Assembly: GCA_002269645.1 (NCBI GenBank) | Contig: NIVC01001908.1 | Location: 1 to 64,000 of the forward strand | Source: Macrostomum lignano | Lineage: Eukaryota | Length of the DNA: 64,000 bases | Direction of reading: 5' to 3' | Part shown: positions 1 through 64,000 of the stretch, one piece after another | Numbering within the stretch: the first letter of the stretch is position 1 | Layout of the letters: every line of letters begins with the position of its first letter | Position numbers and translations under genes: made by a program | The notes under the pieces: model-generated | Database searches by the model: none | What the model was told of the DNA's origin: nothing | Seen by the model: only the letters and a program-made list of their open reading frames with translations

Positions 1-303
1 GATTGAAGAGTGTCAGTGACCTGAAGTGAGAACAGACAAGATTGAGTGTCAGTAACCTGAAGTGAGAACAGACAAGATTCAGTGTCAGTGACCTGAAGTG
101 AGAACAGACAAGATTGAGTGTCAGTGACCTGAAGTGAGAAAAGACAAGATTGAAGGAGTGTCAGTGACCTGAAGTGAGAACAGACAAGATTGAAGAGTGT
201 CAGTGACCTGAAGTGAGAACAGACAAGATTGGGCGTCAGTGACCTGAAGTGAGAACAGACAAGATTGGGCGTCAGTGACCTGAAGTGAGAACAGACAAGA
301 TTG
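1..303. repeat. 36-40 bp minisatellite, about 8 copies, in a PLXDC intron
   Basis: Unit GTGTCAGTGACCTGAAGTGAGAACAGACAAGATTGA. Confidence 0.95.
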
Positions 304-378
304 GGTGTCTATATGCAAAGCACAAGATCAAGAGACCATTTCAGCCCCTCATTACAACAGCAGTCAGAGAGAACTTAC

Positions 379-551
379 AAGAATAGTTTGAGCTCACAAA
401 CAGATTCTCCCAGCGCACCCAGAAGGCGTCCTCAGCTTCGACATACTTGATAGCGGACACGACTTCCTGGTCTCGAAGTCGGCCATCATTGGCGCAATGT
501 ATTGCGAGAAAGTCAAGTAAGGATGCGTCAGATCGTTTACGTAGATGAACC
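379..551 (-). CDS. PLXDC: PLXDC-like protein exon 5, frameshifted (1 nt missing near 460-480)
   Basis: GFIYVNDLTHPYLTFSQYIAPMMADFET matches PLXDC [27 protein letters not shown]. Similarity continues in another frame as EVVSAIKYVEAEDAFWVRWENLFVSSNYS (cf. [20 protein letters not shown]). Donor GTAAGT at 378, alternative GTGAGC at 397. The gene runs off the left end of the window. Confidence 0.85.
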
Positions 552-639
552 CTGCGTGTTGGGGATTGGGCGTGCAACTTTTGATTATTTTTGTTTGATT
601 TATTTCTATTTTCAGACAAAAAAGCGCACAAAGCTTGAT

Positions 640-935
640 TAAATAATAATAATAGCTGATTACACCTGCCCTGACGGCCAGATGAGCAACCGACAGCTCA
701 GCCGCAGCTATTGCGCGGCGCATCTGAAGGCTGCGTACGGCTGTTCAGTCCAAGGACTGGGGGTCGCCACACACACCCTCAATTACCCCAGCTAATGCTG
801 GCACCCATTTTACAGCTGGGTGAACTGAAGCAATGCAGATCGTTAAGTGTTTTGCTCAAGGACACAAACTGTTCCGAGTGGGATCGGGAATCGAACCCCC
901 GACCTTCAAGTCGTGAGTCCGACGCTCACATTAAA
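640..935 (-). mobile_element. tRNA-derived CORE-like SINE in a PLXDC intron
   Basis: The minus strand has a tRNA-like head with B box GGTTCGATTCC (897-887). Plus-strand GTTAAGTGTTTTGCTCAAGGACACA resembles the MIR/CORE motif GTTAAGTGACTTGCCCAAGGTCACA. A (TAT)n tail lies near 641-653. The A box is not evident. Confidence 0.65.
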
Positions 936-1398
936 CAGGGCTGATTAAACAGGTATCAGCAGGTTGATAGATTAAATAAATAAATAGCACAGCCCAGCGA
1001 CTCAGTGGCAATAAAATCAGGCACTAACAATGCGAGGACTACACATACGTATCCGACTGTATATCTATCGCATGAATTATTGCTCAACCCTGAGCTAAAA
1101 CCAATTGGAAAGAGTCGGAATGTCAGGACAGGTGGGTGCACTGTTCAGAAAAAAACATTTATGGCAAAACCTGGGACGCGAAGGGGAGGAAGAGCTGTTA
1201 CAACAGAATGGGGAGCTGCGTACTCCACGCATGTATTCCCAAGCCAGCCAGCCATGCGCAGAGCTGCATCAGTGCAGCTCCCAACAAGCGAGACAATAGT
1301 ACAGCCTTTTCCTTACAGAGGCTGCTACGTTTTTAAGTCCTACGGGGAAAAGCAAACACAATGCGTTGTCATGGCAACCAGTGCCACGCCAGCCTCAC

Positions 1399-1468
1399 CG
1401 CTAGTGGTAAGCACAATCGACTTGACTGAATGGCCGTAGAAGTCGAACGAAAAAACCAGTGGAATTGT
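1399..1468 (-). CDS. PLXDC: PLXDC-like protein exon 4
   Basis: TTTCAG acceptor and GTGAGG donor, 70 nt. TIPLVFSFDFYGHSVKSIVLTTS(G) aligns with PLXDC [22 protein letters not shown]. Confidence 0.9.
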
Positions 1469-1598
1469 CTGAAATACGAGTATTAGCGGCGGGTTTATAG
1501 GGTGGCCGGGTCACTCGGTGCATAGTAGAACCTATTTACCGCACAACTGATTTCCCAACGCAAGACAAAGCTCGAGGTCGAAAAGACCCAAGACTTAC

Positions 1599-1739
1599 CA
1601 ATGCCAGATTTTTTCCATTGTTCAATTTAATATTGGAGCGAATCGAATAAGCTGAGAAGATTCGATCAAACTCGCTGGAATAGTACGTGCTCATGGGGTG
1701 ACTCTTTGCTATAATCATATTGTAGTACACATGGTTATC
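1599..1739 (-). CDS. PLXDC: PLXDC-like protein exon 3
   Basis: TTGCAG acceptor and GTAAGT donor, 141 nt. Reads DNHVYYNMII...NGKNLAL. The junction E|DNHVYY resembles PLXDC1 EDNHSYY. Confidence 0.85.
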
Positions 1740-1831
1740 CTGCAATTGTGTTTTTAGGATAATCTGTTGTACGACTTGCATTCGTGATAATAGCTCGTAT
1801 AGTAGTCATAACTATTTAAACTTAACTTTGC

Positions 1832-2930
1832 CGTCACGCTGTCCATGCATGCTAAAGTGTGTCTGTCCCAAGTCATTTAATTCTAGCTAACTTTTCAGTC
1901 ACGCTGTGCGTCTAAGTCTGCGCTTCAAGGTCATTTAATTCTAGCTAACTTTTCAGTCACGCTGTCCATGCGTGCTAAAGTGAGGCTGCAGCCTTCAAGA
2001 TCATTTAATTCTAGCTAACTTTTCAGTCACGCTGTCCATGCGTGCTAAAGTGAGGCTGCAGCCTTCAAGATCATTTAATTCTAGCTAACTTTTAGTCACG
2101 CTGTCCATGCGTGCTAAAGTGAGGCTGCAGCCTTCAAGATCATTTAATTCTAGCTAACTTTTCAGTCACGCTGTCCATGCGTGCTAAAGTGAGGCTGCAG
2201 CCTTCAAGGTCATTTAATTCTAGCTAACTTTTCAGTCACGCTGTCCATGCGTGCTAAAGTGAGGCTGCAGCCTTCAAGGTCATTTAATTCTAGCTAACTT
2301 TTCAGTCACGCTGTCCATGCGTGCTAAAGTGAGGCTGCAGCCTTCAAGGTCATTTAATTCTAGCTAACTTTTCAGTCACGCTGTCCATGCGTGCTAAAGT
2401 GAGGCTGCAGCCTTCAAGATCATTTAATTCTAGCTAACTTTGTAGTCACGCTGTCCATGCGTGCTAAAGTGAGGCTGCAGCCTTCAAAGTCATTTAATTC
2501 TAGTTAACTTTTCAGTCACGCTGTCCATGCGTGCTAAAGTGAGGCTGCAGCCTTCAAGATCATTTAATTCTAGCTAATTTTGTAGTCACGCTGTCCATGC
2601 ATGCTAAAGTGTGTCTGTCGCCCAAGGTCATTTAATTCTAGTTAACTTTTCAGTCACGCTGTCCATTCGTGCTAAAGTGAGGCTGCAGCCTTCAAGATCA
2701 TTTAATTCTAGCTAACTTTGTAGTCACGCTGTCCATGTATGTTAAACTGTGACTGTAGCCCAATGTCATTTAATTCTAGTTACCTTTTCAGTCACGCTGT
2801 CCATGCACGCTACATTGCGACTGTAGCCCAAGGTCATTTAATTTCTAGTTAACTTTTCAGTAACGCTGTCCATGCACGCTACATTGCGACTGTAGCCCCA
2901 AGGTCATTTAATTCTATTTAACTCTAGTTC
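1832..2930. repeat. 70-bp minisatellite, about 15 copies, in PLXDC intron 2
   Basis: Unit TTCAGTCACGCTGTCCATGCGTGCTAAAGTGAGGCTGCAGCCTTCAAGGTCATTTAATTCTAGCTAACTT; starts at 2161 and 2231 give the period. Confidence 0.95.
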
Positions 2931-3114
2931 ATGCATATTCGGGGTAGCGCCCTCCAAGGTTATTTAACAGTAGTTTGTTTGGCTATTGCAAACACAGTCG
3001 AGCTGCATGTTTTGGACTTTTGATGGCATGACTGTTAAAAAAATTTTATGGCTTAATTACGAGCATCGGTTGCTTGGAACAACTACAAATGACAATAATA
3101 GATAGCAAAGTTAC

Positions 3115-3248
3115 CTCGGACAAGTCGGGCTCCCCGGAGTCGGATGTGTCTCGTCGAACAATACCATGCTCAAGGGTTGGTCGGTCCAACAGGCGGATAG
3201 TCGAAGTTACCGGCTTGTTAGCTGACTCGAATTCGAACACTTCGCCTT
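3115..3248 (-). CDS. PLXDC: PLXDC-like protein exon 2
   Basis: AG acceptor at 3250-3249 in phase 1. Reads (E)GEVFEFESANKPVTSTIRLLDRPTLEHGIVRRDTSDSGEPDLSE, then a GTAACT donor in phase 0. Phases fit both neighbouring exons. Confidence 0.7.
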
Positions 3249-4094
3249 CTTGAGTTTTACGTGGAATAGGCGGAATAGAGAGTGAAAGCGTGTAGATGCA
3301 AAACTGATGCTAGAAATCCGTTAAATGAAGTTAGCCTTCCAACTAATGAGATCTCCACTCATTGAATTATTAGTTTCCATCTCTGACTTTGAACTCCCCA
3401 CCTTCCAACTTTGAGTTAAGCACTTCAGACTTCAAGTTCTCTAATTCAGAATATGTGGAGGAATTCCATATCTCTAAATTTCAGCTTCCACTGCTAAAAT
3501 TGAAGTCTTTGTGACTCCCATAGATATTTTGAACTTCTCTAAAACTAAGGATAATGACAGGAGTTTCTAAATTAAATACTCAGGTAACAATTATTATATG
3601 CTAAATATTTTAAAATTCCTATAATCTTGAATTAAAAAATAAAAGTTCAAATCTAAAATTATTAAAGATATAAGCAGATAAGTGAAATTTTACATGCATT
3701 TGTTTTTCATCAAAATATTAAAAGAAGAGAGAAATTCTGTTTATATTTGTTGTGGTATTTGTATTTAAAACACTGGATTTAAAGTTTGTGGTATGCTTAA
3801 AATAAAAAAAAAATTTCTAAGATAAAAGCATTTTTAGGCTTATTTTGTGTTAATGTTTATGTTTAACAAGTCTAAAAGCAGAATTCACTCTGAGACAAAA
3901 GCAACTTCTTCTTAATAGAAACTGATTCCTTTTAAAAAATGAGTACAAAAATCAGTGTACTGTAAGTTTTGTTATGAATTAGAGCATTTGGAATACTATA
4001 GGCGCGATGCATCATGCCTAAAAATAGCTAAATCGAACTGATCAGATAAGGTCAAGGAGGCTGAGAGATTTTAAAATTAAATTTGGACGCTTAC

Positions 4095-4200
4095 CATCTT
4101 TAATAACTTGAGTGGGGTTAATCTCAGACAGCCCAACTGCAGAATGTAAAAGGACAAGGACAAAAGTCCCTATTGTCCATAAAATTGTACTTATTGTCAT
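4095..4200 (-). CDS. PLXDC: PLXDC-like protein exon 1 (signal peptide)
   Basis: ATG at 4200 reads MTISTILWTIGTFVLVLLHSAVGLSEINPTQVIKD, a hydrophobic signal-like N-terminus. Ends at a GTAAGC donor in phase 1 (106 nt). Confidence 0.7.
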
Positions 4201-6319
4201 TGATAATACATTTACCAGTAAAAATAATCAAAGAAATTGATATTTAGCACAATCCTTGTTCAAGGCTATTTTCCTTGATCGTTTTAAAGTTATTTTACTT
4301 TACTTTTAGACGTTTAAAGTTTGAGACGTTACGGCCGCTCGCTCGTTGATCATCTTAAACAATCAGTGTAAGATTTAAAACGATGCAAATTAATGTTTCG
4401 TGGTTTTTACTTGTTTAAACAAAGCAAAATAACCAAAATAATTGGTTTTACTACCAATTTCAACAAAATACACTTTGAAAGGTAATTTTTTTTACTTTTA
4501 GCAATTATTTTAACATTAAATTACCCAGTCCTTGAAATTAACGAAAAACACTAGTTATAGCATGAAATTAACAAGGAATTAAATTATGCCCCTGGAACAC
4601 TTTCCAAAAGCTTTTTACTTTTAATACTTCGTTTTTTTGTTAAAATATTTTTCCCAATTCTGTCATTATCCTGACTCCACTTACTCAGCTGGCTTTTTCA
4701 ACTTCTTTCGAATTCGATTTCGGTTTCTTTCGAATTTTTTTCGCTATTGCTTTTATTTATATAACTTGTTATTGTTATTATTTCCTTCTCAAAAATTTTT
4801 TTTCTTGCTACACGTTTGCTTTTGCATATTATAATTTGAATTGAATTGAACGGCCGCTTTTCTGTTTTGTTCAGAAATTCATCATCGGGGACATTTGTCC
4901 CAATTGGTGTTATAATTCGTCGTTTTCGCTTTGAGTGAATGTATATTAAAAAATCAATTTAATTGGATCTTTTAATATCGAATATTTTTGTAGCTCTGTG
5001 CGAGCGCTTCATACGTTTTTGTTTTAATTTCTGTCACGTGATTCTCATCAAAAGATTTAATTTCCGTTGCTACAGACATAAATGAACATTTATGCGAGGA
5101 CATGTACTCCTCGTATTGGAATACCTGTGCAACAGTGTCTAAATATCATCAGAACTATATTTTAATTGACTTCCATTCCAAAAGATAAAAATCCTATCCA
5201 GTGCCTTTTACTCGCGATCTCGATGGCTAATTAATCTATCATACATGTAACTGCGTTATTACATATTTTACTGCGCTTTAATTAGAGATTCTCAAGCGCT
5301 TTACAGTGTATACCTGAATAGTCAGCAGGCATATTTAAGGATATAAATCTTATCGCTTCATGCACCTGCCCTGAAACCCCCATCCAGCTTCACACACTGC
5401 TGATTCCCCTGAAAATCCACCTTTTCTTTCCCGATCGTCACGGCCTCATTTCGCGGAGCACTTGAATCGAGGGCCTAGAATATGGTCCTCATATTTGCCG
5501 GGTGAAAAATGTGGGATAGAAGGAATAAATTCGTACCATATTTCTGAGCATTTCTAACTTAAGAGCCCTTCTGCAGAAACCTCGCTTTGACGAGCACACA
5601 GCGTATGCAACAGACTGGAGGTGGGGGGAGGGGCGACCCTGATGGCACCGGCTGCAGGAAATGAGGCCAGAGGGGGGAGTCGAGAATGCCTCTGCTACAG
5701 CATTCTCCATCAGGCCAAATGTAGCCATATCCATGCAGCTCTCAGTCCCTTCTCTCCCTTCTCCCCTCTCTCTAGTTTTTCTCATTCCACGTGGGCCCCG
5801 TGGTCTGCTTTGCCAGCTGCTTTATCGCTTAAAAAAGAGATGGAGGAGAAACAGGGAAGAGAGAGAGAGCTAGGCTTGCGCGCGCGCAGTTCTCCCTGAA
5901 GACTTATCTTAGCGGCCAGCCATGCCACCTCTGTTTACAAATGGGCTCCCTCCTAAGCCGTCTCTCTCTCTCTCTCTCTCTCTCTTCTATCTTTCCGTTC
6001 CCCTCCCAGTCTCCGCCCTCAGACAGCCAGGCGGCTCTGGTCTCTGGGGTGGACCGGATGGGAATGGGAACAGCAAGCTAGCGAGGCAAGTAGGGAAAAT
6101 CCCTTTTTCATCCCCGGTCTATTCGTCTTATCTTTCGGCTGTTTCCCGTCTCGCCTGAAACCGCGCTTCTCTCCCACCCTGCTAAACCGGGAAAGCACGC
6201 AGGCTGTTGCAAATCTTGCACAGATCTCAGACTCCTTTTTAAGTGTTAGCCCTTAATACCTTTTTTGCGCCGCTATGCGCATAGTTTTGCATTGGTACAA
6301 GCTTAATTATGGGATTTAT

Positions 6320-6875
6320 CAGGTGTCATTTTTGGCGCCAATTGTGGCTTATCATCATTTTTTGGCGCCAAAGTGGCTTATTATCATTTTTGGTGACAAT
6401 GCGGCTTATCATCATTTTTGGCGCCGATGTGGCTTATCATCATTTTGGCACCAATTGAGCTTATCATCATTTTTGGCGCCGATCGAGCTTATCATCATTT
6501 TTGGCGCCAATTGAGCTTACCATCATTTTTGGCACCAATGTTGCTTATCATCATTTTTGGCGCCGATCAGCTTATCATCATTTTTGGCGCCGATGTGGCT
6601 TATCATCATTTTGGCGCCAATTGAGCTTATCATCATTTTTGGCGCCGATGTGGCTTATCATCATTTTGGCGCCAATTGAGCTTATCATCATTTTTGGCGC
6701 CGATGTGGCTTATCATCATTTCGGCGCCGATCGAGCTTATCATCATTTTTGGCGCCGATGTGGCTTATCATCATTTTGGCGCCAATTGAGCTTATCATCA
6801 TTTTTGGCGCCGATCGAGCTTATCATCATTTTTGGCACCGATCGAGCTCATCATCATTTTCGGCGCCGATCGAGC
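6320..6875. repeat. About 28-bp minisatellite
   Basis: TTATCATCATTTTTGGCGCC followed by AATTGAGC, GATGTGGC or GATCGAGC. Confidence 0.95.
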
Positions 6876-7371
6876 TCAGCTCCACTGCACCCAATGCCAA
6901 GAAGCCAAAAAGCCGCCTCTTGACGAGAGCGGAGTCCGGCTGGCAGAGCAGAAAAGATTTGGCAAGGAAAGGGCTGCGGCTAAAACTGGGACTCTCTCCG
7001 GAAATCAATTTTGTAGGCGCCTTAAAAATCCGAGGGGGTGGCTTTAGAGGATGGGTGGGTGGTTTCTGACTGTGCCGACGACTTGACTCGACACTAAGCG
7101 AAGCCATTAGTAGCATGGGGGCACTCAATCCTGCTTCCTTTCTAGCAATATGCGACTCAGAAATTGTATTGATCCCCCGACTCGCATCTGCTCCCTGCTT
7201 TTCAACCGTGCTCAAAATTGTCACCAAAAGGAGAGCTGCTAATTTTGTAAGTCCTTGTTCCTCTCTCCGCTAAGGAATATTCCTTCTGTCACTGACTACC
7301 TGCTCAATTTCGGCTTAGACTAATATCCACTCCACTCCTCTCCGCTCAATTTGTTTCCTCTGGTCTCTTCT

Positions 7372-7586
7372 CACTCTCCCAGTGTCACTCTCCCAGTGTC
7401 ACTCTCCCAGTGTCACTCTCCCAGTGTCACTCTCCCAGTGTCACTCTCCCAGTGTCACTCTCCCAGTGTCACTCTCCCAGTGTCACTCTCCCAGTGTCAC
7501 TCTTCCAGTGTCACTCTCCCAGTGTCACTCTTCCAGTGTCACTCTCCCAGTGTCACTCTCCCAGTGTCACTCTCCCAGTGTCACTC
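7372..7586. repeat. 14-bp minisatellite
   Basis: (CACTCTCCCAGTGT)n, related to the 16-mer arrays at 9.3 and 12.6 kb. Confidence 0.95.
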
Positions 7587-7989
7587 CCTCTCTCTTTCGT
7601 CTCACTCTGAACTGAAATAGTGTAACAGCAGTATTCAGGTGCGCAGAATGTATAGAAGTATTTTTATTGTCATTTCCGTTACACATAACCCAGCAGTCAA
7701 ATGAATTTTCTATGCCCCCCTCCAGAAACCGGCGCCACCTGTCAGGATGACTCACCGATCCTGCAGCCCGAGGCCAGGGAGGGGGACACACGCAGGTCCC
7801 GCTCTGTCCCTTCATCCGTTTGCCAGTTCATTCAGTAGCTACAATGCAGTTATTCTTTTGCCATTTTCCTGCTGAAAGATGTACGTCGTATGTTTCAAAA
7901 AAGCAACAGAGTCAAAAAGAGACCACAGGGCTGAATCAGAGCATGAACTCACGCTTGTACTCGCTGATGGAGCCAGTTGGGAATTACTC

Positions 7990-8545
7990 CAAAATATTCA
8001 GGACCTCAGTCTACAGATATTCCCAGATATTTAGGACCTCAGTCTACAGATATTCCCAGATATTAAGGACCTCAGGCCACAGACATTCCCAGATATTCAG
8101 GACCTCAGTCGAGAGACACTCCCAGATATTCAGGACCTCAGGCCACAGACACTCCTAGATATTCATGACGTCAGGCCACAGACACCCAGATATTCAGGAC
8201 CTCACTCCACAGGCACTCCCAGATATTCAGGACCTCAGTTGAAAGACACCTCAAATATTCAGGACCTCAGGCCACAGACACCTCAGATATTCAGGACCTC
8301 AGTTTAAAGACACCTCAGATATTCAGGACCTCAGTCTACAGACGCTCCCAGATATTCAGGACCTCAGGCCACAGACACTCCCAGATATTCAGGACCTCAC
8401 TCCATAGGCACTCCCAGATATTCAGGACCTCAGTTTAAAGACACCTCACATATAGTCAGGACCTCAGTCCACAGACACCTTAAATATTCAGGACCTCAGG
8501 AGGCCACAGACACTCCCAGATATTCAGGGCCTCAGGCCACAGACC
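7990..8545. repeat. About 33-bp minisatellite, resuming at 9095-9255
   Basis: Unit CCCAGATATTCAGGACCTCAGGCCACAGACACT and variants. Confidence 0.9.
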
Positions 8546-9267
8546 TACAGCATCCCCGTCTAAAACCAATCACCTCCTGTCTCCAGCCAATGCCAAGGTG
8601 CAGGCTGAAGGCTTGACATTTTCGAATCCCACAGCGCAAGCTGCACTGCAATACACCAGGCTTGCTTCATTCCTTCTCTCTCCTATCTCCATGTTCCAAC
8701 CCCCCCCCCCCTACCTGAATTTGGTTCGAATTTTCCTCGGATTAAAGCTGATGGCTAAGGGGTTTACAGGAAATCAGATTATGAACAGTTGGGCCCGGCT
8801 ATTTGGGATGGGGGACGGGTTGGGGGATTATTTTTTGACATTTGATTCCCCTGCCTGATCCACCGAGCCTCGTCATGGGCGGTGACACTGACTTCCGCTT
8901 GGGGCTTCTTGGCGAGATGGGGTGGGGCAGCCCTCGCGAGTCAGCAAGCTGTAATAGCCGCTGTGACTCGTTGTAGGATGACGCTCGCGTCTGCAGAGCG
9001 AACTGCTAAATTATTGCGCTTACATTGAGTTGATGGGCCACTGCTCAGGGATGCACTCTGGTGTTCAGGGCCTCGATCCCACACATTGAAAGCTGATATT
9101 CACCACCTCAGTTCATAGACAACTCAGATATTCAGGACCTCAGTTCAAAGACACCACAGTTTCAGGACCTCAGTTCATAGACACCTCAGATATTCAGGAC
9201 CTCAGTTCAAAGACACCACAGATATTCAGGACCTCAGTTCAAAGACACCTCACCTCAAAGACACCTC

Positions 9268-9723
9268 TCCCTCTGTCTCACTCTCCCTGTGTCTCACTCT
9301 CCCCCTCTGTCTCACTCTCCCTCTGTTTCACCCTCCCTCTGTCTCACTCTCCCTGTTTCTCCCTCTCCCTGTATTTCACTCTCCCTGTTTCTCACTCTCC
9401 CTGCATTTCACTCTCCCTGTGTCTCACTCTCCCTCTGTCTCACCCTCCCTCTGTCTTACTCTACCTGTATCTCACTCTCCCTGTGTCTCACTCTCCCTCT
9501 GTCTCACTCTCCCTGTGTCCCCCTCTCCTAATATCTCACTCTCCCTGTGTCCCCCTCTTCTAATATCTTACTCTCCCTCTGTTTCCCCCTCCCTCTGTCT
9601 CACTCTCCCTGTGTCTCACTCTTCCTCTGTCTCACTCTCCCTGTGTCTCACTCTCCCTGTGTCTCACTCTCCCTGTGTCTCACTCTCCCTGTGTCTCACT
9701 CTCCCTGTGTCTCACTCTCCCCG

Positions 9724-9789
<66 letters not shown>
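9268..9789. repeat. 16-bp minisatellite followed by about (CT)30
   Basis: (TCTCACTCTCCCTGTG)n, then (CT)n from about 9730. Confidence 0.95.
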
Positions 9790-9793
<4 letters not shown>

Positions 9794-10635
9794 CATCTTC
9801 TCCCAGCGACTCCTTGCGAGACTTCAGATTCTATTCCAATCAATAAATTTGTTTGTTTTCAAATTCGTTCGGAAACTCCCCAGCCGGACCCATCGAATCA
9901 AGCAGCTGCCCGTCTGTCAGGACTGCTCAGGGGGCCCCGGCCTTCGCAGCTGCACCGGTGGCTAATCAAATTAAGGAAAGTCACTTGACTGACCCTTGTC
10001 TCCTCTTTTTCTTTCGGCTTTCCCTTTCTCCTGATGAGTTAATCACATTTTCTCCGGACAGCGAGAATCCTATCTTCATCAAGCAGGCGATCCCAGCTTC
10101 CTGCCTCAGAGTTAGCAGTGCTAAGAAGTAGCCGGTCGCGGGTTCGTTTCAGTTCACACAAACAGCAAGGATTTCACACAAACCTGAGTCATTCGCTACT
10201 ATAGTAATATAATACTTTTACTGCTGCACAATGATCTTAATTGTCTGCATTTTGAACATTCATAAAAAGAGGTGAAAAGCGGTTATGCGGTTTCTCAGAG
10301 GAGTTCGCGTCATAAATCAATCCAGCTACTCCCACCTGTCCTCGGGCCATCCGGTGCAATAAAAATATTGTTTTACTAGAAGCGCATTGTACTTTCAGAC
10401 ATTTTACAAGGCGATTGCTGGAACTTCTCTCGCCGGCAGCTGACAGATTCGGTTCGACTCTGTCGATTCGCGCGCGGAATTCCGAAGCCGGAAGCCGCAG
10501 AATCGATTTTAGCCGGCTTCCCGCGCCCGGCTTTGGCAGCTGGAGAGCTGGTTGGGGGATCAGTGGCATTCCTGGGGAACTTCGATGACGGGGCCTGGCA
10601 TGGGGCCAATGCATCGGCACACAGGCGCTGGCGCT

Positions 10636-11460
<825 letters not shown>

Positions 11461-12589
11461 TTCCAATCCAAGCTCAGAAAATTGATGGGGAAATCCGAAG
11501 AGGTGAGGAAGCGGCCGCAGTTTCAGCAGTTCCGTCACGCCACCCGGCCTTCATTAGCAGGCAGCGGCTCCGGTACTCTCGGGTTGCACTCTGCTCAGGA
11601 AAATACGGTGGTGACAGAAGCTGGGGGGTGGTAAACGGGGGCGAATGCGGACTCAAATTGAAGCCTAAATCTGTACAGAGAAGTCAGCTTCAATCACGCT
11701 AACAGATTTATATTATCTTGTCTAATCGGAAATTCGAGGCATTTGAATCCTATTTGTGTCTCTTGTTTCGAGTCCTGCTCCCCGAGACTCATGATGAATT
11801 TCCGTGAAATTTCTGAGGCCAAGATATTAAATCATTGAAAAGCCCAGACAGTCTGCTCAAATACAAAAATCGAACGCAACCACCATCAACCCCCCCCCGC
11901 GCCCGTCATCAGGCTGTCAGCGAATTCAGCTTGCTCAAAGTTGCGATTCCTGCATGCAGTTTGTGTTCACGGCCGCCTGTCTCTTTCCTTGGCTCTCCTG
12001 TATTGATTTTCGCATAAGCAGGGGCCGGAGCGGGAGCAGAGTGACTGAGCGAGAGAGACAGGCACACAGTGAAGCTGGATATCGGCGAATGTCTGCCCTG
12101 TTTATTTCGGCTGGGGGCATTCTGGGACGAATATGCGACTAGCTGTCGGACCGACAGGAAGCTGCGGGACCGGCAGAAACCCGCCATCAACCCAACTGCT
12201 GTGCGCGGCCGGTGCAGGGCGGGGGCTGAAGCCCCCCCCCTGTCAGTGACCCCCCGTTGGGGAGAGGAGCGCCGTCTGGCTTCATCTAGCTATAGCTCTC
12301 TTCTCCCCGATCCCCCAGAGCGGCAGAGTTTATTTGCCCAGTGTCAGCTTCCCAGCTTGCCTCATCCTTTCTTGCCCTGCGTGACATGGGGAAGGTGGAT
12401 CTGCTGCGAGAGCCTCGTCCTGGGGAGGGGAGGGCGTTTACCAAAAATCTACGAAAATGGGAAAAGGGGAGAGTTTTACAAGCCAAGGCGGGATTCCGGA
12501 GGGCGGCGAAATGGGGATTTTGATGCGGTGAACTAGCTGAGGTGATGATGCCGAGTCAGTCTCAGTTTGATCACAATGAAACAGCTGTG

Positions 12590-15500
12590 GGGAGAGTGAC
12601 ACACAGGGAGAGTGACACACAGGGAGAGTGAGATACTGGGAGAGTGAGACAGAGGGAGAGTGAGACATAGGGAGAGTGAGACACAGGGAGAGTGAGACAC
12701 AGGGAGAGTGAGACACAGGGAGAGTGAGACACAGGGAGAGTGAGACACAGGGAGAGTAAGATACTGGGAGAGTAAGGCACAGGGAGAGTAAGGCACAGGG
12801 AGAGTGAGACACAGGGAGAGTGAGACACAGGGAGAGTGAGACACAGGGAGAGTGAGACACAGGGAGAGTGAGACACATGGAGAGTGAGATACTGGGGGAG
12901 TGAGACACAGGGAGAGTGAGACACAGGGAGAGTGAGATACTGGGAGAGTGAGACACAGGGAGAGTGAGATACTGGAGAGTGACACACAGGGAGATTGACA
13001 CACTGGGAGAGTGAGATACTGGGGGAGTGAGACACAGGGAGAGTGAGACACAGGGAGAGTGAGACACAGGGAGAGTGAAATACAGGGAGAGTGAGACACA
13101 GGGAGAGTGAGATACTGGAGAGTGACACACAGGGAGAGTGACACACAGGGAGAGTGACACACTGGGAGAGTGAGATACTGGGAGAGTGAGACACAGGGAG
13201 AGTGAGACACAGGGAGAGTGAGACACAGGGAGAGTGAGACACAGGGAGAGTAAGATACTGGGAGAGTAAGGCACAGGGAGAGTAAGGCACAGGGAGAGTG
13301 AGACACAGGGAGAGTGAGACACAGGGAGAGTGAGACACAGGGAGAGTGAGACACAGGGAGAGTGAGACACAGGGAGAGTGAGACACAGGGAGAGTGAGAC
13401 ACAGGGAGAGTGAGACACAGGGAGAGTAAGGCACAGGGAGAGTGAGACACAGGGAGAGTGAGACACAGGGAGAGTGAGACACAGGGAGAGTGAGACACAG
13501 GGAGAGTGAGGCACAGGGAGAGTGAGACACAGGGAGAGTGAGACACAGGGAGAGTGAGACACAGGGAGAGTGAGACACAGGGAGAGTGAGACACAGGGAG
13601 AGTGAGACACAGGGAGAGTAAGATACTGGGAGAGTAAGGCACAGGGAGAGTAAGGAACAGGGAGAGTGAGACACAGGGAGAGTGAGACACAGGGAGAGTG
13701 AGACACAGGGAGAGTGAGACACAGGGAGAGTGAGACACATGGAGAGTGAGACACAGGGAGAGTGACACACAGGGAGAGTGACACACAGGGAGAGTGACAC
13801 ACAGGGAGAGTGAGACACAGGGAGAGTGAAACACAGGGAGAGTGAGATACTGGGAGAGTGAGACACAGGGAGAGTGACACACAGGGAGAGTGAGACACAG
13901 GGAGAGTGACACACAGGGAGAGTGAGACACAGGGAGAGTGAGATACAGGGAGATTGAGACACAGGGAGAGTGAGACACAGCGAGAGTGAGACACAGGGAG
14001 AGTGAGACACAGGGAGAGTGAGATACTGGGAGAGTGAGACACAGGGAGAATGAGACACAGGGAGAGTGAGACACAGGGAGAGTGAGACACAGGGAGAGTG
14101 AGACACAGGGAGAGTGAGACACAGGGAGAGTGAGACACAGGGAGAGTGAGACACAGGGAGAGTAAGATACTGGGAGAGTAAGGCACAGGGAGAGTAAGGC
14201 ACAGGGAGAGTGAGACACAGGGAGAGTGAGACACAGGGAGAGTGAGACACAGGGAGAGTGAGACACAGGGAGAGTGAGACACAGGGAGAGTGAGACACAT
14301 GGAGAGTGAGATACTGGGGGAGTGAGACACAGGGAGAGTGAGACACAGGGAGAGTGAGATACTGGGAGAGTGAGACACAGGGAGAGTGAGATACTGGAGA
14401 GTGACACACAGGGAGATTGACACACTGGGAGAGTGAGATACTGGGGAGTGAGACACAGGGAGAGTGAGACACAGGGAGAGTGAGACACAGGGAGAGTGAA
14501 ATACAGGGAGAGTGAGACACAGGGAGAGTGAGATACTGGAGAGTGACACACAGGGAGAGTGACACACAGGGAGAGTGACACACTGGGAGAGTGAGATACT
14601 GGGAGAGTGAGACACAGGGAGAGTGAGACACAGGGAGAGTGAGACACAGGGAGAGTGACACACAGGGAGAGTGACACACAGGGAGAGTGAGACACAGGGA
14701 GAGTGAGACACAGGGAGAGTGAGACACAGGGAGAGTGAGACACAGGGAGAGTGAGACACAGGGAGAGTAAGATACTGGGAGAGTAAGGCACAGGGAGAGT
14801 AAGGCACAGGGAGAGTGAGACACAGGGAGAGTGAGACACAGGGAGAGTGAGACACAGGGAGAGTGAGACACAGGGAGAGTGAGACACAGGGAGAGTGAGA
14901 CACAGGGAGAGTGAGACACAGGGAGAGTGAGACACAGGGAGAGTAAGGCACAGGGAGAGTGAGACACAGGGAGAGTGAGACACAGGGAGAGTGAGACACA
15001 GGGAGAGTGAGACACAGGGAGAGTGAGGCACAGGGAGAGTGAGACACAGGGAGAGTGAGACACAGGGAGAGTGAGACACAGGGAGAGTGAGACACAGGGA
15101 GAGTGAGACACAGGGAGAGTGAGACACAGGGAGAGTAAGATACTGGGAGAGTAAGGCACAGGGAGAGTAAGGCACAGGGAGAGTGAGACACAGGGAGAGT
15201 GAGACACAGGGAGAGTGAGACACAGGGAGAGTGAGACACAGGGAGAGTGAGACACATGGAGAGTGAGACACAGGGAGAGTGACACACAGGGAGAGTGACA
15301 CACAGGGAGAGTGACACACAGGGAGAGTGAGACACAGGGAGAGTGAAACACAGGGAGAGTGAGATACTGGGAGAGTGAGACACAGGGAGAGTGACACACA
15401 GGGAGAGTGAGACACAGGGAGAGTGACACACAGGGAGAGTGAGACACAGGGAGAGTGAGATACAGGGAGATTGAGACACAGGGAGAGTGAGACACAGCGA

Positions 15501-16230
15501 GAGTGAGACACAGGGAGAGTGAGACACAGGGAGAGTGAGATACTGGGAGAGTGAGACACAGGGAGAATGAGACACAGGGAGAGTGAGACACAGGGAGAGT
15601 GAGACACAGGGAGAGTGAGACACAGGGAGAGTGAGACACAGGGAGAGTGAGACACAGGGAGAGTGAGATACTGGGAGAGTGAGACACAGGGAGAGTGAGA
15701 CACAGGGAGAGTGAGATACTGGGAGAGTAAGACACAGGGAGAGTGAGATACTGGGAGAGTGAGACACAGGGAGAGTGAGACACAGGGAGAGTGACACACA
15801 GGGAGAGTGAGACACAGGGAGAGTGACACACAGGGAGAGTGAGACACAGGGAGAGTGAGATACAGGGAGATTGAGACACAGGGAGAGTGAGACACAGGGA
15901 GAGTGAGACACAGGGAGAGGGAGACACAGGGAGAGTGAGATACTGGGAGAGTGAGACACAGGGAGATTGAGACACAGGGAGAGTGAGACACAGGGAGAGT
16001 GAGACACAGGGAGAGTGAGACACAGGGAGAGTGAGACACAGGGAGAGTGAGACACAGGGAGAGTGAGATACTGGGAGAGTGAGACACAGGGAGAGTGAGA
16101 CACAGGGAGAGTGAGACACAGGGAGAGTGAGACACAGGGAGAGTGAGACACAGGGAGAGTGAGACACAGGGAGAGTAAGATACTGGGAGAGTAAGGCACA
16201 GGGAGAGTGAGACACAGGGAGAGTGAGGCA
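12590..16230. repeat. 3.6-kb 16-bp satellite with higher-order duplication
   Basis: (CACAGGGAGAGTGAGA)n; rare variants recur at a 1517-bp offset. Confidence 0.97.
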
Positions 16231-16559
16231 CAATGAGAGTTACTCGTAGAAAAGATTCTGGATAGGAATGACAGGTATTTCACCATCCCATGAGTCAAGC
16301 GGAAAGTCATGTCTCCTTTAAGGCGAATCGAGCGAAAACAGAGTACCAAGAAAAGCATCGTCACTCTCCTACAGTGTGGATCTAGCCAATTAAATAAACA
16401 AGTGTTAGCTTCTTAGTAAAGCTCCCTAGCATTGGCAGAACAGTTTATTTCAAAACGGCTATCCACAACCAGTTATCAACAGTTGCTTATCGCGACTTTT
16501 CGACACCCTGCGCCGGTTAACATCAAAGCTGTCGGAGAGGGGGATTTCGAATAGTTGGG

Positions 16560-17521
16560 TGGGAGAAAGAGGAAAATAGTTAGGAGACAAGAGCAATGTA
16601 GATAGAGGCAGAGAAAGAGAGGGAGATGAGAGGAAAAGGGGCATAGGGACAGAGAAGAAGGGATGAAGAGAAGTGGAGACGGAGAAGATGGAGAGGAGGA
16701 CGAAGAGGGTGACAGAGAGGGAGAAAGAGGGAGAGGAAGAGAGAGGGGGAGACGGAGAGGGAGAGAGAGAGGAAGAAGGAGACGGAAAGAGAGAGGGAGA
16801 GGGAGAGAGAGGGGGAGACGGAAAGGGAGAGAGAGAGGGATAGAGAGGGGGAGACGGAGAGGGAGAGAGAGATGGAGAGGGAGACGGAGAGGGAGAGAGA
16901 GAGGGAGAGGGAGACGGAGAGGGAGACGGACAAAGAGAGGGAGGCGGAGACGGAGACGGAGAGTGAGACGGACAATGAGAGTGAGACGGACAAAGAGAGG
17001 GAGACGGACAAAGAGAGTGAGACGGAGAGGGAGACGGAGAGTGAGACGGACAAAGAGAGTGAGACGGACAAAGAGAGTGAAACGGACAAAGAGAGTGAGA
17101 CGGACAAAGAGAGGGAGACGGAGAGGGAGACGGAGAGGGAGACGGAGAGGGAGACGGACAAAGAAAGGGAGACGGAGAGGGAGACGGAGAGGGAGACGGA
17201 GAGGGAGACGGAGAGGGAGACGGACAAAGAGAGGGAGACGGAGAGGGAGACGGACAAAGAGAGGGAGACGGAGAGGGAGACGGACAAAGAGAGGGAGACG
17301 GAGAGGGAGACGGAGAGGGAGACGGACAAAGAGAGGGAGACGGAGAGGGAGACGGAGAGGGAGACGGACAAAGAGAGGGAGACGGAGAGGGAGACGGACA
17401 AAGAGAGGGAGACGGAGAGTGAGACGGACAAAGAGAGGGAGACAAAGAGGGAGACGGACAAAGAGAGGGAGACGGAGAGGGAGACGGAGAGTGAGACGGA
17501 CAAAGAGAGGGAGACGGAGAG
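16560..17521. repeat. GA-rich 12/18-bp repeat
   Basis: GAGACGGAGAGG and GAGACGGACAAAGAGAGG units. Confidence 0.95.
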
Positions 17522-18104
17522 GTAGAGCGGCACTACACAAAGTTATTTCAGGGTGCGAAATTCAGGCCTTATACAATAAACACACAACATACCACAGTGC
17601 GGCCGTCAATGCGCCGTTAGGCAGGCTGTAAAAGCGATAAAGTATTTCGCTAAGCGAGCTGAAAAACTGCGCAGAAGACTGCGATCGCGAGAGCATGCCC
17701 AGAACAGCGGCACTATGATAAATTTACTGTTCGGAATTGGCATCATTCGCAGAGAAAACCCTAGTGTATAGAGAAAGAGCTTATAGCTTTCCTCTGCTTT
17801 TGCGAATAGAATAGGAAAGCTGCGAGTCACTGAGGCAGACGGCTTTTTCTTCTGTTGCTTTTTCCTAAATAAGCCACCAGATTGTCCCATGGGAATAATC
17901 TGGAATTGAAAGATTGCTTGTTACTTCTTTGTGCGTGTCTTTTACGGGCCAGACAGGTAGGAAATGTGCTAGTTGAATAACTGATTAATTGTCTGTCAAA
18001 TTGATTGAGATTGGTGAAGATGAAAATGAAGTTTTATAGAGTAAATGTTATAGAGTAAGTTATATAGTTATAAACTATATATAGTTTTATATAGTTACCT
18101 TCAG

Positions 18105-18460
18105 AGACAAGATAAGACTCGATAGAGACTCAGAGAGTAGATGCAGAGTGAGAGAGTAGATGGAGACTGAGAGAGTGGATGGAGACTTAGAGAGTCGATG
18201 GAGAGTGAAAGAGTAGATGGAGACTGAGAGGGTAGATGGAGACTGAGCGAGTAGATGGAGACTGAGAGGGTGGATGGAGAGTGAAAGAGTAGATGGAGAC
18301 TGAGAGGGTAGATGGAGACTGAGAGAATAGATGGAGACTGAGAGAGTAGATGGAGACTGAGAGAATAGATGGAGACTGAGAGGGTAGATGGAGAATGGTA
18401 GTGTACATGGAGACTGAGGGAATAGATGGAGGCGGAGGCTGGAGAGACTGTGAGTTAGAG
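18105..18460. repeat. 19-bp minisatellite
   Basis: GATGGAGACTGAGAGAGTA units. Confidence 0.9.
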
Positions 18461-19874
18461 TTAACCACACGGGAAAGCAGGGTAAGAAATGATTGAGAAT
18501 AGTTGCTAGCGGGGGATTCGTGCTTGAGCTCAGCAAAGGTCGCCCCCCATCAAAGGATTTTTCTCTTGTGCCCCCGCTTTTATGTCGATGCAAATTATGA
18601 AGAGCCGGGCGGGTCGGTCTGGGTTTGAGGGGGCGACCGCATCTTCGCTCCCCTTGGGGATCTCTAGAATTGCTTTTTTGGTCAAGATTTTCGGATCTCG
18701 CATCCCAATTCACCAGCTTGCGCCCAGCATTATGGGATCCCCGCATACCCATACAGCAATCCCGCTGAGCTGATTGATGCGAGTCGTCGGCTGAGCTAAG
18801 GTGGACGGACGCACAGTAAAGGAAAGTAATGAGTTTCGTAGTTGCTGACTCCAGAGTCAGAATGGGCGCGGAGTTCTAGAACTAAACATCTGGTTTGTGA
18901 TTGACAGCCAGGAGGGCCAACCCCCAAGGCTCAGAGAGTGTACATGCCTGACGATTAGAAAGTCAGGGCCGCTGTACACCCTCTGTGCGCGTGAGTATGA
19001 GTGATTGCCTGCGTACGTACAGTATTGCCGCACTTGTGTGTCCTCAGGAGTCAGCCCTGGTTTTGGGACGGTGTCCCTCCTGCCGATATTATAATTGTTT
19101 TTGATTATTTAGTCTCCACTACCAGATATTCTACTTTAGAACTGCATGGCTTTGGGCATCGAACCAGAGGCCAAAACAAACAAGCCACCACCACCAGCCC
19201 CCTGAGTATTAACAATGCCCTCCGGTTCCGGAGGGGGGGGCGGTCGGTCCAATTAACTCTGTTTTAGTTGAAACATTTTCATTCAAGTTACTATGCCAGC
19301 AGTACGGTTGATCCGCCTGTTTACGGCCATTCAAAATGCTAATGAGGCCCGCGAAGTGTTGGCCTGTTTAAGGTCCTCCTGGGGTGTTGAAAAAATTGTT
19401 TTGAACTTTTCTCCGGTTAACAAGCGACCCCCGTTTAACTCCAGCATCCCCGAGGCAGAAATTTCCTGAGTGGAAAAGGAGAGAGAGGAAGGGGGCAAAC
19501 AAGGCAGACAGGCAGAGAGCTGCTTTGCCTGTCACGTGACGGAGCGGAGGGGGGTTCAATGTGAGTGGCGTCGCAGTGTCCCTGTCATCTCGGCAAACAA
19601 TGCAGCAGCCGTAGCCACAGATGGAAACGGCTTGGCAAGTCTCCTTTGAACCATGAATTCCTTTTTAAGCTTGCCTATTGCCGTGAAGCCTCGCTCAGGG
19701 GACTCGCCCTGTTCTAATCCGTATTTGAAAGCCACTTGTGCCTTATTTGCCTTGTTTCCCTATGAGGACCCTGGATGCTTGGGAGTGCAAACAATTGAAA
19801 GGTGAATATGCGAGTGTGTGTGTGTGGGTGAGTGTGTGTGAATGATTTTGTCGACGAATCGCTTGTGAATTAAT

Positions 19875-20672
19875 GTGAATGATTTATGAAGGACTGTGAA
19901 TGGTTTGTAGAGGATTGTGAATGGTTTATGGAGGATTGTGAATGGTTTATGGAGGATTGTGAATGGTTTGTGTAGGATTGTGAATGGTTTGTGGAGGATT
20001 GTGAATGGTTTGTGGAGGATTGTGAATGGTTTATGGAGGATTGTGAATGGTTTGTGGAGGATTGTGAATGGTTTGTGGAGGATTGTGAATGGTTTGTGGA
20101 GGATTGTGAATGGTTTTTTGAGGATTGTGAATGGTTTGTGGAGGAATGTGAATGGTTTGTGGAGGATTGTTAATGGTTTGTGGAGGATTGTGAATGGTTT
20201 GTGGAGGATTGTGAATGGTTTGTGGAGGATTGTGAATGGTTTATGGAGGATTGTGAATGGTTTGTGGAGGATTGTGAATGGTTTGTGAAGGATTGTGAAT
20301 GGTTTGTGGAGGATTGTGAATGGTTTTTTGAGGATTGTGAATGGTTTGTGGAGGAATGTGAATGGTTTGTGGAGGATTGTTAATGGTTTGTGGAGGATTG
20401 TGAATGGTTTATGGAGGATTGTGAATGGTTTGTGGAGGATTGTGAATGGTTTATGGAGGATTGTGAATGGTTTGTGGAGGATTGTGAATGGTTTGTGAAG
20501 GATTGTGAATGGTTTGTGGAGGATTGTGAATGGTTTTTTGAGGATTGTGAATGGTTTGTGGAGGAATGTGAATGGTTTGTGGAGGATTGTTAATGGTTTG
20601 TGGAGGATTGTGAATGGTTTGTGGAGGATTGTGAATGGTTTATGGAGGAATGTGAATGGTTTGTGGATGATT
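19875..20672. repeat. 21-bp minisatellite with a 210-bp higher-order period
   Basis: GTGAATGGTTTGTGGAGGATT; near-identical ORFs start at 20180 and 20390. Confidence 0.95.
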
Positions 20673-21640
20673 TTGAATAGTTTTTAGTGATTTTTTATCA
20701 TTTAAATCTTACAGCAAATTTTAAGTCAGTTGAGAAGCTCGCAGACAGCTCTAAGTGAACAGAGACTGTGCAGCAAAACAAAAGACCCTTGCAGAAATTT
20801 TTTCAGGGCGAGATTGGAATGCGTGAATCTTTGGTGGCCGCAAATGTTTGCTCTTCGTGACCCGACCGGCTGAAGGGTCCCGGATGTGTCCCAGCAAATG
20901 TGAGGGCATCCCGGTGCAGGTCCCTGCAGAGCGGGGAAGACGACAGCTGAAAGCCATTCTCCGAGTCAACAATGCCTCGTATCTGGGTAGAACTTTTCTG
21001 CTTCAACAAAACAATCTTTTAACAACGCTTGAGCTCTCAGGCAAGCGAGCTCTGGAATCAGGCAGCTTCCCAGAAGCCTCGCTGCTACACCCCCCCGCTG
21101 CCCAGCTTCCCAAACTGGGAGTCTATAGGTGAGCAGTGTGTGTGTGTGTGTGTGTGTGTGTAAGTGTGTGGAAAGTTCTCACTCTCAGTGCTAAATTGCT
21201 AGATAGACTAAAAGCGGGAACAATGGCCTCAGCAATGCTGAGTGACGCGTGTTACCCCAGCCTGGCCCTGTGTGTTATTTCCCACTTTCCCATTTCAGAT
21301 AATGGGGAGCCTTGCCACCCAGCCTCACTCCTCATCAACTGTCAGGGTCTGGCCGGGACTCCGCATCCACCCTCCCCCCCTCTCTCTCTTCCCCTCTCTT
21401 TCATTCTTACTTGCGAAAAATTTTCTTCTGCTTTTTGCGGGTGCCATTGGCAACAAATTCTTCTCACCCCATCGATTTTCGCATCGCCTTGAACTGTATG
21501 AGGTTGAGCAGAATCTGTCTGGCCCAGCCTTGCCAGAGGGAGCGGGGGGAATTCCGCTTTCTTATTATTAAGGCTCCCCATCCTTGGCCGTTGTTTTGTT
21601 GCGACTGGACCCTGCGAAGGTTCCAAAATTTCTGTAGATA

Positions 21641-22128
21641 CCGAAGGTCCCGAAGGTCCCGAAGGTCCCGAAGGTCCCGAAGGTCCCGAAGGTCCCGAAG
21701 GTCCCGAAGGTCCCGAAGGTCAAGAAGGTCCCGAAGGTCCCGAAGGTCCCGAAGGTCCCGAAGGTCCCGAAGGTCCCGAAGGTCCCGAAGGTCCCGAAGG
21801 TCCCGAAGGTCCCGAAGGTCCCGAAGGTCCCGAAGGTCCCGAAGGTCCCGAAGGTCCCGAAGGTCAAGAAGGTCAAGAAGGTCCCGAAGGTCCCGAAGGT
21901 CCCGAAGGTCCCGAAGGTCCCGAAGGTCCCGAAGGTCCCGAAGGTCCCGAAGGTCCCGAAGGTCCCGAAGGTCCCGAAGGTCCCGAAGGTCCCGAAGGTC
22001 CCGAAGGTCCCGAAGGTCCCGAAGGTCCCGAAGGTCCCGAAGGTCCCGAAGGTCCCGAAGGTCCCGAAGGTCCCGAAGGTCCCGAAGGTCCCGAAGGTCC
22101 CGAAGGTCCCGAAGGTCCCGAAGGTCCC
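21641..22128. repeat. 9-bp repeat, about 54 copies
   Basis: (GAAGGTCCC)n with three GAAGGTCAA variants. Confidence 0.97.
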
Positions 22129-23282
22129 GCAGATCCCGAAGACCGAAAGGTCCCGAAGGTTTAGTCTGGCATTTCAACCACAGAACAGCATTCTGTGTAA
22201 GTTCTGTGAGTTCAACTGCCAACATATCTATTCAACCAGCATAACAGCTGTCCCGGAAGCCACAGTCACACGGTAACCAAGCGTAAACCGCACTATATGT
22301 CTATATTATCGACTTGAATCTCCCTTAATTTGATTCATGAATTTGTTCACCAAACCAGAAACTTTCGGCCCCAATATTATCTCACACACCTTGGCCGCCG
22401 CGCAGCTGGGCAAATGCAATATAGACACGGCTGTAGTTCAGCATTCAAGATACAAACTACATATGGGATTAAATCCCCTTACCCTCCCTCAGTCACGGTC
22501 TGTTAATCTTCCTTACTTCTCTCCCCTCCTACCTTCCTTTTTCCTTCCCCTTACCTTCCTGTCCTGGCACTTGGTTTCTGCCCCTTCTCCTCTCTCTCTC
22601 TCTACACACACATTGGTTGCCCTCGGCAACCGAACGACAGTGGAGAGGCGTCAGGTCAGCCCTGGCCCAGTCGCGGGGCTGCATGGCTTAGAAGGATTGG
22701 AATCCCCCTCTCACCCCTCCAGGCCAGTGGGGAGCAGCTCAGCGGCTTACAGTCAGGCAGATAAATTGCGGCAACCATGGCTGGCCCCCCAATCATTTTA
22801 CCCACTCCCCGGCCCAGCTAAATTTCAACTTTCAGTTTGCCTCACGAGTTTTAGAAGCTTCCGTAAGCAGCGGCAGCAGCAGCGGCTACGGCAAAACTGG
22901 TAAGTTCCTGTCCGGCCTAAAATCCCAAATTTTAATCCCAAGCCTGAAACTCGAACTCCTGACCACAAGCCGCCTGAACTTTTGTCTCAAACCGCAGAAG
23001 CAAAGAGAAATTGCTTTTATTTGCTAAAAGAAAGCGATGATTCGGTGAGCAAAATTTCAGGTTGCAAGCAGTCAGAGCAAGCTAAGGTTGTATTAACCCC
23101 CGATCTGCATGCTTTTTTTCTCTTCATGATCTCACGCTGTTTAATTAACACTATGGGAGCTTGCTCTCAATACGTATTTTTCATGGCCAGGCTGGACTTT
23201 TCCAACTTCTTTCCTCACATCCTTCCATCACTACTCTTATTTGTACTCTCTTGGTTCAATACTTGTTTTTCCCTCTCACATC

Positions 23283-24660
23283 ATTCTCTCATCTCGTTCT
23301 CTTATCTCGCCCTCTCATCTCACCCTCTCATCTCGCCCTCTCATCTCGCCCTCTCATCTCACCCTCTCATCTCGCCCTCTCATCTCGCCCTCTCATCTCG
23401 CCCTCTCATCTCACCCTCTCATCTCGCCCTCTCATCTCACCCTCTCATCTCACCCTCTCATCTCACCCTCTCATCTCGTTCTCTTATCTCAACCTCTCAT
23501 CTCGTTCTCTCTCATCTCTCCCTCTCATCTCGCCCTCTAATCTCGCCCTCTCATCTCGTTCTCTCATCTCACAATCTCATCTCGCCCTTTCATCTCGTTC
23601 TCTCATCTCACAATCTCATCTCGCCCTTTCATCTCGTTCTCTCATCTCACAATCTCATCTCACAATCTCATCTCACCCTCTCATCTTGCCCTCTCTCATC
23701 TCGCCCTCTCTCATCTCGCCCTCTCATCTCATTCTCTCATCTCACAATCTCATCTCACCCTCTCATCTCGATCTCTTATCTCACCCTCTCATCTCACTTT
23801 CTCTCATCTCACCCTCTCACTTCAACCTCTCATCTCGCCCTCTCATCTCACCCTCTCATCTCGCCCTCTCATCTCACCCTCTCATCTCGCCCTCTCATCT
23901 CACCCTCTCATCTCGCCCTCTCATCTCACCCTCTCATCTCGTTCTCTTATCTCGCCCTCTCATCTCTCCCTCTCATCTCACCCTCTCATCTCGCCCTCTC
24001 ATCTCACCCTCTCATCTCGTTCTCTTATCTCGCCCTCTCATCTCGCCCTCTCATCTCACCCTCTCATCTCGCCCTCTCATCTCACCCTCTCATCTCACCC
24101 TCTCATCTCACCCTCTCATCTCACCCTCTCATCTCACCCTCTCATCTAGTTCTCTTATCTCGCCCTCTCATCTCACCCTCTCATCTCACCCTCTCATCTC
24201 GTTCTCTCATCTCACCCTCTCATCTCACCCTCTCATCTCGCCCTCTTATCTCACCCTCTCATCTCGTTCTCTTATCTCACCCTCTCATCTCGCCCTCTCA
24301 TCTCACCCTCTCATCTCGCCCTCTCATCTCACCCTCTCATCTCACCCTCTCATCTCACCCTCTCATCTCACCCTCTCATCTCGCCCTCTTATCTCACCCT
24401 CTCATCTCGTTCTCTTATCTCACCCTCTCATCTCGTTCTCTTATCTCACCCTCTAATCTCGCCCTCTAATCTCGCCCTCTCATCTCACCCTCTCATCTCA
24501 CCCTCTCATCTCGCTCTCTCTCATCTCACCCTCTCACTTCACCCTCTCATCTCACCCTCTCATCTCGCCCTCTAATCTCGCCCTCTCATCTCGCCCTCTA
24601 ATCTCGCCCTCTCATCTCACCCTCTCATCTCATCCTCTCATCTCACTCTTTCATCACACC
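23283..24660. repeat. 13-bp minisatellite
   Basis: CTCTCATCTC(A/G)CC units. Confidence 0.95.
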
Positions 24661-25419
24661 CTCTCATCTCACTCTTTTTTATATTATTCTTTCATCTCGT
24701 GCTCCCTCATCTCACTGTTTCACCTCAGCTTCTTATCTCAGTTTCTCATACTACCCTCTCTTCTCACCATCTACTTTCCATCTCACCATGCTCTTGTTTT
24801 CTCTCTCCGCTCTCACCTGTTATCCTTTGTCTTTGCCACCTTTCACTCAACAAAGTGACAGTAAACTCAACGCGTGCGAAAACTCGCCCAGATCCTCTGG
24901 AGCCAAGAAGGCTTGAAGCGGTCTGCAAGCCTCAGTAAATATTCCATCTGCATTGCTATCCCCCATCCTCTCTAGCCTTTCTATTTCTCAACTGGCTTCC
25001 CAGCCAGCCAGCCAGTCAGTTCCCACGCTGAATCCGCCCCGGCAACCAACAGATGCTGGAGGCTTCATCTATTTGTTTCTCATTTCTGCGGTTAACAGCG
25101 GCAGCAGGGCCCGCATCCTCTGCAGCCTCCCTCCCTTACCCATCCACTTTCCCCATCTGAGAGGCGAACGGCGCACCTTCAGCGCGAGTCATCTGTGCCT
25201 TTCGTCCTAACCGGTGTTGCAACCTGGGGTGGCATTCCGCTTTATTGACTCTCTGGCAGCCCTGCCCAGAGTCCTTAGCGTCTCTTCCCTGCCCTCTGCT
25301 TCTTTTGTCACCACATGGAACAGGAACTCCTGACCGAATCAGCTCTTCCCGAATCCTCTTCTTTTTAGTCTAGCCAACATCCACATCAATACCAACTCGC
25401 AACCTCCACCTCCTCTCTC

Positions 25420-25900
25420 CCCACTCTTCTCTTTTCTCTCCTCTCTCCTCTCATCTATCTCTCCTCTTTTCTCTCCTCTCTCCTCTCACTCCCGTTTTCT
25501 CTCCTCTCTTTTCTCTCCTCTCTCCTCTCTCCTCTCTCCCCCGTTTTCTCTCCTCTCTTTTCTCTCCCCTCTCCTCTCACCCCTGTTTTCTCTCCTATCT
25601 TTTATCTCCTCTCTCCTCTCTCCCCCGTTTTCTCTCCTCTCTTTTATCTCCTCTCTCCTCTCACCCCTGTTTTCTCTCCTATCTTTTCTCTCCCCTCTCC
25701 TCCCTCCCCTGTTTTCTCTCCTCTCTCTCCTGTTTTCTCTCCTCTCTTCTCTATCCCCTCTCCTCTCTCCCTTATGCTCTCTCCTCTCCCCCCTCTTTTT
25801 CTCTCCCCTCTCCTCTCATCTATCTCTCCTCTTTTCTCTCTTATCTCCTCTCTTTTCTCTCGTCTCTCTTCTCTCCTCTTTCCTCTCTCTTCTAGTCTTT
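25420..25900. repeat. CT-rich low-complexity repeat
   Basis: TTTTCTCTCCTCTCTCCTCTC-like units. Confidence 0.9.
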
Positions 25901-26429
25901 TTCATGTCTCATATGTAAATTCTCTCATCTCTTCTCCTAAATGTATATTTCCTATTTCAACTTTCCCATCTTATTTCTCCTTTCTCTCTCATGCGCACAT
26001 TGTTAGTCTCTATTCAATCTTTATTTTCCTAAAAAAATTGTTAGTTTCCAAATGATTCTAATCAATAAGCCGAAAACCATTGACTAGATCAAGTTTTTGG
26101 TGTTTATGAGCAATCCCTACTAAATAAAGATTAAAAACATGCAACTACATGTTAATTGAGCCATGTCAACAATGGACTGCTACAAGCGTACACACTTACT
26201 CAAAGTCGTTATTGACGAATTAATCAACTGAATGATAGCATTAAAAATATTTGATTGAGCTGGATTAGCTACTGCAAGTAGCATGGTAGGTTGCAAGGGG
26301 AACAAGGGCGAAATGTACGAGTATTTGTTAGTTTCAGCAGATTTTTATTGCTTATCTTGGCAGAAACGGCTATTAAGGCCATAAAATAAGTATATCGGAA
26401 CAATTAAGCTGAGATGAAGCTTGAAATTG

Positions 26430-27322
26430 AGTCTTGGCACCTCAGCAATTCCCTCTTGATCATTGGCAGCTCAGCATTCCCCCCATTGTTCACTGGCACC
26501 TCAGCATTCCCCATTGATCACTGGCACCTCAGCATTCCCCATTGATCACTGGCACCTCAGCATTCCCCATTGACCACTGGCACCTCAGCATTCCCCATTG
26601 ATCACTGGCACCTCAGCATTCCCCATTGATCACTGGCACCTCAGCATTCCCCATTGATCACTGGCACCTCAGCATTCCCCATTGATCACTGGCACCTCAG
26701 CATTCCCCATTGACCACTGGCACCTCAGCATTCCCCATTGATCACTGGCACCTCAGCATTCCCCATTGACCACTGGCACCTCAGCATTCCCCATTGATCA
26801 CTGGCACCTCAGCATTCCCCATTGATCATTGGCACCTCAGCATTCCCCCCATTGATCACTGGCACCTCAGCATTCCCCATTGACCACTGGCACCTCAGCA
26901 TTCCCCATTGATCACTGGCACCTCAGCATTCCCCATTGACCACTGGCACCTCAGCATTCCCCATTGATCACTGGCACCTCAGCATTCCCCATTGACCACT
27001 GGCACCTCAGCATTCCCCATTGATCACTGGCACCTCAGCATTCCCCATTGATCACTGGCACCTCAGCATTCCCCCCATTGATCACTGGCACCTCAGCATT
27101 CCCCATTGATCACTGGCACCTCAGCATTCCCCATTGACCACTGGCACCTCAGCATTCCCCATTGACCACTGGCACCTCAGCATTCCCCATTGATCACTGG
27201 CACCTCAGCATTCCCCATTGATCATTGGCACCTCAGCATTCCCCATTGATCATTGGCACCTCAGTATTCCCCATTGATCACTGGCACCTCAGCATTCCCC
27301 ATTGATCACTGGCACCTCAGTA
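26430..27322. repeat. 28-bp minisatellite
   Basis: CACTGGCACCTCAGCATTCCCCATTGAT units. Confidence 0.97.
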
Positions 27323-27919
27323 TTTCTTCTTGAGTGCATCTGAGGAGCCGAAGCAGGTATAGCTGTGTCATAATATCTAAACCGGCATGCAAAATCACGT
27401 GCAGTTTTATAAGAAATTACGTGACTGAAAATGCATTCAAACAACAATTTCTGTAAGCAACACTATCGCAGACAAACTCGCCACTCTAATGACATTTGTA
27501 TGCGCAAGCAAAGAATGTTGATTGCTACGCTTCATTTAGCAAGAGTTGAGTAGAGATCACAGCGCAGTGTAAAAATAGGCTCGTAGTAGCTTTCAAGCCA
27601 GACAATGGCTGTCTTCATAAACCAGTTGAGCAGGTCTCACTCAATGCAATCTAGCAGTGCGGCTCTAGTGGCTTGCGCCAGCCTCTCACTTCTATTAAGC
27701 CATCTATTTGGAAAGATGCTCTAAAAAGCTTCATGCTGTTGAGAGGGTCTGCCGAGTAGCAGACACGTGCGAACAAACCAGTGCAATAGTACCTTCCTAC
27801 CAATTTTTGTTAGCAAAACGTGTGCCCAGTGGACGGTTAATGGAGTGCCATAAACTTAGATATCTGGAGAGGGACAGTGGGACCCTTTTGCAGTGAGTTC
27901 TGTCACTAAGTCACTCACT

Positions 27920-29068
27920 CTGTCATCTCAGCAACTCCCCATGAGCCTTGGCATCTCAGCAGTTGAGCCTTGGCATCTCAGCAGTTGAGCCTTGGCATCT
28001 CAGCAGTTGAGCCTTGGCATCTCAGCAGTTAAGCCTTGGCATCTCAGCAGTTGAGCCTTGGCATCTCAGCAGTTGAGCCTTGGCATCTCAGCAGTTGAGC
28101 CTTGGCATCTCAGCAGTTGAGCCTTGGCATCTCAGCAGTTAAGCCTTGGCATCTCAGCAGTTGAGCCTTGGCATCTCAGCAGTTGAGCCTTGGCATCTCA
28201 GCAGTTGAGCCTTGGCATCTCAGCAGTTGAGCCTTGGCATCTCAGCAACTCCCCCATGAGCCTTGGCATCTCAGCAACTCCCCATGAGCCTTGGCATCTC
28301 AGCAACTCCCCATGAGCCTTGGCATCTCAGCAACTCCCCTTGAGCCTTGGCATCTCAGCAACTCCCCTTGAGCCTTGGCATCTCAGCAGTTGAGCCTTGG
28401 CATCTCAGCAACTCCCCCATGAGCCTTGGCATCTCAGCAACTCCCCATGAGCCTTGGCATCTCAGCAACTCCCCATGAGCCTTGGCATCTCAGCAACTCC
28501 CCATGAGCCTTGGCATCTCAGCAACTCCCCATGAGCCTTGGCATCTCAGCAACTCCCCATGAGCCTTGGCATCTCAGCAACTCCCATGAGTCTTGGCATC
28601 TCAGCAACTCCCCATGAGCCTTGGTATCTCAGCAACTCCCCATGAGCCTTGGCATCTCAGCAACTCCCCATGAGCCTTGGTATCTCAGCAACTCCCCATG
28701 AGCCTTGGCATCTCAGCAACTCCCCATGAGCCTTGGTATCTCAGCAACTCCCCATGAGCCTTGGTATCTCAGCAACTCCCCATGAGCCTTGGCATCTCAG
28801 CAACTCCCCATGAGCCTTGGCATCTCAGCAACTCCCTTTGAGCCTTGGTATCTCAGCAACTCCCCATGAGCCTTGGCATCTCAGCAAGTCCCCTTGAGCC
28901 TTGGTATCTCAGCAACTCCCTTTGAGCCTTGGTATCTCAGCAACTCCCCATGAGCCTTGGCATCTCAGCAACTCCCCATGAGCCTTGGCATCTCAGCAAC
29001 TCCCCATGAGCCTTGGCATCTCAGCAACTCCCCATGAGCCTTGGCATCTCAGCAGTTGAGCCTTGGCA
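27920..29068. repeat. 22/28-bp two-block minisatellite
   Basis: A GAGCCTTGGCATCTCAGCAGTT block, then a GAGCCTTGGCATCTCAGCAACTCCCCAT block. Confidence 0.97.
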
Positions 29069-29293
29069 AGTTATAATAGATATTTTAGAAGCTGCTTAAG
29101 TTTTTGAAGTACGATGGCTACTATTTGTTAAAGCTTAAACTGGTTTCCAATCCAGACGCTAGATCTGCATAGAGCTCCTTGAACGGTTGAAGGGACGGTA
29201 TTTATGCGGCCCCCTCTCGCGCTGCCCCGAGCCCCTCTTCAAGGTCCCAGCAATCAGCGCCTCTCAGTCGAAACCAGTTGCTCACTGCCCATC

Positions 29294-29518
29294 ATGAAGC
29301 TGCACCTTCTCCTCGCCATCGTGGCCGTCGCTGTGGCCGCAGTCGCCGTGACTGGCGAGCGACAATTCGACGAAGATGTCGAGCAGCCAGACGACTTCGA
29401 ATCGGCTCTGGACGACATCGCTGGCGACAGCCTGGAGGAGCCGCTGGAGAGCGACGAGGACGACATCAGCCAAGTTGCCAGAGTCGCGCGCCGGCGCACC
29501 TTCAATAAAAAGAAGTAG
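29294..29518 (+). CDS. Orphan 74-aa secreted prepropeptide-like protein
   Basis: ATG in ATCATGA context with GC3-rich codons. MKLHLLLAIVAVAVAAVAVTG is a signal-like segment, followed by an acidic stretch (18 D/E in 39 aa) and RVARRR-TFNKKK-stop. A TATA-like TATTTAT lies near 29200. Confidence 0.75.
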   Translation: MKLHLLLAIVAVAVAAVAVTGERQFDEDVEQPDDFESALDDIAGDSLEEPLESDEDDISQVARVARRRTFNKKK

Positions 29519-29934
29519 AGGCGGGCGTGCTCGGCCTACTCGGAGGTCAACTGCTCAACCTGACACTTGTTTGCCAAGCTAATTATTGACTACGCATTAC
29601 TTTATTAAGTAACTGCTACTAAATATAAGCTCACACGGAGAATACATCAAAAGAAACGGTTTTCAAAACCCGACAGTTTTTTATTCCTTCAGTTCAAAAA
29701 TGCATTGACTTCGATTTTTACTCAATAAGTTAAGGCTTATAACTAGGTATTGTACAATTTTGCATGATTCTAACAAGTTTAATACCGGATGTGACATTTA
29801 TACTCGTACATGACTTTCTGCTCTCTAGTGAGTCTTTGCCACCAGTCTGAGATGCTAATGTGCATGTGGTGAGCTAATCACATACTACACTCGTAGCTAA
29901 TGTATGCCATTATTCACCGGTCTGTCTCAAGTGT

Positions 29935-31722
29935 CTGTTTCTCTTAGTGTCTGTCTTAGTGTCTGTCTTAGTGCCTGTCTTAGTGCCTGTCTTAGTGCCT
30001 GTCTTAGTGTCTGTCTGTCTTAGTGTCTGTCTTAGTGCCTGTCTGTCTTAGTGCCTGTCTTAGTGTCTGTCTGTCTTAGTGCCTGTCTTAGTGTCTGTCT
30101 GTCTTAGTGCCTGTCTTAGTGCCTGTCTGTCTTAGTGCCTGTCTTAGTGTCTGTCTGTCTTAGTGCCTGTCTTAGTGTCTGTCTGTCTTAGTGCCTGTCT
30201 TAGTGCCTGTCTGTCTTAGTGCCTGTCTTAGTGTCTGTCTGTCTTAGTGCCTGTCTTAGTGCCTGTCTTAGTGTCTGTCTTAGTGTCTGTCTGTCTTAGT
30301 GCCTGTCTTAGTGTCTGTCTGTCTTAGTGCCTGTCTTAGTGCCTGTCTTAGTGTCTGTCTGTCTTAGTGTCTGTCTTAGTGTCTGTCTTAGTGCCTGTCT
30401 TAGTGCCTGTCTTAGTGTCTGTCTTAGTGCCTGTCTTAGTGCCTGTCTTAGTGTCTGTCTGTCTTAGTGCCTGTCTTAGTGCCTGTCTTAGTGCCTGTCT
30501 TAGTGCCTGTCTTAGTGCCTGTCTGTCTTAGTGCCTGTCTTAGTGCCTGTCTGTCTTAGTGCCTGTCTTAGTGCCTGTCTGTCTTAGTGCCTGTCTTAGT
30601 GCCTGTCTGTCTTAGTGCCTGTCTTAGTGTCTGTCTGTCTTAGTGCCTGTCTTAGTGCCTGTCTTAGTGTCTGTCTGTCTTAGTGTCTGTCTTAGTGCCT
30701 GTCTTAGTGCCTGTCTTAGTGTCTGTCTTAGTGCCTGTCTTAGTGCCTGTCTTAGTGTCTGTCTGTCTTAGTGCCTGTCTTAGTGCCTGTCTTAGTGCCT
30801 GTCTTAGTGCCTGTCTTAGTGCCTGTCTGTCTTAGTGCCTGTCTTAGTGCCTGTCTGTCTTAGTGCCTGTCTTAGTGCCTGTCTGTCTTAGTGCCTGTCT
30901 TAGTGCCTGTCTGTCTTAGTGCCTGTCTTAGTGTCTGTCTGTCTTAGTGTCTGTCTTAGTGCCTGTCTTAGTGCCTGTCTTAGTGCCTGTCTGTCTTAGT
31001 GCCTGTCTTAGTGCCTGTCTTAGTGCCTGTCTGTCTTAGTGCCTGTCTTAGTGCCTGTCTGTCTTAGTGCCTGTCTTAGTGCCTGTCTTAGTGTCTGTCT
31101 GTCTTAGTGCCTGTCTTAGTGCCTGTCTGTCTTAGTGCCTGTCTTAGTGTCTGTCTGTCTTAGTGTCTGTCTTAGTGCCTGTCTTAGTGCCTGTCTTAGT
31201 GCCTGTCTTAGTGTCTGTCTGTCTTAGTGCCTGTCTTAGTGCCTGTCTGTCTTAGTGCCTGTCTTAGTGCCTGTCTGTCTTAGTGCCTGTCTTAGTGCCT
31301 GTCTTAGTGCCTGTCTGTCTTAGTGCCTGTCTTAGTGCCTGTCTGTCTTAGTGCCTGTCTTAGTGTCTGTCTGTCTTAGTGTCTGTCTTAGTGCCTGTCT
31401 TAGTGCCTGTCTTAGTGCCTGTCTGTCTTAGTGCCTGTCTTAGTGCCTGTCTTAGTGCCTGTCTGTCTTAGTGCCTGTCTTAGTGCCTGTCTGTCTTAGT
31501 GCCTGTCTTAGTGTCTGTCTGTCTTAGTGCCTGTCTTAGTGCCTGTCTTAGTGTCTGTCTGTCTTAGTGTCTGTCTTAGTGTCTGTCTTAGTGCCTGTCT
31601 TAGTGCCTGTCTGTCTTAGTGTCTGTCTGTCTTAGTGCCTGTCTGTCTTGGTGTCTGTCTGTCTTAGTGCCTGTCTGTCTTGGTGTCTGTCTCTCTTAGT
31701 GTCTCTCTGTTTGTCTGTCTGT
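29935..31722. repeat. 12/16-bp satellite
   Basis: GTCTTAGTGCCT and GTCTTAGTGTCTGTCT units. Confidence 0.97.
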
Positions 31723-32129
31723 CATTTTGTCCGGCTATCTTTCTTACAAGAACGTTGCACAAAAAAGGACAGCAGAGGGCAGCCAGCCGCCCGCCATTTC
31801 ATCCAATGCAGTTGAGCAGGTCTTACTTACTGTTTTGGGAGGGAGGGTGATTCAGAGCCGTGTGAGTGCCCCAGCACCAAACTGTATTTTAATTTACGAG
31901 TCAAAAATGCAACGCACGAACAGAGTTGACAGTCCTTAAGCGATAAGGCAGGACCATCCCATTGTTGCAGTGCAGTCTGAATTGCAGAGTATTCTAAACT
32001 GGTATTCGCTTGTTTACCAGTCTGAGATCCCGCAGTACTGCTTTAGAAATGTGCTCCATAGCCAGTGCTTTTTATTAGGCTTGAAGTGCAGTATGAAATA
32101 TCTTACAGAATATGTCTTGCGATGCCTGG

Positions 32130-32970
32130 CTTTGGTGTCTTGGTGTGTCTTGGTGAGTCTTGGTGTGTTTTGGTGTGTCTTGGTGAGTCTTGGTGTGTCT
32201 TGGTGTGTCTTGGTGTGTCTTGGTGTGTCTTGGTGTGTCTTGGTGTGTCTTGGTGTGTCTTGGTGTGTCTTGGTGAGTCTTGGTGTGTCTTGGTGTGTCT
32301 TGGTGTGTCTTGGTGTGTCTTGGTGAGTCTTGCTGAGTCTTGGTGTGTCTTGGTATGTCTTGGTGTGTCTTGGTGTGTCTTGCTGAGTCTTGGTGTGTCT
32401 TGGTGTGTCTTGCTGAGTCTTGCTGAGTCTTGGTGTGTCTTGGTGTGTCTTGGTGAGTCTTGGTGTGTCTTGGTGTGTCTTGGTGAGTCTTGGTGTGTCT
32501 TGGTGTGTCTTGGTGTGTCTTGGTGTGTCTTGCTGAGTCTTGCCGAGTCTTGGTGTGTCTTGGTGTGTCTTGCTGAGTCTTGGTGTGTCTTGGTGTGTCT
32601 TGCTGAGTCTTGGTGTGTCTTGGTGTGTCTTGGTGAGTCTTGGTGAGTCTTGGTGTGTCTTGGTGTGTCTTGGTGTGTCTTGGTGTGTCTTGCTGAGTCT
32701 TGCTGAGTCTTGGTGTGTCTTGGTGTGTCTTGCTGAGTCTTGGTGTGTCTTTTGTGAGTCTCGATGTGGCTTGGCGTGCCTTGGCGTGCCTTGGCGTGTC
32801 TTTGTGAGTCTCGATGTGCATTGGCGTGCCTTGGCGTGTCTTTGTGAGTCTCGATGTGCATTGGCGTGCTTGGTGTGCCCCAATTTGCCCCAGTGTGTCT
32901 TGCAATGCCTGGCTTTGGTGTCTTGGTGTGTCTTGACGTGTCTTGGTGAGTCTTGGTGAGTCTTGGTGAT
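32130..32970. repeat. 10-bp repeat
   Basis: CTTGGTGTGT, CTTGGTGAGT and CTTGCTGAGT units. Confidence 0.95.
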
Positions 32971-33021
32971 TCTTGATGTGTGTTTGGCGTACTTTGTGTC
33001 CTAAAGTCAGTCTTCCTGAAG

Positions 33022-33612
33022 TCATTCTCCCAAAGTCACTCTTTCCCAAAGTCACTCTTTCCCAAAGTCACTCTTTCCCAAAGTCACTCTTTCCCAAAGT
33101 CACTCTTTCACAAAGTCACTCTTTCCCAAAGTCACTCTTTCACAAAGTCACTCTTTCCCAAAGTCACTCTTTCCCAAAGTCACTCTTTCCCAAAGTCACT
33201 CTTTCCCAAAGTCACTCTTTCCCAAAGTCACTCTTTCCCAAAGTCACTCTTTCCCAAAGTCACTCTTTCCCAAAGTCACTCTTTCCCAAAGTCACTCTTT
33301 CCCAAAGTCACTCTTTCCCAAAGTCACTCTTTCCCAAAGTCACTCTTTCCCAAAGTCACTCTTTCCCAAAGTCACTCTTTCCCAAAGTCACTCTTTCCCA
33401 AAGTCACTCTTTCCCAAAGTCACTCTTTCCCAAAGTCACTCTTTCCCAAAGTCACTCTTTCCCAAAGTCACTCTTTCCCAAAGTCACTCTTTCCCAAAGT
33501 CACTCTTTCCCAAAGTCACTCTTTCCCAAAGTCACTCTTTCCCAAAGTCACTCTTTCCCAAAGTCACTCTTTCCCAAAGTCACTCTTTCCCAAAGTCACT
33601 CCTAAAGTCACT
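33022..33612. repeat. Highly homogeneous 16-bp repeat
   Basis: (CCCAAAGTCACTCTTT)n. Confidence 0.97.
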
Positions 33613-33907
33613 CTCTTCCGAATTCTCTCTTTCCTGAAGTTACTGTTTGCGAAAGTGTGATATATTCAGTCATAAGGTTTAAACGAAATTTTTACCTCTT
33701 CAATAATTGCTGCAGTATCTCCCAAGCAGGTAGTTTAGTTTTCGTCAATCTATTTCAATCGCAGCGAAGCCAGGGGACTACAAGTATGCAGACAAACAAC
33801 GAACAGTAACATCAATAACTAAAGCGATTGGTACAGAAACAATGCAAAACAATAAGAATTGCATGCATACAATTTACAGCGCTTAGCTACTAATATACAA
33901 TTTCAAA

Positions 33908-33913
33908 TTTATT
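33908..33913 (-). promoter_or_regulatory. Probable polyadenylation signal of Ldb
   Basis: AATAAA on the minus strand about 46 nt after the exon 7 stop codon. Confidence 0.55.
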
Positions 33914-33959
33914 AGCGAACGATCGGAATGGCTCTGGTCGGTTTCCTATATATATAGCG

Positions 33960-34144
33960 TCAAGCCTTAATGGCTGTGTGCGACTTGTTTTGCTGCTGCT
34001 GCGGCGTCTGTTGCTGCTGTTGAATTGTCTGTGGCGGAGTCTGCGAGCCGCTTGCCTGCTGCTGCTCAACCATGGAGGAGAGAGTCGGCCACGCCTGGCT
34101 CGGCGTTCTCGGAGTTACGAACTCGAATCCGTTCTGAGGCGGGC
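33960..34144 (-). CDS. LDB: Ldb exon 7 (terminal, Q-rich)
   Basis: CCGCAG acceptor in phase 1 gives CPPQNGFEFVTPRTPSQAWPTLSSMVEQQQ...KSHTAIKA-stop. AATAAA follows at 33913-33908. Confidence 0.8.
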
Positions 34145-34179
34145 CTGCGGATGGTGACCGTTTGTTATTTTGTTAAAAC

Positions 34180-34570
34180 ACTGACCAACTCGACAACAAC
34201 AGCACAGAACACTGACCAACTCGACAACAACAGCCCAAAACACTGACCAACTCGACAACAACAGCCCAGAACACTGAGCAACTCGACAACAACAGCTCAG
34301 AACACTGACCAACTCGACAACAACAGCACAGAACACTGACCAACTCGATAACAATATCTCAGAACACTGACCAACTCGATAACAATATCTCAGAACACTG
34401 ACCAACTTGATAACAATATCTCAGAACACTGACCAACTCGATAACAAAAACAACTCGAACACTGACAAACTCGACAACAGCTGCCCAGAACACTGACCAA
34501 CTTGGCAACAACAGCTCAGAACACTGACCGACTCGACAACAACAGCTCAGAACTCTGACAAACTCGATAA
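34180..34570. repeat. About 31-bp minisatellite in Ldb intron 6
   Basis: CAGAACACTGACCAACTCGACAACAACAGC units. Confidence 0.93.
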
Positions 34571-34623
34571 CACGAGTTAAGAAAACGGATTAAATAAGTA
34601 AGCAGACTTCAAAGCAAACTCAC

Positions 34624-34972
34624 AAGAATAAGCTGCATGCGGATGCTGCAACTGCCGTGACGGCTGTTTACTGCCGGTGAAATATCCCTGAGGTGGCAGC
34701 GGCGTTGGCGGCGGCGGCGGCAGCGGATTCGGGCAGTGCTGGCTCAGCATCGAGGCGAACCGGCCAACGGGTCGGCCAGTTGAGTCGCGCTCGAATGAAT
34801 TCTCCAGCGGTCCGCAGGCGGGTATTTCGAAGCCACCAGGCCCCGATCGCAGACAACCGTTCGGTAGTGCGTTGGGGTTGAACTGGCGATTTTCTAGTCG
34901 CGTTATCAACCGCTCGTCCTCGGCCCCAAACTCGCCGCCCATGAGAGTGGGCTCACCGACTATCATCACGTC
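34624..34972 (-). CDS. LDB: Ldb exon 6 (LIM-interaction domain)
   Basis: DVMIVGEPTLMGGEFGAEDERLITRLEN is the LID motif. GTGAGT donor at 34623 in phase 1; unspliced, the frame stops at 34577. Confidence 0.95.
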
Positions 34973-35019
34973 CTTGTGCAGGAGGAGGGGGTTGCTCTAT
35001 GCTAATAATAGTAATGTTT

Positions 35020-35820
35020 GTAGGAAGGCTGTTCACGGTCCAGCTCACTTGGATCACTTGGTCCAGCCCGTTTCAAAGGTAACGAGCTCGCTGACTCCCT
35101 CGCTAAGACGGGTACCCAGATTAATGACTGGGCGGATACCCTGCACCTGCGCACATGGGATGGCATTTCCGACTGCCGCCAATCCCGAGCGGCAGTGCCC
35201 AACCCGTCCCTCAAGCTGTGGAGAATCCTTTTGAACCAAAATCGAAAAGATATCCGCGATCTCACTATGACCTTCACAGGTCACGGTTGCTTTGCCAGGC
35301 ACTGTTTCCTCCGAGGCGTCCCCCGGAGTGAACTTTGCCTCCCTTTGCAACCTCGAGAACGAAGACGCCAAGCACTTTGTCTGCTACTGCCCGGCCTTCA
35401 ACCGAGACCGGCTCAACCACCTCGGGCCCAACCGGTCCCTGGATGACGTTTGCTGGCCAGAGAACATCCCACGGCTCATCCGGTTCCTCCGGGCTACCAA
35501 ACGAGTCTCCGTCTTCCCCACCGAAGACAAGGCTGCAGACAGGACCGGCAGACCTCCCTGACCGGCCCCGCGCCCTAGCTTTTGCGGGCTCTTTAGGGAT
35601 TAGCGGAATGGGCGACGCTCGCCTCCCCGCTGCGTCTTCGGACCGCCCTGCAGCTAAGTCAGGAAGGCTGTTGGCACCCTGGAGCAACTTTTCCAGCAAC
35701 ATCGTCTCACAACCAGCGCTGACGGCAATTCTACACATTCCGCTGACCCCTGAGCACATACAAGAGCGCCAATGCTCCGCGTCAGTAGTATGGTTATACT
35801 ACTGAGTAGAGGTGGCTTAG
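35020..35820 (+). mobile_element. 5'-truncated non-LTR retrotransposon (LOA/R1/I-like), antisense in Ldb intron 5
   Basis: LTWI..KGNELADSLAK is an RNase H C-terminal motif. It is followed by LLNQNRKDIRDLTMTFTGHGCF and a CCHC knuckle (C..CNLENEDAKHFVCYCP), with frameshifts near 35065 and 35340 and a stop at 35561. The 3' boundary is uncertain. Confidence 0.85.
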
Positions 35821-37031
35821 TAGCCATCAAATCATTTTATGGGAATATTTCAGAAGGACATTAAAGAAGCAAAAGATTACTGTACGCTCATTCCGTTGAC
35901 TTCAGTGCACGAAACATGATGAGTACACACAGCCTCACAGTGGGCACTGTGTATTATTCTTAATTACGTTCTTATCTTATTACATTCTCATCTTGTCACG
36001 TCGGGCTTGTGCACGAAAATTGACCGAAGGGCTGTACGGCGATTCACATCCGTCAGGGCCAACCCCCAAGGCTCAGAGAGTGTACGTGCCTGACGATTGG
36101 AGAGTCAGGGGCCGCTGTGCACCCGCTGTGTGAGCGCGTGTGTATTGTCACAGCATTGCATTGCACAGCAAGCCCCAGGCCTGCGAACTCGGGACCTCAG
36201 ATTCAAGAATTTGATCTGATCCAACTGCCCCTCTGTCTTTTCTGTCTTTGAAGAATTGCGTCTCTTTTTTATTTGAATTTGCGTCACACGGCGGTAGCTG
36301 ACGTTTCTCTTTCTAGTTAATTGTCCTGCCGATTTCCCCGACAGCGGTTGACCCTGATGGAATTTTTTCGCGATCGCCAAAGCAAAGCCGGATTGCCAGT
36401 CTGGCCAAAGTCGCGACAAAGGCGGGGCCCTCACCGGTGGCTAATGAAGGGCCGGGGGGAGTCGCTTCCTCTTCTTCCCCGACAATTATCGTGAGCAATT
36501 TTCTATAGGGGAGAAAATCTCTAGAAACGTCTTCCCTGCTGCTCCAAAGAGTCCGAATCTCGAGAGAGGGGGGATGAGAGACGATTCGGTGAATGGAAAA
36601 CTTCGATATGGAATTTCTGACAAAGACTGGGAGTGAACGGGCGGCCACTAATTTCATTAGTGACCGGGTCGAATCGAGCTCGGGATCCTCCCAGACGGTG
36701 TCTCTACGTCTACGTCTTGGCTGGGGGTGAGCGGAAGGGATAAAAGATGGAGTCTCGGTGGGGTGGGGAGACGGAAAATATGGGAGATTCAACAGCATCG
36801 CTGTTGACGGGACTGGCTTGCCCGATGAAGGGTTTGGGGGTAGAAAATACACATGTGCGGATGAAGCGAAGAGGCTGAGTCACTGCTCAATACCCCCAGG
36901 CATCACAGGCTGCGCCTGTTCAGTCGCTGATTTCCCTTGCAGTATTCTCACCTTCTGGCGCCATATCTGCGCGTCTTCTCTCTCTCTCGTCCAAGTGGTT
37001 TCATTCGATACCGATAAATTCCTTGACTCAC

Positions 37032-37040
37032 CCCTTGCAA

Positions 37041-37091
<51 letters not shown>

Positions 37092-37285
37092 CTGCTTCTG
37101 TGCTGCGCCAGACGCTGCCCCTGTCGTCTTCTTCTTGCCCTTCTTGGCACGACCGACACTGGTAGCTGGCGTCGAGTCAGTTTCCGGGGCGTTGCCATGG
37201 ATACCATTGTTATTGTTGTTGTTGTTGCCACTGTTGCTGCTATTCGTCTTTCTTTTGCGGCGTTTGCTTTGAGTTCGACTCGATT
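37032..37285 (-). CDS. LDB: Ldb exon 5 (NLS, polyN, polyQ)
   Basis: TTTTAG acceptor. ESSRTQSKRRKRK matches the Ldb NLS (Ldb1 PSKRRKRK). PolyQ tract, then a GTGAGT donor in phase 0. Confidence 0.93.
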
Positions 37286-37359
37286 CTAAAATTTGAGAAT
37301 TTGATGCGGAAATTAAGTTTTTACAAAAGAAATTTGATGCAGGTAGATTTGCAGGCAGG

Positions 37360-37658
37360 TCACATTCCTATCTTGTCACATTCCCATCTTGTTACATTCC
37401 CAACCAGTCACATTCCCATCTTATTACTCATTAAATTCCCAATCAGTCGTATTCTCATCTTGTCACATTCCTATCTTGTTACATTTCCATCTCATTACGT
37501 TTTTATCTCATTAAATTCCCAATCAGTCCCATTCTCATCTTGTCACATTCTCATCTTGTCACATTCCTATCTTGTCATATTTCCATCTTATTACGTTTTT
37601 ATCTTATTAAATTCCCAATCAGTCCCATTCTCATCTTGTCACATTCCCATCTTGTCAC
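37360..37658. repeat. Composite repeat in Ldb intron 4
   Basis: TCTTGTCACATTCC(C/T)A units with longer duplicated blocks. Confidence 0.85.
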
Positions 37659-37668
37659 GGCGACACAC

Positions 37669-37870
37669 CGGGAGGCGCCACCATGCGCTGCCACTTCTGA
37701 AACAGAGTTGTCTTCAAGCAGTCCCTGGGGTGCAGGCCGTAGGCCTTCTGCCGGCTCATCAGCTCCTGCATTGGCTCGAGGATGATGCAGAGGCGAAGAA
37801 AGTGCAGCGTGTGGTTCGTGATGCCCTGGCGAGTGATGTTGTGCGACATCTGATCCAGCACCTGGGGATC
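37669..37870 (-). CDS. LDB: Ldb exon 4
   Basis: DPQVLDQMSHNITRQGITNHTLHFLRLCIILEPMQELMSRQKAYGLHPRDCLKTTLFQKWQRMVAPP, close to Ldb1. Confidence 0.97.
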
Positions 37871-37947
37871 CTGGAGGATACGGTGGTGATTGGCTATCCG
37901 CTTTAACATTTCCCTCTCCCTCCGCCGCTTTGCCCCGCCCGCCCAAC

Positions 37948-38246
37948 CTGATGAGAGCCGACCGCCTGTCTGGGCACCATCTCTCGGCAGCTGCGGATCT
38001 GGAAGAGCCAGCTCTTGATCCGCATCATGTCGTCGAAGGTGAACTCCAGCACCAGCCGGCCCTCGGTTACCACGTTGGTGAGCATCGGCCGGACGTGGGT
38101 CGCGTGCATCTCGCCTCGGTCGCAGTCCAGAGTCAAGCTGGTGTTGTGAAACGATTCCCGGGCGTTCTTTAGGAATATGTACATGTCGGCCACTCCTCCG
38201 TCAAAGATGCTGCGAAAGTACCGCGGGATCAGGGTGCGACCGATGG
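37948..38246 (-). CDS. LDB: Ldb exon 3
   Basis: SIGRTLIPRYFRSIFDGG...EGRLVLEFTFDDMMRIKSW...HQ; 299 nt, phases 1 and 0 consistent. Confidence 0.97.
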
Positions 38247-38364
38247 CTGCAATGGCGGCGAGATGTGAGGGGGTGTTCGGGCCGGTGCTTAATTAGTCGG
38301 CAACACTAAAGGCTCATTAATAAATTCACTAATGTTGGTAAAAACTTATCAGAGGACGAGACTT

Positions 38365-38633
38365 GATGAACAAGGCTGAGGTCGGCAAGATCAAAGATAT
38401 CAATACCATCAAACTGAGTGAACAGGGCAGAGGTCGGCAAGATCAAAGGTGGCATCAAACTGAGTGAACAGGGCTGAGGTCGGCAAGATCAAAGGTGGCA
38501 TCAAACTGAGTGAACAGGGCTGAGGTCGGCAAGATCAAAGGTGGCATCAAACTGAGTGAACAGGGCTGAGGTCGGCAAGATCAAAGGTGGCATCAAACTG
38601 AGTGAACAGGGCTGAGGTCGGCAAGATCAAAGG
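38365..38633. repeat. 46-bp minisatellite in Ldb intron 2
   Basis: AACAGGGCTGAGGTCGGCAAGATCAAAGGTGGCATCAAACTGAGTG, about 5 copies. Confidence 0.95.
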
Positions 38634-38724
38634 TTAACACAAAAGCTTCAACACACAGGGTGGGCAGCGGAAAGTTAAAAAAAACAGTACTTGAGCTGTT
38701 AGATATCTTGTATCTTCCACTCAC

Positions 38725-38836
38725 AATAGCGCTTCGGCCCGTCCTCCATCAGCAGCTGGATGGTGAGCACCGAGTCGTCCTCGAAAAACTCGGTGGCAAA
38801 CTGGTCCCACCAGAAGTTCTGGCCGTCGCTTTCGCA
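38725..38836 (-). CDS. LDB: Ldb exon 2 (dimerisation domain)
   Basis: CESDGQNFWWDQFATEFFEDDSVLTIQLLMEDGPKRY (Ldb1 NLWWDAFTTEFFEDDAMLTITFCLEDGPKRY). ACAG acceptor and GTGAGT donor. Confidence 0.97.
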
Positions 38837-38913
38837 CTGTTATAAAAGTTAATTTTATAAATATTTGTCTATCGATGAAGACATTATATGCCAGAACAGT
38901 TTCCCCCACTGAC

Positions 38914-39159
38914 CTCTGGCCGCTGCTGCAGTCGCTTGTTCATCTCATGGATCCGAACGTCTGGAGTTCCCATCAGGCAGTGCTGCTGCGGGGGCGGCGG
39001 CGGCGGCAGAGGTGTCCTAAAAAATGGTGGGTCTTGATAAAATGCCTGCTGCTGCGGTGGCGGCGGAGGTGGCGGTGGCGGCGGCCCGAGCATCGACATC
39101 ATAGGTCCAGCCAACGGCGACATTCCCGACGGAGTTGGAGGCGGCGGCGGCGGCAGCAT
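38914..39159 (-). CDS. LDB: LIM domain-binding protein exon 1
   Basis: ATG at 39159 with an in-frame TAA upstream. A Pro-rich leader precedes DVRIHEMNKRLQQRPE (Ldb1 DYRIYELNKRLQNWTE). GTCAGT donor, phase 0. Confidence 0.9.
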
Positions 39160-40179
39160 TGTCGATTTTAGCGGTTGTTAGGGAGGCAAAAACTTCTGTT
39201 CAGACTCGAGCTCGAGTTGGCGATGAAGCCCGGTTAGGATGCTGGGCAGCCATGGAGATTAGTAGTATCTATCTGTGCCAACACGCCTATTGACTGTCCG
39301 AGACACTCGCGCCTCTCTCGGAAAATAATTCCGAATGGCTGCTTGTTGACTGGCAAGGTGGCGATGGCTTTATGGGAGCCGAGGGGCTGGGAGTCAGGGG
39401 GGGGGGAGACGGCAGTGCGGGGAGGAGGGGGGAGACGTGTGAGAAGGTGGGAGCTGAGCAGCATGGTCTGGGGGTGGGGAGTTGGGGAGGGGAGGGCAGA
39501 AACTCTAGGCAAAGAGAGAAGAGCAGGGGCAGGAGGCCAGTGTGGACTGCACCGACCATGGCCCGGCAACCCTGCCTCGGGATTTAGAAAGTTTCAATTA
39601 TTAGAGAGTGGCTTTGTCTTTTTAACCTTGTCACCAACCCCTCCCCTCAGACTTATTTCATAATACTAGTATTATCAACAATTTTGTATTACTTCAGTAC
39701 AATGCACTTATTTAGAAGATTATTGTTGGCCCAGAACAGTGTGTGTTCTGAGGCTGTCTACGCTATCTCGTCTCTCCTCATCACCTCGTGTAGCAAGTGG
39801 AGTCGCCATGCACACACACAGCAGCAGCAGCAACATGCTGCACTAACAACAGTTTAAAACAGGTTGATTCTGAGCTGGAGAAAGCTGGAGAAGGGTGGCT
39901 GGTTGCCTTCTGCCGCCTGTCTGCCTCAGCATTTCTCTTACCGCACACCCAGTAAGAGAGAGATTTAGAGGAGGGCAAAGAGGAAGTGTTGGTGCTGGGA
40001 CCGTCTGTCTCTCCTCCATCCCTCTATCCCAGTCAAGGACGCCTTGAACCAGAGTCTGGATTGGACTACTAACTCGTCCACAAATTATCAGTTTTTGTTT
40101 AGGATGAAGCTAGGAGGACAGATACTGCGGATGCAACCAAAATTCTTTGATTAAATCAAATTGTTCAATTCAATTGCTC

Positions 40180-41105
40180 ACTTTAGGTGTCAGGAGTGCC
40201 TCACTTTGGGTCTCAGCAGTGCCTCACTTTGGGTCTCAGCAGTGCCTCACTTTGGGTGTCAAGAGTGCCTCATTTTGGGTGTCAGCAGTGTCTCAATTTT
40301 TGTGTCAGCAGTGTCTCACTTTGGGTGTCTGTCAGGAGTGCCTCACTTTGGGTGTCAGCAGTGTCTCAATTCTTGTGTCAGCAGTGCCTCACTTTGGGTG
40401 TCAGCAGTGTCTCACTTTGGGTGTCAGCAGTGTCTCAATTTTTGTGTCAGCAGTGTCTCAATTTTTGTGTCAGCAGTGTCTCACTTTGGGTGTCAGGAGT
40501 GCCTCACTTTGGGTGTCAGCAGTGTCTCAATTTGGGTGTCAGAAGTGCCTCACTTTGGGTGTCAGGAGTGTCTCACTTTGGGTGTCAGCAGTGTCTCAAT
40601 TTTTGTGTCAGCAGTGTCTCACTTTGGGTGTCAGGAGTGCCTCACTTTGGGTGTCAGCAGTGTCTCACTTTGGGTGTCAGGAGTGCCTCACTTTGGGTGT
40701 CAGCAGTGTCCTCACTTTGGGTGTCAGCAGTGTCCTCAATTTGGGTGTCAGGAGTGCCTCACTTTGGGTGTCAGCAGTGTCCTCACTTTGGGTGTCAGCA
40801 GTGTCCTCAATTTGGGTGTCAGGAGTGCCTCACTTTGGGTGTCAGGAGTGTCTCACTTTGGGTGTCAGAAGTGTCCTCACTTTGGGTGTCAGCAGTGTCC
40901 TCAATTTGGGTGTCAGGAGTGCCCTCACTTTAGGTGTCAGGAGTGCCCTCACTTTAGGTGTCAGGAGTGTCCTCACTTTGGGTGTCAGCAGTGTCCTCAC
41001 TTTGGGTGTCAAGAGTGCCTCACTTTGGGTGTCAGGAGTGCCTCACTTTGGGTGTCAAGAGTGCCTCACTTTGGGTGTCAGGAGTGCCTCACTTTGGGTG
41101 TCAGA
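40180..41105. repeat. 23-bp satellite, block 1
   Basis: TGCCTCACTTTGGGTGTCAGGAG units. Confidence 0.95.
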
Positions 41106-42339
41106 AACTTTCAGGATAAATTCATTCAATTGCCACAATGCAGGCTTGAGGATGAGTTTAGCACTACAGATCCTTGCTTTTAAGCCTCCATGACCCCTAG
41201 TCGACGAAGGCTGGGCCAGTCGCACAGGACTGGGACGAGTGGGGAGGGGGTGAGCTGAGCTCAGAGACAAGCGCGCGCGTGAATCCGCCTGCCCGTTCCT
41301 CTTCTCTCCCCCGGAATGGGCTGGGTGGGTTGGTAAAGGGAAATTATAAGAGAAGATGAAGAATGGAAGGAAGCTGCAGGCCAGCAGCCTCCCCCGCCCC
41401 CCTCCTCCTCCAAAATTCCGTGTTGGAAATGTCAGGAAAGCTTTGGAGGATATCGTTGTATTAGAGAGAGAGAGGGGGAGTAGAGATGCGAGCCCAAGTC
41501 GTGAGAACCTGTAAACCCTGGTAGCCCAGGGACTGCGCTGACTTGTGCAGCCTTCCACAGCAGCCTCAGCCATCCCAACCCCTCAGCAGCTTAATAAATC
41601 TTCTACCAGCAAGTCGCGCGCCACACATTATGCCTTTAAAACTGGGGGGGGGTAGCCTTTCAGAGCTTGTTTGGCCGGACAGTGTTTTACTCATAGGGAA
41701 ATGGATGAGTAAACTGTAGCCCAATCAGAATATGGTATGATCTGCCACTATAAATTTTATTGTACCTGATTAAACTACTAACAGTAGCCAGCAAATTGCA
41801 AATGAATGGCACTCACCTTAGTTAACTGACTTTGCGAATGCTTAAAAGCTTTTCCTTTGTCTAGAAAGTCATGGAATAATTTCTGAAGCTGATGGCGGAC
41901 CAGATTCTCTTGTTGCCTGGCTTGTAGTCAGCCTATTTATAATGGAGTCTCACACACTGACAGCTAGATGGCTGGGTAAAGATACTGCTCCGCCAGAGCA
42001 AACAGATCAGATCATTTCGGCCGGCAGATCAAAGTACGAGCGTAATAAAGACACAAAGTTTGTTCGGTTTGCACAATTCTTCAAGACAGTCGTATCGGAG
42101 CTTAAAAGTGACAGGTGGAGTGACTGGAAGTTATCTAGGGACCAGTGTGCTCAAACTGACTGACCATTAATCAATTCTATAGGTGATTAATTTCTACCAA
42201 ATCCCAATATGAGGCGCGGGAGTTGCTCTGAATGTGTGCGAACTGTTGTCAAGTCTTGTAATCAGTTTCTTGTGTAAATGACGGAATGACGAAAGACCTG
42301 GATGTGAACACGAGGTCAACCGCGTTTGGAGCTAATGTT

Positions 42340-43985
42340 TCCTGTCAGGTGCCTCACTTTGGGTGTCAGGTGCCTCACTTTGGGAGTCAGGAGTGCCTCA
42401 ATTTGGGTGTCAGCAGTGTCTCACTTTGGGTGTCAGGAGTGCCTCACTTTGGGTGTCAGGTGCCTCACTTTGGGTGTCAGGTGCCTCACTTTGGGTGTCA
42501 GCAGTGTCTCAATTTGGGTGTCAGGTGCCTCACTTTGGGAGTCAGGTGCCTCACTTTGGGAGTCAGGAGTGCCTCACTTTGGGTGTCAGGAGTGCCTCAC
42601 TTTGGGTGTCAGGTGCCTCACTTTGGGAGTCAGGAGTGCCTCACTTTGGGAGTCAGGAGTGCCTCACTTTGGGTGTCAGCAGTGTCTCACTTTGGGTGTC
42701 AGGAGTGTCTCACTTTGGTTGTCAGCAGTGTCTCACTTTGGGTGTCAGGAGTGTCTCACTTTGGTTGTCAGCAGTGTCTCACTTTGGGTGTCAGGAGTGC
42801 CTCACTTTGAATGTCAGGAGTGCCTCACTTTGGGTGTCAGGAGTGTCTCACTTTGGTTGTCAGCAGTGTCTCACTTTGGGTGTCAGGAGTGTCTCACTTT
42901 GGGTGTCAGGAGTGCCTCCCTTTGGGTGTCAGCAGTGTCTCACTTTTGGTGTCAGCAGTGTCTCACTTTGTTTGTCAGGAGTGTCTCACTTTGGGTGTCA
43001 GGAGTGCCTCACTTTGGGTGTCAGCAGTGTCTACTTTGAGTGTCAGGAGTGCCTCACTTTGGGTGTCAGGAGTGCCTCACTTTGGGTGTCAGCAGTGTCT
43101 CACTTTGAGTGTCAGGAGTGCCTCACTTTGGGTGTCAGGAGTGCCTCACTTTGGGTGTCAGAGTGCCTCACTTTGTGTGTCAGGAGTGCCTCACTTTGGG
43201 TGTCAGGAGTGCCTCACTTTGAGTGTCAGGAGTGCCTCACTTTGGGTGTCAGGAGTGCCTCACTTTGAGTGTCAGGAGTGCCTCACTTTGGGTGTCAGGA
43301 GTGTCTCACTTTGAATGTCAGGAGTGCCTCACTTTGGGTGTCAGGAGTGCCTCACTTTGAGTGTCAGCAGTGTCTCACTTTGAGTGTCAGGAGTGCCTCA
43401 CTTTGGGTGTCAGGAGTGCCTCACTTTGGGTGTCAGAGTGCCTCACTTTGTGTGTCAGGAGTGCCTCACTTTGGGTGTCAGGAGTGCCTCACTTTGGGTG
43501 TCAGGAGTGCCTCACTTTGGGTGTCAGGAGTGCCTCACTTTGGGTGTCAGGAGTGCCTCACTTTGGGTGTCAGGAGTGTCTCACTTTGAATGTCAGGAGT
43601 GCCTCACTTTGGGTGTCAGGATTGCCTCACTTTGGGTGTCAGGAGTGCCTCACTTTGGGTGTCAGGAGTGCCTCACTTTGGGTGTCAGGAGTGCCTCACT
43701 TTGTGTTTCAGGAGTGCTTCACTTTGGGTGTCAGGAGTGCCTCACTTTGGGTGTCAGGAGTGCCTCACTTTGGGTGTCAGGAGTGCCTCACTTTGGGTGT
43801 CAGGAGTGCCTCACTTTGGGTGTCAGGAGTGCCTCACTTTGGGTGTCAGGAGTGCCTCACTTTGGGTGTCAGGAGTGCCTCACTTTGTGTGTCAGGAGTG
43901 CCTCACTTTGTGTGTCAGGATTGCCTCACTTTGGGCGTCAGGAGTGCCTCACTTTGGGTGTCAGGAGTGCCTCACTTCAGAAGTC
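42340..43985. repeat. 23-bp satellite, block 2
   Basis: Same unit and orientation as 40180-41105. Confidence 0.95.
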
Positions 43986-44348
43986 AGTGTCAGACGCATC
44001 AAGGTTATTATCCGAACGACTCCAGACTTCGGACCAAGCAGCCGAATTCAATTAAACACTGGCTACCTTCTCCAGTTCCATGCATTCGGTTTGTCCTAAA
44101 ATTCACCCCCAGATGGCGCCAGTTCTGAAAAAAAAGATGTTTCTTAGCAACTCGTCTCACTTTTGCAGAGCGACTCCTTCGCCTCAATAGCTGAGCAGAT
44201 GGTGCGGCCAGGGCCATTCAGAGCGGAGGCTGTAGCAGAAAATTGATTGATTAAAATAGCCAAACTAATTCACCGACCGGCAAAGACATTACTTGGAACA
44301 AAGACACGGGTATGGAAAAATGTCAATACAAGATTGTCAACAGCCAGT

Positions 44349-44467
44349 GGCAACGGCCATACCACGTTGAAAACACCGGTTCTCGTCTGATCACCGAAGT
44401 TAAGCAACTTTGGGTTTGGTTAGTACTTGGATGGGTGACCGCCTGGGAATACCAAATGCTGTTGTCT
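44349..44467 (+). rRNA. 5S rRNA
   Basis: GGCAACGGCCATACCACGTTGAAAACACCGGTTCTCG...AGTACTTGGATGGGTGACCGCCTGGGAATACCAAATGCTGTTGTC. Helix I (GGCAAC/GTTGTC) pairs and the internal A/C boxes are present. Confidence 0.97.
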
Positions 44468-44471
44468 TTTT
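44467..44471 (+). terminator. Pol III T5 terminator of the 5S gene
   Basis: TTTTT immediately after the 5S 3' end. Confidence 0.85.
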
Positions 44472-44837
44472 GCATCTTTTAACTGCCGCGCGCTCATTAA
44501 CACTAATTCCATGCAGCTGCTGCACGCATTAATACAGTACTTTGATCCCTTCGAATCGATCAAGTTTACATGCGCACTGTGCACGTGATGACGCGATGCA
44601 CTACAATAGTTTTACGAGTATGCGGCGCCTTCTAAACATGTCGGCTAAAAGAAAGGCAGAGCTGCACATGCACTTTTTGGCGCGTCTTTTCAAGCTGCAG
44701 TGCACAAGAATGCTGCACTAGTCGGCATAACTTACTTGGAGTAGATGAAATTCTACATAATCATTTGCCCTAGGGCTCGCGGCTCAAGCGCAGAGCTGTG
44801 CACTGTTGGAGAGCGTTTTTCCATTCCACTCCCTTTG

Positions 44838-44950
44838 CCGTTTTGACGGTCTCTTACTGCGAAGACTCAATATTTTGCATGGTAAGACACCGCGTGGATC
44901 CAATTGAGCGATCTACTCAATTTTTGACAAGCCGCACTTTCGCGGCTGCC
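44838..44950 (+). ncRNA. Spliced-leader (SL) RNA gene, flatworm type
   Basis: A 44-nt leader ending in TTGCATG, a GTAAGA donor at 44882 that can pair with TCTTAC in the leader, hairpin TGGATC/GATCTA, Sm site AATTTTTGA (44919-44927) and terminal hairpin AGCCGC/GCGGCT. Confidence 0.92.
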
Positions 44951-45755
44951 TAACAAAGCTAATATATTTACTTGGCCCTGCTCTGAAAACTTAAGATAGT
45001 ACAGCCTTGCTTCAGTTTGATATACAATTGTAACGTATTTATTGGTTGACTTGATTACAGCTACATGTATGCATATGTAAACCATTGCTTCATATTGTTT
45101 ACATCGATCAGATAAAAAAATCTTTTCTTTTGTTATACTATGCTTGTAACTCTGCTAAATACCAGTAGAGAAGTTTGTAATTGGATTCTATCTTAAGTAT
45201 ATAATTAACGTCCTGGGCTGGCTAATCTTTTCTGATAAAAATTGCAAAGGAAGATTACAGTTCGATCAAAAGCAAAATAAAAAATGATATACAAATAGCA
45301 CTAAATAGCAAATTTGAGCCAGTCTGACACAGTCATGATTTTGTGTTGATTGAAATTTAATTATGGAATTCTGTAGACTTATACAATATTTAAGTTTCGT
45401 CTAGTGATTTTTGGCATGGCTTCTTCTTGAGGATACGAATATACCTTTAACACTCATATCCAAAGTAATTATATAGAGATAGCGAGCCGTCTTTTTCGGA
45501 AAAATTTCTCTTTAAGACTCCAAATGAAAATATGTAAAACTTTTCATAATTTTTAAAAGGTGACACAAAATAAATAAATAATATAATTATTAGAAATATA
45601 AAGGTAACATATTTGGGAATTTTGTTATGGTGCTTTCACGGCCGAAAATAAAATTTCGCACGAGCTTAAAATGAGCGTAAAACAGGTTCACGCGCGTTGT
45701 TCATTATAGATGCTCGTGTCGTATCATACTAGAAAAACAAAAAAATCAATTGATA

Positions 45756-45843
45756 ATGGCGGAACAGTCTTGCCTTTTTGTGATCATTGGGCGCTGTCGC
45801 ACTGAAGAGGACAATATACATCAGGAGAACTTGTTGACTTCAG
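45756..45843 (+). CDS. MAP1: MAP1/futsch-like protein exon 1
   Basis: MAEQSCLFVIIGRCRTEEDNIHQENLLTS (cf. MAP1B FYLLVVVGEIVTEEH). AG|GTAAAA donor, phase 1. Confidence 0.75.
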
Positions 45844-46382
45844 GTAAAATCTAAAAATACGTAACTAATAATTCATTAATTTAATAGTTTTTTTCTGAGC
45901 CAGATTTACTCTGAAAACACGATCAATGTAGATACTTTAAGTGTTTAGTGCTTTTTGAAAAAATGATAGGATAATTTAAAGCACTCTGACCTTTATAACT
46001 AGAGTGAACTTGTTTTAAATTCTTACATATATTTTCGTTACATACAGAAATTATTGTATTTAGCTTCTTGTGCAAAGCAGCAAAGTAATTTTTAAATGTT
46101 TCACAGCCTCGGATTTTTATTTAGGTATTTATTGCAAAGCTAACAATAGTGGAGGGGATTTTAGTAAATAAAAATTATTTAATCTTTTAGGATTAAATTT
46201 GAACACTTTTTGACTGGGTTTACATGTTTTCAATTCTCAAATTTTAATTCAAGTATTTTGAAGTTCCTTTATAGACGACTTTGTGTTACTTATTCAGCTG
46301 TATTTTTATATATTTTTTAAACTATACGTACTAGCTCGTAACAAAAAAAAACGAAAAGCATGATTGAATAAATTTTTTTCAG

Positions 46383-46484
46383 GTCTTCTGGCATGGGAGG
46401 GCCTCGCAGATCCTGGACTGAAGTCAGATCTTTTGCAGATTCTGTCCGCGGCTAAAGGATCACAGACAAATTATAGTCGCGGCG
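46383..46484 (+). CDS. MAP1: MAP1-like exon 2
   Basis: TTTTCAG acceptor and GTGAGT donor, phases 1/1. GLLAWEGLADPGLKSDLLQILS (cf. MAP1B GIRSWD..LDQELKLFVS). Confidence 0.8.
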
Positions 46485-46654
46485 GTGAGTATCTGCTACT
46501 TAAGTTTTTAAGCTGTAAATGCTTTCGCGGCTTGCATACTGAAATATTTATAAAACCATTTTAACTTTAAAGTCTCTCACCCTCTCTTCTTTCTTTGAAC
46601 TGAGAAAGAGTCGAGAGGATTGAAACTGGTTGCCAATAACTCGACACGCAGTGA

Positions 46655-47682
<1,028 letters not shown>

Positions 47683-48204
47683 CGTTTTGAGAATCAGCCG
47701 TCAGCCGCGCTCAGACAGGAAAGAAGCCAACCCCCCCGAGCTCACAGCAGGGAATATTTTCATACTAAAGGCGCGATCGCAGAGCCCAAGTCGGAGGGCC
47801 CCATGCAGTAGGGTACAAAGGCGAGTCCTCATCCTTCCGCCAGTTAGGCTGAATTCTCACTTGACAGAGGGACGCGCTGTTCCGTTGGAGTCCCATCCCC
47901 CTAGGGAATTTCCGTTGACCATCTCAGCTTCCATAGTTTCCCATTTCTCTCTCTGCCACCCAGCATCTCCGTCTCTCATTGCAGCCTCTTACATTACTTG
48001 CTTGCCAGCCTCATCAAATTGAGTGCAGATGCAGAAAGCGGCTTGGCTTGGCCTGGGCTTGAAAAAATGAGTCCCCAGAGGTTGAAGACTTTTGCACTAT
48101 TGTTAACTCTGAGTTCTGGCTTGATGCAGGCGCTTTATGGGGTTGCTGCCTGCTTGGTATGTTAGGAAATTCTTTGCGAGATTATTGCTTACCCAGTGTT
48201 TATG

Positions 48205-49638
48205 ACTGGCTGTGTCCTACAGACAGTGAGTGTTTATGGCTGTGTCCTACAGACAGTGAGTGTTTATGACTGGCTGTGTCCTACAGACAGTGAGTGTTTA
48301 TGACTGTGTCCTACAGACAGTGAGTGTTTATGACTGGCTGTGTCCTACAGACAGTGAGTGTTTATGACTGGCTGTGTCCTGCAGACAGTGAGTGTTTATG
48401 ACTGGCTGTGTCCTACAGACAGTGAGTGTTTATGACTGGCTGTGTCCTACAGACAGTGAGTGTTTACGACTGACTGTGTCCTGCAGACAGTGAGTGTTTA
48501 TGACTGGCTGTGTCCTACAGACAGTGAGTGTTTATGACTGACTGTGTCCTGCAGACAGTGAGTGTTTATGACTGACTGTGTCCTACAGACAGTGAGTGTT
48601 TATGACTGACTGTGTCCTACAGACAGTGAGTGTTTATGACGGGCTGTGTCCTGCAGACAGTGAGTGTTTATGACTGACTGTGTCCTACAGACAGTGAGTG
48701 TTTATGACTGGCTGTGTCCTACAGACAGTGAGTGTTTATGACTGACTGTGTCCTACAGACAGTGAGTGTTTATGACGGGCTGTGTCCTGCAGACAGTGAG
48801 TGTTTATGACTGACTGTGTCCTGCAGACAGTGAGTGTTTATGGCTGGCTGTGTCCTACAGACAGTGAGTGTTTATGGCTGGCTGTGTCCTACAAACAGTG
48901 AGTGTTTATGACTGGCTGTGTCCTGCAGACAGTGAGTGTTTATGACTGTGTCCTACAGACAGTGAGTTTTTATGACTGGCTGTGTCCTACAGACAGTGAG
49001 TGTTTATGACTGGCTGTGTCCTGCAGACAGTGACTGTTTATGACTGACTGTGTCCTGCAGACAGTGAGTGTTTATGACTGGCTGTGTCCTGCAGACAGTG
49101 AGTGTTTATGACTGGCTGTGTCCTGCAGACAGTGAGTGTTTATGACTGGCTGTGTCCTACAGACAGTGAGTGTTTATGACTGACTGTGTCCTGCAGACAG
49201 TGAGTGTTTATGACTGGCTGTGTCCTGCAGACAGTGAGTGTTTATGGCTGGCTGTGTCCTACAGACAGTGAGTGTTTATGGCTGGCTGTGTCCTACAGAC
49301 AGTGAGTGTTTATGGCTGTGTCCTACAGACAGTGAGTTTTTATGACTGGCTGTGTCCTACAGACAGTGAGTGTTTATGACTGGCTGTGTCCTGCAGACAG
49401 TGAGTGTTTATGACTGGCTGTGTCCTGCAGACAGTGAGTGTTTATGGCTGGCTGTGTCCTACAGACAGTGAGTGTTTATGGCTGGCTGTGTCCTACAAAC
49501 AGTGAGTGTTTATGACTGGCTGTGTCCTGCAGACAGTGAGTGTTTATGACTGTGTCCTACAGACAGTGAGTTTTTATGACTGGCTGTGTCCTACAGACAG
49601 TGAGTGTTTATGACTGGCTGTGTCCTGCAGACAGTGAG
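48205..49638. repeat. 34-bp minisatellite in MAP1 intron 2
   Basis: GTGTTTATGACTGGCTGTGTCCTACAGACAGTGA units. Confidence 0.97.
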
Positions 49639-50529
49639 TCAATGTGTCTAACAAATTTTTCACCAAGAAAATTGACACTTTTATTACTTTCGCAGACACT
49701 GACAACAAAGGAGTCTGCAATCTGCATTTTCTTTTGACAAAGGAAACTGTAGGGAGATGCGAGGGACGAAAATGAGCAGGGAACTGAATCTGTCTGCATC
49801 TCGAAAGCGTCTCAAAGGCCTCCATCAGCTAATGGGGTTATTGCCAGACTCTCTGCACTTAAAATGCCAGCATTTTATGCTCCTCTGTGCAGCCATGCTC
49901 CAGAATATGCAGTCTGCCCTGGTGCATAGATGATGGATTGCCATCCGGATTATCAGGGTAGCCAGTAATCATATTTTCCCACCGTCAAACCATACGCATT
50001 AAGCCAGACTCAGACTCTCCTCAGTTTATTCGTCAAAGAATTTTTTGAGTAGAGAAAAAATCAATCAGTGGAGAAATGTCTGAACTAAGTTTTAATCTTC
50101 TTTTTCTCTCTTCTGAGATTCCTCCCAGCTTCAGTTTTGTAGTATTTCTGTGCGTCGCCTTTGAATCGATAGCTCATATCGATTTTTGAGATCCTGTCGA
50201 AAATTAACTTTTGCCTCAGCCTGTTGGAGCCAGAGAGAAGAGATGAGGGACTTCCTAATGAGCCACTTGAAGGCCGTGAGAAAATGCTGCAGCGGTCTCA
50301 AGTCAGACAGCAACAACAATGAATGATGGCCTGAGTCGGTGCCGCCCTCTACTCAAATTCCCAGTTCCGTGCACTTTTTCCTAATTTGAGCCTGAGCAAA
50401 GATTAAGGCATGGAGACCCCCCCCCCCGGCGCCGCAACGTTTTCTACTCCGACAGTCACCACATTCTCATTTTATTTGCACTTTTACTTTACTCTGTGCA
50501 AATTGTATGCGGCGTTGCATATTCTTCTC

Positions 50530-51355
50530 AGCTCATCTCACTGTCTCCCTCTCTGCATCTCACTCTCCCTCTCTGCATCTCACTGTCTCCCTCTCTGCAT
50601 CTCACTGTCTCTCTCTATGCATCTCACTGTCTCCCTCTCTGCATCTCACTGTCTGTCTTTCTGCATCTCATTGTCTCCCTCTCTGCATCTCATTGTCTCC
50701 CTCTCTGCATCTCATTGTCTCCCTCTCTGCATCTCACTGTCTCCCTCTCTGCATCTCACTGTCTCCCTCTCTGCATCTCACTGTCTCCCTCTCTGCATCT
50801 CACTGTCTCCCTCTTTGCATCTCACTGTCTCCCTCTCTGCATCTCACTGTCTCCCTCTCTGCATCTCATTGTCTCCCTCTCTACATCTCACTGTCTCCCT
50901 CTCTGCATCTCACTGTCTCCCTCTTTGCATCTCACTGTCTCCCTTTCTGCATCTCACTGTCTGTCTTTCTGCATCTCACCACCTGCCTCTCTGCATCTCA
51001 ATGTCTCCCTCTCTACATCTCACTGTCTCCCTCTCTGCATCTCATTGTCTCCCTCTCTGCATCTCATTGTCTCCCTTTCTGCATCTCACTGTCTGTCTTT
51101 CTGCATCTCATTGTCTGTCTTTCTGCATCTCATTGTCTCCCTCTCTGCATCTCATTGTCTCTCTTTCTGCATCTCACTGTCTGTCTTTCTGCATCTCACC
51201 ACCTGCCTCTCTGCATCTCAATGTCTCCCTCTCTACATCTCACTGTCTCCCTCTCTGCATCTCACTGTCTCCCTCTCTGCATCTCATTGTCTCCCTCTCT
51301 GCATCTCACTGTCTCCCTCTCTGCATCTCACCGCCTGCCTCTCTGAATCTCACTG
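50530..51355. repeat. 22-bp minisatellite in MAP1 intron 2
   Basis: GCATCTCACTGTCTCCCTCTCT units. Confidence 0.95.
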
Positions 51356-51916
51356 TCTACTTTTCTGTATCCCGACATCTCTGTCTCAGTCGCTGTTTCT
51401 AAGCGCGCGAACCATGTCCATGCATGCCTTGCATGGCTGAGCAAGCAGATTTCAGCCGGCAAGTAGCGTGAGCAATAGGACGGAAGCGAACCCCCAGTCG
51501 CAAATGATATGCAAGACAAAGTTGGCGCCAACCAGGCAGAGCATGTCGGACTGTGAGGAATGGAAAATGAGATGACAGCGCTACGGAGGAATATGCAGAA
51601 GTGCCGGTGCACTTTAGGCAAGCCCCCAAACCGTTGCTCCCTTAGTCGGTGAGAGAGAGTCTAGACTAGCTCTGAGCAGGGACTCAGAGTTCGTGTCTAG
51701 TCTCGATCCCGACCTCTCCAGCTTCCTTCATCTTCTTCCCCGCTCAGTCCCACAGCTCCAGCAATTTTTCACTTCCCACCCAACCGGGATGAATTTGTGC
51801 GCGTCTTTTGGATGACGGTTTTACACAAGCAGTCCTTGTCCAAGGGAGCGCGGTAGACATGGAAGGCCAGTTCTTTTCTAAGAAATAGCTAGACAAAATA
51901 GGTCAAGAAAGCCTGC

Positions 51917-53320
51917 TATCTACACAGAATTACCAGTAATTTCGGAATAACCAAACCGATTTTAACAAATCTGGTCAGGTTTTAAAGCTGAATAAATTTT
52001 CCACAACTGACACACGAGTTCTGTTGAAAAATAGGCTCAAATTCGGTGCAAATACCAACACTGTAGTAAAACAGGACGTAAAACTCAAATATCGTGTAAC
52101 CTTTTTTGGAGACAAATTTCCGGGGGTAATACACTGCGGAGATCGGAGAAAACTTTTTAAATCACAAAATCAATGATTGCATTTGATCTGGGGCAGTGAA
52201 TACTATCACTTGTTTAATTTAGCATGTTCTTTCATAAGCCCAAGCCAAAGTTGTAAATACTCACAAGTGAAAATTTTGTGCAGACAATTTTTACCAATAT
52301 CGTCTTTAAAAAACTATCAATTCTTAAGTTAAGGCCTTGCTTAAGGTTAAAAATTACATACGGTAATTGTATGGTAATCTTCACTGCCCAAGATCAAATG
52401 CAATCATTGATTTTGTGACGAAAATCTGATTTTTATTTATCTCCGCAGGTTATTTTTTATAGGAAATCAGCCTCCAAAGATTACACGATCATTGAGTTTA
52501 ACGCACAGATACTAGAGTAACCAGATGGGCCACTCAGCAAATTTGCGTGTAAAACTACTTTCAGTTCAGTAGTAAGAATTAAACAGAAGTATTCTAATGC
52601 ATTTTGAAATTCAAGGCTCATTTATTGGCTTTTACCCCCCCCCCTCCAGCTTAAACCCTCCAACCGCGCCTTACCACTCTACCCCAATTTTTATTGCCTT
52701 TCTCTCTGAATTCCAGCCTAGAGCTGCCATGTACATTTCAGTGGCTAATGTACATTATGGCTAAACCAATTAGCAAGCTGTTTACGCCTGCAAGCTTGGG
52801 CTTCTAAACTTATCAAAGTCAATTCAGCTGCCTTTATTTTTATAAAATAGCTTATTATTCTTCTTTGCTACTGAACTGAAAGTAGAAAGAAGTTTCTACC
52901 AAGTATCTATGCCTGAGTGCATCTCGTCCTGTTTTACTACCGTGGTCCTTGATTCGGTATCTATGCGACTGGAAAGTAAAAAAAAATTTTTAGCATGTAG
53001 CAAAAATCGACCTGGAGAAGTTGTGATCTAGAAAACTAATTTCTTAGTTTTCAACAAATTTGAAAAAAAAACTGATGTCATTTGAGAGCTGAATTTTTTA
53101 GGAAGATAATTTGTATATTAATGAAACGTAGCAAGAAATAAAAAAGTTTTTAAAAGTTTTTAAACAGATTTTAAAAGACGCTAAAAATTCTTTTCTTTGG
53201 ACTTCCATACTGAAACTCGTCCCAGTTGTGAATAATTCTGATTCAGTAAGCTTTAAAAAAGATCAAATTTGTTAAAATCATTTTGTCTATTCCGATATTA
53301 TCGAGAACCCTGTACAGATA
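51917..53320. mobile_element. Nested inverted-repeat (MITE/foldback-like) cluster
   Basis: Inverted arm pairs 51917-52022/53213-53320, 52059-52080/52925-52946, 52077-52200/52380-52503 and 52555-52572/52866-52885. Confidence 0.6.
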
Positions 53321-54350
53321 CGAGTGAGAGGTTTCTCCGCCTCTCCTGACAAGCTCGAAATTATTGGAAACGAACTGGTCTGGGCCCCGTTTTTGGGGTG
53401 ACTGTCAGTTCCATGCCCCCCGTGTTCCCTGCCTCATCTAAGCCCCCCACCAGCCTCTATTCTAGCTCAGGATGAAGGTTAAAGCAACAAACACTCTCCT
53501 CGATTCAGAGCAAAGCGAGATAAATATGATACTTTCAAGCTCAAAATTCAATTCTCAGTGCTCCTATCAGCAAACACCGTCTCTATAAGGAAGTGTTCTG
53601 TTTCAATTATTATCTTCACCTTTATTGAAGCTCTAGCAGTGAAAAGATTCAATTAGTTTCTGGCAGCGTTTGCCTATTAAAAAGTTACAGAGTGTAAAAT
53701 TACAGATAGCTTTTCGACTTGGCATTAGTCTATTTTCGTGCAGACCACAGATACTAAAATAACATTCTGAACGAAGGTCTTGTCATTATTTTAAACCGTT
53801 TTTTCAAGTGACAGACCAATTTAACATGAAAAACAATTAATGCGTCGTTAGAGCAGCATGTGAGGCACAAAATAGCGTGATTAGAACTTTCTCTGACACT
53901 GTTAAGAGACCCAATCACTGTTTTAGTGTTGAAAATCGTGAAATTTCCCATCTCCGTAGTGTATTTTTCCGGTGAAACCTGCCTTTAAAACTATTTCTGA
54001 ACGAAAAGCTTTATGAATATCGATAGAGCAATAAGAAAGGCACAACATATCAAAAGATGAACACTGGATCTGCCTCCTATCGAAAGCAATAACAATTTTT
54101 GTGCTGAAGAAATTAAAACCTCCTATCTCTGTAGTGTATTTTTCGGCGAAAAGCTGCCTTCAAAACATTTGCCATAGATTTCGAGTGTAGCGTCCTTTTG
54201 GTGACATTTTTTTAGATATGTTTATACTAATTATAGAAAAAGTAGCAATTTTTTACAACATTAAACTATTTAGGACATGATTGTTTATTTCGTAACAATT
54301 GAAATACAATACAAGTCTCTTTTAGAGCAAACAACTCGAGACACTGCTCG

Positions 54351-54650
54351 TAGATGCCACTAGATGCGACTAGGTGCCACTACATGCCACTAGATGCCAC
54401 TAGGTGCCACTAGAGCCCACTAGATGCCGCTAGATGCCACTAGCTCAGATGCCACTACATGCCACTAAATGCCACTAAATGCCACTAGATGCCACTAGAT
54501 GCCACTAAATGCCACTAGATGCCACTAGATGCCACTAGATGCCACTAAATGCCAATAGATGCCACTAAATGCCAATAGATTCCAATAGATGCCACTAAAT
54601 GCCAATAGATGCCACTAGATGCCACTAGGGGCCACTAGGTGCCACTAGAT
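54351..54650. repeat. 10-bp repeat upstream of MAP1 exon 3
   Basis: (TAGATGCCAC)n. Confidence 0.95.
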
Positions 54651-54830
54651 ATCACCTGATGGTCGATTGTTAGCTCTATGACAGTTGTGTATCTGCTGCT
54701 TCAATGCATTTAGATTACCACCTTGACTGACCAAAGCAGTAATTTCACGCCATCGAATATTGTATAAGCTGTGAGTTGGTTGTCCTTAGCCTAGTAGATT
54801 CGAAACGACACCGCTGCCTCACCGCCGCAG

Positions 54831-55646
54831 GCTGCCTGACCGGCGCTTCGGACAGTGGCCGGCTCCGCCTGGTGCTGCTGGCGGACCCGGACCACGACAC
54901 GCTGGCCAACCAGCTGTCCAGCCCGCAGCTGCAGGCCGCCGCCTACCAGAGCGTCCACCTGGTGTTCGCTGGGGCCGTCACGGCCGAATACGGCGACTGG
55001 GCGCTGCGGGACGCCGCTTTGAGTCCCGGCCGACTCGCCCGCCTCCTGCCGGCTCCCCAAGACGCCAAAGAGGCTCGAGCCAGACTCCACATTTGCGGCC
55101 CCAGCTCTGGGCCGCACTGGCGCGCGCTGTCTGGCGCCGTCGCCTCCGCCGTGCGCCAGCTGGACGCGTCGCAGTCAGAGGCCGGCGCCGGCGCCGAAGA
55201 AGCCGCCAAATTGGCGCGGCTGCTCTGCGACTTGGCAGCCGGAGCCGCCATCGACATGTCGGAGCCGTCTCCGACGTCAACGCCGGCCCCGACGACAACG
55301 ACGACAACTTCGGCGCGACGGCCTCGAGTGCTGATCTTCGATGACGGGGATGCCTCCAGCTGCTGCGTCGGGCTGGACGGCTTCCAGCTGGTGTGCAACG
55401 GCGGCGCTGGCCAGCGGCTCGACTGCCTGCGACATCTGCGCCGGCAGCGACGCCGAATCGACGCTTTGCTGGTGACGCATTGGTCGAGCGACACCGCGCC
55501 GGGGCTTCGGGCGCTGATGGAGAAGCTTGAGGCTGAGGCTGAGGCTGAGGCTGAAGCTAAAGCTGAAGCTGAGATGGCGGAGCTTGGGGCTGTGCTGCTC
55601 CCATGCCGGCCCGCTGAGGCTGAAGATGCTGCTGAGGATGACAGCG
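54831..55646 (+). CDS. MAP1: MAP1-like exon 3 (conserved N-terminal domain)
   Basis: RPRVLIFDDGDASSCCVGLDGFQLVCNGG...RIDALLVTHW...ELGAVLL matches MAP1 KPCCYIFPGG..FAVNGFNMLINGG..RVDSILLTH..DLGVVFL. GCAG acceptor, GTGAGG donor (alternative at 55671); 816 nt, phases 1/1. Confidence 0.9.
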
Positions 55647-55704
55647 GTGAGGCTGAGGCTGGGGCGATGGGTACCAAGGGGTGATTTATAGCTTAGATCA
55701 AGTT

Positions 55705-56328
55705 AGATCTAGTGGGCATCTAGTGACATCTAGTGAGACCTAGTGACATCTAGTGACATCTAGTGACATCAAGTGACATCTAGTGACATCTAGTGACATC
55801 TAGTGACATCTAGTGACATCTAGTGACATCGAGTGGCATCTAGTGACATCTAGTGACATCGAGTGACATCTAGCGACATCTAGTGACATCGAGTGGCATC
55901 TAGTGACATCTAGTGACATCTAGTGACATCTAGCGACATCTAGGGACATCGAGTGGCATCTAGTGACATCGAGTGACATCTAGCGACATCGAGTGACATC
56001 TAGTGACATCTAGTGACATCTAGTGACATCTAGTGACATCGAGTGGCATCTAGTGACATCTAGTGACATCTAGTGACATCGAGTGACATCTAGCGACATC
56101 GAGTGACATCTAGTGACATCTAGTGACATCTAGTGACATCTAGTGACATCGAGTGGCATCTAGTGACATCTAGTGACATCGAGTGACATCTAGCGACATC
56201 TAGTGACATCTAGTGACATCTAGTGACATCGAGTGGCATCTGGTGACATCTAGTGACATCTAGTGACATCTAGTGATATCTAGTGATATCTAGTGACATC
56301 TAGTGACATCTAGTGACATCTAGTGACA
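55705..56328. repeat. 10-bp repeat in MAP1 intron 3, inverted relative to 54351-54650
   Basis: (GTGACATCTA)n with GTGGCATCTA variants. Confidence 0.95.
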
Positions 56329-56346
56329 TCATCCCGACATCATCAG

Positions 56347-56704
56347 GCCAGCGGCAGCCGCTTCAGACGAGCGCCCGCTTGGACAGCGCAGCCGCCTACC
56401 GCCTGATGCTGCGCCGAGCCGCCGTCGTCAGAGACTTCGCCTGCCCCGCCGCCGCCGGCCCACCGCCCGGCCTGCCGCTGTACTCCCGGCTCGACTCCGG
56501 CAGCCTCGAGCTGCGGCCGCTGCTGCCCTGCGCCGGCTCGCGGGAGCTGGCGGAGCTCGCCAAACAGCTGCGGTCGGCACCGTCAGCTGGTCACATGCCG
56601 ACACTGAAACTGGGAGATCGGGCCGTTCGATTGTGGGACGCGGCCTCGGGCTGCGCTCTGTTGCTATGGCGACCGACGCGATTCGCGATAGGAGGAAATA
56701 GCAG
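56347..56704 (+). CDS. MAP1: MAP1-like exon 4
   Basis: LPLYSRLDSGSLELRPLLP..CALLLWRP (MAP1 ITLFQKMGVGKLEMYVLNP..SSLIVWHP). Donor AG|GTGTGT in phase 2. Confidence 0.88.
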
Positions 56705-56739
56705 GTGTGTAATTTTTTTACTTTGGAAACATCCATAGA

Positions 56740-57185
56740 TATTCTATCCAGATCGACAGAGATTCAATACAGATCTATAGGGATTCAATACAGATCTATA
56801 GGGATTCTTTCCATATCTATAGGGATTCTTTCCAGATCTATAGGGATTCTTTCCAGATCTATAGGGATTCTTTCCAGATCTATATAGATTTAATACAAAT
56901 CTATAGGGATTCTATCGACATCTATAAAGATTCTAACTAGATCTAAAGAGATCCCATCCAGATCTATAGAGATCCCATCCAGATCTTTAGAGATCCCATT
57001 CAGATCTATAGAGATCCCATCCAGATCTATAGAGATCCCATCTAGATCTATAGAGATCCCTTCCATCCATCCCTCCATAGAGATTCTATCCAGATCTATA
57101 GATATTATACCAAGATCTATAGAGATTCTACCGATATAAAACTAGACTAATAGAGATTCTACCTACATGTAGATCTATAGAGCGC
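56740..57185. repeat. About 21-bp degenerate repeat in MAP1 intron 4
   Basis: GATCTATAGGGATTCTTTCCA and GATCTATAGAGATCCCATCCA units. Confidence 0.85.
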
Positions 57186-57261
57186 TATAGAGAGTTAGTT
57201 GGGTTCTTCGAGCTCTCCGATATCGTCAGGCACGCTCTCCGACCGCCCCCACCCCCGGCAG

Positions 57262-60200
57262 GTGCGCGCGCATCCTCCTGCCAGGCGCTGCACCTGCGGC
57301 GCGCGTAGCGCGCGGACTCGATCGATTGCGGGTCGGCCTTGACTGCCTGCACACGCCGGACGGCAGGGGCTCGGCCGCGGCGGCTGCGGCGGCTTCAGCG
57401 GCGGCCAGTCGACGACGCGGCGCTTCGTCGACTCGTCGACAGCCACCGTCGGAGTCGCCAACAGTCGGCGCCGCAGGGGCTCCGAGCTTCAGGCGCGCCG
57501 TCTCCCAGCCGCCGACCCCGCCGCCGCCGCCGACGTCACCAGCGCCGCCTCCGATGCGCAAGCCGGCTCTGCCACCGTCGCCGAAGCCGCCGGCGGTGAC
57601 GCCAACGCAGCAGCAGCAGCGTCGAAGTCGAGCGCCGTTGAAGTCGGCCGCCTCGGAGCCGGCCAAGTCGAAGAGAGCTCCTGTCAGAGCGCCGCCGCCA
57701 GCAGTTCGCGTCGTTAAGTCACCGACGCCGAGTTTGTCGAGCGAGAGGCTGGTGGAGAAATCAGCAACACTGAATGCGCGGATGCCCGCCGTCAAACGGC
57801 TGCCGCCGTGTCGTCGAAATGAACAGGAGGAGAAAGCGGCAAGTGAGCCGATGGAGAAGGAGGCAGCAAATTCGAAAACTTCCCTTGAGCATAATGAAAA
57901 ATTGAATGGCGTACTGGGGGAATCTCATGAGCCAGCAGAGGAATCTCATGAGCCAACCAAGGAATCTCATGAGCCAGCAAAAGAATCTCATGAGCCAGCC
58001 AAGGAATCTCATGAGCCAGCGAAAGAATCTCATGAGCCGACAAAAGAATCTCATAAGCCAGCAGAGAAATCTCATGAGCCAGTCGAGAAATCTCATATGC
58101 CAGCAGAGGAATCTCATCAATCTCATGAGCCAGCAGAGGAATCTCATGAGCCAGCAGAGGAATCTCATGAGCCAGCAAAAGAATCTCATGAGCCAGCAAA
58201 AGAATCTCATGAGCCAGCCAAGGAATCTCATGAGCCAGCAAAAGAATCTCATGAGCCAGCCAAGGAATCTCATGAGCCAGCAGAGGAATCTCATGAGCCA
58301 GCGAAAGAATCTCATGAGTCAGTGGAGGAATCTCATGAGCCAGAAGAGGAATCTCATGAGTCAGTGGAGGAATCTCATGAGCCAGCAGAGGAATCTCATG
58401 AGTCAGTGGAGGAATCTCATGAGCCAGAAGAGGAATCTCATGAGTCAGTGGAGGAATCTCATGAGCCAGCAGAGGAATCTCATGAGTCAGTGGAGGAATC
58501 TCATGAGCCAGAAGAGGAATCTCATGAGTCAGTGGAGGAATCTCATGAGCCAGCAGAGGAATCTCATGAGTCAGTGGAGGAATCTCATGAGCCAGAAGAG
58601 GAATCTCATGAGTCAGTGGAGGAATCTCATGAGCCAGCAGAGGAATCTCATGAGCCAGCAGAGGAATCTCATGAGCCAGTCAAGGAATCTCTAGCACAAC
58701 TTGCAGAATCATCAAGTATGATGCAGCAGTCCATTTATATTGAAAGGGAATCTGCGGACACATCAGCTGACCATAAAAACGAACACAAGAAAGAGATAAA
58801 AAATAACGACTCTGAGAATGCTGTCGATCTTACTCAGGTTGATTCGGACACTTACGGTCCTGAAGCGAAGCAGTCTGAGCCTGAAGTGAAGCAGACTGAA
58901 CCTGAAGTGAAGCAGACTGAACCTGAAGTGATGCAGACTCAACCTGAAGTGGAGCATCCTGAGGCTGAAGTCGCCTCGCACGAGCCTGAAGTGAAGCATC
59001 CGGAACCTGAAGTGAACCAGTCTGAGTCTGAAGTGAAGCAGCTTGAGCCTAAAATCCCCTGTCACAAACCTGAAGTAAAGCAGAATCAACCTGAAATGGA
59101 GCATCCTGAGATTAAAATCAGCCAGTCTGAGGCTGAAGTCGTCTCGCAAGTGCCTGAAGCTAAACAGTCTGAGCCTGAAGTCACCTCTCACGAGCCTGAA
59201 GTGAAGCAGTCTGAGGCTGAAGTCAGCCAGTCCGAGGCTGAATTCGCCTCGCACGAAGCTGAAGTGAAGCAGGCTGCGCCTGAAGTAAAGCAACCTGAGG
59301 CTGAAGTCACCTTGCACGAGCCTGAAGTAAAGCAGCCTGAGCCTGAAGTGAAGCAGCTTGAGCCTGAAGTAAAGCAGTCTGAGCCTGAAGTGAAGCAGTC
59401 TGAACCTGAAGTGAAGCAGTCTGAACCTGAAGTAAAGCAGCCTGAGGCTGAAGTGAAGCAGCTTGAGCCTGAAGTCACCTCTCACGAGCCTGAAGTAAAG
59501 CAGCCCGAGCCTGAAGTGAAGCAGACTCAACCTGAAGTGGAGCATCCTGAGACTAAAGTCAGCCAGTCTGAGGCTGAAGTCACCTCTCACGAGCCTGAAG
59601 TGAAGCAGTCTGAGCCTGAAGTGACCTCTCACGAGCCTGAAGTGACCTCTCACGAGCCTGAAGTGACCTCTCACGAGCCTGAAGTGACCTCTCACGAGCC
59701 TGAAGTGACCTCTCACGAGCCTGAAGTGACCTCTCACGAGTCTGAAGTTACCTCTCACGAGCCTGAAGTTACCTCTCACCAGCCTGAAGTGACCTCTCAC
59801 GAGCCTGAAGTGACCTCTCACGAGCCTGAAGTTACCTCTCACGAGCCTGAAGTGACCTCTCACGAGCCTGAAGTGACATCTCACGAGCCTGAAGTGACCT
59901 CGTACGAGCCTCAAGTGACCTCTCACGAGCCTGAAGTCACCTCTCACGAGCCTGAAGTCACCTATGACCAGCCTGAAGTGAACCAGTCGGAGCCTGAATT
60001 CAAGCAGCCTGAGCCTGAACTGAAACTGCCTGAGGTTAAAGTCGCTTCGCAAGAAGCTGAAGTGAAGCAGCCTGAACCTGAAGTGAAGCAGCCTGAGGCT
60101 GAAGTGAAGCAGCCTGAGGCTGAAGTCAGCCAGTCTGAGACTGAAGTCACCTTGCAGGAGCCTGAAGTGAAGCAGTCTGAGCCTGAAGTGAAGCAGCCTG

Positions 60201-61927
60201 AGGTTGAAGTCAGCCAGTCTGAGGCTGAAATCACCTTGCTGGAGCCTGAAGTGAAGCAGTCTGAGGCTGAAGTCAAACAGCCTGAGGCTGAAGTCAGCCA
60301 GTATGAGGCTGAAGTCGCCTTGCACGAGCCTGAAGTAAAGCAGCCTGAGCCTGAAGTGAAGCAGTCTGAGCCCGAAGTGAAGCAGTCTGAGCCTGAAGTG
60401 AAGCAGCCTGAGGCTGAAGTCAGCCAGTCTGAGGCTGAAGTCAGCCAGTCTGAGGCTGAAGTCAGCCAGTCTGAGGCTGAAATCACCTTGCAGGAGCCTG
60501 AAGTGAAGCAGTCTGAGGCTGAAGTCAAACAGCCTAAATCTGAATTGAACCAGTCTGAGCCTGAAGTGAAGGAGCCTGAGGCTGAAGTCAGCCAGTCTGA
60601 GGCTGAAGTCAGCCAGTCTGAGGCTGAAATCACCTTGCAGGAGCCTGAAGTGAAGCAGTCTGAGGCTGAAGTCAAACAGCCTAAATCTGAATTGAACCAG
60701 TCTGAGCCTGAAGTGAAGGAGCCTGAGGCTGAAGTCAGCCAGTATGAGGCTGAAGTCGCCTTGCACGAGCCTGAAGTGAAGCAGTTTGAACCTGAAGTCA
60801 AGCAGCCTGAGCCTGAAGTCAGCCAGTATGAGACTGAAGTCGCCTTGCACGAGCCTGAAGTAAAGCAGCCTGAGCCTGAAGTGAAGCAGTCTGAGCCTGA
60901 AGTGAAGCAGTGTGAGCATGAAGTGAAGCAGTCTGAGCCTGAAGTGAAGCAGCCTGAGTCTAAAGTGAAGCAGTCTGAGCCTGAAGTAAAGCAGCCTGAG
61001 TCTGAAGTAAACCAGCCTGAAGCTAAAGTCGCCTCTCACGTGCCTGAGATAGAATTCATTCAGTTTGATGCGGACTCACAAGAAAAGAGTGCTAAATCCT
61101 TTCAAGTTGAAGGAGCCGATGAGGAAGCTATTGAGCAATCACAAGTAAAAGAGCCGTACGTTGACTGCCTTCCGCAGATTCAGGACGAAAATATGATTTA
61201 TCTTCAAGGCCATGAGGCTAACAGCATTGAGACTGCAGATGAGAAATCTCACAAACCAGAAACTGATAATCAGAGTCTCGAGGAGAAATCTCACGAACCG
61301 GAAGCTGATAATCAGAGCCTCGAGGATAAATCTCACGAACCGGAAACTGATAACCAGAGCCTCGATGAGAAATCTCTCGAACCGGAATCTGGTAATCAGA
61401 GCCTCGAGGAGAAATCTCACGAACCGGAAGTTGATTCTCGGAGCCTCGACGATAAATCTCACAAACCGGAAACTGAAGCTGAGGCAGGACAAGAGGAATC
61501 TATCGAGTCCAGCAACCACCAGAATTCATTGCCCGCAGACGGAATGCAGCAATCTCTGGGACCAGACGAGCTGCAACATCTCAAGGCGTCTCAAGACGCC
61601 GAATTTAAAGACGCTGACTCCCTTGATGAAGATTACAGGGAGTCTGGCTGGCAGCTGAGCTGGCAGAGGACTGCATCATCGAAGAATACTATCAAGGAAG
61701 TGACCTCCACATTCGAAGAATCCCATTCGTTGACCTCGCGAAGCGAGAAGACTGAGTCAACTTTCCTAGAAATCTCTTCCGCCGAATCGGCAGTCATAAA
61801 GGAGGCGGCATTCAGCGATGGCAGCGACTCCGAATCTTCCGTGGTGGAAGCGACCGCCAACGTTGCGCCGAAGCAGCTGGATCCCCTGCGCGACTGGGGC
61901 AGCCCGCTGGCTCTGCCACCAGGCATT

Positions 61928-61981
<54 letters not shown>
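57262..61981 (+). CDS. MAP1: MAP1-like exon 5: basic Pro-rich region, acidic heptad repeats, polyQ
   Basis: ARILLPGAAPAARVARGLDRL (MAP1 IRVLFPGNSTQYNILEGLEKL). The frame is open for 4720 nt and ends at an AAG|GTATGT donor in phase 0. Confidence 0.92.
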
Positions 61982-62049
61982 GTATGTTTTAATATGTATC
62001 TTAACCCTGGAATGTAGCTCGTTGAAAATTTCCAAGTTCGTCAAAATTC

Positions 62050-62330
62050 CCTGGATCCCTGGATTCCCATTCTGACACCTGGATTCCCGTTCTGGTAACT
62101 GGATTCCCGTTCTGGTACCTGGATTCCCGTTCTGACTCCTGGATTCCCGTTCTGGTACCTGGATTCCCGTTCTGACTCCTGGATTCCCGTTCTGGTACCT
62201 GGATTCCTACTCTGGTACCTGGATTCCTACTTTGGTACCTGGATTCCTACTTTGGTACCTGGATTCCTACTTTGGTACCTGGATTCCCGATCTGGAACGT
62301 GGATCCCCGTTCTGGCACCTGGATTCCCGC
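62050..62330. repeat. 20-bp minisatellite in MAP1 intron 5
   Basis: CCTGGATTCCCGTTCTGGTA units. Confidence 0.93.
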
Positions 62331-62344
62331 TGCATGAATTTCAG

Positions 62345-62716
62345 CAGCAGCAACAGCCAGCCGGTTTCGTACGCCCTGTGTGGCTGGATCTGGCCTACCT
62401 GCCCAGCGGCCAGTCCGCCATCGGTGCAGAATTTTTCCATCGCGTCCGGGCGGCCCGCTACGTCCTGCCCGGCCGGCTGGCTGACCCGGACACTCTGGAC
62501 GCTCTGCTGGCCGCCAAGGAGGCCGCCTGGCCGGACCAGCCGTCCGTGCTGGTACCGGCCCGACCCGACTGTCCGCGACTGGCCGCCTGGCTGTCCGGCA
62601 ATTCGGACAGGGCGCGAAAGGCCCACCTGACTGTGGCGACGGCGGCGGAGGCTTCGGCCGGGATCAGCAGGGTGCGCATCGGGTCCGGTCGAGAGGCCTG
62701 GTGCATCGAGCTCTGA
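62345..62716 (+). CDS. MAP1: MAP1-like exon 6 (light-chain C-terminal domain)
   Basis: PVWLDLAYLP..EFFHRVRAARYV..TLDALLAAK..W..WCIEL-stop matches MAP1 PVYVDLAYIP..DFFRRVRASYYV..VLDALLEGK..ACKIEF. Confidence 0.95.
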   Translation, partial: QQQQPAGFVRPVWLDLAYLPSGQSAIGAEFFHRVRAARYVLPGRLADPDTLDALLAAKEAAWPDQPSVLVPARPDCPRLAAWLSGNSDRARKAHLTVATAAEASAGISRVRIGSGREAWCIEL

Positions 62717-64000
62717 GCAAAAACGAGTTCGACCGTAACCAGTAAATTAACGAATTTCAACTGAGGTTTTGACCCGTTGCTACAAGACCGGTAATTGGCA
62801 AACTGTGCTGCAGTTCTAGGCGAAAGTAATCTCTAGAAACAGTTTTGGTACAATTGTAGGGACAGCGGTGAACACGTCCGACTCTCTCGCCACGACCCTC
62901 TGGCTCGATTCCGCGCGCTGCGTACATTCAACCCCCCCCCCAAGGCACAGAGAATGTACATGCCTGACGATTAAAAATTCTTGGGCCTGCGTACAGTACC
63001 CGTGCGCTTTTATGTGCCAGCAGTCGGTGGAATGGGCAGAAAGAATATATATTTTTAAAGGCCCGCTAAAACGGTCGTCCTTCGACTGGGAGAATAATAT
63101 TTTTTGATGTAATGATCACGATTTTTGCTTCTGCTGTTCGAGAGGTAAACACATTGCTTTTTAGTTGCTGCGACCTATAGTTGGTACATAGCTAGTCATA
63201 ATAATAATTATATGCACAGCTATGAATTATTTTATAAGCGTCATATTATGCTTATTTTTCGCACATTCAGTGTAGCCCCAGCTTTTCTATTATAGATAGC
63301 TAATTTTAGAACTGGGAAAACACCCACTTGACGTGGGATTTCCGTAGCAGGCCAGATTCGTTTTATCTTAATTGGCTGTCTGGCTCAGTTTGACCTTGGG
63401 AAGATGAGAAAACTATATATAAAATCAGTCACGCACTGATAGCGTGATGTAAAAGGTCAAATTTAGCTTCCAGCCAATAAAATGCAGTCTGGTCCCGTTT
63501 TTTATCCACAATTTTATTGAGCAATCAGCCTTCGGTAGAAAATCCCCGTTTTTCTTTCACATTCACTCTGTTGTAACTTTAATTTTTATGCTTTCAATTT
63601 TTAGTTCACATTTTCCTACTCAACACTTTCATATCAGTCGTTTTTTTTAGAAATAATCGTACTGTAATTCCCCCCCGCGCCTGCCGGATGATGTAGCTTA
63701 AATTAGGCTGCAAAAAGTTATTAGTTAAATTCTATATGCTCCATTATTATGCTTAGCTTCGCTTTTTCAATTCCAAAAGCATTAAATGATAAATTTGCAA
63801 CATAGTTTCAATTTCAATTTTTACAAAACGTACTTTTTTCTCGCTTTCATTAGAAGCAAGAATTAAAATAAATCTGAAAAATTTTCAACTGGTCACTTCA
63901 CTTCGCTTCAAGCGTTGATTCGCTTAAACAAAAGATAATTACAGAAAAATGAAACTGACTTTTTATTTTATCAATCAGTCATTGAATCTGCCTCTCTCCT

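What the first reader, a model, noticed from the sequence alone, without database searches (positions are those of the whole stretch)
44349..44950. Solitary 5S rRNA-SL RNA gene unit between divergent Ldb and MAP1 genes
Seen: a complete SL RNA gene lies about 370 bp after the 5S terminator on the same strand. It has a 44-nt AUG-terminated leader, a GU donor held in a stem, a middle hairpin, an Sm site AAUUUUUGA and a 3' hairpin. Only one copy of the pair occurs in the window, flanked by single-copy genes. Known: 5S-SL linkage occurs in nematodes, some trypanosomatids, Euglena, Oikopleura and some cnidarians, usually in tandem arrays. Inferred: this is either an orphon of a 5S-SL repeat or a dispersed functional unit. 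I do not know of such linkage being described for macrostomids.
Basis: partly seen in the sequence, partly recalled or inferred. Interest (0 to 1): 0.8.

Follow-up and report, generated by a model that had tools for sequence, protein, structure and literature searches.

The report
Lone 5S gene beside variant spliced-leader gene
In the flatworm Macrostomum lignano, one intact 5S ribosomal RNA gene is followed 369 bases later by an intact-looking but unannotated variant of the spliced-leader RNA gene, a modest addition to a gene linkage already known in other animal groups.

Summary
A full-length 5S rRNA gene (44349-44467, Rfam 112 bits) ends in a T5 terminator. An SL RNA-type gene (44837-~44950) lies 369 nt downstream on the same strand. 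It has a 45-nt AUG-terminated leader, a GUAAG donor buried in stem I, a second hairpin, the Sm site AAUUUUUGA and a 3' hairpin. Both genes occur once in the 64 kb.

The window is Macrostomum lignano: its Ldb gene encodes UniProt A0A1I8HQR1 exon for exon.

The leader differs at 5 of 45 positions from the SL shared by M. lignano, M. cliftonense and M. hystrix. The 3' half is only about 60% identical to canonical-type genes recovered from two stray macrostomid-like contigs. All 15 stem-I pairs, the donor, the Sm site and the three-hairpin layout are kept, so divergence is uneven rather than decay-like.

Neither stray contig has a 5S gene; one has U1 snRNA 305 nt upstream instead. So 5S-SL linkage does not hold at these other loci.

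My reading is a dispersed small-RNA gene pair with a divergent, possibly active SL paralogue. Expression and genome-wide copy number could not be tested. It is a new member of a known kind, of moderate interest.

The parts
44349..44467 (+). 5S rRNA gene, full length
   Evidence: Rfam RF00001 at 112.2 bits, E 7e-24, model 1-120. Published M. lignano 5S primers match exactly.
44467..44471 (+). T5 run, the expected RNA polymerase III terminator of the 5S gene
   Evidence: Read directly from the sequence...GTTGTCTTTTTGC. The terminator role is inferred from general Pol III biology.
44472..44836 (+). 5S-SL spacer. It is unique in the window and carries 8 TGCAC motifs, so it is a candidate regulatory region for the SL gene.
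   Evidence: Only a self-hit by BLAST. TGCAC occurs 8 times against 0.35 expected, and 0 of 2000 shuffles reach 8. It is the densest such stretch in the window. The function is inferred only.
44837..44950 (+). Variant SL RNA gene, about 114 nt. The 3' end is not mapped.
   Evidence: Model R1, built from canonical-type genes only: 62.2 bits, E 5.6e-14, sole hit in the window. BLAST E 7e-20. Three-hairpin fold with z -3.3.
44837..44881 (+). Leader exon of 45 nt ending in AUG. It matches the canonical Macrostomum SL at 40 of 45 positions.
   Evidence: Sequence. Published SLs. All 5 changes fall at unpaired positions.
44882..44886 (+). 5' splice donor GUAAG, paired inside stem I
   Evidence: Sequence; fold. 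Identical to L002 and L003.
44847..44892 (+). Stem-loop I, which pairs the leader with the donor region
   Evidence: Fold. All 15 pairs are invariant across the window, L002 and L003.
44894..44916 (+). Hairpin II (GUGGAUC / GAUCUAC), in a different register from the canonical UGAUCCA / UGGAUCA
   Evidence: Folds. The model could not align it in register.
44919..44927 (+). Sm-binding site AAUUUUUGA in a single-stranded stretch
   Evidence: Sequence; unpaired in the folds. A weak U5-like match covers the Sm site plus the 3' hairpin. The canonical-type genes have AUUUUUAG here.
44930..44947 (+). Hairpin III (AGCCGC / GCGGCU). It is the canonical AGCCC / GGGCU stem with one extra or swapped G-C pair.
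   Evidence: Folds. All 5 aligned pairs hold, with one change on both sides.
33963..38973 (-). Context: Ldb (LIM-domain-binding) gene, 7 exons, equal to M. lignano UniProt A0A1I8HQR1
   Evidence: tblastn at 97-100% per exon. Pfam LIM_bind. Homologue search top hit at 100%.
54743..62713 (+). Context: MAP1B-like gene with N-terminal MBL-like domain, a giant repetitive exon and a C-terminal block
   Evidence: Pfam MBL_MAP1B at 8.5e-11. A 1608-codon repetitive ORF at 57191-62014. The C-terminal block resembles the MAP1 light-chain region by my own inspection.

Best explanation
This is a solitary small-RNA gene pair in the M. lignano genome, lying in the roughly 16-kb minisatellite-rich region between the divergently oriented Ldb and MAP1 genes.

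The upstream member is an ordinary 5S rRNA gene. It would be transcribed by RNA polymerase III from its internal promoter and terminated at the T5 run.

The downstream member is a divergent paralogue of the species' spliced-leader RNA gene. If active, polymerase II would transcribe it from the 369-nt spacer as an RNA of about 110 nt. The RNA would bind Sm proteins at AAUUUUUGA between hairpins II and III. It would then donate its 45-nt AUG-terminated leader to pre-mRNAs at the G|GUAAG donor held in stem I. That mechanism is inferred from SL RNA biology, not shown here.

The pattern of change points to a copy that has been kept working, or was until recently, rather than a freely decaying one. 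The leader and donor half is 91% conserved with every stem-I pair intact. The 3' half is only about 60% identical, yet it still forms hairpin, Sm site and hairpin. I put about even odds on present-day expression and use as a minor SL.

The close spacing of the two genes most likely reflects joint duplication of a small-RNA gene cluster. It is not evidence of a genome-wide 5S-SL repeat.
For: - Gene identities.
- Species.
- Variant status: published SLs, against the sequence.
- Intact architecture: folds (z about -3.2 to -3.3), matching the layout of canonical-type genes L002 and L003.
- Stems: all 15 stem-I pairs and 5 hairpin-III pairs hold in all three genes.
- Uneven divergence: 51 of 56 positions identical in the 5' part against 58-65% in the 3' part, Fisher p 8e-4. 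The 3' part is still above the shuffle mean of 49%.
- All 5 leader changes fall at unpaired positions.
- The terminal AUG, the donor and a consensus Sm site are all retained.
- Solitary status.
- Other macrostomid-type SL genes have different neighbours: none detected on L002, U1 snRNA on L003.
Against: - There are no expression data of any kind.
- Published M. lignano, M. cliftonense and M. hystrix surveys report a single SL sequence, so this leader is at best minor.
- Canonical-type SL RNAs are about 94% identical across two species over their whole length. The variant's altered hairpin II, Sm site and loops could therefore equally mean loss of constraint.
- Covariation has no statistical power with three sequences: 164 of 500 shuffles do as well.
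- No promoter element could be identified.
The comparison uses stray contigs from unidentified macrostomid-like species.
Confidence: 0.5

Rival explanations
1. Inactive relic (orphon or pseudogene). A 5S + SL unit was copied away from its source, and the SL copy is no longer transcribed or used. Its intact look is residual.
For: - It is a single copy in a repeat-rich intergenic region.
- Its leader has never been reported among SLs of this well-studied species.
- It departs from canonical features that are otherwise conserved between species: the hairpin II register, the Sm-like AUUUUUAG and the loop sequences.
- SL pseudogenes are common in other SL-using animals.
Against: - There is no truncation. 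The donor, AUG, Sm site and all three hairpins are intact.
- Divergence is strongly uneven, 91% against about 60%, p 8e-4, whereas neutral decay predicts uniform change.
- No change hits any of the 15 stem-I pairs.
- Hairpin III carries a two-sided change that keeps pairing.
Confidence: 0.35
2. Local sample of a general organisation. In M. lignano, SL RNA genes normally reside in the 5S rDNA repeat, as in nematodes, Euglena and Oikopleura. This locus would then be a detached, diverged unit of that array.
For: - M. lignano has a tandem 5S cluster whose outward-facing primers give a 1645-bp product, which leaves room for an SL gene.
- Adjacency of two rare small-RNA genes within 369 nt is very unlikely by chance.
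- SL genes are 'often' close to 5S genes across eukaryotes. C. elegans SL1 is in the 5S repeat.
Against: - Two canonical-type macrostomid SL genes have no 5S within 0.6-1.6 kb upstream or about 2 kb downstream.
- The published M. lignano SL annotation (8 copies) does not mention 5S.
- There is no trace of a second unit or partial repeat around the locus.
Confidence: 0.12
3. Artefact: a chimeric assembly junction placing a 5S gene next to an SL-like gene.
For: Both belong to multi-copy families, and the surroundings are rich in tandem repeats.
Against: - The 2.5 kb from 43990 to 46550 is unique sequence with no repeat at either gene boundary.
- The SL copy is a distinct variant, not a collapsed canonical copy.
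Confidence: 0.03

Closest known systems
Canonical Macrostomum lignano SL RNA gene (109 bp, 8 copies in the deduplicated assembly; Ustyantsev & Berezikov 2021, PMC8629364)
   Same: Same species and same family. The 5' hairpin stem GCCG/CGGU, the 25-nt leader core, the terminal AUG and the GUAAG donor all match. Both have three hairpins and an Sm-type site between the last two.
   Different: There are 5 of 45 leader substitutions: AAA>UUU in the 5' loop, plus a U>A and an A>U near the apex of stem-loop I. Judged against canonical-type genes L002 and L003, the variant also has a re-registered hairpin II, a consensus Sm site (AAUUUUUGA rather than AUUUUUAG) and a longer hairpin III. It is not retrievable by the 100%-match search used for the annotation.
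5S rDNA-SL1 tandem repeat of Caenorhabditis (about 110 copies in C. elegans; PMC1657053, PMC7986045), and similar 5S-SL units in Euglena, some trypanosomatids, dinoflagellates, Oikopleura and Hydra (the latter from my own knowledge)
   Same: An SL RNA gene and a 5S rRNA gene are physically linked within a few hundred bases.
   Different: In those cases the unit is tandemly reiterated and encodes the major SL. Here it is a single copy with a variant SL, on the same strand. In C. elegans the two genes are on opposite strands (my own knowledge).
Orphons: solitary dispersed copies of tandemly repeated gene families such as histone, rDNA and 5S (concept from my own knowledge)
   Same: A lone 5S gene lies away from the species' 5S cluster at the end of chromosome arm MLI2p.
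   Different: Orphon status requires the parent array to contain the same unit. That has not been shown for the SL part.
SL RNA sequence variants and multiple SL classes in other flatworms: S. mansoni variants and suspected pseudogenes (PMC2770079); several SL-RNAs used indiscriminately in parasitic flatworms (PMC12582326); planarian SL1, SL2 and SL3
   Same: A paralogous SL RNA gene with a leader that differs by a few bases but keeps the donor, the AUG and an Sm site.
   Different: Usage is documented for those variants. For this one there is no expression evidence, and M. lignano has so far been described as having one SL.
U1 snRNA-SL RNA linkage on contig L003 (JAGQZA010000190.1), found here
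   Same: An SL RNA gene lies 300-370 nt downstream of another small-RNA gene on the same strand.
   Different: The neighbour is a Pol II snRNA gene rather than 5S, the SL is canonical, and the species is different and unidentified.

Membership tests
5S rRNA gene (Rfam RF00001) | Covariance-model score above the curated threshold over the full length | tested here: met
   112.2 bits against 38, model positions 1-120.
5S rRNA gene (Rfam RF00001) | Pol III terminator (T run) directly after the gene | tested here: met
   TTTTT at 44467-44471.
5S rRNA gene (Rfam RF00001) | Matches the species' known 5S sequence | tested here: met
   Both published M. lignano 5S primers match exactly.
Macrostomid SL RNA gene | Sequence-plus-structure homology to bona fide SL RNA genes of the group | tested here: met
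   A model built from L002 and L003 only: 62.2 bits, E 5.6e-14, unique in the window. BLAST E 7e-20.
Macrostomid SL RNA gene | Leader identical to the SL actually found on the species' mRNAs | tested here: not met
   40 of 45 identical, and 33 of 35 over the published 35-nt SL.
Macrostomid SL RNA gene | GU splice donor immediately after the leader, base-paired with the leader | tested here: met
   G|GUAAG at 44882-86 within stem I. 15 of 15 pairs conserved.
Macrostomid SL RNA gene | Single-stranded Sm-binding site flanked by two 3' hairpins | tested here: met
   AAUUUUUGA at 44919-27 between hairpins 44894-916 and 44930-47.
Macrostomid SL RNA gene | snRNA-type upstream promoter | tested here: inconclusive
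   There is no in-register conservation, even between the two canonical-type genes. A TGCAC cluster of unknown meaning lies in the spacer.
Macrostomid SL RNA gene | Transcribed, TMG-capped, and leader trans-spliced to mRNAs | not testable with these tools
   No RNA data are accessible. Look-ups for ORF calls over the locus found nothing.
5S-SL tandem repeat unit (nematode, Euglena or Oikopleura type) | SL and 5S genes within one short unit | tested here: met
   369-nt spacer, same strand.
5S-SL tandem repeat unit (nematode, Euglena or Oikopleura type) | The unit is reiterated head to tail | tested here: not met
   One copy of each gene and of the spacer in 64 kb.
5S-SL tandem repeat unit (nematode, Euglena or Oikopleura type) | The genome's SL genes in general are 5S-linked | tested here: inconclusive
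   Not linked on L002 or L003, which come from other species.
Orphon | A parent tandem array containing the same 5S+SL unit | not testable with these tools
   A 5S array exists, with a 1645-bp product. Its sequence is not held.
SL RNA pseudogene | Truncation, or loss of the donor, Sm site or hairpins | tested here: not met
   All elements are intact.
SL RNA pseudogene | Uniform, structure-blind divergence from the functional gene | tested here: not met
   91% against 58-65% identity between the two halves, p 8e-4. No change falls in a stem-I pair. Caveat: the reference genes come from other species.

The most novel reading that the evidence does not exclude
M. lignano, described so far as having a single spliced leader, has a second functional SL RNA class. 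It would have its own leader, with 5 differences including the last 10 nt before the AUG, and a consensus Sm site. It would be encoded next to a 5S rRNA gene. This would be the first 5S-SL linkage reported in Platyhelminthes, and the variant might be used on a particular subset of mRNAs.
Probability: 0.3. Interest if true: 0.6.

Novelty: new member of a known kind. Interest (0 to 1): 0.45.

Why it matters
M. lignano is a laboratory model for regeneration and stem cells, and about 30% of its genes are reported to be SL trans-spliced. Its trans-splicing maps were built with one exact leader sequence. If the variant is used, reads carrying it have been missed or mis-trimmed, and gene 5' ends and operon calls would need a small correction.

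5S-SL linkage recurs in distant phyla. It is often cited in arguments over whether SL trans-splicing arose once or many times, so a flatworm case, even a solitary one, adds a data point.

The U1-SL pair on another macrostomid contig suggests a broader pattern. SL genes may tend to sit just downstream of other small-RNA genes. If the variant is silent, the locus is simply a well-preserved relic and is ordinary.

Tried and rejected
- Rfam has no model that recognises this SL RNA. Only a sub-threshold U5-like match over the Sm site plus the 3' hairpin was found.
- I tried to fetch other genomic copies through spurious ORFs that run across the SL or 5S gene, and through the Ldb protein. Exact look-ups found nothing. 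A homologue search with the ORF over the SL gene found no candidate.
- The first Ldb-exon search did not reveal the species. A second, composite query did.
- The suspected shared promoter motif TGCCNTAG at -71 in the window and L002 is not significant: 604 of 5000 shuffles do as well. It is absent from L003. Even L002 and L003 share nothing upstream in register, so I dropped the promoter argument in both directions.
- The candidate 3' box (AAYAAAG after hairpin III) is too weak to claim.
- Covariation statistics on three sequences have no power.
- I found no target-site duplications, terminal repeats or second partial unit around the pair, so there is no support for a transposon carrier or a multi-unit array fragment.
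- There are no tRNA genes in the window. The bacterial-type promoter and terminator scan is irrelevant here.
- Wasik et al. 2015 is not held. No paper holds either variant-specific leader string. The viral contig scan was empty.

Full report
**What is there.** Rfam places a full-length 5S rRNA gene at 44349-44467 on the plus strand (112.2 bits, gathering score 38, E 7e-24). It is followed at once by TTTTT at 44467-44471.

After a spacer of 369 nt (44468-44836), the sequence GCCGTTTTGACGGTCTCTTACTGCGAAGACTCAATATTTTGCATG|GTAAG begins at 44837. Folded as RNA, 44837-44950 gives:
- stem-loop I, in which the leader pairs with the donor region (44847-44892);
- hairpin II (44894-44916);
- a single-stranded stretch holding AAUUUUUGA (44919-44927);
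- hairpin III (44930-44947).

The free energy is -36.2 kcal/mol with z = -3.3. The 3' half folded alone gives z = -3.2. No Rfam SL family matches. Only a sub-threshold U5-like hit covers the Sm site and the last hairpin.

The 25-nt leader core occurs once in the window, with 0 expected. The 5S gene, the spacer and the SL gene all have only self-hits in the 64 kb.

**Which organism.** A first homologue search with one Ldb exon gave nothing closer than 68%. A second, composite query returned UniRef A0A1I8HQR1 from Macrostomum lignano at 100%. tblastn maps that 466-residue protein onto seven minus-strand exons between 33963 and 38973 at 97-100%, with mismatches only at exon edges. The two published M. 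lignano 5S primers also match the window's 5S gene exactly. The window is M. lignano.

Pfam confirms LIM_bind for the left-hand gene and the MAP1B MBL-like domain for the right-hand gene, which starts near 54.7 kb. The pair thus lies in a divergent intergenic region of about 16 kb. Most of that region is minisatellite, with periods of 23, 34, 22, 10, 4 and 2 nt.

The SL found on M. lignano mRNAs is CCGTAAAGACGGTCTCTTACTGCGAAGACTCAATTTATTGCATG (PMC5173321; the 35-nt form is in PMC8629364). M. cliftonense and M. hystrix have the same sequence (PMC10468722 supplement).

The window's leader differs at five positions. AAA becomes TTT in the loop of the 5' hairpin, and there is a T>A and an A>T near the apex of stem-loop I. 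The published M. lignano SL RNA gene (109 bp, eight copies) was found by demanding 100% BLAST matches to the 35-nt SL. That search would not have picked up this locus. No paper in the library contains either variant-specific string.

**Comparators.** One scan of metagenome contigs and one of prokaryote genome contigs for the shared leader core turned up three stray pieces of macrostomid-like DNA.
- L001 is the 5' end of a trans-spliced mRNA.
- L002 is a 3-kb animal genomic contig. It carries a canonical-leader SL RNA gene at 615-722 and an intronless Na/K-ATPase beta gene downstream.
- L003 is a 3.75-kb contig wrongly binned in a Flavobacteriaceae MAG. It carries a canonical-leader SL RNA gene at 1589-1696.

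The L002 and L003 flanks share nothing, yet their SL RNAs are identical for the first 56 nt and 81% identical after that. They have the same hairpin II stem, the same AUUUUUAG and the same AGCCC/GGGCU hairpin III. The canonical RNA is therefore constrained along its whole length across species.

A covariance model built from these two genes alone finds 44837-44953 at 62.2 bits (E 5.6e-14). It finds nothing else in the window.

**How the variant differs.** Against either comparator, the first 56 nt are 51/56 identical. The remainder is 58-65% identical in a gapped alignment. The shuffle mean is 49%, and 0 of 500 shuffles reach the observed value. The two halves differ significantly (Fisher p = 8e-4).
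- All 15 stem-I pairs are unchanged, and all five leader changes fall at unpaired positions.
- The five aligned hairpin-III pairs all hold, with one two-sided change and effectively one extra G-C pair.
- Hairpin II is rebuilt in another register: GUGGAUC/GAUCUAC instead of UGAUCCA/UGGAUCA.
- The Sm-type site is closer to the general consensus than in the canonical genes.

With three sequences the pair counts carry no statistical weight: 164 of 500 shuffles do as well. M. lignano's own canonical intron half was not available, so this comparison is across species. These are real limits.

**Function.** Nothing here measures expression. Several features argue against plain decay: the retained donor, AUG, Sm site and three hairpins, the untouched stem I, and the uneven divergence. 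Arguing against importance are the single copy, the absence of this leader from published SL surveys, and departures from features that are otherwise conserved between species.

Promoter comparison is uninformative. A tentative shared motif at -71 is not significant. Even the two canonical-type genes share nothing upstream in register except YCTTT just before +1.

I put roughly even odds on the gene being an active minor SL donor. I put about one in three on it being a silent relic.

**Linkage.** Two rare small-RNA genes lying 369 nt apart on one strand is very unlikely to be coincidence, so they were probably copied together. This does not establish a 5S-SL repeat.
- There is one unit in 64 kb, with no partial second unit, flanking duplication or terminal repeat.
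- L002 has no recognisable RNA gene in 614 nt upstream.
- L003 has a U1 snRNA gene (151.7 bits) ending 305 nt upstream of its SL gene, on the same strand.

M. lignano does have a tandem 5S cluster at the end of MLI2p. Outward-facing primers give a 1645-bp product, which leaves room for another gene (PMC5704211; PMC7013459).

The literature treats 5S-SL proximity as common among eukaryotes (PMC7346339; C. elegans; C. briggsae). I found no report of it for any flatworm.

**An unexplained detail.** The spacer carries eight TGCAC motifs on the plus strand, mostly as GCTGCAC or GTGCAC. Shuffles predict 0.35, and 0 of 2000 reach eight. It is the densest such stretch in the window, holding 8 of the 43 plus-strand sites. 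The motif is absent upstream of the L002 gene. It may be a cluster of factor-binding sites for the SL gene, but that is a guess.

**Verdict.** This is a new, divergent member of the SL RNA gene family in a model flatworm, paired with a solitary 5S gene. It is a known kind of arrangement in a phylum where I found it undescribed. Interest is moderate. It would rise if the variant leader is found on mRNAs, or if the 5S array proves to contain SL genes.

Noticed in passing
L003 1121-1283 and 1589-1696 (JAGQZA010000190.1): A contig binned in a 'Flavobacteriaceae' MAG is clearly flatworm-type DNA. It holds a U1 snRNA gene (151.7 bits) and, 305 nt downstream on the same strand, a canonical Macrostomum-type SL RNA gene, plus TTAGGG-like repeats near 270-340. 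This is both contamination of a public MAG and a U1-SL linkage.
   Followed up: partly
window 44472-44836: The 5S-SL spacer holds eight TGCAC motifs on one strand (about 33 times the window average; 0 of 2000 shuffles reach eight). They are not periodic, and their meaning is unknown.
   Followed up: partly
window 40177-41104 and 42349-43977; 48195-49639; 50534-51358; 54351-54650; 46656-47682: The Ldb-MAP1 intergenic region is dominated by long minisatellites. There are two 23-nt arrays of 40 and 72 copies, a 34-nt array of 43 copies, a 22-nt array of 38 copies and a 10-nt array. There are also (CT)n and (TGTC)n tracts. The 23-nt arrays keep long spurious ORFs open in three frames.
   Followed up: no
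window 57191-62014 (+): The MAP1B-like gene contains one open exon of about 1600 codons built almost entirely of short acidic repeats (ESHEPAE and PEVKQSE types). It is followed by a conserved C-terminal block at about 62350-62710.
   Followed up: no
window 45000-46500: GC content drops sharply from 46% to 31% immediately downstream of the SL gene. This 1.5-kb AT-rich stretch is unique in the window.
   Followed up: no
window 35024-35560 (+), inside an Ldb intron: ORF fragments here contain ...GNELADSLAK... and ...TGHGCF... strings. By eye they resemble the RNase H and C-terminal part of a non-LTR retrotransposon. Pfam gave no hit at E <= 1, so this remains unverified.
   Followed up: partly
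window 797-836 and L002 153-191: A 40-nt stretch is 85% identical between the M. lignano window and the stray contig L002, outside the SL gene (E 2.6e-5). It may be a shared repeat family, which would hint that L002 comes from a related macrostomid.
   Followed up: no
window 44299-44320 and 44816-44837: A 22-nt imperfect inverted repeat (77% complementary) links the sequence just upstream of the 5S gene with the sequence just upstream of the SL start. It is probably chance.
   Followed up: no
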